DNA of 64,000 bases from Botryllus schlosseri. Taxonomy: Eukaryota. This document shows, one piece after another, positions 1 to 64,000 of the stretch. The translations under genes were made by a program, and so were the position numbers. Location: contig CM119372.1 in NCBI GenBank assembly GCA_051294905.1, positions 24,244,001-24,308,000 of the forward strand, given 5' to 3'. Within the stretch, counting starts at the first letter, position 1, and each line of letters starts with the position of its first letter. The notes beneath the pieces were generated by a model. That model was given only the letters and a program-made list of their open reading frames with translations, searched no databases and had not been told where the DNA came from.

Positions 1-2656
1 AAGAAATAGGCATGGTAAATGAACTTGCTGAAAAACAGTACATTTATTGCTCATTAAAAAAATGACAAATAATTGGAGGGATTGTCTCTTTCACCCTCTG
101 GCTAATAAATATAGCACAAAAAATTATAGTTCGTCACTTTCCGTTTTGACAACATTGCACCAAGTTTAGCAAGTTTTTTTCTCGCTCGGATATCTGTTCA
201 TTAAACTTTAAGGAAGTTCACTTGCGATTTCTCTGACTTTAATCGACGACGCTGTAATGTTTTGTCACTATCTGAAGACAGTTGACTTGAAAATAAGACG
301 AATACTAACACTAGAGGCTTGGTTGTGATAGATTCGACACGAAGTTTGCCCACTTGAGGAAAATTGGATTGAGAGGCGGTCACTGGCCCAACAAAATTAT
401 CTAGCGAACTACACTTTTATCACATCTGAACTAGTTTAAAAAATGAGGGGGAATTTGTATGTAAAGGAAAGATTTCTAATAGTATTTGAACATACTTCCA
501 GCGAAAAAAAAAACAGTCAAAAGGAACTGAGCACTATTTAATGTGACTAAACTGTCAAATGGGCAACTGGGTGGCCTGAACTTGAGCACATGAGCCACGC
601 AATCGCTACATAAGTAATATTGACCGACCTTATCATTGAGCATGACAAAATTTCTCACCGCGAAGACAGTCCACGAATTTCATAAAAATATTACCTCTAC
701 TTGACAAACTGTAAATAGTGGAAAGTATGTAACTAAGCCCTAAAACATGGCCAAGTAGGAATAAGTAGCAAAAAAATAGATTTACTTGAGTAAATACAGC
801 AAGTAGAAGAAAGCTATTTGAGTGCTTCGAAAAAGCAAAAGTATACTTCGTTACTGACCACCGCTGGAAATATGTAATCCATACGTTTCATGCACATGAC
901 CAGATTAGGTAAACCTGTGGCCCTGCTCCTTCATTTTATCTTTTCATTTGATATATGGCTCTAATTTTATGCATTCCATCATGAATCTGGAAAACTTGAC
1001 TCTCTCAAACACGATCTCGCTAACCACCATATAACTGATTTGTGCAGACTGTCATTAAAGAAAATTTACATTTTTGTACACTTGCGATTTAGAATCCAAA
1101 ATTGCACTGCACTGTTACCGATCATATTTAATGGACACATTGCGTGCCTTACCATGATATCATTTGCCTCAAATATTTCGGTTTCCTTCTGCAAATATAC
1201 TATGAAAAAATCATCGTTCACGGAAAAGTGCTGGATATTCACAACATACAAATCACATAACGAAACCGATTGCTTCTTAGAATGATGTACAATTTTGTAA
1301 TGTAGCTAATCCCCAAATGTGGAAATAAACAACATGCTAGGGCATGTAAGCCTCGAGCATACCGCAAGCGTTATCACTACGCATCTGTAATATACGACGC
1401 AGCAATTCATGACATGGTGAATTAGCCAAGACGATTATCATGTAGCACAACTATACGACACACACACTGGCTAAAGTTGTTGAGATAAGATGTTTAAAGC
1501 ATATATTTTAAATCGCTCAAGTATGGAAATATTACCGTTCAACTCTTACTCAGGTACAATTATAGGCCCGATTATTTCAGATCTATAGTCTCCAAACATC
1601 CAATATAAGAACTATATGAAATCATGAACCCATTAATTTTCGAAAACACACAATTATTTTACATGCGAATGTACGGGGCCGTAACTGCCGCGCCCAAACG
1701 TCCCAATTGAGGAGGGGGCAGACTCAAAGGGTGTCCGAAAATTATTTCGCAAATCAAAACAAATTATAAATTATTTTGTGGGAGATTTCGAACAACTTCA
1801 AAGTTTTCTTTGCGCTTTGCGCGATTTAGTGTAATTGAATGTCTGCTTTTTAATATGGGTACCCGCAGCGCTCCAAGAAAAAAAATGGCATCCTTTGTAA
1901 AATAAAGAATATGCATTTCATCGTCGACCATTGCCAATTGTCCATTGTCCGTAGGCGCGGAATAGTCCTACACTTGATATCTGAAGTCACCACCTCCATC
2001 TGCTTTACGTGGACGCGGACTGGAAGACGAAGGAAAATTATCAGCAATGTATGCAATTACCAATATTTTAGCCACATAATTCAATCCTTGGTATGAAATT
2101 TTTTCGGGCCTCGCGAGACTAGGCACAGATGAAAATATTCTGAATTACTGTGAAAGGTGGCTTTCTGTTCATGGTAAAAAGGCTCCCCAGAAGTTGGGTT
2201 TATTATCATATGGGAGAACCCCAAGACCAACGTTATCGGGGGGGGGGGGGGGGGGCAAAGTACTGTTTGGAACCTGCGTGTATAATACTTTGATCAAGAT
2301 GATGTGTCCAGAGTAACCATCACCTTTTCCAAATAGGGGGTTAAAGCACAGGAATAGCTGCAGTCAGGTTGGATAAATTGTGAATTGATAACAAGACTGG
2401 AACTGGAAACTGGAGAGTGTCACTGGACTGTATCAAGCGTTGTGGTCAAATGAAAAATAATTAAGACGTTCAAGTTCTAGTAAAGTATTTCGATCACTCT
2501 TTTTCCACCCAAAGAAATTTAGCTGTCCGCACTTATAAATGTTTAAGAACCTCAGGTCTACTGGAACATGAAGCGTTCACTCTTCATTTGCGCAACGAAG
2601 TTTTCATTAGCGTCTATGTATATCAGTATAATCCAATGATTAGGTATTGTTAATAG

Positions 2657-3758
2657 CAGGGGTGGGCAATTATTTTTCTCCGCGGGCCAAATCAGAAGTA
2701 AAAAATACGTTGGCGGGCCGAGTGAATTTTTTTTAGCTATATTCTCCCGCGCATTTTAATTTTATTTCTAAATTACATTGTTAATAAATCCTACTCAGTG
2801 AATCTGTTGATGTTAGGTAATGAGAAAGGGACGGATGGTTAAAAAAATATTTATTTACCATCATGATTCGAAACAATGTTAAACATGATACATTTTTGGC
2901 TCTCTTTAAATCACTATCCACGTTCTTCTAAGACACTAAAACAGTGGATTCTCAAACTTTTTTAGACACTCCCTCCTTATCGCGATATCACAAAATGTTA
3001 TTAATGAGAGAAATCAGAATGCTATTAATCTCAATGGACAGTTTGATATCATGGAAGGTTTATGGCTGTTGCTGAGACAATTCTCAAATACCAAAGTCTG
3101 ACAATACACAGAGTAATAACCATGAGTTGGAGGGTGAATCGCGCGGAGCGCTAAATTTTTTTATTTCACTGCGGCTTCGGGCCCTCAAATGCTTTCACGC
3201 CTCCCAGTTTGAGAACCCCTGTAGTAAAATGTATTTGGGATGGTACAAAGCTTATTGTATATAGTCGATGCCTTCAGAGCAGAGTGCAGCATGGTAAATT
3301 CACCTATTTTCCACCCATTATGGACTTACATTGCCTGCGAATATACGCGGAGTAGAATTGAACTTACGGCTATTAGCTGTTATCTCGATGGTAGTAAAAT
3401 TGTATGGTCATTAGCTCATCACAGAAAACTATCTATAGAAGTTTATATTACCAGTACAGGTAGAAATAAAGTCAATGAGAGCCTCAAGAAGGCTTGTACG
3501 GGACCGCATGCTGCTCATACTTTGCTACATTGATTTTATTTTGAATGTGGATTACGCATGCTGCTAGGTACGTAAGCAGCGTAATCGTGGCATATTATTG
3601 AACAGGCTTCAAAGTAAACCATTTCCTGTTCAGTTTATACAGCCTATGGTTTTAGTTCACACAACAACATTCAAAAGTAGGTTTTACGTTTTGAATTCAA
3701 AAAAACCTTTCGCGGGCCGCACACAATAGCTCCGCGGGCCGCACTTTGCCCAGGTCGG
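2657..3758. mobile_element. Charlie-like hAT MITE with a nested smaller MITE (2942..3221)
   Basis: CAGGGGTGGGCAA..GCGGGCC left end, GCGGGCCGCACTTTGCCCA right end, TSD GTTAATAG. Confidence 0.8.
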
Positions 3759-4414
3759 GTTAATAGTGTTAAATGAACAAAACCATTTGACCATGAGGCC
3801 AAAAATTTCAATATTTGCAGCGTATCTAAACATGATCTGATTGCTAATTACATTGTTGCGAAGCTATAGTCTTATCTTTACGAAGTTCATACTTTTTATG
3901 AACTATCTCCGCATCGCGTGACATGACTCACATGTCAGATGTAGGTCTACGTTTTTCCTGTGTACACAAATGTGATCCGTAACTAATTTTTAATGTAATT
4001 TTCTCGTACCACTGATATCTTGTTGAACGATCATCTACTAGAAAATGCCGTCATTTCTCTCGATTTCGATCCCCAGCCCTTAACATCTCGCCTAACTTCG
4101 GATCTGGCACCACTAACATTTTTTTAAAGTTCAGCTCAAATACTTACCGGTCGGACGGTCCGCTATACAGCAACCGAGCGCCAGCAAGCCATGTTAGATT
4201 TCTATGCATTTGTGTATATATGCAGCAGTTTAGTTTATTTAACATATGAAAATCAGTAACGGATTCGCGATGTCATTGGTCGACTTGGTCTTTTATCCAA
4301 TCTTCCAGCAAGATGATGATTCCATGGCGGTCTGGAATTTCCGAAGTATGATGAACATCATATTTTGTTGACATGAGTTAAAATTACATCGAACAAACCC
4401 GGAACAGCTGATCC

Positions 4415-4599
4415 TCACATAGGCGAGGCAGTGGTGCTGGGATCCAAAGAGCACATGTCTTTGAAGTTACAATCGTTCGGGTCATTGTAGCCGAAGTATT
4501 CCAGAGCGGCATCCAAGTCCCACGTGCCGTCAGTAACGGGGTTGTTTAACGGCAGATCCAATTTTCTCTCATTATGAAAGACTTGCAACTTCTTTTTGC
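4415..4599 (-). CDS. MINPP1: MINPP1-like exon 8, terminal (GKKKLQVFHNERKLDLP...CNFKDMCSLDPSTTASPM*)
   Basis: ttacag| acceptor phase 1; NE motif and C-terminal Cys pair; TGA at 4417..4415. Confidence 0.9.
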
Positions 4600-7500
4600 C
4601 TGTAACCAGGGAAATTCAGTTTTCTTCATGTGTTTCAACACGGAATGCAAAAACCATGATGAATATAATGTTTATAAAATAATAATCAACAATGTAGAGC
4701 AGGCGTCGGTAACCTTTTTTTTCCAAAAAGCCATATTGACCCTATTTTTCATTTTAACTCAGAAAGAGCCATACATGTCAATCTACTGTTGAACAATTGA
4801 AAATTTGTGACGTCATGGTAGCACCAATTCAAACTCACTACATGGTATATTCGTCGTGTGCGCCACATTTTCTCTATAAAAATTCATACTAACAATGCTG
4901 GTTGCCTTATTTTAGCATGCCAAACTTGACTTAAAAAAACGTAGGTTTGCCGTGATGCTCATTTTAAATGCGAAACCCCATGATCACATGCTTAGGTGGA
5001 GCCAAACGTGGTCGCTACAGTAGTATATAGGCCTACCCACTCTAAGCTGTGATACATCAGTGACGACGGGTCAGGGGGGCAAGTGAGGCAGTATACCTCA
5101 TCTTTTGCCAGGATGAGTGAAAAAAACTTGTGTAATCTTCAATTACTATTGCTATTGCTATTTTCTATGGATGTTCATTCATAGAATGACAAAATTTTGA
5201 AATTTTTTCACCCAAAATCACACAATCATACTTGCGGTGAACACGTCGTTTGTACCTGGCAAACTTAAACCCGCAGTTACCACTATTGGAAAGAAAAATC
5301 AATTACTACGAAGTGTTTATTGTATTCAGATAGGAATGTGCATACACATTGTGCAACTAACGCCTTCGGCGCAATTGACTGCAAATCGATTCATGACAGT
5401 AGCACGTTCCGGAACGTCGGGGTTTTCTCTGTTTCTCCTGCCCGGCGTCGCTCTTGTTATTGCATCTTTGCGAAATGTCCACAGAAAGACCCGATGATGG
5501 ACGACTGCAACACTTCCTCAAAGATTATATTCATATTTAGAACTTTCGAGTTATTTGCCAATGCGGAAGCCTTGAATCTCGATTGCTCCTGAGACGGAAT
5601 CTAAAACATCTAGTACAAAGCTACCAGGGATGGTGTGAACGTGAGATTCACGTTCGCGTTCTGTGTGTGAACCGCAGAAATTTACAGGTTCACGTTCACA
5701 AACGAACCTTGGTAGGTTCTGCACTGTGAACCTTTTTCATATATTACAATTGTCACTTCATTATAACATCTTTGGTTTAAATTTATTGCATTTCAACTCC
5801 GGGCCACTCTATGCATGGCGCTGTCAGCCTAAAAAATCAACACTAAACAAGCATGCACCTTGACAATCTTACAATTTTTACTTGCTTTTTAACAGAAGTT
5901 TGTTCGAAATATCCAGCTTTCCGTCTGTGAATATTTGGTGCCTCTCTGCTCTGAGGTTGACCCGCAAACCGCAATGACACAACATCAAGAGCAAAATACA
6001 CTACATGTAGTCAGCGATTGATGCTTATTAAACCAATCAAAGGAATTTATATCGTTGTCTGATGTAAAATATCTAGCAGGTGTATATGGGGTCAATTTTG
6101 ACTTCACATGTTTATTGTATCATAAAAACAAAATCTGTGCGATTTGGGTGTTGGCTACTGCTATATAACTTGTTAATGGGGTAATATCGGTAGCAAGTAT
6201 AGAAACCCGTTTTACACTCTGCTCAATATCAACGTCGCCAACTCGCCATACTCGCGAATACATTGTCCGGTCTGGCCTCGACTGTTAAAGGCGTAAGCTA
6301 TTGTAGGTATAGGGCTGGGCAAAATCGAGTACCTGAGTGATTCGATTCTGAATCATGTATTATGCTTCGAGTCGAGTCGAGTATTCGATTATCACTCATT
6401 ATCACAGAATGTACTATGTCAAAGTTCAAGTATATACCATTTATGTCACCACAAAGAACATAATGGCTGTTGTCCGTCTCATTAAAAATACTATGGTATT
6501 CTTTCGACCATACCGATTTAATTGCACTTCTTGACAATGTTGTGGGATTATCATTACTTCGGGAATATGTAGCGTTCGTATCTTTGTTTATGTCTCGTAT
6601 GCTGCGACACGGCCCATCAATGGAAAATAGCATCAAAACTATAATTCATGTTAGTAAATTTACTTTCCGTTGCGAGGAGCGTATAATTTCAGTACTCGAA
6701 AAAATCGTCTAATAATACTCGACTCGAATCATTAAAATTAATACTCAAATCAGATTCGAGTACTCGCATCATTGTGCAATAATTGTACGCAAAAGGACCG
6801 AAGATATTGATTTATGGGATTAATATATCATTTGATTGCCACAGTTGACACATTTGGCGACGTTCAAAACGTCAATTAATATGTACTTCAGCATTGTGGC
6901 ATTATGTGGCCCGAGTCGTCGCTAGGTATCGTGTACTGTACACTATACATTAATATAGGCTACCATTTCACTGAAATGTAGCGTTGGAATTAGCAATATG
7001 ACGTCACATGACGTCATGAGGTTCACCTTCGCGTTCACACAGAACCTTTCGAAAACGTTCACGTTCGCACGAACCTGAACCTTTCTGAGGTTCACACCAT
7101 CCCTAAAAACTACGCGTGGTGTAGAATTGGCATTTTTTTATTTACGGTCTCATAAAAGGTACATATTTTAACTTTCAACATCATCCATGCACATATGAGT
7201 CATAATGAGTGATACTCGAGTCCACTCCAACTCAAATACCCGCAACTCGATTTTGCCCAGCCGTAGATATACTGTGATTTAAGTATTCAACGGAATTGAT
7301 TTAGTTTGTATAGATGATTACCATGGATATTATCATTGCATGGTGCGAGCAATTCATATAGGTCTATGTAGTGGAAAACACAAATAGCTTCACCTTAAAA
7401 TTGTAATCATATCTTTAAAATCGGATGTTACTGAAATTTATAAGATGCAACATTTCTGGCACGGCTTCTAGAACTATGGCACCCAGGGGCGGGCAAACCT

Positions 7501-10500
7501 TTTATCCCGAGTGCCGCATTGAACATCGAAATCCATTCGCGGACCGTACTATATATAGTAAAATCCGCATATGAAGCCGTCCGTAACACTATATCCTCTT
7601 AAGCCATATTGTAACCGAAGACACGGAGACACATATATATGCTTAAAAGAAACCACATATTGCTTTGATGGTAACGCACGCGCGTCAGAAACATGAACGA
7701 GATTTTATAAGCTGGCTCTCAATAACCGAGCCGTAGTTTGCCCACCGTGACCGCTATCTGCCATTTTCAAGGTTCACTTGCTGAACACGCGACCGGATCT
7801 CAGATTCGCATCATCCTGATTTTACGCAGTTTATAAATATCCGTGCTTATTCGAATCTCGTGAAGTATTCTTCCAGAGGACCGCTAACGTGGCATAATTC
7901 ATAACGCAAGATTCCTCCACATGATTAAACAATAGGGTGTAGGCCTATTTCCACTAACCGCCGCACTCGTTCACCAAAAATGCCAAATTTGCTCCATTCG
8001 CTGCGATTTCCGATTTCTTGAACGTCCGATTCAGTCTTTCTGGATATTCTTCCGCCTTGAATGGACCCTCGTTCTGTAAATTATTTCGGAATCTCAACCG
8101 AACTTGCCCGAATAGGAATGTAGGCAAATGTAACACGAGGCACATGTTGCATTTATAGACTGCACAAAGTGCACATCGATGTCAACGGCTCATTCTGTGC
8201 CAAATCAATTTCTGCTATTAACTTGCTTCACCAAGTTTGCTTTTGAATATTGTTGTGAGAAGCCGCTGTTCGTTAGGGTTGCGTTTAAAACATAAATCAA
8301 TTTAAAACAAACATGTTTAAAACAAGGCCTTAATTTAAAACGTGTTTTTAATTGTTTTTTATGTTTTTTTTTAAGCCATGACGTCACGAATATTCAATTG
8401 TGACGTCATATTGGATTGACACTGACATTTGAAAATATAGGGTCAAAATAGGTCCTTTGACGAAATATATGTACTATTGCTTTGAACAGACTATTTTGAG
8501 GGTTCCAACCATAGTGTAGTGGAGATAGTGTACTGGTTACGATAAGCGCCTAGCACACAGACGAACCGCGTTCGATTCCCGTCGGAGGTTTATCTGGGCT
8601 CCTCTTCCCCTGCCGTTGCCGTTCTTACGGTGACAAAAAAGCCCAGAAAAAGACCTGACGAAAGAAAGCACTCACATTGAATGGAAAAGAACTAGTTGGA
8701 AGGGACCGCGGCTTCAAAGAGATCAACATCGAAAAAGAACTGTGACATCGGGCACTCTAGGTCGAGGTGTATGTTAGAGTAAAGGATCGCTACTGATGTG
8801 TGTCGTTCTACATCCTCCTATCTGTTCATGACATCGCATTGTACATTGTGTGTGACTTGTTCAGATCAAAAATATAACCCAACCATGTTATATTATGTTA
8901 TCGATAAACGTCGGTAATTGTCCGTAGGCTCACACAGCATGTTTTTTGTAAAGTGTTTACACAATTATGGCATAATTTTACAATAAAAAACACAATTTTA
9001 TTTTTGAAAAGGCCTTTTTTTAAATGTTTTAAACAAAGTGTTTTAAAACACCGTTTGTTTTAAATGCAACCCTACTGTTCGTATTCCAACTCATAGCTTG
9101 TGGTAACAACTAATTGTCCAGTGATTTTGTCGATCCATCACATTTAAATATCACTTTAAAATCAGACCTTTTACCCGATGATGAGAGGAATAAAAACCAA
9201 GAATTATTGTTGGGATCTTGGGAATGAATTGTTACATGGGAGAATAGCATAACACAATGTTACGATGATCCGGGAATAAAGTTACCGTCCTCATCCAGAG
9301 AACATGAGTAAGGTTACAAGATCCTGATTCGAGTCTCGGCTGTAGCATATTTCGAAGTGTCGACTTATCGGAGGTTTGTCCATGCTCCCTCTACCCTACG
9401 TCGCCGTTCGTACGGCGCGTTTACTTATAAAAGCTCAAATAAAGACCCAGTAAAGGACTATTGAATATAGCAAGGAAAACCGTCTAACTCAGCCTAAACA
9501 TCAAGATCAAACACTTTTACGCCGGGTATAAGACTGATGGGATGTCAGAAGCAGTCTTGATTGATTCTATCTTCCGTATCGGATTGTACAGTTGTGTGTT
9601 TTGAGCGGATGAAATTTACTGAGCCACTGACTGTATGGTAATGTACATCGTTTTTAAACACGTCAGCAAATCAAAGCTTGTAGAACTGAAATTGCTGCGA
9701 ATTTCCAGCGAGTGATACTCCAGGTAGAGTCGATGAGCTTGCATGCTAAGAATCACGTTTCACCGCTAGTACATGAGTAAAGAATTTTATTCTAATTTCG
9801 CATTGCTGTCTATAACAGTTTACGCGATTTCACGCCACCGTTGGATGCGTCACTGCAACACCTGACAGTCAAGTGTTTACTTTTCAGGAATTCAATGATG
9901 TTGCACTAGTTATCCATAGATCACATCCATTCAATAATGTAGTTTAGGTATCTTTGCAGTTGCCTTACAATTGACCAAATTGCTAATAAAAGTCGTACTC
10001 TATTTCACGAAAGTCGGTAGAAATAACACATGTCTCCCAAAAGACGAGGTGATGTAACCACGGGCCTGGGTTTCATGACGCATCTCACAACTGATCCCTC
10101 CAGATTCTCTCCAGGGTCCAAATTGCTGGAAATCATCCTTACCTCAATCAATTTCATATCCGCAAGTAGTCGTAACAACATCCATCCGTGACCGTTTAAA
10201 AAATGACTGGCATTGTTGTCATCGCTAATATTTTTCAACGCATCCAAAAGAAACCTTTTCGTGACGCAACCCGACTTGTAACTTAGCTCGGTACCAAACC
10301 CGTGTCTCACGTATGAATCCAGGTCATCTCTGTATTCGAATGCTGCAAAGTAAAATGCATGTAAGCTGTATGCCTTTTTTCTATACGCCAATGCTTTTTC
10401 GCGTTACGAAACTAAATTTGTAGGTGACATCGTTTGGTCGACTTGGATTAACGATTTCACATAAATTGACTAGACTCGAGGCAATTTGTGGAATTGACTT

Positions 10501-13500
10501 GACTTGTACTGGACTCGGCGGTACAAAAATATGGATTCACTCGTGACTCGAAGCAAAATTTTCAACACTGTCATCGGTGTCACTGTAACTTGCATAAACT
10601 GGTTCGGGGCCAATCCAAACCTGGACAAAAAAGTTGGAACCACCACATTCCACCACATCTTCTGACATTTGGTACATGCATAGAGGAATTAATTTTGAAA
10701 AAAATAAACTTTATTCGAGAAAAATTGGACTTCGGGTTAAAATTGACAATTTTGTGCTCATTTCAGCTCTTCTGCATTCAGGTATTATCAATAGATATTG
10801 GATTGCAGTTGAGATTTGGCCCTCGGATTTCTGAGTAGCTAGTCTAATGGTCTATGTTCCCATGTGATATTAAATGCCATACGGTGTAGGGTTAAAAGTG
10901 AAATTAAAGTGAAATTTGATCGATGGTGTGATATCGGTCAAGCGTTACACAATTCAGAATGCGAATTGTTCAAAACCATAGACAAATAATCTAGTGCAGT
11001 GCTTTTCAACCTGTGTGACGGTTTGCACTAGTGCGAATGAAAAAAATTGCAGTGCGAATGACGGAGGTGGTGCGAACGGTGCGAATGAAAATCTCGGATG
11101 AGTGCGAATGACGGAGGTGGTGCGAATGGTGCGAATGAAAATCCCGGATGAGGGCGAGTGAAAATCGTGAATGATAATTGTTGATTTTTCTGACCTGGAA
11201 TAATTTAAATAAACTTATTAGGAAATTCAAGGGCAGTGTAACTTTTGTTGTTGCGACGCAATTGTAAAAACTTGTTTAATTTACGATGCACCACTAATCG
11301 TAGCTCTCACAAGCCGCAGTGAATTGATATTTTCGCACTGTAATTATTACGTAACGAAAAGCCTGGCTCGGAAGCTTGTGTAGTGGGAGACATACAGTAT
11401 ATCAGCCCGTCTGAGCCTGCGACAGGCTCGAAAAATGACGTCAAATTGACTTTCTGCTTTCTTTGGCTAAAAATCATCATACTTTCGCAATAACTGTTCG
11501 ATTATTGCGAGGCACGAGGATAGTAGTAAATACTATCATTACAGACTCACATTTGCAAGTTACTGTAACGCAAATTTTTACCCCGTCAAGGGTTATTGAA
11601 GTATGGACCGCAAAGGGTAAAATTTTGGGTTGACGCGTTGGCAGAGCTATCCGTTAATATGTATGTAATATCTGTTGAATTTATTGCAAAAATCCTGCGA
11701 TAGTTTTTACAAATTCAAGGTCACGAAGTGGAGTAGGCTACTCTAGCCAATAAGTGAGACACGCAAAAAATATGGTTTTATCATGAGAATTCATGATAAG
11801 ATTTGTCCGACTGGTTTTTCTGGAAAACATGGTCGGAGACCGTTTGGATGAGCTAGTGTAGGGACTAGGGATGTGCAACGAGCGAGTTCAGGTCTATGAG
11901 ACTCATTCATTTCGAGGCCAACCCCTTCTGAGTCGGGTCAAATGATGACGCAAAGTTTTGGCCAACAAACTGCTGATGAAATGTGGTGCCAAAACATAAG
12001 AGTCGACAAAACCTTGGCCCAAAAATGAGCGATGCTGAATGGCCAAACCATTCGATATGGATTTGCTCCGTTGTCGGCACGTAATAGTCCTGTTCTTGCA
12101 ATCTGAGTAAGACAGTAATACAGCAACTGCGACACGCGTAGGTAGGCCTATTTAATGCACCCTAATTTGAAATCGCGTGCGTCAGACATATATTATAGAG
12201 CTGTGTTGGGTAGAATTGTGGTGTGCGCATTCTGTATGTCATACATGTCCGTAAAATCGTAGCATAGGCCTACTACTGTAATATTCAAAATGAATTCATT
12301 TTCAAGGGTGTGGCTCGGGTCGCGAGATGCCACAAAAACTCAGATTTTGGTTGTAGTCTAAAAAGCTGCTTTAACGTTATGAAACTGTTATGAATTCTCA
12401 AGTTAGATTGAGCTAAAGAGCAGAACACACAGTATCGTCAGTTTATTTGCTCTTCCCACATACTCGCGAGATATAAAATGGTAAATCGAAAAAAGTCTCA
12501 TAAGGTAGCGAGCTCTAATGTGCTTACTCTTCTTGATCGTTTAGACCTTATTTTCCAAAACATAAGGCAAAAGCCTCATACAAACAGGTGGGGTTTTCAC
12601 CCTTTCGACATACTGGAGCCTCCTAGACCTTTTCGTCAGCTCTCGAACAAATTTTAAGTCCTGGCCATCCAAGCGCTAGTAGACGTTCTTGTACAAAACC
12701 CAACAACTTGTTAGGCAGAGAAGGGTTTTAGTGAAGTAGTTGAAATCAAAACGAGCGAAAATAGTAGCCTTTTTAATGAGACACTACACTTGTTTGTTTG
12801 TTTGTTTGCGGTATTCATGGTGTTTGTCGACTACTATGGTCATTTACACTAGGCCGATATTTTTCATTTTTATTCCGTAACTGCCGACTTATAGCACGGT
12901 CCACTTCTATGCTTTTTGTAAGACACCGCTTACGCGGATGAGGTGACGGGCAGGAGCCTAGATAAACCTCCAATACTTAAGTATAGAAATTCTGAAGTCG
13001 ATCTCGGTCGGACTCGAACCAGCAACACTTGATAGCTTAAGATACATAATAGACAATTTGTTGCACATCTGAACAAATAAATGTTGTGTTTTCATCTTCC
13101 TTTTGCATAACAATTTTCGGTTGGTTTGTGCGAATGAAATTTATTTTACAAAAAAAGTGCGAATGAAGCGCAAGAAGGTTGAAAAGCACTGATCTAGCGA
13201 GTAGAGTATTATATGAAAGCTGAGTCCAAGGATAATTTATCATAGCAGTTGCAGTTTGTTTTTTTGACTGTATATAAGCGGGTAAAATTGCAGTCCCAAG
13301 AGTACACCGCATTCGTACATGGAAATGGGTAAGTTTGGAATATGTTCTGAACCAGTGGTTCTCAAACTTTGTTTACTTATCAGGAATAACTCGAAGGCAG
13401 ATTGTTGGTCAGTGTGATAGATCATAGTCACTATAGCCTACGATGGCTGATCTATACTACGTAAACTTGTTTCGTGTCTTGATATTTTAGGAATCCATAA

Positions 13501-16500
13501 GGTAAGACGATTCTTTAAAAGACGTCACGGACTAGGAAAAAGTTGGGAACCACTGAATTTTGCCAAATGGAATTGTTAGATTAAGACCTGAACTGATTAT
13601 TGAGAGTGTAGCAGTGACACCAGCACAACAGTTCTTTGCATTGTATATTTGAGCACTGTATGTTGAATAAATAGGATGAGCCTTACCGTTTTGCCTCTGT
13701 GAATTACTAACCATTCTTTCCCTCTGCCTACCTCTATGAATTTCGGGTGATGAGGTCTCGCGAAGCATATAAACTGGACCGTAACTGCTGCACCCCAAAC
13801 CCCCTAATTAAGGGGAGGCGAGCTCGAAGGGGGCCCTGAATTATTTCGTCAATGAATATGAATTATAATTAGAGAGTTTGAGTATAGAATATGAAAATTG
13901 ATGCAACTTAATTCGAACTTTTTTTCGCGCCAGGCGCGATTTAATGTTGCCAAGTATCTTGATTATTGGGAAACACCTAGACATATGAAGTTTTTGGCCA
14001 CGTAACATGCGACTCCGAGAAGTGTGCCAGAACGGTTGGCATCGGGAAAACCTTGGCCGAGAAGGACTGCCCTTATGCATTATGAAAACTTGTACATATA
14101 TATTCAGATATGTTTAATTGTCCATAGTCGTCTAAATGGCTAGCGCCGAATTTTCCTGTCCTGGCAATCTGAACCCCACCAGACAAATGCTATCCCACAG
14201 AGAAAAATTATTTGCCCATGAAGAAATACCGATTTGAAATCGTGAGCGTCTTTTAGTTTGGTACGTTTAGGTGATTTCAATATCTTTTGCAATAACAGCC
14301 AGGTCACGAAATAACATCATGTAAGGAAGTCATTATACCAACGAGCCCGCCCGAATATGTTTAATTATTATTACGTACCCATACATTTTGCAAGACAACA
14401 CCTCACTCCCACAATAACAAACTTTTTGACTGAGACACATATTTTTCCATACGTTGTGGAATTCGTTCTCGCAACAAAGCCATATATTTGAGTTTATATT
14501 TTGTAATGCAATACCCACCCCTAGATGATAAATGACTTTTTGGATATGGCGAACAAAACCACTTGCGTTATAATCGTCAATCAAATAATAATCAACAACA
14601 ACAACAACCTCACTCAGCTTTACCGGTATATCTGATCACGTGGGTAAAGAGAGGATTAAAAAGTTATAGAAATATGTATGCAATTCCCGATAATATTGAG
14701 CGATTCAATAATGAATTATAGAAAATTTTCCTCAACAACTTCAACATCTTATGTTTTCAAATTCATATGAAATCTCAGAAATAATTATCCTAATACCCAA
14801 GTTTAAGTGGTAGAACGATAATGCCCCAACGACATGACACTGGTATGATGGGAGTATAGATGCTGAATCAAAACATCGTTAAAATTCAAACCAAAATATG
14901 GAACTTTGGACGAAATTCACACCACAGGAAATGAACAAACAATTCGTACTTCCTCACCGTCTAGATCTTCTCTTGTAAACACCCGACACCACGGACTATC
15001 ATTTCCGTCTACTGCCACTTGTTCCGCACAACCTTCGAAGTACAAAGTATTCAGAGTATTGATATCTATTTCACTCAGTGGCACGCCGAGTCGTTTTGCA
15101 ATGTCCGATGCCATCTTCACAAACACGTGGCCTGGAACAGTAAAAGTAGTCGGAAAGTAGTTTTAAATAAGGAATTATATAAATCATTTAAATGACAGAC
15201 CGATTCTGAATCGAGCATTATGCCTCAAGCCGAGTCGAGTACTAGAGTATTATTCATCATGACGTGATAAAGACATGAGAGATGTGGGAAGTTCATTATC
15301 TAAATTTTGTGCGATCATAATGAATATATTCTCATTTCTACATCACATTCAATACAATTTAGTATTTTTACGACCATGCCTATTTCATGTAGGATTGCAG
15401 TGGATTAATCGCGGCTGCACAGATATGTCATTTCGGCGAATGTGCGTCGATTTGTACTACATGTTACGTATGCTGAGGTACGACTAATCGATATTTCACA
15501 CACACGTGGGAAAAGCATCACTCTCGCTTCAGGAATACCTGGAACACGATTTTTGGTAATGTCGAGGTGACGAAATTTGCCTCCGTCAATACTATATCTC
15601 CAAAAATGGCCGACATTTCAATTGACTCTCCCTCAGCTTCTACAGGTTGTAATCGAGCCGAAGTTGATCTGCAGCTTTTTTAGGCAACCTAACAATTTAA
15701 TCAGTGAATCCCAGAAAACCGAAAAAAAGTTATCTTTTTAAAACCCTAGAGCACAGCACATGCGTACGTGCGAGTGTTTGGGGCTGGCGAGGAACATAAA
15801 CGCCTCCCGAAATATACTGTTTATCACCGAATAGGTGCATAAAAATATAGTTTTTAACTATATTTGTTTAATTCAATAAATTTCGATAATGTGAGGAAGG
15901 ATATTCATTTAGCAACACATCAACAGAAGAACAAGTGGCAAATGATAGCAATCAAATCAGCGGCATTGTGAAAATTTTTATACCGTTTGCAAATTTGTTT
16001 TTTTCAGCTAAAATGTTTTCGTTTATCCACACTTCTTTCATGAATCTATCACACTTCGCGAGGCCGAATATGATGGTGTCGTTTATGATGATTGGTTGTG
16101 ACGAATTGGACGTATGTTCCATAAACACTCTTGCAGATTCCCGCGTCCTCTGATAGTTTGACGAATAATATCTGTATAGAAACGAATAGGCCGAATAACA
16201 TCATGTTAGTATTCTCGGTAAATATGTGTTATACAGGGCTTTGGAGCAGCCGTAAATTTAAACTGCTCCAGCTCCAGCTCCGGAGCTTTGTTCTATCATA
16301 CATTAGCTCCGGCTCCAGCTCCGGAGCCGCATTATTACCACTGCTCCGGCTCCAGCTCCGGCTCCGGCTCTGAAATTATCGAATGGGCCTGTCTATATCA
16401 GGGGTGGCCAACACGCGGGCCAAATGTGCGAAAACGAAGACATAGGTGCCGCCGTGCCGGCTTGTGACGTCATAATGAATACTTGTCAATTTTCGATAAC

Positions 16501-19500
16501 ACCATAGTTGCACTAGAACGCACTTTACTCTATGCCATTGCTGTGCACAGCATTAGAATTCGGGCCTGATGTTCAATTATGATAAATCAGCAGATGTGGT
16601 TGTTGCATATATAATAGCATCTTATGAAATACGTCGGAGCCGGAGCTACTCCTCAAATAACGGGCTCCAGCTCCGGCTCCGGCTCCGGCTGAATTTTATG
16701 TACAGCTGCGACTCCGGCTCCGGCTCCAGCTCCGGTGAAAATGCACGGCTCCGGGGCTCCAGCTCCGGGCTCCGGCTCCGGCTCCGAAGCCCTGGCTATA
16801 ACTAAGGCGGTTTTTTTACCGAATAAAAGGAAAATTTTGACCTATAAAATCAAAATTTTGACTTTTTTTGACCTAAACAAACTGATTTTGACCAAATTGA
16901 TTTTGAACAAATTTAGACGAAATTTAGACTTAACGTATGCAAATTAGGTGTTTTTCCACCTAATGTTAAAATTGTACCACTTATCTTCACTTGTGGTTGT
17001 AACTGGCTGTCCTAACGAAGTAGTTTGGCCTGAAAAAACGTTTTTGGCTTAGAAACAGGCAACTTTTTACATGAAAAAAACAGAATTCAAACGAAATCTG
17101 GCCCTATGAAGAATTCCAGTGGTTACAATACGTATTATGGTAGAAATCATTAAATTTTTTGTAGTACAACGAGCGATACTTTCCTACATTCTTGCGTAGA
17201 AAGTGCATGTCCTTACTAAGAAACTTGCTAAGGACGTTCAACAGCAGCAGATGTTGGCTGACAACACTCAAGTTGTGCGTACACTGCTGGTGACACACCG
17301 TGTTGCTTCATTCTGACAATGTTGTCCACATCACTATTTTTCATCATGCGCTTCTCAATATAAGAATGATGCAATGCCCAAGAAGTCTTTCTTCAGTTAG
17401 GATATTGCGGTACGTTGACCATAATACCATGTCTACCTATTTGTTTTATTTGACCGTTTATGATTCATAATAAGCAGACAATTAGCCGTTTACAACGGCA
17501 GGCCTATATAAAGTCGGCTACAAGCTGTAATATATCAAATGATAACTTCACCAACAGTGCAAAATCTATGATACAAACGAATTGCAGACGTCAAAATTTT
17601 TTTGACTTTATGAACAATTTTGACCAATTTTGACCTAACGTTACAATTCTGACAAAATTTTGACAAATTCTGACATATACAATTGAATAGTATATTCATA
17701 TTGAAATGAACCCGAATATTTTCGGCTGACACTCGTCAGGGGTAATCGTCAGCAACTAGTAGAGAATTGGAAAGAACATTGTATATTAACAATCTTATCA
17801 CAAAATATGACGTCACCAGCATATTTTGTGATACTCATTCATCATCATCATTGGTTTATTAGCAATTTTATCAGTTCAATACGATTTTTCAATACGATTT
17901 TTGATACACAATGTTCTTTCCAATTCTCTATACTAGTTGCTGACGGTTACCCCTGACGAGTGTCAGCCGAAAATATTCGGGTTCATTTCAATGTGAATAT
18001 ATTATTCAATTGTATATTGAAGTTCTGTACCTCCAAGAAGCTCTTCAAATTCTGACATGTCAAAAAAAAACCGCCCTAGTTATAACCAAAGCATGTTGCG
18101 GTAACATAGTGTCACGATTAGAGCCCGACCGATTATCGGCTCGCCGATAATATCGAGTCGATATCACGCTTGGAGAGAAATATCGGTATCGGCCATTGAA
18201 GGTAAAAAAATATCGGCCATTTTCGTGACGTCACAACATGGTGGCAGGGAGTCAAGAGAAGTCGATAAAAGACGTGAGGACGGTCAATTATAAAAATTAA
18301 TGGCCAAGCTGCATATAGTGCATACTGCATGCATACAGGGCAGTAGGCGTGTCTATCTGAAAAATATTATAGATAACTAACCACCGTTATGCCCCACTGA
18401 ATTCGTGGGAATCCCCCTGCAGTAATCGATCACCAAAGACAGAGAGCAGCTGGATGGATAGTTGTCTGCAGAAAATTTCAGTCAGTAAGAGAAATGAGAA
18501 CTTCAATCATGCTGGACTGACCCTCGTAATGATAGAGAAAAGCGTCGCGTCGAAACATTTCCCGGTTCGGTACCAACAGAGCTAATTATACCAGTAATGT
18601 ATGAAGTCGTCTGACTGAGGCCTGCGGCTGCGGGGCCACCATGATAGGAAATATGCGAGCATAGAGGGCAAGAAAATCAAGCAAACGTGGAGTAAAGCCA
18701 ATAATTCGTACGAAAATTTTTGATTCCATGATGACATTGGCCAATTCTGACAAAAGATTGTAACATATTGATCAATTGATTGTTGAAATGTTGGTCAAGG
18801 TCCATGGGGGATGGGTGGAGCAGTTGCAGACGTGGACAATTTGAGTTGTTTTGCACATTCTCTTCAGCTATTTGTTAATGATGTGCTGAAGGCTCTAGGT
18901 GCATTGTCAGAAGAATATCAATATTTGGTTAAACCATTGAAGGAAAGATCCCCTGCGAGGGAGCGGTGGAACCGAAATGAAGAAAGATTTCCTGCTGTGC
19001 TACTAACTAGGCCTATGCTACCAAGTGAAAGACTGCTCACTGTGTTTAGTACTATATACATCATCTGTGGAAGACCACAGAAGTTCACTCCTTGGAGAAA
19101 GGGCCGAGAGTTTGTGCTTCGTGAACTGTAATCTGCAACTGCTGGATTGGTGCTTTTGATACATTTTTATAGTTCCTTGATCATTTATTTCATGTTCAAG
19201 CATATCAATGGCTGTAAAGTTGTTGAAAGAAATGCTCTTGAGGTGTTAAATATGGGCCTTGAGCTAGATTCCATATCTTTTGAATATCGGCTGAATATAT
19301 CGGGGTTATCGGTGGAGGTACTGGATATCGGTCTTATCGGTATCGGCTCAGAAATCCAATATCGGTCGGGCTCTAGTCACGATGCATGTGAATGTGTAGG
19401 TTATGGAAAAAACATAGCTAAGTAGGGCTTTGTTGAAAATATATTCAATCATGTAATACAGGGTCCAGCTCGGACCACTCGCACTTTCCGCAATATCAAG

Positions 19501-22500
19501 ATATGATTAATAACGAAGTACTTGTACTGTCTCGGAGTACTCAAGTAGCTTTTTGTCATCTTTAATTTCTCAAGTGGTTACGCTACTACTTCCAATTCTA
19601 CTTAACAGTTTTTTATTCTACTTAGTTCTCGCACTTTAGATTTGTGGTATGTTTGTATCACCGTTATATGACATTGCCCATCTCTCCCAGGAACTGACTG
19701 AATTTTTGAAAATCTAACTACCATTAGTATTATTAGCCATGTTGCATTATTCGCTAAGATACACACTATAATTTCGGAAGTTGAAACCTCCGATTCACTG
19801 CTAAAACTATGCAAATGGTCCATCTCAGCTACTTTTTGACACCGTACTTGAGTACTTTACAGATTGTCGTTTTCCACCATCTCTTGAATTAGTTTTGACA
19901 TGTCTTGTAAATCACTATTTTTACTTGCACTTCAGAACCAATTTTAACTACTTTGACCACTGACAATAACGATGTCTATATATCAAGCGTCTTCATCTAT
20001 ACGCGCCACAGGGGGCACAAAACGCTCTTTGATCCGTCTTTAACTAGAATTTGGCAATCATAGATTTCAAGATTGCGTAAAGCGATAGTACTGGAGGTCA
20101 GGTCCAAATTTTGAGATAACAGTGTCCAGCATGTTAATGAATGTTTAGAAATTGTTCCAAAAACTACTTCTTGGTCCCCGCCCCGGGATTGAAGTGACGT
20201 AGATATTAGTGCTGAAATACTGACATACTGACAGGTTACTCGGCATCATGAAAAACTTAAAACGTCTGCCACAAAGTCCATAACGAATGCTAACAGAACT
20301 TCAAAAATCTAAACTGTGTGTATATGACTTCAAGCCAATAATCAAAGAGAAAAGATTAGGTGATCCTGGAGAGCCGTCTATTTAATATCAAGACCTCAAC
20401 TCCAGAAATTCGTCTGTCGATGGCTTCATCACTTTAGGATATATTTAAAATTTTCACCGCTGGACGGCTAGTCTCATAACGGTTTCGCAAGCTTTCGCGA
20501 CCGCCAGCATTACTTGAAATGTCAATTTCGGAACAGTGTATACTGTAAAAAAAAGATGGGTTTTTAAATGAAATATATATTACAATATATATATTAAATC
20601 TCAAACATGAGGTGTTGCTAAAGTTTATTACGTCATAGGTACCGACAGAGGTTATCAGTAACGAAGTACATCTTTTATGCCAAGTAAATTTTGCCTACTT
20701 GCATGACTTCTTCAAGTAGGTACGTTTTAGACTACTTCTACTTTTCATTAACAGATTTCAGCTACCTAGGCCAAACTAGGGCTGGAATCTTTACTTTTTC
20801 ACTTAATTGGAAATCTCTTCACTTCAACTTGAGTACCAACGACAACCTCTATCGACATCGTCAATAAAACTGTTGGTAATAATAACGAGTTAGAGTATGA
20901 GCGAAACATTATATTCCTAAAAGTGATTTGGCACTTTTACTGATGTTGTTTTAATGAAGAGTTCAAGTCAAGTGGTCAATCGCAGGCCATGATAAAAGGT
21001 ATCGCGGACCGTTCTTTCGGTATCCCAGACTGGATCGAACGAGTACATTTATTTCGACTGCAGATATTTCGTAGCTCTGCACCCACTAATAATTATTATA
21101 ATCATCAATTCTACCTAGTTGTACCATTTATCTCGCTCATCAACATATTTTACCGGATAACAATATGTGAATGTGTCTGCATCATCTCTCAATCTCTGTT
21201 TGTGAATATTCACATAAACAGCGGTATAGAATTTCGAAACGAAGCCATTACATACTTAACACGACTCGTTTCCGAAAAAAGCTGTGGAAAGGTCTTTGCA
21301 AATCTTTTCCCGAGCTCGATCATTTCGCGGTATCCCAGATCCGTAAGATCTTCTTTTAGGCCAGGATGGTACCAATTACGCCACTGACCGATTTCCTAGG
21401 AAAATCACATCAACATTTTACAGATATTTATTCAAATTAAGAATATCATGTCATGCATCAGAGTGTCAATTTCAAGCTGATGTTCCTAGAACTCTTATTC
21501 TAATCCGATTAAAGATTTAGTATGAGATTAAAAGGATTGCCAAAACGAAGTTAAATTCTTTTAGAGGTAAAATACGGATCAATGATACTTTCTCCATTTT
21601 ATATATAACATTAATTCTCTACTAATTCTATATCATCAATTCTCTACTAGTTGCTGACGATTACCCCTGACGACTGTCAGCCGAAAGTATTCGGGTTCAT
21701 TTCAATAGGGAAATACTATTAAATTGTATATTGAAGTTCTGCACCTCCAAGAAGCTTGTCATTAATTTTTTACGTAAAAGTATGGAAATCACGCAGTGAA
21801 CTTTTTCCGGTAATTGTCGGAGTAAGATGTTTTTTGGAAAAATAAGATCGATCATAATTTTATCTAATCCATTCTTGATTCTGGAATTGTTATGTACTGA
21901 TGTTGGTCGCATAACCCCTGAGCATTCCTTTCGCACACTTGTGTGCGACGGAAAACTGTTTGCGAACCTCTGGCATACCCAATCAGTTAACGGTTTTATA
22001 TTCATCAAACCCTATGTAATTGCACAAAATCTGAACTGAAGAAGCATGGCCTATGTGGTTTTGCAATGCAACATCCATTGAAGAGTAACCTCCAAGTCTT
22101 TAGGACACATGTCCGCGGCTCCTGTTGCATTCAAGTTTTGCCGCAAAGTCTCCAGTCTTCCGAATTTTTCGGCCTCGTCGAATGTTGGTCTATGACGCGA
22201 GCCATGACGCACAAGGAGAACCATACCAAGGGGTTCGCAGCCTGTAGTCGAATAAATGTATCAATGTGAAAAAGACGGGCTGTTCTACATTGGAGAAGTG
22301 GTCTACATATAGCTCATGGCGCGTTGCATTTTTCTGATTTTTAGACCAGTGATAATTATCCCAAAAAGGTGACGTGATAGAAACAAATATCGTCATATTC
22401 GGATTTATCGCCCGCAAACTAGGCAAAAACGATCCAAACACAATCTGCAAGAAAATTTTTGGTAGATCAGTGAGTTTGGCAACATTAAAAAATACTATTC

Positions 22501-23190
22501 TTTAGTCGATTTTATGCTCTCAGTCAAGAAATTCATTTTTGCTAACTCATCTACGACCAATCAGCGTTGACACCAGATAAGCTAACGTGGTCAGTCCTAT
22601 GCTCGCACATAGGTTAGTCAAAGCATTTTTAGGATTCAGATTGACCGAAAAAATCCAATTCATACTCCCAAGACTATTGTAATCTCCTCTGTCGATTAAA
22701 CTTCAATTCAACCAGACTTTGTATCGGTAATAGACTTTTATAGTTAGAAATCATTGATATCTGTAGAGGTGGGGATCGTACTTATTCCGCGTCGTAGCAA
22801 AGCGGTGTCGCAGAATTTATATTCACGAATATATATTGATCACCAATAAAACATCCATAGGCCAGGCTACGAAAATCAACATTAATGGAATAGGATTGTG
22901 AAAACTGCAAGAGCGCTATCGTTTTGCGTCGCGAAATTATGGCTATGACCAATGACGAGCAGCGGATAAATTAGAACGCTGGCATTAAACATCTAACCGT
23001 ATGGGACGCGATATAATGTTATATCTCCTCTTCCGGAGTCTTCGTAAGCGGTCGTCGTGTGATATTTCCTGTACGGATACTCGGGATCGTTTTCGAAATC
23101 AGAAGAGCAAAACCCTTCTGCGCTTATCGGAAGATGGCAAAGGATGTAAGATAAGATACATGTGGCCACCGTCAACAGCATCACAGACAT
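4415..23190 (-). CDS. MINPP1: Multiple inositol polyphosphate phosphatase 1-like (clade-2 histidine phosphatase), 8 exons, 448 aa: join(complement 22998..23190, 22090..22241, 21256..21395, 15984..16171, 14958..15131, 10143..10342, 7959..8073, 4415..4599)
   Basis: Manually spliced. All 7 introns are GT..AG with compatible phases (1,0,2,1,1,0,1), and 193+152+140+188+174+200+115+185=1347 nt is open to TGA. The protein has an N-terminal hydrophobic signal, RHGSR, LTDLGYREMIELGKRFAKTFPQLF, QRTRESA, CAEQ..SPWCRVFTREDLDAFEYRDDLDSY..GFG, ANLAFLVNEC and VFHNERKLDLP, which is the MINPP1 motif order. The intron 2 donor (GTTACT) is weak. Confidence 0.9.
5625..7105. mobile_element. hAT-type MITE (TIR (C/T)AGGGATGGTGTGAAC) with an internal ~6300..6775 insertion of another repeat
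   Basis: TIRs; TSD AAAGCTAC/AAAACTAC; colinear (inverted) with 59365..60362. Confidence 0.88.
7959..8073 (-). CDS. MINPP1: MINPP1-like exon 7 (NEGPFKAEEYPERLNRTFKKSEIAANGANLAFLVNECG)
   Basis: ttacag| acceptor, |GTTAGT donor; RxFxxSxIxxxxANLAFxxxxC motif. Confidence 0.92.
8274..9074. mobile_element. hAT-type MITE (TIR TAGGGTTGC(G/A)TTTAAAAC)
   Basis: TIRs and perfect 8-bp TSD CTGTTCGT; absent at the paralogous site near 29985. Confidence 0.9.
8513..8878 (+). mobile_element. tRNA-derived SINE family 2, inserted in a hAT MITE
   Basis: A-box-like TAGTGTACTGG, B box GTTCGATTCC, TSD CCAACCAT (8505..8512 / 8879..8886); the empty site is seen in the MITE copy near 35150. Confidence 0.8.
10143..10342 (-). 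CDS. MINPP1: MINPP1-like exon 6 (AFEYRDDLDSYVRHGFG...NGHGWMLL...LIE)
   Basis: ttgcag| acceptor, |GTAAGG donor; EYxxDLxxYxxxGxG motif. Confidence 0.92.
11031..11167 (+). repeat. 50-bp tandem repeat (~2.5 units) built from GTGCGAATG, subterminal to the hAT element
   Basis: 11051..11100 repeated at 11101..11150. Confidence 0.9.
12790..13025 (-). mobile_element. SINE family 1, 5'-truncated copy
   Basis: Reverse complement of the body from the B box to the (CAAA)n tail; short ACACTTG repeat at both flanks. Confidence 0.85.
14958..15131 (-). CDS. MINPP1: MINPP1-like exon 5 (HVFVKMASDIAKRLG...SPWCRVFTREDLD)
   Basis: ttccag| acceptor, |GTGAGG donor; SPWCxxF motif. Confidence 0.92.
15984..16171 (-). 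CDS. MINPP1: MINPP1-like exon 4 (YYSSNYQRTRESARVF...CDRFMKEV...KFAN)
   Basis: atacag| acceptor phase 2, |GTATAA donor phase 1; carries the conserved Arg of RTxxSA. Confidence 0.88.
16234..16794. mobile_element. MITE with (GGCTCC)n subterminal arrays (TIR CAGGGCTT)
   Basis: Terminal cagggctttggagc / gctccgaagccctg; absent at the paralogous site ~41830. Confidence 0.8.
17710..17743 (-). ncRNA. Minimal type I hammerhead ribozyme motif (intact copy, sense to the MINPP1-like pre-mRNA)
   Basis: Exact reverse complement of the 34-nt core. Confidence 0.85.
17949..17982 (+). ncRNA. Minimal type I hammerhead ribozyme motif (intact copy)
   Basis: Identical 34-nt core to 28557..28590. Confidence 0.85.
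18119..19375 (+). mobile_element. Internally deleted Ac-like hAT transposon (TIR TAGAGCCCGACCGAT)
   Basis: TSD GTCACGAT; transposase remnants CFAHSLQLFVNDVLK and RWNRNEERFP..PSERL; empty site near 41860. Confidence 0.92.
21256..21395 (-). CDS. MINPP1: MINPP1-like exon 3 (EIGQWRNWYHPG...FPQLFSETSRV)
   Basis: ttcctag| acceptor, |GTATGT donor, conserved LTxxGxxEMxxLGxRFxxxFPxLF block. Confidence 0.9.
21663..21696 (+). ncRNA. Mutated hammerhead copy in a solo pLTR (~21635..21755)
   Basis: Core CTGACGA/GAAA kept, but the stem II G is changed to C and the helix III palindrome is AGTATT. Confidence 0.6.
22090..22241 (-). CDS. MINPP1: MINPP1-like exon 2 (GCEPLGMVLLVRHGSRHRPTF...MCPKDLE)
   Basis: Acceptor ctacag|GC; contains the RHGxR catalytic motif; not reported in the ORF track in this frame. 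Confidence 0.88.
22998..23190 (-). CDS. MINPP1: MINPP1-like exon 1 (signal peptide; MSVMLLTV...YRVPY)
   Basis: ATG at 23190, hydrophobic leader, donor G|GTTAGA, phase 1. Confidence 0.85.
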
Positions 23191-26100
23191 TCCCCTTCAC
23201 GTTGCTAGGAATTTGGCAATAGATGTAGACTGGATATATGACTACGTCGCTGCTACCTAAAGAAATCGAAATCCATCAAAATTATTAGATGACAAATAAA
23301 CATGAGCTGATTCGATATTTAGCGTATACTTCGAAACGACTTATTAACATCGACGGCAGTCCAATACAAAACTTCATGTTTGTATACGAGTTAAAACAAT
23401 GTATGCTCATGCGATGTGAACTTGGCGATATGGCGAACAAATCTTACACCAGAGAATGCACCAATTAAGTCAAGGGTGGCCGACCTTTTCGGCCAGAGGG
23501 CCACATTAGATTTAAGAACCATTGTGCAATGACAATTATGTCATGAAAAAGCAGCTTGCATTAATGTCCTGGCCGCGCGAGGTGCGAAAATTTCGCAAAG
23601 ATAATAAATGAATTCGTTCAATAATATTGCAGCTTGCACTTATTCCGGGTTGTCTATGCATAACGCTGGACTGATTTGGCAAGGACAGGATTATTAGGCG
23701 CTTGGACATATCAATATCGAAGGTTTCGGCGAACGTGCGGCTATCAATTTGTGCCATCATTTCATCGCCGACGATCTCTCTATGAGTGTACACGCGAAGT
23801 CGCGAGTTGGACGCCACGTTCTTTCATAATTGCGAATATAGTTAGACTCAAGCATTCAACTCTAGAGAGGGTACCAATACTAAAATCAAGAAATGGAGTG
23901 ACAATGAATCGCGTGAAATTCGGAGAAGAATTCAAGTCAAATAAATCTGCCACAAAATATTCTACTTTATAGCCATATACGAAGACTTACGAAAATGTGG
24001 CTGGCCCCTGGCTACACTTATGCGTCGGAAATGATAGTTCAGCCATCAACATCCCGTTTTCACTGTCAGGCCTTGCAAGTTCACAATAAATTCTCTTGAT
24101 AATTATTTTTTTGAAAATATAACCAATTTCGAAAATTACCTCGCAGGCCACTCGAAACCTTCTTGCGAGCCACGCGTTGACCGCCACTGACTTAAGTAAA
24201 GGATTTAGCAGATACCTCCCTCATATTCAATGATGATTCGTATTCAATGTCGAATAGTAAATCCTCATAGTTTGGACACCGGAAATGGATATTGATATCA
24301 GAAAACAACCACCTGGAAAGTTGAGTAGGTGTAAAAGCTATTTGAGGGACATAAGAAATATTATGTTTACACTTGTCTACAGCCTACTGAAAAGTCAAGA
24401 CATAAGTATTCAATGTCTACCCTGGTTTGATGATCTTATGTCGTCCTTCTACCATCTCTTATATTGGTAATTTATCATGCGACTACAATTTGCAAACTTA
24501 ATCTCTCTTTCTTTTCCACAGGGCTTGGACAACGAATCATTGTTGGATTCTGTGCGGTTGGCTTATATGATTGGGTTGATGTCCTGAAGGTTCGAAAGTG
24601 TATTTCGTATTTTCGTCCGATGGATTATTCGGTTATCAGTTTGCCAATGAAGTTATTCTAGGCCGCTGGCTAGAATTACAAAGTCAATGACGGTAAACAC
24701 ACATGATAAATGGATTATAACGGTTCTTAAGCCGATATAGAGGTGTACCACAAATCACTAAATATTTCATGGAAACAGGGATCATCAGTGAATGTTTGCT
24801 ACTGATTCCACGTGGGCTTCGTTTCCCAGATTTCATTATCTATTGCCAGCACAGTTTAATGAGGGTAATGGGGCTGTTCATAAGTAACTTATTTCTTGAA
24901 ATTTTACTGCCTACTTGAAAAAATTGTTAGGTTGCCTAAAAAACGCTGCGCACCAATTTTGGCTCAAATACAAGCTATAGAAGCATTGCTATACAAGAAA
25001 AAGTTTTGGCTTTATTTAATAAAAATAAAAATAATCTTTTTTTACATTGTACTGGCTATAACCCACGAAATTGTCAGATTGTCTGAAAAGACGATGCGCA
25101 AAAAATTTGGCAATCTCTTTGTCCGTTGTCGTTGACGACCCTAGGCAAGTTGCAAGTGGTATTGCTGGTCATGCTCACACTATGATGCCTCTAAATTAAA
25201 TCCTGACTTGGCTATATGCGATTGCTTCGTTAACATATAGCCCAGGGGAGTCAAACTCAACTTGGGTCGTGTGCCGGATTCGAACCTTCAGATGGTTCGC
25301 GGGCTGGACTATAGTCAAATTATTCCCAAATGTTTCCTCAAAACCTATGCCCTCGTTTTTCACTTGAATACTTTATTATGAAGCCTATGCATAAGTGAAT
25401 ATGACATTATATTACGGATCATATATAGGGGTTCGATTTTAGCAACATCTTTATTGGCAAACAGCGCAATTGGCAAAATACGATGATTGGTAAGTTGAAT
25501 ATAGTTATAAACCGCTAAAGCAGTGGCTCTACAAGAGCAATACAAGAGATTTAGGTGTAAACACGGACGTTGGAATTTGGTTCATCGGATTAAATCGAGA
25601 TTCGGGTTTCTCTGGAAAACGGGGATCTTTTAAGTTAGAAATTACGCAGCAGCGCCGCCACAGATATTTGAATTCTGCTTTTGTGTAATTATTATATTCT
25701 CTATGTAAGTAACCTGCATATACCGGCTTCACATTCGCGTTCTCGCGTCCGTGAATGGCTAATTTTGTTCCATTTTTTCATAGAACTCTGAATTTAGTGT
25801 GAACTGTTTGCCTTCTCATAATTCCGTGCCAATGTCACAGACTTGTTCACAATGCTGACTATGGGCATTGTGCAATAGACATCATCGACCTTGGCCGTCT
25901 TGAGGGATCGCTTAATGGAAGTATTTCTTTTTCAAAATCTCAACATTTGTTAGAAATGTGGGGGATGATATCAGCATTTTCCATCTACTCAGAATTGCTT
26001 CGCGGGCTGAATGAAATGAAATGATCTTTTCTTTCGACCACATGATCGTTGGACGACGAGGACGTTCGTGTGTTGTACTTTTGCGCTTATGATTCCGAGG

Positions 26101-26622
26101 TAAGGAAAAAGTCATTGAAATTGTTGGTGCATTGACCGCAATGGAACTGATACATAAACTTGGCAATTTCGAGTTTGTGCATATCTTTTATTTTTAGGAC
26201 ACCAAACCTTCAAAGCGGTGATTTATTGGACGGACAACCTAGCCCCTGTGGGCCCTGGTCATGATACGAAGGACCTAATGTAGTTTTTGCAGGGGCTTTA
26301 GTGCGTGGATCCCATGTATCGTATCTGAACATCAGCTGCTCGCTAATTAGATTGTTGGGAAACTATAGTATGCCTCAACGAAGTTCATACTTTCTATAAT
26401 CAATCCATCTCCGCGCCGCGTGACATGACTCACATATGAGATCTACGCTTTTCCAATTACGGTGTAGGCCCCACAAATATGATCCGTAACTAATTTTTGA
26501 ATTCGACCCCATGGCTATAAGTATGTTATCGCAGCGGAGCCCTCCAGACCCCCTGGACATGATGTGTATATGACTCTGTAACGCGGCTTTGAAGCAGGCC
26601 AGAATGTTGCATTGCTCTAGCT

Positions 26623-27937
26623 CAGAGGTCTCAAACACGCGGCCCGCGAGAACGTTTTGTGCGGCACGCGACGGCATTTTCGAATTTCAAGTATTCGACA
26701 ATATATTCAAGTGTCATTTTTCTTTTTTAGATATAAGAACTTGAATATCACCCTAAAACTACAATAAAAATCACTGAAATCTCATCAAACTTCACTATCA
26801 CATTACTTGCAAAAGCTACCATGCGGTAAAATATCAGCTATTACGTCACATTTCCAGTTCATGATGATAAAACATGACCCGTTGATGATTTGTGACTGAA
26901 AATTGTGATTTGGTTTGGTGCAATCTCTCTTAAAATGACTCGATTTCGGATGGACTGCGTGATTAAATAAAAATGAATCGAGTTAGGTCGGGTTAAATGT
27001 TAAGATCAGAGAAGAACTTGCCCTTCGGAACGGTGAATTGGTAATCCTACGGACGCGACAATCTATAAAACTGTGTTGGAAAATAGTAATATATCAAAAG
27101 GTCATAGCTTGCGTTGCCTAGGGTATATAGCTATCTAATCAGGTCAGTATGGCAACCATTGGCATTCTGTGACCCCTGTGACGTATAGGTGGTTACATGC
27201 TGGGTGTTGATTATTCTCTTCATCCATGTCATTATCGGTGGCGAGCAAGGTAGTAGTACGCTCTGCAGCTGTACCACCATTGAATTGTTCGGCGATTTGA
27301 CATTCCTATTCCAAGGGCTATTACCGGGGTACGTAGACCACTTCGGGGTACGTAGCACCACATCAGGGGGTACGAAATGCATTTTTTGGCCAATTTATTC
27401 AACTGGAAAATAGTCTTCACGCTACGCGCGATTTTATGTGAATGGGCTTCCTGGTTTTAATATACGTACATTCAGAAAATGTGTTGAAAATAGACAGGGG
27501 CTACGAGAAATCCCGGATTAGGCTACACCGCTCAAATACTCTGATATCAGATCAGTCTGCGGTACATTTTAAAATATTCTACATAAAATTGTGGCACGTC
27601 AAAGGTCCACTAGCTGCAATATTATAACCAGACAGTTTTACGATGTCATGATGCATCCTCTCGCATGGTGTCTATAATTCAGAAACAAATTATGCCCGGC
27701 ACAAAAACAATTTTATTCAAATATTTAAAAATATGATTTTTTCAGTGTCAAGCGTGAATAGTACAACAGTGAATTACATTTTCACGATGTTTGTGGAATG
27801 CCTGTCTGCAAGGTCCCGTTAAATAAGGCCTATTTGTAAATCATTCATTGAATATCCCTATTATTGATGCTGCGGCCCGCGGCGTCATCAAAAGCTAGGA
27901 AATTGGCCCGCAAGCACATTTGAGTTTGAGACCTCTG
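26623..27937 (+). mobile_element. Charlie/Buster-type hAT non-autonomous element (TIR CAGAGGTCTCAAAC)
   Basis: TIRs, GGCCCGCG subterminal motifs, TSD CTCTAGCT. Confidence 0.92.
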
Positions 27938-28019
27938 CTCTAGCTCCTGAGCCTTCTTTTATCATATATTGTCAAATTATAAAAGTAGTGAACCAGTTAC
28001 CTATAGCTCGAATGCCTTC

Positions 28020-28654
28020 ATGTTAATAGGGTGAGCTTTTCAGCGAGCGTGATGCACGTGTTCTGATAAATCTGGGACATGCTGGTTTATGCTTTTCTGC
28101 AACGTAACCGTTACGTAGGAAGAACATCGAAGCGTTTGCAGGAACGCATAAACCAACATGTCCCTATATTTATCAGAACGCGTACATCACGCTCGGTGAA
28201 AAGCTCACCTTTGACTCATCCGCTTAAGCTTGACCCTGAGCGTTCAAAGGCCATAAATTCTGCCATTGTCAAACATCTGTTGGATAATCCCGCCTGTGCG
28301 AAAAATTATCGAGGCGACTGATTTCGCGTCACTGGGAGGGGCCGCTCACACTTTCATCTGTGTGCCTTGGAGTCGACCTTTATCTAAATACATCAGCCCA
28401 AGCTTTGACAACAAAAGGAGTTCGTGTACCACATTAAAATAGTACATTGAACGCTCTCATATTTGAGATCTCATTTCGTGCTGCTGACGTCATATTTCAA
28501 GATACGATTGTTAATATACAATGTTCTTTCCAATTCTCTACTAGTTGCTGACGATTACCCCTGACGAGTGTCAGCCGAAAATATTCGGGTTCATTTCAAT
28601 ATGAATATACTATTGAATTGTATATTGAAGTTCTGTACCTCAAAGAAGCTCTTT
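28020..28654 (+). mobile_element. Penelope-like element, 5'-truncated: decayed GIY-YIG endonuclease (28079..28450) plus pLTR
   Basis: VYAF...YVGRTSKRLQERINQHVP...SAIVKHLLDNPAC...*FRVTGRGRSHFHLCALESTFI*IHQPKL*QQKEFVY, three in-frame stops, followed by the hammerhead-bearing repeat; left boundary approximate. Confidence 0.88.
28557..28590 (+). ncRNA. Minimal type I hammerhead ribozyme motif in a Penelope-like pLTR
   Basis: accc CTGACGA g tgtcagc c GAA a atat t C gggt: stem I accc/gggt, complete CUGANGA/GAAA/UH core, 1-bp stem II, palindromic AATATT helix III; predicted cleavage after C28586. Confidence 0.85.
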
Positions 28655-31600
28655 AAATATGAGTCTAGTGTGAAACGCCGATTTGAGTATACTGTGTCGT
28701 GGAATATAATCTTATTATAACCGTATGGACTTGTGTACTGTGTTAGGCGTTCCTTGTAAAGAGCGCGGAGCAGGCGGCAATCGCAGAGAGACGATGTTCC
28801 GAGCCTAGTGACACAACCGCGTTATATTGATGTGATGGAGAACAGGCTTTTTTATTTACTTTACGGTCTCTTAAAAGTACATATTTAAACTTTCCACGTC
28901 GTACATACTCCTATGATGTCATAGTGAGTGATACTCGACTCCACTCCAAGTCAGACAGGCGACGCAATAGTGTGAATCTGATAAATGCATCTATGTTGTC
29001 CAATAATGTATTCACAGTGTAGCATGTAGCAAAGCAATTCGCACCGCAGTAGCAAGGGTAAGATTATCGTTGATCATGACAGTAGCAATATAATCAGACG
29101 TTGTGACCAACCTATACAGGATCATCACAAAGAAATAGGCATGGTCGAACCTTTGTTAGAAGTAGAGCCGGCATTATTTTCTTTTCAGTCTCTCACTCTT
29201 CTTGGATCCTTCCATTTGCAATGACATAATGATGTGGCACTAACTTCGACAACCCAGTACTCGATCCGGCATCGAATCATTCAGTTCACTTTTTCACGGC
29301 CCCTTTTGAATTTTTCAACGTGAGAAGATTGCTGCAGTTCATCATTCTCATGGAGTGAGCAATGCCAATATATAGTTGGAAAGCTAGCAACTAACCTCTT
29401 ATCGTTTCTAAATTAGATGTTATTCAAATTGACTTGAAGTGACAATCCCACCAAAGTTGAAGAATGACTGCATATCTGCCATTTTCACGGTTCGCAACTC
29501 GAATGCGACACCTAATCGAAGATTCGTATTGTTTAATTCTACGCAGGTTTTTGAATATCCGTGTATATCTGATTCTTGTGAAGCATTGTCCCACGGAAGA
29601 ACTCGTCAAGGGTATAATACGCAACGTAAAATTCTTTCCATTGATGAAACAATAGGGTGTATTCTCACTATAACCGCCTCACTGGCTCACCAAAAATGCC
29701 AAGTTTGCTCCATTCGACGCAAGTTCCGACTTCTTGAACGTCCGATTAAGCCTTTCGGTATATTCTTCCGCCTTGAATGGACTCTCGTTCTGTAAAATTA
29801 TTTTGCAATCTCAAACGAACTTGCGCGAATGTGAACAGAGGTAAATTTACCACAAGAGACATGTTGCACATATAGACTGTAGGACGATGGCATCGTCTCG
29901 TTACGTCTAAGTCAACTTCAACTATGACTCGAGTCATGAGGAAGATTTATTTCTATTTTGTCATTGAAGCATGTTATGAATAGCCAGCTTCGAGTCAAAC
30001 TCATAGTTTGTGGTAATAACTGATTTACTAGTGATTTTTACGGTCTTTTCCTGCTCGGTTGACATATTTCAGACTAAAATATAAATCTGAAACGATGACA
30101 GTAATACAAATCAGGAATTGTTGTACGGGTTAATAGCACAACAAAACGATATACCATATTCCGTCAACCAAGTAACCGTCCTTTTTAGGAGAACAATACC
30201 ACAAGACGCAGCATCAAGTCCCGGCAGTATAGCATGTTTTGCAGTGTCGAACTGTCGAGGTGGATGTTAAATTTAGAGACCTTACTGGATCATTCCGGTA
30301 TCCTTTTATCACTGGGCTACATTTAATCGCATTGTGTCTTATATGTCGCATTGAATATTGTGCGTCTTAGGCGGATAAAAATATTTCAACAACCAAGTGT
30401 ATTGTACATAATTCTTTATAAAACGGTGATATTCTGCAAATCATCTTGTTGAGACCTCAAGTTACCGCGAATATCCATCGTTTGATCACTGATCTTGCAA
30501 GCTAAGAATCATATTTATTCACTTCTGGTATACGAGGACGGTATTTCCATCTGGTTTTGGATTGTTGACTATTACAGTTTCCGTGATTTCACTTCACCAT
30601 TGGATGAATCACAGGAGATAAGTTCAATGACTTTGAACCGCGGTTGTCGCTATACTGCATGTACACAGGGATTGTCTCTTCCTTTATTTGTTTTCAGGTA
30701 TTTTTAGCAGTTGCCATAACATTAGTCGAATAATGATTATCATTAGTCATTAGTGTGCTCTTTTAGATTTGGGATCAGACGAGGATGCATTAAATTGATG
30801 CGAGGAAGAAGGATGGCTGCTCATGAATTTTACCAAGCCTACTAAAATATCATATATGTCACTGTATGTATAGTGTATAAGCAGCTATTGTGGTTTGGGG
30901 CGATGGAAAACCTCACTGTAGATATTTTACTGAGGTCAGGACACCATTCTTCTATTGCACACTGCCTTAGAAATCCTCAAACTTACCTAAAATTAGCATA
31001 ATAATGCACGATTTACCATGTAAAAGAATATTACTGTAAATGCAACATCCAATTGCACAGTGACAATGTAAATATCTTATTATTAAATGAATCGTAAGAA
31101 CATAACGGGGAAATGGATAACGAAGCGAAACAACATAACAAAGAAATGGGTTAATTTGACAAAAATATAATACCAATCAGGTGGATGAATGGGTTGATTT
31201 TTCGAAATTTTTAAATATTTGTCGGAGATCTTCCACGGCCTGTAAGAGACTGGCTTATGTTTTCTGTCGTCAGATATGGACTGGACATAGCGTGGTTCTT
31301 GACCATTATTCACGAATTCCCGAGCACTCATGACACGCGGATCACTATGCCATTCGGACATTAAAAGACTCTACCGGATGGTGTTCCACAGCTATAGCAT
31401 CAATATGAACCACGATTCTGTCCCAATCAAACACACAATTAAAAACATGACATATGTCTCTGTCATTGAATGGGTTTACAGGAGCTTTCAGAGTCACAAA
31501 TGTAGATGAATGATCGGATCAGATCAAAATCTATGCTATGGTGGGTGTCAGCTGCCTGTGAATAAGATATAGATGTGCTCTAGCTGTAAGTACACCTTCG

Positions 31601-31719
31601 TTACTTCATGCTGTTGCAGGTTGTCTTCTAGTTGTGTTCAGTCTTATTCTTGTTGTCTGATTTTGACTTTCAACAATTTATCTTTGCCGCCAATCGTTCC
31701 TAATCAGGAACCTCCATAA

Positions 31720-31912
31720 CAATGTTCCCTCTAAGCTGCGCACGTGCGCAAATGCGCAGTGCTGACACGGTCTCCGCGCACGGAAAATCGAAGTTGCGCA
31801 CAATAGATACGAAGTGATGACCTTTTTTTAGTCGCTACGCACTGTTGTCCAAGGGTCTGCACAGTGAGTTGATAAGTGTGCGCAGACTCGTCAAAAATTA
31901 GAGGGAACATTG
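31720..31912. mobile_element. 193-bp MITE (TIR CAATGTTCCCTCTAA)
   Basis: 15-bp TIR; TSD CTCCATAA/CTCCCTAA. Confidence 0.88.
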
Positions 31913-32531
31913 CTCCCTAATCAGGGTAGGAGATTTTGTATGATAGTTATGTAGCCTAATCGTCTCAAATGAGCGTTTTTGCATCAATTTTCGAAATAAC
32001 TCCAGGGGTTCCTTTCCTATATCACATAGCTTACGCAGTACAGCTTCAAAGTCACTTTGTGATGTTGCCACATACATTTGGTCCGAGACAGTTGAAGCAA
32101 ACAGCCTTTTTGCAGATGATAAAGAAATTTGAAGGCATAGCATTTTTCCACGATTGGGGGTCGCAGATTAGCAACGATTGGTGCCAAAGATGGAGAATTG
32201 ATAGTTAAACTCGGACAACAAGAAAAAGACTGAGCTGATAGAGGTTCACCGCAGCAGCAAGTGGCCAAGTAAACATACAGAAAACTGTTCCATATCTGTA
32301 CAAGCAGCTTGTTCTCCCCATTCATTGCAGTGATTTCGAAGTTGGACAATATTTATACGATCATCCATCTAAATTTACTACTCTGAAAGCCATTGTAAAC
32401 CAAATAAACGACAGAGATCCATGCGAGCTATTTGATCGTTGATTTGCTTGAGACGGCTTCTTCGTTCACAATGATGCTATGGTAGTAAAACACCATTGGA
32501 CGAGTCTTCCAGTTTCAGAATGGCATATAGG

Positions 32532-34211
32532 CAGGGTTGCCATCGACATGGACCCAAAAATAAGGACAGACAAAATATTAGACTAGCATTAAAAACCGTT
32601 TTTGTACATAGTTTGTATATATACGAGCCGTGGCAAATCACATTCCATACTTTTCCCAGAAACAATCTGCTCCAGCAACTCCTAGTCATTAGAAAGTGCT
32701 TCATGGATCTCACGACAGCTCTGGTCTCGGTCTACCGTTACCGAGGGCCGAAACAGCACTTCGTCAGCTCTCCCCAAAAACGCATTGGTCTTGACCCCCT
32801 CCCCATAGAGTGACAAACGAAACTTTGTCACCCTGTGATTAGACACGTCTACCAAGATGGAAAATGCCGCGCACCAAGTTTAGACAAAATCACTTTTGAG
32901 CGTAGGGAGCGATAAATACCGGTAACAATGCTAGTAGTCTTGGTCCTGGCCGAAGCAAACTTCTTTGCAATGCTGGAATCGGGGAATATTGCTTTGAACA
33001 ATTGCGATGTGAAATCGTTGGTGAGGAACGATTCCAGGTGTTGACAGTATGGAATGCCCAGGTACCATCAGCAGCAGCTGCATTGTAGTTTGTGGTCGTT
33101 GTTGCGTGTTGATCGACTTGTCAAAAAATTATTCATCGACTGGCTCGAATTAATCAATATGACTCAATTCTTGTGTTTTGGGGTATCAATGTGAGTTGAA
33201 ATAGCGGTCTTTCCTATGGCCTCCGGGCTAATGTCACAAATGCAGATATTGCAATGTGTCAAACACCCGCCCTTCAAGCTTCGTTAGATACCATTGAATT
33301 CTCTCTCATAATCGTCACGGTAAACGTTTTTACGCCTGCTCATTTTAACTGCATGATCAGATTCAGCCTTATTATTAGCTAAAACTATATGTGCAATATA
33401 ATTGAGATAAATTTATCAATGATTTATAGCTTTACTACTTTTTAACCAAACTGTCGAGTGTCGACTCACTCGACTGCACTGCACCCTTTTTCACCGCGTA
33501 ATAAAAATGCTGCCTTCCACACATCTTATTCTGTTGTAGACTAGACAGCAGGAACCTGATACTGCTGTTTACTGCTAAAATGAGGTCCGCTGTAATAGCT
33601 TGGTACAGCCGAAACTGCTATACCACCACTCAGACTCACTGCCCATATACGTGGCGAGATAGCGCAGTGGCTGAAATACCAATGGGTTGCGGGCTCGAGT
33701 CCGACCAAGGTCGGCTTCAGAATTCCTATACCTAAGCGTTGGAAGTTTATCTAGGCTCCTCCTCGCCACCTCATCCGTTCAAGCGGTGTCTTACAAAAAG
33801 CCTGGAAGTGGGCCGTGTTATAAGTCAGCAGTTACGGACTAAAAATGAAGAATATGGACCTGGTGTGAATGACCATAGTAGTCGACAAACACCATGAATA
33901 CCTACAAACAAACTCACTGCCCTAGCTATCCCACCGCCTAGAAGCGAAATCACGTGGTGTGTACGTCACGAGAGTTCCTTTCATCTTTGATGTCATAAAA
34001 TCTCTACGACAATGCAAAATTTTAGAATATTATGCAACACAAATACCAGAGTAAAACGATCAAATTTCTGTAGTGGTTGAAAATAAGACAAAAGAAGGAC
34101 GCAAGTCGAAAATAAGGACATTTCTTAGAAATAAGGACAGTTGAGTTTTCTAAGACGTGGCCCTTCAAAATGAGGACAAATCTTAGAAATAAGGACGGTA
34201 TGGCAACCCTG
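32532..34211 (-). mobile_element. hAT deletion derivative (TIR CAGGGTTGCCAT, AAATAAGGAC subterminal repeats) with N-terminal transposase remnant
   Basis: TSD CATATAGG; minus-strand remnants THCNICICDIS..HIDTPKH and LFKAIFPDSSIAKKFASARTKTT. Confidence 0.88.
33645..33911 (+). mobile_element. SINE family 1 copy
   Basis: Same head, body and (CAAA)n tail; 11-bp TSD ACTCACTGCCC (33634..33644 / 33912..33922). Confidence 0.9.
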
Positions 34212-34944
34212 CATATAGGTATCCGCATTTCATGAGAGCTCGAGAATTCGTGAATAATGGTCAAGTATTAAAAATCCAGCAGAATGTATGATAAAATTGA
34301 ATACCGACTACACTATATATGTGCCAGACGACAGAAAACAGCAAGTCTGTCTCTTACTAGCCGTGGAAGATCTCCTGCAAGAGTTCAAAATTTCGAAAAA
34401 TCAACCCATCAATCTGAGTAGTGTTGGATTTTTGTCAAAATAATCCATTTCATTGTTATATTGTTTCGCTTTGTTATCCGTTTCCCAGTTATGTTCTTAC
34501 GTTTCATTTTACAATAAGATATTTACAATGTCGTTGGGCGATTGGATTTACAGTTGTATTCTTTTACATGGTGAAACGTGCCAAATGATGCTCAGTTTTA
34601 GGTAAGTCTGAGGATTTCCAAGGCAGTCAGCAATACGAAAATGGTGTCCTGAACTCGAAAAATATCTAAAGTGAGGTTTTGCATCACCCTAAACCACAAC
34701 AGTTGCTTAAAACCTTACTTAAATGACATTTTAATAGGCTTAGTAAAATTGCGGCACTAAAATTTTAGGCGAATCCCCCATTATCAGCCGGTTATATTCA
34801 AACTCAACATGCACACAGATGCAAGGGATGAGTTACAGAAAAAAGTAGCTATAGGATATGTTTTTAAGTCATAAGGCATGGGAAACGGACTGAAAACCAT
34901 GACTTTTTGAAAGTCGGTCAATTCTGAACAACCCTAGTGACAGC

Positions 34945-35394
34945 TAGGTTTGCATTTAAAACAAACGGTGTTTTAAAACACTTTGTTTTTGTTTGAAATA
35001 GTGTTTTAAACAAAAGCCTTTTTGAAAAAAAACAATTTTTTTTTAAAGTTGTAAAATTATGCCATAATTGTCTAAATACTTTACAAAAAACAAGTTGTAT
35101 GAGCCTACGGACAGTTCCACCCGATATAGCTGACGTATATCGATATGGGATGGTTGGAACTCTAAAAATAGTCGGCTCAACATTATTAGTACATATATTT
35201 CGTCAAATGCGCTATATTTACACTACATTTCCAATTGTCAATGTCGATCCATTATGACTTCACAATTGATATTCGTGACGCCGTGGCTTTTAAAAATACA
35301 AACAAACAAAAAACAAAAAAAAACACTTTTTAAATTCGGGCCTTGTTTTAAACATGTTTGTTTTAAATTGATTTTTGTTTTAAATGCAACCCTA
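34945..35394. mobile_element. hAT-type MITE, same family as 8274..9074, opposite orientation, without the SINE
   Basis: TIRs; TSD GTGACAGC (34937..34944 / 35395..35402). Confidence 0.9.
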
Positions 35395-35431
35395 GTGACA
35401 GCGCTTGAACGACTCAAGATAACTTCATGAT

Positions 35432-36242
35432 TAGGGTTCTGGTTTAAGTCAGGCTGATTTAAGTCAGTGTGATTTAAATCAGTGTGATTTAAATCAGTTT
35501 TTTTCGTTGATTTTTATTTTTATTATTACCATTTTGATTTTACTGATTTTTTTAAATTTTTGGACGAGATACGTGAATGTGGTTTATTATCGGACAATTA
35601 TGTGCATTTTATGTAAACCGGAGATAGCATCTCGTCTCCAGCACCGGCATAGTTCAGCTATTTATGACAGACAGACAGACAGACGGGAAAAGAGCAAACA
35701 GCGATAGTCAATCAATGTGTTAGCGTTTTGCTGTGGATACTAGTTAGTTGCTATTTCTGAGGCACTGGTGGGATACCGCAAACGCAGCGAAATCCGGAGT
35801 CTGTATCGAACTCGAAAGATTCCCTCATCTCTGATCCAGTTTGCTGGCAGAAACCACTCCATCGATCAAGATGAAGATGCACCTATTATAGATGGTCCCG
35901 ATTTGACTCAACATGTTTCCTTGATACTAGAACAGCTCAGTAATAATTCGGGCGACCCATCATTAACGCATAGGTTAAACGTTTTCAGCTATCATTAACC
36001 AAATAGGTTGAATGTTTTCAGCTATCTGGATGATGATTCACAGCCCCACATTATTAAAGTTTAAGCGTTATCCTTCATCACCTTGATTGACATGGTAGTC
36101 ATTCATCCCATTTTCTCTTGTTCGTGTTGTTGTTATTATGAGTAAACACAAAAACAAAAAAATCAAAAGAATCATGATTTGAATTATTATGTTGATTAAA
36201 ATCGATTTTAATCAAGGGCAAAATGATTAAACCAGAACCGTA
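35432..36242. mobile_element. hAT-type MITE (TIR TAGGGTTCTGGTTTAA, GATTTAAATC repeats)
   Basis: TSD TTCATGAT. Confidence 0.88.
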
Positions 36243-37114
36243 TTCATGATCACATGACGTGACTTGACTTGACTTGAGTCACTTTGTATTAATGAATTGT
36301 CTTGACTTGAACTCAGCTTTTCAGGAATATTCACTGACTCGTGATTCGAATACTCGAATTTTCCAGTTGATTTGAAGCCATCAAAGTTAGATGTTCACAA
36401 CACGGTGGTGTGACCAGTGAGAGCAGCTGCAGCGAGTGATTCAACGATCGCGCAGCCTGATTTTACTGAGCCTCTATTACTATATAACAAATAAATTGGC
36501 TGCAAACGAAGTGATGCGAGCTTACGTTGTCGTTGACCAGTAGTAAACTGTAAACTCTATTACCAGTAGTATGCATGGCAATGTATTGAAAATCGATTGG
36601 ATTATCAGTGCTGAGTGCTCACCCTAATGAACCGATTGTATGATTAAAAACGAACGCATTTAGCTGATACGTTTACATTACTCATCAACGATCAGTTTAG
36701 GATTAAATTTTGTCTCATAGATGTGTCGGTGGATTGCGCACTATACATCATATCTTTTTGTTTCAACTTTCTGAGGTTTTGTATTCTATCATCTATTTAA
36801 CTGTCCCCTATTATAAATAGAGGCTATAGACCAGTGCTTTCCAACCGGTGGGTCGCGACCCACCAGTGGGCCGTGGAACTGTTTCACGTGGGTTGAGAAG
36901 ATTTTCCAAATTTTACAGTTTCCTATTCAGTATCCCAAGCACTTTATCTTCTCGAGATTAGACGAGCAAACACACGTTTTCATGCTCTAAATTCGATCGT
37001 TTTGAGTTCATATAATCGCCGCAGGCTACGTTTCCGTGCTCGCAATAATTAATGAACCAAATTTCCCGGACAGTCATTTCGGTTGGAGCGCGAAATTGGA
37101 CAGTGTGTGATTAC

Positions 37115-38052
37115 TAGGGCCATTTTTATATGACCTTAAAAAAATCAAATATATGACTTTATTTTTTGGAAAATATGACTTTATATGACTTTATGTGAAA
37201 ATCGGGTATTTTTACATGTAACGAACTCATTGAAATGACGAGTAAAGCATTCACAACATAACAGTTGCAGAGAATGCTTGTTGCCGAACTGAGGAACGGG
37301 TCGTTCTTGTTTCAATCCATTTCTTATGCTTGACTGTTGCAAGATCCTGTTCAACAAATAAACGTTTCTCATGCTTCACAATGCAACTGCATACCTGACA
37401 GGACAGTTTCTCTGTAGGGGAGATTTTGAAGTCCTTAAATTCATTTACAATAGCTTTGACTTTCGCTGCATTCGATTCTCTCACTTTTGGCATACTAAAC
37501 CAGATTTTCTCTCTGTGTCTAAGTCTCTTATCTATAAACTTGAAGTGAACTGTATATATACAACTGTTATATTCTTCAGTTTGCTACTAGTTGTACACTT
37601 CAGTATTTGTACATTAGTAGACCATGACTGAGCTTTTTAGCTTGCCTACCCACTGATTGAACTTCAAATGACGTCCCACTTCAGTGCACAGAAGTAAAAC
37701 AAATTTTGTAGTAACATGATGCAATATGTGACCACATAATGCAATGTGTGACCTCATAGGTCTGTGACTGTAATGTTATGCAGGCTAACCTTATAGTTTG
37801 ACTTCGTTCAATCAGAAATTGCCTTACTTAGTGCTTAATCGCTTCACCGCTTAAATTGGCACTTATTATTTAAAGTATACAACAATATGTCTTTATAACT
37901 CAAATATGACCTAGCCAGGAAAATATGACTTTATATGACTTTATAATTTTCTTAATATACCCCATAGGGATGCGGTTTTTACGTTAAAATCGATTGCACG
38001 ACTTACTGATGCATAGAAAAAAATATTACTTTAATGACTTTAAATGGCCCTA
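37115..38052 (-). mobile_element. hAT derivative (TIR TAGGGCCATTT, ATATGAC subterminal repeats) with a CGGBP1/hAT19-like zinc-finger N-terminus
   Basis: TSD GTGATTAC; ORF 37251..37493 MPKV...EFKDF...KLSCQVCSCIV..EKRLFVEQDLATVKH. Confidence 0.85.
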
Positions 38053-38277
38053 GTGATTACTGATTATGTATGCCTGAGAGTTGGAATTCATTTCTTCATG
38101 CAAAGGCTTTGCAACCGTTGATTGGAAATGCAGCAATCCAGTCTGATTTGGTGTTACAATGAGCAAACAATTGCCACGACCAAGCTACTCAGAAGCTCGT
38201 TGCGTTAAACGTAAAATATACACACTTTCTCATTCGTAATCATGCGTTACGTGTATTGATTCTTGTCTGCATTATGT

Positions 38278-38520
38278 TTGGCGACACAGCGTTTTCAGCA
38301 CCAGTAGGTTGCAAGTCCGAGTAAGACCGTGTTCGACTCAAGTGTTGGAGGCGTATCTAGACTCGTTCTCGACATCTGATCCGCGTAACTGGTGTCTTAA
38401 ATAAGTCTAGAAGTGGGTCGTGATACAAATTGGACGCTACGGAATCAAATTAAAGTATATCGGCCTGGTGTAAATGATCATAGCAGTCGAAAAACACCAT
38501 GAATATAGCAAAACACCAAC
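38278..38520 (+). mobile_element. SINE family 1, old degenerate copy
   Basis: Recognisable AGTGTTGGAGG..TCTAG and ATCGGCCTGGTGTAAATGA..GTCGA..AACACCATGAATA blocks. Confidence 0.75.
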
Positions 38521-40208
38521 AGCGACGCACATGTGAGTTGAATCACGCTATCATCAGATGCGATACCTCATAGAAGGTCGCGAACTGAAAAAAGTTGGCA
38601 ATCGCTGTACAGATGATACACAGTTAAACGTTCAACGTATGTGTGAGCGATGCAACAGCATTAGGCATGTATAATTAACTTTTTATTTATCACTCTATGC
38701 TAGAAAATAGCTGCTCAATAAACCCTCAAACATCTTGCAAAATCCAATGAGTTGAGTGTACTTGAATCATGTTTCGTCCATCGAAAATTCGACTCAAGTC
38801 ACCTCCATAAATCGAGTGAATTGACTCGAGTCAAAATGTTCAATGATAATCCGATATGAAGCCTTGTTTCCAACACATACAAGGTGGTGGTGGTAACATG
38901 TTCACTTACAACGAATATCTCGCAGGCTAATTGTTGGTCATGGTCAGTTTGACACATCATTGTCACTAACATACGGCAACGAAATATACCACGTAAACTT
39001 GATTTGTGTCTTGATATTTTAGGAATCCATAAGTCAAGTCAATTATTTGAAAAGGGTCAGGGACTAGGAAAAGGTTGGAACCACTGAATTATACCAAATG
39101 GATTTGTTAGGCTGATACCTAAACTGGGTATTAAGAGTTAAATAGCAGCGTCACCGCAGTTCTTTGCATCGTATTTTTGAGCACTGTAAGTTGCCTAAAT
39201 TGGATTAGCCTTACCCTTTCCCCATGCCTTCACTCTGACCAGTGCCTACTTCTATGCGTATTCCGAGTGTTCGAGGTCTTGCGATGCATATAAACAGTTA
39301 AACACACAGAGAAGGCCCCAATAACAACAACAAAAATATCATGTTTTGGTAAACTATTTTATATGCCAATGTCTAATTATATGTTCCTGCGTGCTTTGAT
39401 AGCGGCAACACATCAATATTGATTGTTATGAAATGCCCCAACCAACCCTCCCGATAACCAAGTTTCAGTAGTAGAACGATAAGGCCCCAACGATATGACA
39501 CCCATATGAAGGTTTGTTGAGATGCCACACCACAGGACACACCACAGGAAAAGGACACACAAGTCACACTTCCTCACCGTCTACGGCGTCTAGATCTTGT
39601 GAATACCCGACACGACGGACTATCATTTCCGTTTACTGACACTTGTTCCGCACAACCTTCAAAGCACAAAGTATTCAGAGTATTGATATCTACTTCTCAC
39701 ACGACTAGTCGTTTTGCAATGTCCGAAGATGTCTTCACGAACACTTGGCCTGGAATAGTAAAAGTAATCAGAAAGAAGTATCCTCGAAGAGGTGAGAACG
39801 TCAGCGTGCCTCTTTTGAAATAAGCAATTATATAATTAATTTCAATGACATGCCGATTCTGAATCGAGTATTTGGCTTCGAGTCAAGTCGAGTCGAGTAT
39901 TCGAGTATCGCTCATTATGACGCGATAACGGTATGAGAGATGTGGTAAATTTGAATATCTACCTTCCGTGCTGTGCCATAATGAATATGTCCCATTTCTA
40001 CATCATATTAAGTATAGTTTGGTATTTTTCCACCATACCTATTTCATGTAACAATACAGTCGGTTGATCGCGGCTCCATAGATATGTCATTTCCACTAAC
40101 GTGCGAAGCTTTGTACTATATATTTCATATTGTGCGGTACGACCAATGAATATTTCACACACATGCAAAATCGTCACTCTCCCTTCAGGCATGGAACACG
40201 ATTTAGGG

Positions 40209-41360
40209 CAGAGGTCTCAAACACGCGGCCCGCGAGGCCATTTCGTGCGGCCCGTGACGGCATTTCGGATTTCGAACTATTCGAAAATATTTACGTGCCA
40301 AATATCTTCTTTTTTAACTTGAGAACTGGAAATTTGCTCTATAACTACTCCAGAAGCTTGAAACTATTCATCAAACTTCACTCTTACATCACTTTCAAAA
40401 GTTACCACGCAGTGGAAGATCAACTATTACGTCGCATTACTTGTTTATGAGGGTAAAACATGGCTCGTTGATGATTTAGAACTGAAAATTGTGATTTGGA
40501 CTTGGGCGCGACCTTTCTTAAAATTACTCGAATTTGAACTGACTGGGTGGTAAAATAAAAATGACTTTAGTTGAGTCTTAGCTTGTGTTGCGCATAGCTT
40601 ACTTAGATATCTAAGCAGGTCGGTACAGAAACCATTGGCGGTATGTTGCCCTTTTGATGTAATGCTACACCCTGTGTCATCTTGGGTATCTTATCCTTGC
40701 TATTATGGTCAATTAAATGTAGTGAGTGTAAAGTAGTCGTAGCGTACGCTTCACAGCTGTAACACCAATGATTTCTCCGGCAATTGGACATTTCTATTGC
40801 TATGGCACAGTAACCATTATATTCAAGTTGTGATAGATCTGTTCCAATTTTCGAAGTTTAATCTAACGCTGATTCAATTTCACTTTGGTAAGGACTTGAT
40901 CAATAGCCTAGTTATCCGGAGTATGCCTGAAACCCGGATTAGGCTGTATTGCTCCAATGCTCTGTTATCAGATCAATCTTTGTAAAATTATAAAATATTC
41001 TACCTATTATTGTGACAAGGCAAATGTCCGCTATTATAACGCTGCAGCTTTTACGATGTCCTGATGCATTTGTACTCTCGCATGGTGCCTACAACTGAAT
41101 ATACAGCAACTATGCCAAGTACAGCAAAAATTTTATTCAAATATTTTAAAATGTGATAGTTTCCGTGACAGGCATGAATTCGTGAATTCACAATAGTAAT
41201 TCACATTTTCACGATGCGTCTGGAATGTCAGTTTGCAAGGACACGTCAAATAAGGCTACTTGGAAATACATTGAATTACCCTATTATTGGTGCTGCGGCC
41301 CGCGACGTCATCAAAAAGTAGGAAATTGGCCCGCGAGCACATTTGAGTCTGAGACCCCTG
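40209..41360 (+). mobile_element. Same family as 26623..27937; post-duplication insertion in the pseudogene
   Basis: TSD ATTTAGGG; empty site at ~15549 in the intact gene. Confidence 0.92.
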
Positions 41361-44279
41361 ATTTAGGGTAATGTCGAAATTACGAAATTTGCCACCGTAA
41401 ATATTATATTTCCAAAAATTGCTGAAATTTCAATTGGCTCCATTTCGGCTCTGCTAGTTGTAATTGACCCGAAGGTGGCCTGCAGCGTTTTTTAGGCAAC
41501 TAACGATTTAATCAGAGAATTACAAAAATCCGAAACAAAAAGTTATTTTTAACAATCCAAATGTACAATTGCACATGTGTACATACCGTTGGCAATTTTT
41601 TTATTTCAGCCAAAATATCTTCGTTATTCCATACTTCTTTCAGAAATCTGTCACAATTCGCGAGACTGAATATGATGGTGTCGTTTATGATAATTGGTTG
41701 TGACGAATTGGACGAATGTTCCATAAAAAATTCTGGCAGATTCCCGTGTCCTCTGAAAGTTCGACTAATAATATCTGTATGGAAATCAATAGACCGAATA
41801 AAATGTCAGCCTTCTTGGTAAATACGTGTTATAATCATAACATGTTGCGATAGCATAGTGTCGTGGTGCATGAGAATGTTTAGGTTATGGGAAGAACATA
41901 GTTATGCATGCATAACTTGTTGAAATATTCAATCATATAATATAGCGTTCAGGTAGGACTTCAGACTACTCGCACTTTCTGCAATACCAAGATGTGGTCA
42001 ATAACGAAGTACTTTTATTGTTTAGGAGAACTAAAGCAAGCTTTTGTCGTCTTTGATTTCTTGCTCACCTATTTATGATCCTATATTATTTCCATTTTTA
42101 GTTAACAATTTCCAAATCTATTTACTTCTCGAACTTTTGATTCTTATAAAGAAAGTAGTTTTATGGTATGTTTGTATCACCTTCATGCATAAAATTGCAC
42201 ATGTATCACTGTAAATGAATTAATTTTTGTATATCGCACCTACTGTTAGTGCTATTAGCCAGCCATGCTGCGTTATTCGGTAAGATCGACAACTTTTCAG
42301 ACTGTCATTCTCTCCCATCACTTGAATTAGTTTTGACATGTCTTGTAAATCGCTTATTTTCACTTGTACTTGAGAAACAATGTTAACTAATTTGACAACA
42401 ATAACTAAGTCGACATTGTAGGTAAATTCATCTATATCAGTGGTTCTCAATCTTTTTGTGTTCGCGGACCCCCTCTCGACCGCCACAGACCCCCACGGAC
42501 CGCTACGTTTTAGTTCTAATTTAGTTCAATTTTCGTGCAAACGTCATCTGTCCTGTGTAAATATCAACTGTAGGCTGTTAATGAACAGCAACAATATGAA
42601 TTTTATTGAATATAACATCATATTACTGAGTGGAAGTTAGGAAGACGTTTAGTATTTCAAATTGAATTCTGTAGCTGCATTTCTTGATATAGGCGGCGGT
42701 GATGGCGAATGTAGTAATAACGCGTAACGATTATGACTATACGCCTTTGGGTATGATCGCAGCAAATTTGAGAAACAGGTGTTTAATGAACATATAACGT
42801 TCCGCCTAATCATTTCTATCCGGCAACTCATCTTGAAGTTTTTTCTAGAATAGCGGTTTATCTCAGCTAGAAAATGGATTTTTACAATCATTTTTTCCAA
42901 AACGTCAACTTGAACTTCAAAAATTTAATCATTCTGCATATGAATTCAAGCCAATAAACAGAGTAAAACGATTTGGTCACCCTGGAGAACTATCTAGTAG
43001 TTTCAGTACCTCAACTCCAGGTTTCATCAATTTAATATATGTCTTAAATTTTCACCACTGAGTAGATACGGTATCGAGTCTCCGTGTTCATAAAGAGTCA
43101 AGTCCAGCCTCATAACCGTTATCGCAAGCTTACGCGAGCCGTAGAGTTACTCGAAAAGTCAATTCATTCGGACTAGTGGATGTTATATCTCAAAAATGAG
43201 GTGTTGCTTAAGATTATTACGTCTTAGATATTGACATATGTGATCAGTAATGAAGTAGCCTACATCTTTCAAGTAAATTTCGGCTACTGGCAATACTTCT
43301 TCAAGTGGTTATGTTTTAGATTACTTCTGCTTGACAGTTCTCAGTTACCTAGGCCAAACTAGGCCTAGAACGCACTTATTTGCTTACTTGGAAATCACTA
43401 TACATCTACTTCAGTCACAACGGTAACTAATGTCACCCTTTCTAGACATCGACATCGTCAGATCTGTCGTTCTGTTAGTTATGATCACGATTCTGAATAT
43501 CCGCGGAACATTGTATTCATATAAAAGTGATTTGGTATTTTACTGGAGTTGTTTTTATGAAGTGTTCAAGTCAATTGGCCTATCGCAGGCTGTATTAAAT
43601 AGTATCACGGGCCGCTCTTTCAGTATCCCAGACGCGGATCGAACAAGTTCGAGACCTCAGTATTTTTATTTCGACTGCACATTTTTTTAAAGTTCTGTAC
43701 CCACTAATATCATCAATTTTCCTAGGATGAACAAATTATCATCATTTATCTACATATTTTTAGCAAATAGCAATATGTATTTGCATATGTATCTTAATCT
43801 ATCACTCTCTGTATATTTTCACACATACGCACACAACGGTATGGAATTTCGATAAGAAACCATTACATACTTAACACGGTTTTTTTCCGAGAAAAGCTGT
43901 TGGAAGGTCTTTGCAAATCTTTTACCGAGCCCGATCATTTCGCGGTATTCCAGATCTGTCGAATCTTCCTTTTGGCTGGGATGATACCAATTGCGCCACT
44001 GGCCGTTCTCCTAGGAAAATCACATCAACATTTTACAAATATTTATTCAGATTTAGAAATATAACATCATGTATCACAGTGTCAATTTCAAGCTGGTGTT
44101 TCCAAAACTCTGACTCTAATCCGATTTAAAATGTAATATAGGATATGAAGGAGTTACGCAACCAAATTAAGCGCTTTTTAGAGATGAAATACTGATCAAT
44201 GATACTTTCTTCATTTTATATCTATCAATAATTCTCTACAAATTCTATATCATCAATTCTCTACTAGTTGTTGAAGATT

Positions 44280-44313
44280 ACCCCTGACGAGTGTCAGCCG
44301 AAAATATTCGAAT
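44280..44313 (+). ncRNA. Mutated hammerhead copy in a solo pLTR (~44250..44375), duplication paralog of 21663
   Basis: Core intact, 3' stem I strand gggt changed to gaat. Confidence 0.6.
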
Positions 44314-44513
44314 TCATTCCAGTATGAGTATACCATTCAATTGTATATTGAAATGCTGTACAACCAAGCAGCTTGTCATTAATTTATTACGTAGAACTTT
44401 GAAAATCAGGAAGAGAAGTTTTTCGGTAATATTCGGAGCAAGATGTTTTTTGAGAAAATAAGATTGATCAGAAATTTACCAAATGCCATTCTTGATTCCG
44501 GAATTGTTATGTG

Positions 44514-45300
44514 GCGTGACTGTATACCGGTGTACCTACTAGTACAGAACTTCAATATTGCAGCAAACAACACGTTCATATTGTCAAATTCATCCCACTC
44601 GAAGTTTTTGGACTGACTCTCACCAGGAGCGAACGTCATGAAATGCGGTTAATCAAATTCGAAATATATAAAGAATTATGCCGTTGTGACGTAATAATGA
44701 CAAGTACAGAGATTCGTGAATGACACGGTTACGGTATAACAGACACAAATTCGGCTGTAAAATAGCCGAACGACAACACAAATGAAATAATCCCATGGTA
44801 TACATATGCTCCTTCTGGCGGCAGAGGATCCGCTTTTGCGGCTTATTGTAACGGTAGATCCGAGGACTTTTAACTGAATAAGAGAACAACCACGAGCAAC
44901 CATATGGAAAACTGATTACTACTGTATTGTTTCGCACACTGGAGGTGTTTTAAAATGTGTTGTCCGGTGGCAGAATTACAAGTTGTTATTGGATCACGCA
45001 TGGTATTTGAGACTGTGATGTCGGTGAATTCTTTGTTGCAAACGCTGAGACGTGCGACCCATGATACTGACTGTCGCATCGGGACATGCATTGGTAAAAT
45101 ATGTTAATCTGGTCGTTCCGAGGTAGCGCATTCTCTCGCGTTGCGGGTATAGTGAAGATTTCGTAGCAAATATGACACGGGTTCCACTTGTGGCAAACAA
45201 TGACTCACGGAGGACTAAATTTATTTTTCAAACCTATTACAAACTGTGCCAATCCACGGCAGATGCAAATAAGGTGCAGGGAACGCCTCGGTACAAACGG
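44514..45300 (-). mobile_element. Second, older Penelope-like fragment (GIY-YIG remnant plus pLTR-like 3' end)
   Basis: Frameshifted pieces MGRTSQRLQQRIHRH, SATGQHILKHLQCAKQYSSNQFS, ILCRQKEHMY; 3' end shares ATATTGAAGTTCTGTAC with the first pLTR family; boundaries approximate. Confidence 0.78.
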
Positions 45301-45329
45301 CTTTTCCTTATGAAAATCATGCATTTGAC

Positions 45330-46228
45330 CAGGGACGGGCAACCCGTGGCCCGCGGGCGCATGCGGCCCTCGAGAAAGATTTGAGTGGCCCGCGAGGTAA
45401 TTTTCGAAATACCTTATATTATCAAAAAAAATAATTACCGAGGTAATTTATTATGAACTTGCAAAGCCAACCCAAAATTTGATTAACCTGGCCGTGAAAT
45501 TCGGGATATTGATAGTATAATATCAGTCCCGACGCATTAGCGTAGCCAGGGGTCCGCCACATTTTCGAAGATCTTCGTATATGACCATAATATTTCGCGG
45601 TCCGCCACATTTTCGAAGATCTTCGTATATGACCATAATATTTCGCGGCAGATTTATTTGATTTTCAATGTGTTTTAGAATTTCACGCGATTAATTGTCA
45701 CTCGATTTCTTGCTTTTAGTATTGGTATACTTTCCAGAGCTGAGTCTAACAAGAATCGCAATTATGAAAGAACGTGTCGTTAAACATGCGACTTATCGAG
45801 TGCGCACGTGCACTTGTAGAAAGATCGTCGGCGATGAAACCGTGACACAAAATGATAGGCGCATGTTAGCCGAAACCTTCGATATTGATATGTCTAAGCG
45901 CCTAATAATCCTGTCCTTGCCAAATCAGCACAGCGGTATACCATGGCATACCGGAATATACGCAAGCAACAATAATATTGACAGAATTCATTTACTATCT
46001 TTGCGAAATTTTCGTTCTTCGCGCGGCTAGGACAATTATGCACGAGGAGTTTTCATGACATAATTGTTAGCGATTTTGATTCGTAGTAAGACAAGACTTG
46101 TTGTCACCGTTACCTAATCCGATTCGCTGCTATTGGACGACCAGTAAAATGTCATTAACATTCAAGCGGCCGCGCAATGGCTCGTAAATCTCAAGTGGCC
46201 CTTTAGCCGAAAAGATTGGCCACCTCTG
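45330..46228 (+). mobile_element. Charlie-like MITE; an inverted partial copy lies at ~23471..23890; contains a perfect 48-bp tandem duplication (45551..45648)
   Basis: GGCCCGCG subterminal motifs; ~350-bp similarity to the reverse complement of 23530..23880; no clear TSD. Confidence 0.7.
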
Positions 46229-46499
46229 CTCTAAGTAATGTGTTCTCAAATTTAATATATAACCAGGAAACATTTTTGGCCGCAGCCATTTGCTTCAGAA
46301 AGCCTCCGTAATGGTACTACCGCTAAAAGATAATTCTAATTATCTCCATTGCACGCCAGGTGCACAAATAAATTTCTATTGTGTCGAGGGTAGGGTTTTC
46401 ACGTAAATGGCCTCATTATACAACTTAAAAAAACAATCAATTCTGTTCTTTTTAAAAGACAATGTTTAAAAAAATAACTGTTTAAAATATGTTTCTAAC

Positions 46500-47880
46500 C
46501 AGTGGTTCTCAACCTTTTTCGACATGCGCCCCCTTGGCGATGGTCAAAAAATTTGCGCCCCCTGCACTTATCGTAATGTCAAAAAGAGCACATAATATAG
46601 TAGTATATTAGCATAGTAGCATAGTATACATATGGTATATCTTACGCCAAGTTTGAATCCGCATCCCGGGTGTTGAGTCTTTTACATTTCAGACAAATTT
46701 CCCCGAAACTTGTTTGAAAATAACGAAAAAAAACATTGAATAGGACATCAATTTATTTCAAGGTAGATTTCACTGATACTAATCCTAATGCTGGTAATGA
46801 ATAAAGAGAGCACGGCATCGTTCTGTCCTGCCATGCAAAAATTGATGAGTTTTGGAATTGAATTAATTTGTGTTGATCTGTATATAGGGTAGCCTAATTG
46901 AGGGCGAAACCCGGCAACCTACATTGTCTTAGGCCAGGGGCGGGCAACTTCTCCAGTCAACGGGCCGGATGTAGGAAAATTAGGTACTTGGCGGGCCGGA
47001 TTGCTGAATCGATACATTATTCGCCTATTGATACACATATACAAGGAATAAATCGTATTTATTGAATGTATTCTAACGGCAGCAACGTAACTTCAAAACC
47101 ATTTTTCGCCGAAAATGACGAAGACAATGGGGATTTGAGAATAGCATTGTCATACCTGGTGCCGCCATGTCTGCTTCTCTGTGATCAAAACACACGGTTC
47201 AAACTCTAATTAAGATTCCAAGGCGTTCTATAAGCCCGGTACTCCAAATTTACCAAGATATCAGTTCATTAGGATTAATATATGGTAAAAGCAGATAATG
47301 CATGCAAGTCTTCTCGCTCCGACGAACTTGTGCGTAAGCTGTACTCCCGCATGCTGCGCAAACACGTATATAATAACGTACAGTCACTAAAATTTGACGT
47401 TTAAGCAAGTAGTGGGGAATTTCGGCAGACTGGGGCCATGGGCCACATTATCATGTAAGACGGGAAACAGTACGCGGCCGCGGGCCGGACAAAATCCTGT
47501 CTCGAAAACCTATGTCGCCCGTCCCTGTTTAGGCAGTGCAGTTCGCCAGCTATTAACATCAGTTAAACAGCGCACCGAGCTTTAGGCTACTGCCAAAGCT
47601 ATGAAGAAATGAATTAATTATACGTGAAAATTGCTCTAAATTTTCAAAGAATATCAAAAATTTGTTCAAATGAAGTTGAAATCAGCCTATACTGCGTTGA
47701 GCGCGACTGCTGGAGGTTGTATTCGGCAAGCTTTCTTGAATACGAAATAAGTTTCTTCTTCAATAATCGTCTTTTCAGAATGGTTGTAAGACACATGGTT
47801 CGTCACAATTTATACAGACTTTGTCAATTTCTCGCGCACCCCTTGAGAGACTCCCGCGTCCCCCAGGTTGAGAACCCCCG
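46500..47880. mobile_element. Charlie-like MITE (CAGTGGTTCTCAACCT..AGGTTGAGAACCCCCG) with nested element 46935..47527
   Basis: TIR-like ends; TSDs degenerate. Confidence 0.65.
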
Positions 47881-48884
47881 TTTTAAATGAAGTGTTTTAA
47901 AATACCATTTGTGTTAAATACAATCCGAGTCGTGGATTGCGCGTGTAAGCTCCTTAACCCGTTACATCATTCTTGTGGATTGAGCATTAGGGTTGTTCAA
48001 AAATATATTTTTTCCAATTTCACACGCTTAATGATAATATACTCAGTTTGCCTAAAAAATAACGCTATACACCAAATTTCAGTCAGTTCCGACCAGTAAA
48101 GGCGGTACAATCTTGAATTGAAATTTCGGCTATTTTTGAATTTGTATTATTTACGGTGGCAAATTCCGACACTTCGGTATGACCAAACATCTTGTTCCAG
48201 GCATGTCTGAAGTGGGAATTATGCTTTTTTCGCGCGTTTACATCTTGATAAAGTGCTGTGATAGAGTTTCGATTATGAAATTGCAAATAAATGAAAAATG
48301 AATATGACACTGATAGTTGGAACTATGTTAAGAAAGATACAACAGAACACAGCATACAGCAGAACAGAAAAGACGACAATGTAACGTGCAACAGAAGCAA
48401 TCACAGGAAAACAATGATTGCCTGATTACAGATCACCACATTCGTCAACAAAGATTTCGATTAGATATGTGAACTAATCGATCACTTTGACTAGCACCGC
48501 GGATTTTTTTCGAATGTAATCGATTGCGATTATGATTACTTGAAAATGTTGTTATCGTCGTAATCGATTACTATTATATATCCCGTTTTCTCCATGTCTG
48601 TGTCCCAACACAACAGTCACAATTCGACGACTGATCTCGCCTAATTGCCTGCAGTCAATGATGGCCAAAACTATCTTGTTACCAATCATATGTCCTCCGG
48701 CGAACCTCTAAGACTGACTCAGCTAATCCCTGGGGTAAGTTTGAGCTCCCGCTATAAGTACACAAGTTTAGGAAACATAGAATTTACAACTAGCAACTTT
48801 GGGATAGCGATATTGTACACATTCACTAAGCACAACGTCGCGTAGGCTGCACCATTCTCGAAAATATTGAATGATGATTATACG

Positions 48885-50167
48885 TAGAGCCCGACCGATA
48901 TTGGATTTCTGAGCCGATACCGATAAGACCGATATCCAGTACCTCCACGGATAACCCCGATATATTCAGCCGATATTGAAAAGATATGGAATCTAGCTCA
49001 AGGCCCATGTTTAACACCTCATAGCATTTATTACAACAACTTTACAGCCATTGATATGCGTGAACATAAAATAAATGATCTAGGGGCTATAAAAATATAT
49101 CAAAAGCACCAATCCAGCAGTTGCAGATTACAGTTCATGAAGCACAATTTCTCGGCCCTTTCTCCATGGAGTGAACTTCCGTGGTCTTCCATAAATGATG
49201 TATATAGTACTAAACACAGTGAGCAGTCTTTCACTAGGTAACATAATTATTGGCACAGCAAGAATTGGAAATCTTTCATCATTTCGGTTCCACCACTCCC
49301 TTGCAGGGGATCTTTCCTTCGATTGTTTCACCAAATATTGATATTATTATTGACATTCTTTTGGCAGTGCACTTGGAGCCTTCAGCACATCGGTAAAAAT
49401 AGCTGAATAGAATGTGCTAACAACTCAAATTGTCCACGTCTGCAACTGCTCCACACATCTCCCTTGGGCATTGAGTTGACCATGACCAGCATTTCAACAA
49501 TCAATTGATCAATATTTTACGTTTTTTTGTCAAAATTGACCAATGTCATCATGAAATCAAAAATTTTCGTATCAATTATTGACTTTACTCCACGTTTGCT
49601 TGATTTTCTTCCCCTCTATGCTCGCATATTTCCTATCATGGTGGCCTCGCAGGCCTCAGTCCAGACGACTTCATACATCACTGGTATAATTAGCTCTGTT
49701 GGTACCGAACCAATAGCACTATCTTCAGAGAAATGTTTCGACGCGACTCCTTTCTCTATCATCACGAGGGTCAGTCCAGCACGATTGAAGTTTTCATTTC
49801 TCTTACTGATTGAAATCTTCTGCAGACAACTATCCATCCAGCTGCTCTCTGGCTTTGGTGATCGATTACTACAGGGGGATTCCCACGAAGTCAGTGGGGC
49901 ATAACGGTGGTTCGTTATCTATAATATTTTTCAGATTGGCACGCCTACTGCCCTGTATGCAATATGCACTATATGCAGCTTGGCCATTTATTTTTATAAT
50001 TTACCGTCCTGACGTCTTCTATCGACTTCTCTGACTCCCTGCCACCATGTTGTGACGTCACGAAAATGGCCGATATTTTTTTACGTTCAATGGCCGATAC
50101 CGATATTTCTCTCCAAGCGTGATATCGACTCGATATTATCGGCGAGCCGATAATCGGTCGGGCTCTA
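48885..50167 (-). mobile_element. Second copy of the 18119..19375 hAT derivative
   Basis: TSD ATTATACG; WWNRNDERFPILA..PSERL remnant of the hAT dimerisation domain. Confidence 0.92.
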
Positions 50168-50749
50168 ATTATACGCATTTGATTGCAAAAGATATAGTTC
50201 GGGAATTACGATAGACATCCAAAATAGTTCTGCAACGGGAGTTGTAGCATAGAAAAGCAGAAGAAGAATAACGAAATTATATCATTATATGACATCCGAG
50301 GAGTTATGAGCAATCACACGATCATGCATATGGCAAATAGGTTGTCTTTGAAAAGACAAATTACGGTAAAACAATAAGAAAACTGAAGAATAGAAAAATC
50401 GAAGTAACAATATTTTAAAACAAAACAATAAAATATATGATATATCCTGACCATCTAATTTTATGAACCATGAATGTATTCAGCATTTTATCTTTTATGT
50501 TTCATCAGTGCACGAGTGCAGCAGCATTCAGGAAAACAGCTCTTATAATTCTGCGCTGTCAAACACGGATTTCGTACTGTCCACCAAATCACTAATGTTA
50601 TAATCAGGAAATCGCATACAATTTCGAGAAATGGAAGCATTGGTGCAGTGTTTCCGGCTACAACTGTTGCTTGCGAGGAGACGAGCAATTTCACGCGCTC
50701 CGTATTTTGATGCATAATGGGAAGTCGCGCAAGCTAGATCGATCATGTT

Positions 50750-53700
50750 TCAGGAGTCATGATCATCTTGTTCTTTTCTTCGTAACTCTCTAGAACGAAA
50801 ATAGCTATGTCAAAATGTGCGCATTGTCAGAATTTCTAGTTGTTCATAAATAGTTTGCGTTAATGGCTTCACAATATTGGAGCTAATTCATCAAATACGG
50901 ACTGAAATGACTCATACAAACCATGGGACTGATTTTGGAAGTTTATCATAAGTCAGCTCTAAAACATGTCATCAATGGTTTGCAGGGAAACTTGGCATTT
51001 AAAAAATGTTGCATAATTAGTAGCATTACATTTTGATAACACACAAAATAATCAATAACCTGTAAAACAGTGGTTGGCGCCAGTGCCCCTCCCTGGAGGA
51101 TGATATGGATTTCGACGGGGTGTAAACACTCAGTGGGAGATGGGGCGCACCGACTCGCTATTGGGGACGCTGAATAAAAATGGTGCAGCACTGAACCACT
51201 GCTCTAAAACATTCATTTGGTACCTGGCCCGCACTACGCCTTGTTCAGGTAACAATCACCGCTGGACGTACTTTTGGCCTAATTAAGATTAAAATCAATT
51301 GTTCGTTTCATGGCCAGGCGTAATGCGTGCGTAACGCATTAAAAAGACTGTGCTGCCTTGCAATAAATGAATTTCAGCTGCGCTATACTGCGGTAATTGG
51401 CACTCATCGCATAAAACGCACCATAGTTATACTGTTTATTGTGTCATAATCTAACAATAGGAATTGCAAACCTGTGTCGAAACTTAGCGAAGAATTGTAC
51501 GAATTAGCGGGAGTGCTTTACGATTATTTTTACTTTTTTGAGTGCCCGGCCATTTCGGCCATTTAAAGTGTTATAGGGATATCCAGTGTCGGAATAAAGC
51601 GGATTCGACTGTATATTCATAACAGTGAAGCAAAGGGTTGTTGCTATATGATTTTATTTTGAAGCTCGACTTCAAATTGTCTTTCGCACCAGATCTGCAA
51701 GAGTATTATATATCGTTTTATACTATATATCGTGACCAAAGGGAACCAAACAAATCTCTGCAGCTACAGCAGCAGGGTGCCAGAAGCAAGGTGCCGACAT
51801 CCAGTGCATCGCATGGGTAAGTGGAGTCCGTTTTGCATGAAATCTCATGGTAGCGTCCTATGCGATAATGTAAGAACTGTCTCGAAGATCAAAAGTCACT
51901 TGGTATTACTCATTCCATCAATTAAATGAGTAAATCTCAGTTAATTCCGCTTTAGGATGTAGAATGCAAAATAACACCCACCAGATGGCAGTATTCCATT
52001 CCAAAATGAGCTATTGTTTCAGAACTGTCGCAATATACTTACCTATCTTGAAAACCTTTGTCGAGTTCCTGCCAGGCATCTTTCACGAATCGATATGCTG
52101 AAATGAAGGGAGTCGTCAATATGAAAAATACATATTATTTCCAGAGGTGGTCAATGTAGTCAAGAAAGCTACTCAAGTAGAAGTAGAAGTAGCGGCGATA
52201 AAATCTACTCAAGTACGAGTAGAAGTACTTCTTGCATGAACAACCTAAAACTACTTGAAGTAGAAGTAGAATTGACTGACTTTAAATCTACTCAAGTAAG
52301 TAAGTAGTTGTGAAAACGATCGTAATTCGTTCGCATGAACTGTCAATAGCTGCAAATGGAGCTATGCTGAAGTGTAGAGAGCTTGATTCATATTGATGCT
52401 TCCCAGGAGGTGTCAATTTCTGACAGAATAAGCAGTCGTCCACATCATGGGATGTAAATGATAGTATTGATAAGTAAATGCGATGCTAATCCTTTGTTTA
52501 CTCGAACACTCCGTTTTAGAGAATATTATGGCATGGCGCCCTCCCCCATATTACAAGGCCCCTAGTTCAGTCGAAAGGCAATGCGGAGATGTAGTGTCGG
52601 ATACGGCTTTAACACTTTGCGCGATTAGTATACGTTAATTAAAAATATGGCAAATTGTAAAAATGCCATAGGGCGTATCGCTTTATTTTCGAAAAATATA
52701 AGGCATTACTACACTTGCTTTTATACTTCAACATGTTTGTTCTCCAGACAAAGAACTGAAACTTTAATTAGAACTCAACGTATAATACCTGTAATTGAAA
52801 GAAGAATACAAATACTACTTCAAAAAAGCAGAAAATATAGTTCATGTCTTTTGTCCAGAAAGTTTCAACGGCAGTCTGCTAAAACAGGTCTAACGTTAAA
52901 AAAAAGTCAAATTCCACTTTTTTAGATTAGGTGACGTCATGGGCTGTTAGGTATAATAGGTAATTGCTAAATTGCGAAACGGTAGTTTCAAACGTTATGG
53001 GGGCCATACTTACTGTGATAAAATGTTTGATATAGACGACAATGCGGTGTGAACGGAACCACGAAACCCGGTATCTTATTCAGCGATACTTTCGTTAAAG
53101 CATATTCGTCACTCCATATGTACCGTGCGCGAAGCGCAACGACAAATCTTGGTATTACATGACTTTTCTGAAAATTAAATGTTGGTACTACGTGAAAACA
53201 GCCCCGAAATTCCTCAGGCTATCTTTCTTATTGGGGCATTAAACTACTTCTACTTGAAAAACTGAAAATAGCGAAAAGTAAGTAAGTAGTTCACAAAATA
53301 TTACGAAGTAGAAGTAGAAGAACGGCGAAAAGATCTACTAGAGTAAGTACCATAAGTAGAGGAAAACTACTTGAGTACTTCCAAAAAGTAGAAGTACTTC
53401 GTTACTGACCACCTCTGATTATTTCGAGAGAATTGCGCAGACAATGAAGCGAGCTATCCGGTTTGATACGAATTCATATGACTGCGGATTATCAGTTTCA
53501 CACCAATCATTTCTTAATCCTGTTCAACTTCAACTTCAGATAGAATGGCCCAATTTAAATTAATTCGTAATGTACAAAATTTTAATAACAATTACGAATC
53601 AGGACTGCACGGTTTAACTGGATCTTATTTCCATATATGAATAACATATTGTAGAATGAAACAGATGAGAACGATTACATCAACGCCTCTGAACTCAAAA

Positions 53701-55148
53701 TAATAACTATATTTTGAAAAGGCTGGGCATAGACTAGCAAGCGCAATAGCGAAATGAGATAACACCATGGATAATTGGATACCGACCTCGAGCATGCGTA
53801 CATCAGTATTATCCACGTATTAGGTGTGTTTGGGGCTTGCCAAAGACTTGCAAATTAGCGTAAGGATTCGCCAGGTTAGGAAAACAATAAAAATCACCGT
53901 GCTAGCGTATAGCACCAATACTTACAGTGCCAAAGCTAACGACTTGTTTTCTAAAGCATCCCTGTATTGATTCGCAATAAGGCATAGTCGGAATATGATA
54001 TTCTGCATGGTATGACGTAGCCTCATCATAAATAGTCAAATATTTTAGATTTTGATATATGACTCTCGTCGTATCCGCTTATTTTAGTACACAATTATCT
54101 TGTCTTGCTAACTCACGGCTGCTTTCTTACTGGTTTGAACGTTGGTGCTAGTACGCATTTGAGAATCGATACATAATAATTGTATGACGTAAAAATAACA
54201 ATATTCAAGATCTGAACTAGGGAGGGTGTGAACCTTTGAAAGGTTCAGGTTCGTGTGAACGCGAACCTTTTTGAAAGGTTCTGTGTGATCGCGAACGAGA
54301 ACCTCATGACGTCACGTGACGTCATATTGCTAATTCCAACCTTACATTTCAGTGAAGTGACATATAATAATGTACACGATACCTAGCGGCCACTCGGGCC
54401 ACATAATGCCACAATACTGAAGTACATATTGATGTTTTAAACTTCGGCAGGTGTATCAACTGGGACAATCAAATGATAAAATAATCCCATAAAATCAATA
54501 TATTCCGTCGCTTTGGCAACAATATCGATGAGGACTTGGAAGGGAATATAAACTTACCGCTTAACGGTCTAGACCAGACCGAACAATATATTCGGCGTCT
54601 GAGCATTGCTACGTTGATAACGAGCAGAGAGTAAAACGGCTTTCTATACTTGCTACCGATATTACCCCATTAACAAGTTAGACAGCAGTAGTCAACATCT
54701 CGATCTCACGGATTTGGTTTTTATGATGCAATGAACATATGAAGTAAAGATTGACCCCGTACGACTGCTAGATATTTTACATCAGACGGCGATATCAATT
54801 ACATTGATTGGTTGAATAACCTCCATTCATTGACAACAAGTAGTGTTTTTCGCTCTTGGTGTTGTGTGATTGCGGGCCATGGGTGGCGAGTTAGCGCAGT
54901 GGTATAATCCGCGGCTGCAACACCAATGGATGCGGGTTCGAGTCCGACCGAGGTCGACTTCCGAATTCCGATATCTAAGTGTTGGAGGTTTACCTAGGCT
55001 CCTCCTCGCCACCTCATCCGCGTCAGCGGTGTCTTACAAAAGCCTAGAGGTGGGCCGTGCTATAAGTCGGCAGCTACGGAAAATAAGGAGAATATCGGCC
55101 TGGTGTAAATGACCATAGTAGTCGACAAACACCATGAATACCCCAAAA

Positions 55149-55182
<34 letters not shown>

Positions 55183-57650
55183 TTGCGGGCCATGAAGCTT
55201 ACATCAGAGAGTCACTAAATATTCACAAGCGGAAAGCTGGATATTTCGAGCAAACTTTTGTAACAGAGCAAGTAGAATTTTTGAGATTGTCAAGGTGCAT
55301 GGTCGTTTAGTGTTGATTTTTTTTTATGCCGCCAGCGCCATGCATAGAGTGGCCAGCGGTTGAAATGCAATAAATTTCAACCGAAGATGTCTTAATTAGG
55401 TGAAAATTGCAATATATGAAAAAGTATCACAGTGTAAAGTATCACGTTAACATCATCCCTAATCTGAACCAGTGGTCTCCAACCTTCTGGAACTTTGGTC
55501 ATCCTATAAAAGGGAGGGATAGATTCTGGCAACGTTTCGAATTTAACGGCATGAAACATTGACCTCGTGCAAGGTTCATGCTTGGACTGGAAGATTACCA
55601 TGGAATCATAGATTTGCACTGCCATAAAACCTGAAAGATTACCTGATTCAGATGACGATGCGTGTTTCATCACCTTAGCTCTCGTCACCTGCAGGTTAGG
55701 TCAGAAGATTCTACATATCCACAATTGAAGTAGGTATGAAAAGTACATAATAGTTACATCGGTAAAAGAAGGTATTTGCTCTCTACAGCACGTTAGCCGT
55801 GGCAAGTTCACGATTCAGTACTAGTAGCTCCCGGCGGAAGGAGTCGCAGAGTTGCTCATCACTTTCATTGTGCTCTTCGTGACTATGGTTATCGGATACT
55901 CATGCATTTGAATAATTCTACAGCTCGGGGCCTCCGTTTCGCCCGCTTTGATATTGCATTCGAGCTTGTACATTATATGCATATTTGTTCCAGATCCATT
56001 CAGGGAGAGATGTCGTATTTTGACGACCCTAACCCTTAAAACCATCGCCTCGTCTTCATAAATGATGAGTGGGATACTCCCATAAGAAATATGATCACTT
56101 GATCAGGCTGGACATCAACATCAACATTGTCTATTTCAACAAAGATACGGATAACGAGGATGATTATTAGCTTTTTAAAAAACTAATATATAATTACATC
56201 TCTCAAAAAATTAGTAGTGATGATTTTCGCATTAAAGGCTTTTTGCACCACGGCAATTGAGGTATCATAATTTATTTGATTTAGGAGCGTTTCCAATTAG
56301 GTAATTTATATAATATGACTGCGCAGTTCAATCTGACGCTTTGAGTCGCGCATAAATTCCAATCTATCGGCGATAATGTTGGCGTCAGTTAAAAGATTGG
56401 ATAGTTGGAAATAAACTGTGAGCTAACAATTACTCACTGAATAGAATTTCCAAAAGATAGTGACCACTTGATATCCTCTGGACTTCTTTCAATTTCTCCT
56501 CGCTCAGCATATCCTCTTTCCAACGGTATATCAGTGTAACTTTCTTTGAATTGGAGTTGACGAGAGACGCTATGTCGTCGAGTGAAGCAGGGAACCATAT
56601 TATGCAGCGGTTATATTCGATCTGTGGCGTACAGTATATACTTCGTGATGTGCAAGTATAGTCTAATTCGAAATGTTTCTCAGTACCTTTTCATCCTGAC
56701 ACGCTGTAACTATGTTTTTGAATTCGGCCGCATTCCGACAAAAGAACATTGAATGAATTTTGACGATAACACCAAAATTTGATATTTCGTTCCCGTGTTT
56801 TAAAATCTCATCATAGTTGCAAGTGTGCCCATGTACAGCGATATCTAAGACTTCAACCTAAAATATGTAAGATAGAGAAAACCAGGGTTGTAATGACTCG
56901 ACTCGAGTCGGGCTCGAGTCACGATTTTCAGATGACTCGAGTCATTTTCTCAAAATACGGAAATGACTTGACTCAACTCGAGTCAATCTGTGTATTGATT
57001 TGACTTGGACTCGAGTCATGCGCAATGACCAAGTCATATGACTTGAGACTCAGACGGACACGACATTTCATTGTAATTTCGAAAAATAGTAAAGTAACCA
57101 TACTATTGGGATTTCGTCTATTGGTACTGGTACTTGAAAATGCGATCAGAAACTGCCAAAAGTGAGGAAAATTAGTATATTATAATTGCAAACTATTCGA
57201 TATCATCAAACAGAGTTATAAAAAGTGGGTTTAACAAGACTTTAACTGGAAACTGAGCAGTCAACACAATGACTTGGACTCGGACTCGAGACATAATACC
57301 ATGCATGACTCGGACTCGACCCTTCACTCGCTGACTCGGACTCGGACTTGACTCGGTGGTGAATTGAAAATGACTCGACTTGACTCGAGTCAAAACTATA
57401 AAAGTGAGATTGACTTGTGACTCGGAGCCTTGTGACTTGGTTACAACCCTGGAGAAAACCAGGTAAATTCACTAATTCTCCACAAAAGTTTTGAAAAAAC
57501 TAATATTAAGCCCACTGACACAGAACATAAAATCATCAAAGTTACAATTAATCAACTGCAGAATCCGACCTGAAAATCCCTGATGCATTCTTCAATAAAC
57601 CGCCAATCGACGTTTTCCTCTTCTGTGCAATCAAGTACTATCTTACTGAT
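50750..57650 (-). CDS. Candidate 3' part of an unidentified spliced gene: exons 57570..57650, 56438..56621, 52043..52097, 50750..50789
   Basis: Four AG-bounded open segments with phase-compatible GT donors (0,1,2) giving ISKIVLDCTEEENVDWRFIEECIRDFQ|IEYNRCIIWFP...LLEILFT|YRFVKDAWQELDKGFQDR|ELRRKEQDDHDS*; no start exon or family recognised. Confidence 0.4.
52142..53417. mobile_element. hAT-type MITE (TIR CAGAGGTGGTCA, AAGTAG-rich subterminal repeats); family fragments also at ~740..866, ~20646..20835 and ~43240..43410
   Basis: Perfect TSD ATTATTTC. Confidence 0.9.
54218..55461. mobile_element. Same MITE family as 5625..7105, carrying the SINE 54882..55180
   Basis: TSD ATCTGAAC (54210..54217 / 55462..55469). 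Confidence 0.88.
54882..55180 (+). mobile_element. tRNA-derived SINE family 1, full length, young
   Basis: A box TAGCGCAGTGG, B box GGTTCGAGTCC, 31-nt poly(A), perfect 14-bp TSD GATTGCGGGCCATG (54868..54881 / 55181..55194). Confidence 0.93.
56883..57451. mobile_element. hAT-type MITE (TIR CAGGGTTGTAA, GACTCG repeats)
   Basis: Perfect TSD GAGAAAAC. Confidence 0.9.
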
Positions 57651-59364
57651 CTGAAAGCAGTTAACGTTTCATAATACAAAGATAAGCATAACCCAGATCC
57701 AAAATCATACATTGATGGGGCGAGCAACAATCCCGCATATCCGAGCTGACGAAACCATAATCATTAATCAGTTATATCAGCCATTAATTTTTACATCATA
57801 ACAACACGGCGTACAGACTGAACCACTGTTGATGCCGAAATATTATACAACACTCATTATATGGTCGGCGGTATTCTTATCTCAAGCACTAGACGCCTTT
57901 TTCGATGAAATATCGTTATTTTCGAAACAATGTGGGCATATGTAAATTGCAATCGCCAAAGAATCTCAAGTGGAAGTTTTGTGATACTGTTTACCAATAA
58001 CAGATACAATTGACTACTTCGCGTGGGGCTGGCCGTCATAATTACTTATGATTACGTGATTGGTGTCTTTTGTATGCAATTTTGTGTAAGCAGAACGATG
58101 AGTTGTGAAAAGGAAATTTGAATGCGTTCGATATGCTACGAGTGGCAAATTGCGCCGACTGAAAACAAGGATCTGCCTTTTCACAATTCTTACCGAATAG
58201 TGATTTTTATTAGAGATGATGTGAACGTGAAGTTCACGTTCGCGTTATGTGCGTGAACCCCAGAAATTTGGACGTTGGTGGGTTCTGCGTCGTGAACCTT
58301 TTTCATGTATCACAACTTCTCACATCATTATAATGTCTTTGATTAAAATTCTTTCCATCCAAACATCGGACCACTCTCTGCACGATGCTGGCATCGAGAA
58401 AATAAATCCAGCACCAAAGAAGCATAGACATTCCTCTTTCATAACTTGTATTTGCCTTGTTAGAAGAGTTTTCTCGAAATATTCAGCTTTCCGTTTGTGA
58501 ATATTTAGTGACATTGCGCATCTAGCTACACATCTAGTACATTACTGTTTATTACTGATGCACAAAATGCACTGTGGATCAACAAAGTCTTAAAACAATA
58601 TAAAAAACATCATAATATCATTTTCACACAAAATTAAACATAATGAATACATTTTGCAAATCAATGTGACTTCTGCCTTTTCCTTTCGGAGAACAATTAT
58701 GAAACGCATGGCTTCGCCTTAGAAGTGCCATCGTAATTTTAGGTTGAAACGATTGATTACAAATGAGCTAATATATATTGTAAGGTACTATCGGCATTTT
58801 GTAAGGAGGGCGTTTTTAATTTGAATCCCAAGTACCCTGCGTATACGCCACTGAACACGACGAGTCACGTCATCATATACTGATTGGGCTTGATTGCCTG
58901 CAGCAAATGATGGCCACGCCCGGAGTGTTACCACGAATCATATGCACGAGTTCAGTGTGTGTGACAGGCAAGATACAGCAGTAACAATACCAGTGCATGG
59001 CGGCTCGTGACAATATCGGGTGGTGGGGCAAGGGCTGCAAGCGACTTTTTATTAAGATGACGTCACAATGGCGTTTTCCAACGTAAACAAGTAACTTAAT
59101 GATGGTACGGTAACATGAATTTCCCGGCAACAGTGATTTTAACGCAGAGGTCTCAAACACGCGGCCCGTGAGAACATTTTGTGCGGCCCGCGACGGCATT
59201 TTGGATTTTTAAGTATTCGACAATTTATTCAACAGCCACATATCTTTGATTGATTTGGGAACTTAGAGTTCACTCAGATACTACTGCAAAAACCGGAAAT
59301 CTCATCAGAGCTCACTGTCACATCACTCTCAAAAGCTTTTATCTGGTGGAAGATCAGCTATTAG

Positions 59365-60362
59365 TAGGGATGGTGTGAACCTCTGAAAGGTTCAGGTTCG
59401 TGTGAACGCGAACCTTTTTGAAAGGTTCTGTGTGAACGCGAACGTGAACCTCGTGACGTCACGTGACGTCATATTGCTAATTCCAACCCTACATTTCAAT
59501 TAGGTGATAGCCTATATTAATGTACTTGTACACGATACCTAGCGACGACTCGGGCCACGTAATGAAACAATGCTTAAATACATATTGGCGTTTGAAACCT
59601 CGCTATATGTATCAACTGAGGCAGTCAAATGATATGATAGTCCCATAAAATCAATATCATCCGTCACTTTGCCGACAATTTCGGCGAGGAGTTGCCAGTG
59701 AATATAAGCTTAGGCCTTAACGGTCTTCGCCAGACCGGACAATGCATTCGGCGGCTGACTATTGCTATACATTGATATTGGGCAGAGCGTAAAACATGTT
59801 TCCATATTTGGCACCGATATTAGGTTACCCCACAAGTGATACAACTGTAGCTAACGCTTCAATCGCACGGATTTTGTTTTAATGATACAGTAAACATATG
59901 AAGTCAAGATTGACTGCTAGATTTATTACATCAAAAAGCGATATCAATCTCATTGATTGGTTGAATAAGCATCATTCGCTGACTACAGGTAGGCCTACTG
60001 CATGTCGCTCGTGATGTTGTGTGATTGCGGGTCAAGCTCACAGCAGAGAGTCACTAAATATTCATAAACGGGAAGCTGGATATTTCGTGCAAACTTTTGT
60101 AACAAAGCATGTAAAATCTTTGAGATTGTCAAGGTGCATGCTCGTTTTGTGTTGATTTTTTATGCTGCCAGCGTCATGCATAGAGTGGCCCGCAGTTGAA
60201 ATGCAATAAATTCGAACCAAAAATATTGAAGTGAAAATTGTAATATATGAAAAAGGTTCACAGTGCAGAACCTACCAAGGTTCTGTTGTGAACGCGAACC
60301 TATAAATTTCCGAGGTTCACACACAGAACGCGAACGTGAACCGCAAGTTCACACCATCCCTA
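59365..60362. mobile_element. Same MITE family, uninterrupted 998-bp copy (a partial copy lies at ~58215..58510)
   Basis: Perfect TIRs, TSD GCTATTAG (59357..59364 / 60363..60370). Confidence 0.93.
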
Positions 60363-60624
60363 GCTATTAGGTCACATTTCTAGTCCATGACGATAAAACA
60401 CGACATGTTGATGATTCGTGACTGAAAATTGTGATTGGGACTTGAGGCCAACAATTCGTAAAATGACTCGAGTTCGGACTGACTGGATTTTATAATATAA
60501 ATGACTCGAGTTAAGTTAAACGTTAAAATCACAGAAGGACTTGTGACTCGGAACGCCGTGACTAATTGGTACGACCACTTATGCAACAAACTATTAAACT
60601 ATCATGGGAAATAGTGGACTAATA

Positions 60625-61763
60625 TAGGGTTACCATATTTTTGTGAAGCAAATTCCGGACACTCTTTAGCGCCCACTAGTGGATTTTAGAATGGGGGTAG
60701 CACATTGTCCGTCAATATGACGTCACACTAGCAAAGCATTGCCCATCGACTGTATAATACACAGGAATGCAGTGGAACTAGTGGAACATAGGTCATGAAT
60801 TGGGCCATCTGTAATGTGCTCTCCGATGATTGCTACTTGCTAGGGTCTGCAATCGATTTCTTCACGGGCCGGATGAAATCGTCTGGTGGGCTGTGTCTGG
60901 CCTGTCGGGATTGTGCTCGACAGCCCTGCTATACTGTTTGGTTGGTGCGGCTATCTGGTAATGTGTTATAATCAGGTCCTAAACGACATTTTTCATGCCC
61001 CCTTCCACCCAAAAAAGCACTGATCTTGGGCCCACGGGTCCACGGGTCGATGTAACTTGTTAGGCACTTAGTATAGGTCTATGCATTTGGCTGTTAAATT
61101 TTATGCATTAATTCTGTCAATAATATTGATTCTTCGATATATTAGACTACTATAAAATGCAGCAGCAGGTTGCACATCTGGTGATTTCCAACCTTTTATG
61201 GTCGCGACCTCATTTCTCACTTGAAAATGTTCCGTGGCAAAGCTCAAAACTTGATAAGCTGATTACTAAAAAAAGTCAGCTTGCCCACACTTACTCACGG
61301 CCTAGGAAGCTGATAACGTCCAACATCATCACGATCCAGAGATAAAGGCGGACGACCCCAAGATTTGGAACCACTGTCTGTGATTGAAGCATCCAATCGG
61401 CCTTAACCAACTTGAGGAATATACCGTTAGCTTATAATTGCGATTACAATCAGACTTATTTCAGTAAATGATGGTTATTTATATTTATTTTGATTGCATT
61501 TTTTGGCGAGGGTGGTACCTGGTGCCCGTACTAATATCATTATACGTTGCATCAACTCGCGCGCGGCGCGAAGAACAATTTTGAATAGCATAAATCTGCT
61601 TGAAAATAATATTGTTTATGTTGATTTACGAAAAACTTTTGAGCCTGCTTCCAACCTTCAAAATTCCGGACATTTAGGCATATTTCAGAAATTCCTCCCG
61701 GACGCAGATTTTTCAGTGAAATTCCGGACATGTCCGGGAAATTCCGGACGTATGGCAACCCTA
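60625..61763. mobile_element. hAT-type element (TIR TAGGGTT(A/G)CCATA, TCCGGAC subterminal repeats)
   Basis: TSD GACTAATA (60617..60624 / 61764..61771). Confidence 0.88.
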
Positions 61764-61983
61764 GACTAATATATCAAAATGTCGTTACTTGCGTTACGTA
61801 GCGTGTATAGCTATCTGATCAAGTCAACATGGAATCCATTGGCATTCAGTCACCCCCGTTATGTATAGTTAGTTACACAACCTGGGTGATCTTTGGTCTC
61901 TTCATCCATATTATTATTGGCGGTGGCGAGTAAGGTAGTGGTACGCTCCAAAGCTGTAACTCCAAAGCTGCAACACCAATGGA

Positions 61984-62336
61984 GCTAATCCCAGATGGTC
62001 TAGGGGTCAGGATTCCTGGCTCTCACCCAGGCGGCCCGGGTTCGATTCCCGGTCTGGGAAAAGCCATTCTCCGTTGTGTGGCGAGATAGCGCAGTGGTAT
62101 AATCCGCGTCTACAACACCAATGGGTGCGGGATCGAGTCCGACCGAGGTCGACTTCGGAATTCCGATACCCAAGTGTTGGAGGTTTACCTAGGCTCCTCC
62201 TCGCCTTACCAAAAGCCTAGAGGTGGGCCGTGCTATAAGTCGGCAATTACGGAGAATAAGAAGAATATCGGCCTGGTGTAAATGACATAGTAGTCGACAA
62301 ACACCATGAATACCCCAAAACAAACAAACAAACAAA
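61984..62336 (+). mobile_element. Chimeric retroposon: tRNA-Glu gene + short linker + SINE family 1 + (CAAA)n tail
   Basis: TSD ACCAATGGA at 61975..61983 and 62337..62345; uninterrupted host sequence visible in the paralogous MITEs at ~27270..27300 and ~40755..40790. Confidence 0.85.
61989..62060 (+). tRNA. tRNA-Glu (anticodon CTC), intact cloverleaf, part of a retroposed tRNA-SINE chimera
   Basis: TCCCAGA acceptor pairs with TCTGGGA; anticodon stem CCTGG/CCAGG with loop CT-CTC-AC; T arm CCGGG TTCGATT CCCGG; 72 nt; no oligo-T terminator directly downstream. Confidence 0.92.
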
Positions 62337-63459
62337 ACCAATGGATTATTCGGTGATTGGATGTTTCTATTCTAGGGGTCCTTAATCAAGGGTCTGTGGA
62401 TCCCTTCCGGGGTACGAAGCACCACATCAGGTGATGCGAGATGCATTATTGGATTGTAGGCCTATGCCATCTAGAACTTGAAATATTGTTGCAAACAAAC
62501 CAAAAGTGGAATCTTTTCTGGGCTAATTTATTCAACTGGTAAATATTCTTTTGCACTATCCACAATTTTACGAGAATAGGCTTTTTGATCCCGTCCCGTC
62601 AAATAAAGCCTACTTGGTGATTATACATTGAATACCCCTATTATTGATGGTGCGGCCCGCGGCGTAACCAAAACTAGGAAATTGGCCCGCGAACACATTT
62701 GAGTTTGAGACCTCTGTTTTAACGTATGTGCCACGAGAGGTCCGCCGGTGAGCTGTGACTTGAAGTGTGGTAACTGCGTAAACGGCGTACGGAACAAAGA
62801 TTCAACACGGTTCATGTTCGCACTAGACCTGACTAATTATCTGCAGAAATGGAAATGACTATTCCTCGAGAGATAGCGTAAGCCTAATTGGAAAGGTCAA
62901 CGAGTTCGGACAGATACGCAATTGTTATCTCATAGATTGGGCCGGTCATATTGAATCCAAAACATCATTCTGAAGAACTAAGAATAGCAGCCTCGGAAAT
63001 TCGGTCTCGGTACAGCATAGGAGATTTTGGCCTTGAAACTGGAGACTGTAACACGACACATAAGGCTTTATTACTGTCTATAGGTCTGCTGCGAAATCGC
63101 CTTTGTAAAATATATTACCGAATAAATACGTGGATAAAAGCCTTAAACTTAGTACACTGTTACATGACATCATCGAGAAGTGGCCTCGTGGCCCTTTTCG
63201 GTATGGTACACTGTCAAAATTAATGCGAACAGACCAACACCGAATTTTGCGTAAAATTTACTGAGGAATAGGCTGATCAAGTGATCAGCTGTTAGCCGCC
63301 ATCGAAAACGAAATAGATATCGCGCTTGACAGGGGGTTGTAAGCAAATGGCTTGAAGGCCACAATTTCACGGTGAAATTGACATTGGAGAATATAATATC
63401 AAAGTAAATATTTGAATGCAAACTGAGAATGATATCATCATCTCAGTTAACGTTACCGC

Positions 63460-64000
63460 AGATACACCGGCTTTTGCGTGAAACCCGCAATGCGTTGTAG
63501 GCTAAAGTGTCAGATCGGAGCACATCTCTACCATACTCGACCTTGAAAACGAAATTACTGCCTAATCACTGAGTGTCAACCTTGAGACTTGGCACAGCAT
63601 TCGATACTAAAATCAAGACATACCGTGCAAAAGCTTATGACGGATCTAGGTAAGGAGTATCGTTAAAGTCAATAGAGACCAATACCGGCTTTGCGTATAA
63701 TCTGTTAGCGATAAATGACGAGTCAGCTCTCACTCGAATTAGGAAACGAAATTACCACTAACACAGTTCAGTGACAAACTTAAAACTTGGTCACAGCGTT
63801 CGATACTAACATTAAGACTTACCGTGCCAAATTTCATAACCGATCTCAGCATTGAACATCGTCAAAATCAATGGATACCAATATCGGCTTTTGAGTAAAA
63901 TCTGTTTGCGATACATGACGGATCAGCACACACTCAACTTCAGAAACGGAATTACTACCCTAAACTTTAAGTAGAAACCCTGAAACTTGGGGCAGTGTTA
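63460..64000 (+). repeat. Diverged ~198-bp tandem repeat (~2.7 units, runs off the window; fainter units back to ~63240)
   Basis: AAACG(A/G)AATTAC near 63547, 63744 and 63944; AATA(C/T)CGGCTTT near 63681 and 63880; TTCGATACTAA near 63600 and 63799. Confidence 0.85.

Follow-up and report, generated by a model that had tools for sequence, protein, structure and literature searches.

MINPPs are described in the literature by an HAE donor motif. Arg183 of BtMINPP, which lies with HAE in pocket S2, pairs with the 2-sulfate (PMC3969271), and BlMINPP holds phosphates with Ser51 and Lys54 of the loop that follows RHGxR (PMC7762957). Active MINPPs with RHGSRGL exist, implying that the Pro of RHGxRxP is dispensable (PMC12580751). 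Turnover can be abolished when the acid goes, as in BlMINPP E401Q, which is reported to be inactive (PMC7762957). AppA D304A has around 0.1% of turnover left (kcat of 10.5 versus 10,209), with phospho-His trapped (PMC9181005), and the clade-2 domains of Vip1/PPIP5K, whose second motif is H[I/V/A], are active and hydrolyse phosphoanhydrides (PMC13573052). Here we describe a Botryllus MINPP1-like gene, found in a 64-kb window (the whole stretch of DNA analysed), that carries HGW at the donor motif.

Gene structure and transcripts

The gene runs on the minus strand from 23190 to 4415 and comprises eight exons separated by GT-AG introns (7/7). The spliced coding sequence has 1347 nt, equal to 448 codons plus a stop and free of internal stops, and an in-frame stop lies two codons 5' of the ATG. 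This model bears out the intact MINPP1-like gene, with its 448-codon frame and splice sites, proposed in an earlier sequence-only reading. The span given there (10143-22241) does hold exons 2-6, but the gene is longer, and 10143 is a splice donor and not the gene end. Further candidate exons around 21050, 20500, 9300 and 5600 were dropped because of stops, wrong phase, repeat origin or lack of homology. The features of the gene and of a neighbouring duplicate are the following:

22998..23190, minus strand: exon 1, with the ATG, a hydrophobic signal-like N-terminus and HTTTAY (Thr46; Lys in relatives)
22090..22241, minus strand: exon 2, with RHGSRHRP (Arg76, nucleophile His77 at 22206-22204, Arg80) and a one-residue insertion
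21256..21395, minus strand: exon 3, with the LTDLG hinge motif; its own Pfam match is below the cut-off
15984..16171, minus strand: exon 4, bearing Arg170, the third catalytic Arg, and Phe197 at the BtMINPP Arg183 position
14958..15131, minus strand: exon 5, with EGCAE (Glu257 and Glu261, candidate relocated acids) and SPWC
10143..10342, minus strand: exon 6, with NGHGW (Asn332, His334, Gly335, Trp336)
7959..8073, minus strand: exon 7, with Arg365 and the GANLAF strand
4415..4599, minus strand: exon 8, coding part and stop, with C-terminal TTASPM; AATAAA at ~4239
29675..44010, minus strand: decayed partial tandem duplicate, with copies of exons 3, 4, 5 and 7
~44010-43871, minus strand: exon 3 copy of the duplicate
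41774-41587, minus strand: exon 4 copy of the duplicate, with a stop and frameshifts
39749-39587, minus strand: exon 5 copy of the duplicate, with deletions and a stop
29789-29675, minus strand: exon 7 copy of the duplicate, with a stop

The codons of RHGSRHRPT (22209-22183, minus strand, exon 2) place RHGSRHRP at residues 76-83, and exon 6 encodes FLNGHGWMLL, in which HGW occupies residues 334-336 (His334, 10190-10188; Gly335, 10187-10185; Trp336, TGG, 10184-10182).

Runs X2, X5 and X9 are presumed to be RNA, and the contigs from X2 and X5 belong to two studies. Contig record 1 of X2 joins exons 4, 5 and 6 directly and matches each of them without a difference; record 6 of the same run matches 22997-23174 (the exon 1 region) with 0 differences. 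The junctions of this gene lie outside the 15 of 252 joints listed. Record 7 of X5 carries exon 6, with one difference that is not among the 40 of 879 differences listed, and exon 8, the two being spaced 116 letters apart, the size of exon 7. For exons 2 and 3 the RNA cover was inferred, respectively, from bin depth in X2 (1.39 expected, 1.39 seen) and from depth (2.96 expected, 2.95 seen). Raw-read depth on exon 6 is approximately 17-fold in 6% of run X23, and the only coding allele among those listed is silent, at Asp411. No contigs were found on the gene's exons in X9. A cDNA with a different exon 6, considered in the earlier reading, did not appear: contigs of both studies use this exon. 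Trp336 is confirmed by contig letters in X2 only; given that these letters are identical and that a second sequence, P0001, likewise reads HGW, an annotation artefact or sequencing error at Trp336 was ruled out.

Active-site core and motif register

The core residues Arg76, His77 and Arg80 are present in 35/35 relatives and in the Botryllus protein, and Arg170 and His334 in 34/35 and the Botryllus protein. These conserved columns agree with the earlier statement that the site retains its nucleophilic His, its Arg residues and the second His, with Trp at the donor position. On its RHGxR, third Arg and second His, the predicted protein is classed as a clade-2 histidine phosphatase (PF00328). Single-exon scans with Pfam His_Phos_2 gave one match in eight (exon 3, E 0.005, 16.7 bits versus a cut-off of 23.6); the full-length relatives P0002 and P0003 score above the cut-off, with 57 and 93 bits.

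The HTQ of P0002 aligns on the HAE of 7zgf and the HST of P0014 on that of 4fdt; the Botryllus HGW lies in the same column, which places Trp336 on the donor Glu. Thus the HAE triplet of canonical MINPP1 is absent, and so is the HD motif of HD-type histidine acid phytases, Gly following His334. A different HAE/HD equivalent in the site had been envisaged, and the scan of the gene in six frames gave no competing HD- or HAE-like motif. The exact RHGxRxP spacing is not matched, RHGSRHRP being one residue longer: from the second Arg to the conserved TG there are 24 residues, versus 23 in the three closest full-length relatives (3/3). The extra residue is real, and its precise location within the loop is ambiguous.

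Donor motif in relatives and subfamily

The census covered 37 invertebrate proteins. P0004 (BRCA2-like, E 5e-6) had been removed beforehand as a spurious match, and so had isoforms P0007-P0010 of Styela and the first domain of P0005, which is incomplete. HAE occurs in none of the 37, and 33/37 have an acid at neither donor position. Loss of the acid is older than the Botryllus gene, and the view of a rewiring of this gene alone is not supported. The HAE/HD baseline behind that view is too narrow, since Styela clava paralogs carry HST and HSF, while HSG is the motif of most named arthropod MINPP1 proteins and is found in 22/38 census rows. HGW recurs in P0001 (48/56 residues identical to the Botryllus protein), which adds little depth because its sequence reads through without splicing and could represent a recent paralog or a close species.

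An unrooted quick tree joins the Botryllus protein in one clade with P0014, P0003 and P0002 (support 100). From this Styela clade, the shared EGCAE and the lack of an acid after the second His (HTQ, HST, HSF, HSQ and HGW in the subfamily), the protein is assigned by sequence to an ascidian acid-less MINPP1-like subfamily. The predicted model of P0002, the nearest full-length relative (43% identical), has a pLDDT of 87.6, and its best structural match is BtMINPP (Z 38.7, rmsd 3.2, 376 aligned); the two-domain alpha/beta plus alpha fold is seen in this model of the relative. A previous P0002 fold on a shallow alignment (pLDDT 60.9) was set aside. Atlas searches returned MINPP1 clusters only, single exons against the PDB gave chance matches only, comparison of exon 6 with longer proteins scored 0/119 candidates, and two metagenome scans confirmed 0/205 and 0/596 stretches.

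Secretion and selection

The signal-like N-terminus (hydropathy peak of 1.98 at residue 2), seven sequons and a C-terminus, TTASPM, with neither a membrane anchor nor the KDEL-like ER retention end of vertebrate and plant MINPP1 lead us to infer a secreted glycoprotein.

Within the 64-kb window no copies of exons 1, 2, 6 or 8 were found beside the decayed duplicate. Against this duplicate the gene has a dN/dS of 0.20 (bootstrap 0.12-0.32, 195 codons) at a dS of 0.41, a comparison that covers exons 3, 4, 5 and 7, with motif exons 2 and 6 outside it. These four exons are under purifying selection. The long Botryllus branch (0.89 versus 0.37 for its sister in the quick tree) is compatible with relaxed constraint and, together with the decayed neighbour and the lack of X9 contigs, could indicate a redundant paralog heading to pseudogene like that duplicate. 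The low dN/dS, the intact frame and splice sites, the spliced contigs of two studies, the exon 6 depth and the silent Asp411 allele speak against it, and we regard such decay as very unlikely.

Remodelling of the pocket and catalysis without the acid

In sequence alignments of low identity, Lys205 of P0014 falls on BtMINPP Arg183, a column occupied in Botryllus by Phe197. Among 35 relatives this column has R/K in 30, H in two, Q in one and a gap in two, Phe being found in Botryllus only. Position 46, K in 31/35, is Thr; position 332, F in 35/35, is Asn; and Trp264, W in 32/35, is also lost. The loop after RHGxR carries charges of -2, -3, -2 and -4 in the subfamily versus a mean of +0.8 in 32 others. 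By alignment, what is particular to the Botryllus gene is Trp336, Phe197, Thr46, Asn332 and the loop insertion around an intact Arg-His-Arg-Arg-His core. An inositol-phosphate-binding protein, one of the functions proposed earlier, is weakened because basic pocket residues are also gone (Phe197 for Arg183, Thr46 for Lys).

In our leading reading, which we consider about as likely as not, the protein is secreted and hydrolyses or transfers phosphate slowly, with no proton donor, on a substrate other than InsP6. It would derive from the MINPP branch of the clade-2 histidine phosphatases, through an ascidian subfamily in which the HAE glutamate was already lost. Arg76, His77, Arg80, Arg170 and His334 would bind the scissile phosphate and form phospho-His77. 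With no general acid/base at 335-336, turnover would most likely be slow and phospho-His breakdown rate-limiting; preferred substrates would have a leaving group needing no proton (phosphoanhydrides, aryl phosphates), and the phosphate might be passed to an acceptor other than water. Beside the scissile phosphate, the Arg and Ala-Glu of BtMINPP would be replaced by Phe197 and Gly-Trp, and Lys46 by Thr, so that the substrate is probably not InsP6 and may be less anionic, aromatic or cationic. The phospho-His chemistry, low rate and substrate class are what we infer from these residues; against them, the loop insertion and the lost Phe332 and Trp264 could distort the site.

A second reading is a dead secreted protein whose Arg/His cradle binds a phosphorylated or sulfated ligand. 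The missing acid at 335-336, the bulky Trp, the loop insertion and Asn for the invariant Phe332 would fit it, as would the inactive BlMINPP E401Q (PMC7762957) and purifying selection despite the site changes. All five core residues are kept, however, nucleophile included, and the lost basic residues argue against tight InsP6 binding. Because Vip1/PPIP5K enzymes are active and AppA D304A retains about 0.1%, loss of the acid alone is no proof of a pseudo-phosphatase. We consider a pseudo-phosphatase unlikely.

The donor could also have been relocated to Glu257 or Glu261 (EGCAE), Glu285 or His81, giving an efficient phosphatase, possibly still acting on inositol phosphates at acid pH. EGCAE is invariant in the four full-length subfamily members (4/4), the Glu261 column is acidic in 32/35 and Glu285 in 35/35 relatives, His81 occurs in 3/4 subfamily members, and HSG is so widespread in arthropods that an alternative catalytic solution is suggested. 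Drosophila Mipp1 is reportedly active on InsP6, which would count in favour of relocation. Loss of the Arg183 equivalent and Lys46, and an acidic subfamily loop where BlMINPP uses Ser51/Lys54 for phosphates, make a relocated acid distinctly unlikely.

A bolder version of the donor-less reading, which we hold to be improbable, casts the protein as a secreted phosphotransferase, or a carrier of phospho-His, of histidine-phosphatase fold, whose acceptor pocket would be aromatic (Phe197/Trp336) and new, arising from an invertebrate MINPP lineage that would catalyse without the textbook donor. Ascidian and arthropod MIPPs would then share a donor-less mechanism not yet described, and this protein would be its most extreme example.

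Although MINPPs are described by HAE, the motif is absent from all 37 invertebrate relatives, which raises the question of how invertebrate MIPPs work without the acid. Our literature search, with most subscription journals outside its coverage, returned no paper on HSG-type or ascidian MINPP1 motifs. Taken alone, the Botryllus gene is a single paralog that evolves fast in a single lineage and has no phenotype known so far. It is also the most remodelled member among the relatives found, and with the Styela paralogs it forms a natural series (HST, HSF, HTQ, HGW) that could separate donor-less catalysis, substrate switch and pseudo-enzyme.

Comparison with known systems

MINPP1 and bacterial MINPP (BtMINPP 4FDT/4FDU, BlMINPP 6RXD-G; PF00328) resemble the nearest full-length relative of the Botryllus protein in fold, and share with the Botryllus protein RHGxR, the third Arg, the second His and a secretory signal. 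The Botryllus protein differs in having HGW and not HAE, Phe and not Arg183, one residue more in RHGxRxP and an acidic loop after this motif, and in lacking a KDEL-like end. Styela clava XP_039253883 (P0014) and XP_039274263 (P0003) and the unnamed P0002 (34-43% identity; HST, HSF and HTQ) have EGCAE as in Botryllus; unlike it, they keep Lys46, Phe332, Trp264, a basic residue or His at 197 and a normal loop length, and in P0002 and P0014 the C-terminus carries a membrane anchor absent from Botryllus. We know of no assay of these three proteins. The 17 named arthropod MIPP/MINPP1 proteins are mostly acid-less like Botryllus (HSG, HSS, HTP, HQA, HTG; few HD), but at 22-28% identity they retain both Lys46 and Arg197, and their loop is mostly basic, so that their InsP pocket looks intact.

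Engineered AppA D304A (HAT) likewise keeps the His and lacks the acid, with slow turnover and trapped phospho-His; in contrast to Botryllus it is a laboratory mutant of a bacterial phytase whose basic pocket is intact. The Vip1/Asp1/PPIP5K phosphatase domain, a clade-2 domain with a second motif without acid, is a functional precedent. These proteins are, unlike Botryllus, cytosolic and fused to a kinase, with a lysine-rich channel, and they offer a precedent and not membership.

Gene structure and expression

Six-frame translation located RHGSRHRP and HGW at the places where the sequence-only reading had put them. By splice-site tracing, the MINPP1-like gene comprises 8 exons on the minus strand, from 23190 to 4415, with GT-AG borders at 7/7 introns and 1347 nt coding for 448 residues without internal stops; the gene is intact, as had been claimed, but the span proposed for it, 10143-22241, takes in exons 2-6 only. 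RHGSRHRP corresponds to residues 76-83 and HGW to residues 334-336 of the predicted protein, which carries a signal-like hydrophobic stretch at its N-terminus, 12 Cys and seven N-glycosylation sequons, and lacks at its C-terminal end both a membrane anchor and a tetrapeptide of the KDEL type; we infer that it would be secreted. Intron 3 contains hexamer-repeat arrays (CTCCGG/CTCCAG type) in opposite orientations (16270-16380 and 16650-16800).

Four sequencing runs, one each from four studies, were aligned to positions 4000-23400. In the presumed RNA runs X2 and X5 the contigs omit the multi-kilobase introns. In the 866-letter record 1 of X2, exons 6, 5 and 4 follow one another directly with no differences in any of them, and its leftover lengths and bin depths match exons 7 and 3 and parts of exons 8 and 2 exactly, while in record 7 of X5 exons 8 and 6 are spaced 116 letters apart, as long as exon 7. 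In X23, raw RNA reads from 6% of the run cover exon 6 at roughly 17-fold depth; X9, also presumed RNA, gave no depth in the bins holding exons 1, 2, 3, 6 and 8. Trp336 was confirmed in X2 only, a run that could share its strain with the genome, and the sole coding difference among the 40 of 879 run-versus-window differences listed is silent. A short SINE-like repeat at about 8520-8870, with further copies within the window, reaches a mean RNA bin depth above 6000-fold in X23.

Relatives and fold

A profile-free search with exon 6 against 1.84 billion representatives returned six matches: P0001, an unspliced copy that also carries HGW (48/56 residues identical), P0002, the nearest full-length relative, XP_039274263 from Styela clava (P0003), P0005, P0006 and a BRCA2-like protein, rejected as spurious. 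A second Styela protein, XP_039253883 (P0014), was reached with P0002 as query, and the second domain of P0005 retrieved 31 further proteins, 17 of them named and every named one from an arthropod. Together, these relatives make an ascidian near Styela the probable source of the gene. P0005 itself has 753 residues and two tandem MINPP domains, the first incomplete, and may be an assembly chimera. In a quick unrooted tree without an HAE outgroup, the predicted protein is placed with P0002 at support 99 and in one clade with the two Styela proteins at support 100, its branch being longer (0.89 vs 0.37 for P0002).

The predicted model of P0002, a relative's model (pLDDT 87.6), matches best the bacterial BtMINPP (Foldseek E 1.5e-18; Z 38.7, rmsd 3.2, 376 aligned), above fungal phytases, which reach a Z of about 34-35, and prostatic acid phosphatase, at a Z of about 25. 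P0002 and P0014 finish in a hydrophobic helix that would anchor them in a membrane, and the Botryllus protein and P0003 have no such C-terminal helix; by sequence, this ascidian subfamily thus appears to include both anchored and soluble members.

The proton-donor position

The HTQ of P0002 aligns on the HAE of 7zgf and on the HAQ of the 6rxf mutant, and the HST of P0014 on the HAE of 4fdt. Since HGW falls in that same column, Trp336 stands for the donor Glu, in accordance with the earlier proposal of Trp at the acid position. Among 38 rows, most of them retrieved by a query carrying HSG and none from a vertebrate or plant, the triplet is HSG in 22, HGW, HDT, HSS and HTP in two each, and HTQ, HSF, HSQ, HST, HTG, HQA, HDK and EDE in one each. 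Within this biased sample the 37 relatives include no HAE, three HD and one EDE without His, and the acid is absent from 33, so that acid loss can no longer be regarded as a rewiring particular to this gene. Despite the bias, the missing acid emerges from these alignments as a feature that the ascidian subfamily has in common with many arthropod MIPPs.

According to PMC12580751, birds, human, cereals and bacteria have HAE, and PMC7762957 gives the donor motif as "frequently" HAE. Most arthropod-type MIPP/MINPP1 proteins (P0005, P0015-P0045) carry HSG or another acid-less triplet and keep the basic InsP pocket; no comment on these triplets was found in the literature searched. Likewise, no paper on ascidian MINPP1-like proteins or on HSG-type donor motifs was found in a search that mostly did not cover subscription journals; family alignments in supplements may show such motifs. 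The variant is real and unusual, but has precedent, and how arthropod-type MIPPs protonate the leaving group is a question broader than this locus.

Substrate pocket

Compared with 35 full-length relatives, the catalytic core is kept: R76, H77 and R80 occur in 35/35, R170 and H334 in 34/35. The protein has one extra residue after RHGxR, Thr46 where 31/35 have K, Phe197 where 30/35 have R/K and none a hydrophobic residue, Ala264 where 32/35 have W, and Asn332 where 35/35 have F; position 336 is aromatic elsewhere only in P0003 and P0001. Through P0014, position 197 maps to BtMINPP Arg183, by low-identity alignment without coordinates. Arg183 is a partner of the 2-sulfate, and pocket S2 is common to it and HAE (PMC3969271), so that on such alignments the pocket changes from Arg/Ala-Glu in BtMINPP to Phe/Gly-Trp here. 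The nine residues past the second Arg, a stretch with which BlMINPP holds phosphates according to PMC7762957 (mapped here by low-identity alignment), have a net charge of -2 to -4 in the four subfamily members and a mean of +0.8 in 32 other relatives, three of which reach -2 or lower.

Tandem duplicate and selection

The window also holds the following elements.

44010-29675, minus strand: decayed partial tandem duplicate, upstream of the gene, with copies of exons 3, 4, 5 and 7, stops and frameshifts
18117-19375 and 48885-50169, opposite orientations: two copies of a 1.3-kb element, 89% identity, likely a DNA transposon
17675-18017: 343-nt inverted-repeat element, MITE-like

Intron stretches were copied too (70-85% identity), and the exon 3 copy is still open. 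Over the 195 codons compared between gene and duplicate, from exons 3, 4, 5 and 7 (the motif exons 2 and 6 have no copy and fall outside the test), dS is 0.41, dN 0.084 and dN/dS 0.20 (bootstrap 0.12-0.32). That the gene is a relaxed paralog seems very improbable. Phe197 and the altered exon-5 motif predate the duplication, because the duplicate has them too.

Mechanism

InsP6 is reportedly hydrolysed by Drosophila Mipp1. That enzyme lies outside the cell on the membrane (PMC7705663). By analogy, a dead enzyme is not what donor loss alone implies, because AppA D304A retains activity (kcat 10.5 vs 10,209; crystallised as phospho-His; PMC9181005) and Vip1/PPIP5K domains, with H[I/V/A], cleave phosphoanhydrides (PMC13573052). 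These active donor-less cases would argue against a pseudo-enzyme, while BlMINPP E401Q, called inactive in PMC7762957, speaks for one; we put this reading at about one chance in four. Relocation of the acid, for example to Glu257/Glu261, Glu285 or His81, is somewhat less probable still. Our preferred reading, at even odds, is a donor-less phosphohydrolase or transferase that would be secreted, turn over slowly and act on a substrate other than InsP6. Its sequence would place the protein outside canonical MINPP1, and it probably functions in the manner of the donor-less clade-2 histidine phosphatases.

Follow-up and report, generated by a model that had tools for sequence, protein, structure and literature searches.

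The genome of Botryllus schlosseri contains a repeat that raises the question of how a hammerhead ribozyme might fold when its stem II is reduced to one base pair. The repeat was examined in a window of 64,000 nucleotides (the whole stretch of DNA analysed here), in which a hammerhead-type motif occupies positions 28557-28590 of the + strand and reads accc-CTGACGA-g-tgtcagc-c-GAA-a-atat-t-C-gggt. The original prediction described it as a minimal hammerhead in the terminal repeat of a Penelope-like element (PLE), whose loop II might pair with a short box upstream. The motif letters, stem I, the 1-bp stem II and the palindromic AATATT can be read off directly as described, and all letters of the hammerhead core are present between 28561 and 28586 (C3 U4 G5 A6 N7 G8 A9, G12 A13 A14, A15.1-U16.1 and H17). 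The proposed complementarity is exact: GCTGAC at 28547-28552 is the reverse complement of the loop II letters GTCAGC at 28570-28575.

Read as RNA of the + strand, the box GCUGAC (P2a, 28547..28552) would form the 5' strand of a pseudoknot helix that replaces the 5' strand of helix II (positions 10.2-10.7). A linker, GAUU (28553..28556), leads from this strand to stem I; it reads GAUU, GAUA or GUU depending on the family of copies, and despite this variation linker and stem I strand together have a constant length of 8 nt across families. The 5' strand of stem I (ACCC, 28557..28560) pairs with its 3' strand (GGGU, 28587..28590). Between the two lie the core box CUGACGA (C3-A9, 28561..28567), which fits the CUGANGA consensus; a segment comprised of G10.1, one bridging U, the 3' strand of the pseudoknot (P2b, GUCAGC) and C11.1 (28568..28576); the core letters G12 A13 A14 (28577..28579), read here and fixed by the search patterns in other copies; the palindromic helix III strand AAUAUU (A15.1 to U16.1, 28580..28585); and C17 (28586). 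By the numbering rule for hammerheads, with cleavage 3' of H17, the predicted scissile bond is 28586/28587. The stem II hairpin of the motif consists of 1 bp without a bulge after A9, and reaches 7 bp only if the pseudoknot is counted. Since only 6 palindromic nucleotides separate A14 from H17, no stable intramolecular helix III can form.

The 34-mer of the motif has 5 matches in the window if up to 3 mismatches are allowed, compared to 0 in 100 shuffles. Three of them are identical (28557-28590 and 17949-17982 on the + strand, 17710-17743 on the - strand), confirming the two additional copies that had been reported. The copy at 17938..17985 (+) is a short 3'-terminal fragment with pseudoknot box and motif intact; the copy at 17707..17754 (-) is inverted and faces it head to head, resulting in an inverted repeat. 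Two decayed copies carry 2 mismatches each. At 21652..21699 (+, 34-mer at 21663) G10.1 is changed to C and the palindrome is broken to AGUAUU, and at 44269..44316 (+, 34-mer at 44280) the pseudoknot box reads GTTGAA and the 3' strand of stem I reads GAAT. All four copies other than the one at 28557 are shorter terminal fragments.

The surrounding sequence identifies the element. Positions 28112..28447 (+) hold a remnant of the C-terminal 112 residues, the GIY-YIG endonuclease end, of a 5'-truncated canonical EN+ PLE ORF, corresponding to residues 749-860 of an intact ORF of 860 amino acids in the same genome (P0001; tblastn, 83% identity, E 5e-53). A direct Pfam match to GIY-YIG on 28070-28318 is weak (E 0.0067, 17.1 bits, cutoff 22.6). 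The motif had been placed directly after a GIY-YIG remnant; the remnant stands on this identity to the C-terminus of the PLE ORF, the adjacency does not, as the motif begins 110 nt after the stop codon. Residues 1-32 of the same ORF match 28565-28660 (tblastn). Hence, with the C-terminus of the ORF upstream and its first residues downstream, the copy at 28557 represents the 3' end of an insertion truncated on its 5' side. At 28601..28603 (+), 14 nt after the predicted cut, lies the ATG with which the PLE ORF begins in intact tandem copies; the homologous ATG in the intact element L032 starts an 860-aa frame beginning with M-N-I-L-F. The 3' end of the inserted copy is located at 28655..28660 (+), approximately 72 nt beyond the predicted cut, where the similarity among 30 copies collapses and the tblastn match ends (28660). 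The loose ends of RNA reads cluster at the homologous positions of L032 (3110-3118).

Two of the 30 best copies led to intact elements. L032 consists of a tandem of two 860-aa frames, 2692 nt apart, each with a Pfam RVT_1 match (E 7.8e-9), a DKG motif, and a C-terminal VVYEY...YVGRT stretch with a CHCDC motif. The combination of RVT_1, DKG and a C-terminal endonuclease stretch indicates a canonical C-terminal-endonuclease PLE. In PLE tandems the motif sits between the stop codon and the next ATG, with the predicted cut 131 nt after the stop and 14 nt before the ATG. The assignment of the motif to the pseudo-LTR of a PLE is therefore borne out by the RVT_1/GIY-YIG ORF, the tandem unit, and the position between stop and ATG.

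The window is one piece of a genome that was searched over 495 Mb. A 180-nt query around the motif returned 1715 first-look candidates, the best 30 copies of which carry the 34-mer with 0 or 1 change. A pattern for the family of the window copies (family A), in which both 6-nt boxes were left free, resulted in 4522 matches genome-wide versus 0 in a reversed control. A looser hammerhead pattern (8221 matches versus 690 in the reversed control) revealed families B, C and D. With the spacing unchanged, barring the loop from the family-A letters at two positions resulted in 51 matches (13 in the reversed control) and gave the C2 copies, and barring stem I from CC resulted in 358 matches (5 in the reversed control) and gave families E, F, G and H. 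The search patterns fixed YTGANRAG and CGAAA, and the invariance of the core, G10.1 and C11.1 is therefore partly by construction; the covarying helices, U16.1 and H17 were not fixed by the patterns. Family B has the linker GAUA, stem I UCCC/GGGA and helix III AAGCUU. Family C has stem I GCCC/GGGU, an extra U before C11.1, and the cores CUGAAGA, UUGAAGA and UUGAAAA. Family D corresponds to the classical PLE min-hammerhead, with a bulged A and a helix II formed by a hairpin of 5 bp. Families E and F have a downstream ATGAA start and N-terminal coding sequence in common with family A, indicating that both are related PLEs. Only in families A-C does the upstream box resemble the core (GCTGACGA).

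The central evidence for the pseudoknot is the pattern of changes between these families. The upstream box and the loop II box read GCUGAC/GUCAGC in families A, B and C, ACUGAC/GUCAGU in family F, ACUAAC/GUUAGU in its variant F2 (L073), ACUGGC/GCCAGU in family E, UCUGGC/GCCAGA in E2 (L077, L078), and CGUGCC/GGCACG in family H (L087). In C2 (L070, L071) GCCGAC faces (U or A)UUGGC, and in family G UGUGCC faces GCCAUA with one mismatch. For the alignment, 40 of 50 distinct fetched copies were kept, all from one genome; L034 was left out due to a register shift, and L053, L056, L057, L059, L060, L062, L065, L066 and L068 were left out as their upstream box was lost by a 13-nt deletion or rearrangement. 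Across the 40 rows, all six pseudoknot pairs change on both sides between families and 85.8% of cells are paired, even with a sampling bias against the pseudoknot, as 20 of the rows come from the search that demanded a mutated loop. The covariation of GCTGAC/GTCAGC across genome-wide copies, named as a check in the original prediction, is thus found. The whole-structure covariation score of the 40 rows is 0.416 versus 0.183 +/- 0.014 for shuffled rows and is reached by none of 500 shuffles, a control that ignores the relatedness of the copies; controls with a slid partner strand score 0.047-0.097. Because the changes hit five different pairs in different families, the alignment points to several independent events of change in the pseudoknot. 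G.U pairs fall on the + strand in the 40 rows, which fits an RNA of the + strand.

The same result is obtained with 10 family representatives, hand-picked after their pairs had been seen: 96.7% of pseudoknot cells are paired and five of the six pairs are doubly changed, compared to 17-33% of paired cells in the slid controls. For nine families, the pseudoknot helix alone is predicted to contribute between -4.0 and -9.1 kcal/mol. Within family A, the first 100 of the 4522 rows show isolated single changes, plus two double changes that are not compensatory. Since copies belonging to the same family decay neutrally, this result is uninformative either way. The proposal that a 6-bp tertiary helix compensates for the nearly absent stem II thus has the support of covariation, both in the 40 rows and in the 10 representatives.

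The remaining helices follow the same pattern. In stem I, four of five pairs are doubly changed in the 40 rows, with ACCC/GGGU, UCCC/GGGA, GCCC/GGGU, CACUG/CAGUG and CGCUA/UAGCG as the forms seen between families, which answers the corresponding check for stem I. The pair C3-G8 occurs as C-G in 33 rows, as U-A in 4 and as U.G in 3. Family A carries AAUAUU as its helix III strand, and families B, C, E and F carry AAGCUU; in the middle of the palindrome, 22 of the 40 rows have G-C and 12 have U-A, and the palindromic character of helix III is hence kept between families. Being made of A and U alone, helix III of family A would contribute a weak contact to a dimer. G10.1-C11.1 is present in 40/40 rows, with both letters fixed by the search patterns. 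U16.1 is kept, and C or U occupies H17 in 38 of the 40 rows; the other two have an A (one copy of family E) and a G (one copy of family F, a family that has U here). A conserved helix IV around the upstream box was not found: its flanks pair weakly in families A and B and not in C, E and F.

We note that conservation within one family provides no comparable evidence. Among 29 young copies of family A, minor letters amount to 0.4% in the 44-nt motif and to 0.3-1.3% in the 22-nt bins (those of the motif included) that span -59 to +94, counted from the first base of the upstream box; the motif is thus scarcely more conserved than the sequence around it. The expectation that the core is better conserved than the rest of the repeat did not hold, as the pseudo-LTR from about -80 to +95 is equally kept in the 30 best copies. 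Since the whole pseudo-LTR is equally kept, the test does not discriminate.

The curated models do not recover the motif. At gathering score, Rfam reports no hammerhead family in the whole window, only a tRNA; with E up to 10, no hammerhead family is reported for 28450-28700. The copy in the window matches none of Hammerhead_1, _3, _II, HH9 and HH10, and the Hammerhead_1 search suggested for it gives no match at either threshold. Likewise, no RAGATH-1 or PK hammerhead Rfam family is reported at E up to 10 for 28450-28700 or for family E. For family E, Hammerhead_1 aligns over its full length in the same register, at a score below threshold (16.6 bits, E 4; gathering score 34).

Taken as a whole, the motif is probably the pseudo-LTR hammerhead of a canonical C-terminal GIY-YIG PLE, with a helix II consisting of G10.1-C11.1 and a conserved 6-bp pseudoknot with the box 5' of stem I, and with predicted self-cleavage after C28586. 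The structural part of this reading, which is backed by covariation, is very probably correct. The pseudoknot helix would stack on G10.1-C11.1 and act as helix II, as in the solved PK hammerhead. GUCAGC-C may run as a continuous strand, with G10.1 stacking under the first G of the upstream box, and the one nucleotide that follows G10.1 would then have to span the deep groove of the 6-bp helix, passing from the 5' side of one strand to the 5' end of its partner. Such a crossing over 6-7 bp can be made by a single nucleotide in classical pseudoknots. The linker of 3-4 nt would join the far end of the pseudoknot helix to that of stem I. The solved PK hammerhead is described with this connectivity (PMC11300833). 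Closure of helix III would require two copies (AAUAUU with AAUAUU), and cutting would likely need two pseudo-LTR copies, located on one or two transcripts, perhaps aided by the element's own protein as reported for the Poseidon element of Anolis carolinensis (PAc). A likely role would be the processing of the element RNA 14 nt upstream of the start codon.

Two other pairings of the same letters have to be weighed. Loop II may instead pair with the core (CUGAC 28561-28565 with GUCAG 28570-28574) and lock the ribozyme off, the upstream GCUGAC being a decoy that frees the core in a two-state switch. For family A, this core hairpin is predicted at -5.4 kcal/mol and is present in the nested minimum-energy fold; the upstream helix alone is predicted at -7.4 kcal/mol. 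While 79% of cells pair in the core-hairpin register across the 40 rows, this register shows no covariation (0.152 versus 0.164 shuffled, a score reached by 373 of 500 shuffles). For families C, E, E2 and H, values of -0.6 to +2.6 kcal/mol are predicted for the core hairpin, compared to -7.8 to -9.1 kcal/mol for the upstream helix, and in families E (CUGAAGA with GCCAGU) and H the loop is perfectly complementary to the upstream box but not to the core. The match between loop and core in families A and B arises because the upstream box happens to resemble the core there, and we regard such a switch as improbable. Even more improbable, to the point of being negligible, is a different hammerhead built on the upstream CTGACGA (28548-28554), with helix II CUGAC/GUCAG, stem I GUUG/CAAU and a cut after U28596. 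A descriptor scan of the window finds three copies of this arrangement, but its helix II would lie 6 unpaired nucleotides from A9 and 2 from G12, the proposed stem I is missing in family B, and families E (ACUGGCG), H (CGUGCCG) and G have an upstream box unlike the core. This candidate was rejected: its helix II would be detached from the core, and other families keep neither the stem I nor the core-like box that it requires. As a separate observation, the core hairpin of family B is predicted at -6.3 kcal/mol.

The preferred fold, with the upstream box as partner of loop II, is already published as the PK hammerhead, outside PLEs (PMC11300833; cf. PMC3088659), as far as the passages of these sources describe it. 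The solved structure (Zhan 2024, PMC11300833; Weinberg 2015 cited therein) is described with a short stem of A9.G12 and G10.1-C11.1 and a 6-bp pseudoknot that 'fulfils the same role that helix II plays', and this ribozyme is described as fast. Common to both are a standard core, G10.1-C11.1 closing the loop, a 6-bp pseudoknot in place of helix II, and a partner strand 5' of helix I. In the PK hammerhead (crystal structure in PMC11300833), however, an additional hairpin (helix IV) presents the partner strand in its loop, and the strand leading to helix I forms a minor-groove triplex, whereas in Botryllus the partner strand belongs to an open 5' flank joined by a linker of 3-4 nt. Helix III is of the normal kind in the PK hammerhead, whereas the Botryllus motif has a palindromic strand that does not close alone.

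With the min-hammerheads of PLEs, as presented by Cervera and de la Pena 2014 (PMC4209133), the motif has in common the pseudo-LTR of an EN+ PLE, a stem I of 4-5 bp, G10.1-C11.1, a palindromic 15.2-16.2 pointing to dimers, a U3-A8 core variant, and an occurrence as inverted pairs, as tandems spaced by about 3 kb, and as dispersed copies numbering in the thousands. It differs from them in helix II: the published description gives the min-hammerheads a 6-8 bp hairpin as helix II, with a single nucleotide left unpaired between A9 and G10.1, in contrast to the pseudoknot without bulge found here. Family D provides the classical form in the same Botryllus genome. A review (PMC7761336) describes PLE hammerheads as lacking tertiary loop-loop contacts in the passages concerned. 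Another relative is the one-base-pair stem II ribozyme (Perreault 2011, PMC3088659), which likewise has a stem II of one pair and is reported to need a 6-bp pseudoknot for activity, a dependence demonstrated by disrupting the helix and rescuing it with compensatory changes. That ribozyme is a type II hammerhead from a metagenome, described with a pseudoknot from loop I to the 3' tail of stem II, whereas here loop II pairs with the 5' flank. In the titles, abstract openings and some passages of the literature on hammerheads, pseudoknots, PLEs and dimers, we found no PLE hammerhead whose helix II is a pseudoknot; such a variant might be contained in Lunse et al. 2017 or in the supplements of PMC4209133, outside this scope. 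The novelty lies in the animal PLE setting, in a partner strand supplied by the open 5' flank, and in the joint occurrence with a helix III of the dimer type.

PLE hammerheads have been described as minimal, slow and without tertiary braces. A 6-bp pseudoknot backed by covariation shows that these elements keep a sophisticated fold under selection, using the same device that makes the solved PK hammerhead the fastest form known. Furthermore, in this one animal genome thousands of such motifs escape the Rfam models as well as descriptors that require a hairpin helix II, hence hammerhead counts in retroelements are likely too low. In PMC8557442, PLE groups said to be without canonical hammerheads have HHR_core entries (a core without fitting stems). 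A more speculative proposal, which we regard as possible but rather doubtful, is that a clade of animal PLEs uses a hybrid ribozyme with two locks, namely a pseudoknot helix II contributed by the 5' flank and a helix III closing when two pseudo-LTRs meet, which would explain these HHR_core entries and the undercounting of PLE ribozymes.

Fold and cleavage have to be distinguished. A raw RNA-seq run (X24, of which about 6% was read) and a single-cell run, both of the same species label, as well as two contig sets were aligned to the tandem junction of L032. In X24, the pseudo-LTR block (L032 2915-3118, 200 nt) has a depth of about 190-215 per mate orientation, which is continuous across the predicted cut (L032 3042/3043). 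No pile-up of read ends is observed at the predicted cut in the raw RNA-seq run and the single-cell run, a weak test given standard libraries and solo copies: 96% of the X24 reads continue into unlike sequence and hence derive mostly from dispersed solo fragments inside other transcripts. As judged by loose read ends, tblastn and copy alignments, inserted copies end approximately 72 nt past the predicted cut, which implies that the reverse-transcribed RNA carried the site uncut. The 5' ends of copies are not enriched at the predicted cut (4 matches versus 10 at a control boundary 6 nt further on). Reads through the site, uncut copies, and copy 5' ends located elsewhere together indicate that, if the motif cuts, the cut does not trim the template for reverse transcription. 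Trimming of the template by the motif is thus unlikely, since inserted copies carry the uncut site; a cut, if made, would more probably serve the coding RNA at its 5' end than the template at its 3' end. The chances of self-cleavage in vivo are about even.

The lack of read ends, the uncut site in every 5'-truncated copy with a 3' end about 72 nt beyond it, and the copy 5' ends would also fit a decayed or never-active look-alike, whose boxes are kept for another function, for example a fold recognised by the reverse transcriptase near the site of internal initiation, or a translation element ahead of the AUG. The PAc element bears on this reading in both directions. It has a PLE pseudo-LTR hammerhead beside the ORF start, and its reverse transcription is reported to start internally, downstream of the motif, such that inserted copies contain the motif. 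Its ribozyme is described as protein-assisted, the RNA being cut only with protein; hammerhead mutants were without effect on insertion in vitro, for which the ribozyme is dispensable; and no RNA-seq ends at the cut are noted in the passages concerned (PMC11167929). The read and copy-end results for the Botryllus motif match this picture. Metazoan PLE hammerheads are also described as poor cutters in vitro (PMC4209133). However, the PAc RNA did cleave, with partial rescue by a C3G/G8C double mutant (PMC11167929). PAc differs from the Botryllus motif, whose predicted cut lies 14 nt before the ATG. The Botryllus copies themselves argue against a look-alike: the catalytic letters are kept, C3-G8 covaries (C-G, U.G, U-A), a pair that a binding fold alone does not need, and both U16.1 and the preference for C or U at H17 are kept. 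A look-alike is therefore unlikely, and the pseudoknot hammerhead remains our preferred reading.

A further element of the pseudo-LTR is found upstream of the motif. The TGACGTCA box at 28485..28492 (+) is a CRE-like palindrome and a possible promoter element of the pseudo-LTR; in families A, B, C, E, F and G, (T)(G/T)ACGTCA(T/C) recurs approximately 55-75 nt upstream of the motif.

Upstream of the window copy of the pseudoknot-type hammerhead (28557-28590, forward strand) lies a CRE-like palindrome of the TGACGTCA type (28485-28492), and the same box is found in the upstream flanks of copies L033-L040 and L073-L092, fetched from elsewhere in the B. schlosseri genome. The box is located approximately 55-75 nt 5' of the motif and is conserved in motif families A, B, C, E, F, and G within divergent surrounding sequence. 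The palindrome may be the promoter element of the pseudo-LTR. On the 3' side, the first 10-15 nt past stem I were inspected in copies L033-L037 and L073-L092. AAUAAA immediately follows stem I in families B, E, F, G, and H and is absent from this position in families A and C; the hexamer could be a polyadenylation signal for transcripts reading through from the upstream unit.

Within the motif itself, cores with U3 and A8 (UUGAAAA, UUGAUAA, and UUGAGAA; copies L039, L040, and L084-L088) are found alongside C3-G8 cores, and the core of copy L038 is a U3.G8 intermediate. The same core covariation, C3-G8 to U3-A8, is reported for Schistosoma PLE hammerheads. Four genome copies (L056, L059, L065, and L068) lack the 13 nt between the two CTGACGA boxes, a loss that removes the linker, the stem I strand, and one of the boxes. 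The loop II letters are altered in all four copies, an association that may be a selection effect, because the search that retrieved them demanded an altered loop II.

The genome harbors the pseudoknot-type motif together with a classical PLE-type minimal hammerhead, family D (L042-L046, on G000:C1, outside the window), which consists of CUGAUGA, a bulged A, a 5-bp GGAGC/GCUCC hairpin, GAAA-GC-UC, and stem I ACAC/GUGU. An inverted pair of family D occurs once.

In published descriptions of PLE insertions, the pseudo-LTR is adjoined by an inverted, 5'-truncated copy. Two terminal PLE fragments arranged head to head at 17707-17985, with approximately 200 nt between them, are consistent with this arrangement. 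Another, distantly related PLE ORF has left a remnant at 44782-45271 (reverse strand), which shows partial identity to the intact 860-aa family-A protein of the same genome (28% over residues 681-821, 47% over residues 846-860). The window also contains a tRNA-Glu gene with anticodon CTC (61989-62060, forward strand; Rfam, 60.1 bits), in agreement with ARAGORN.
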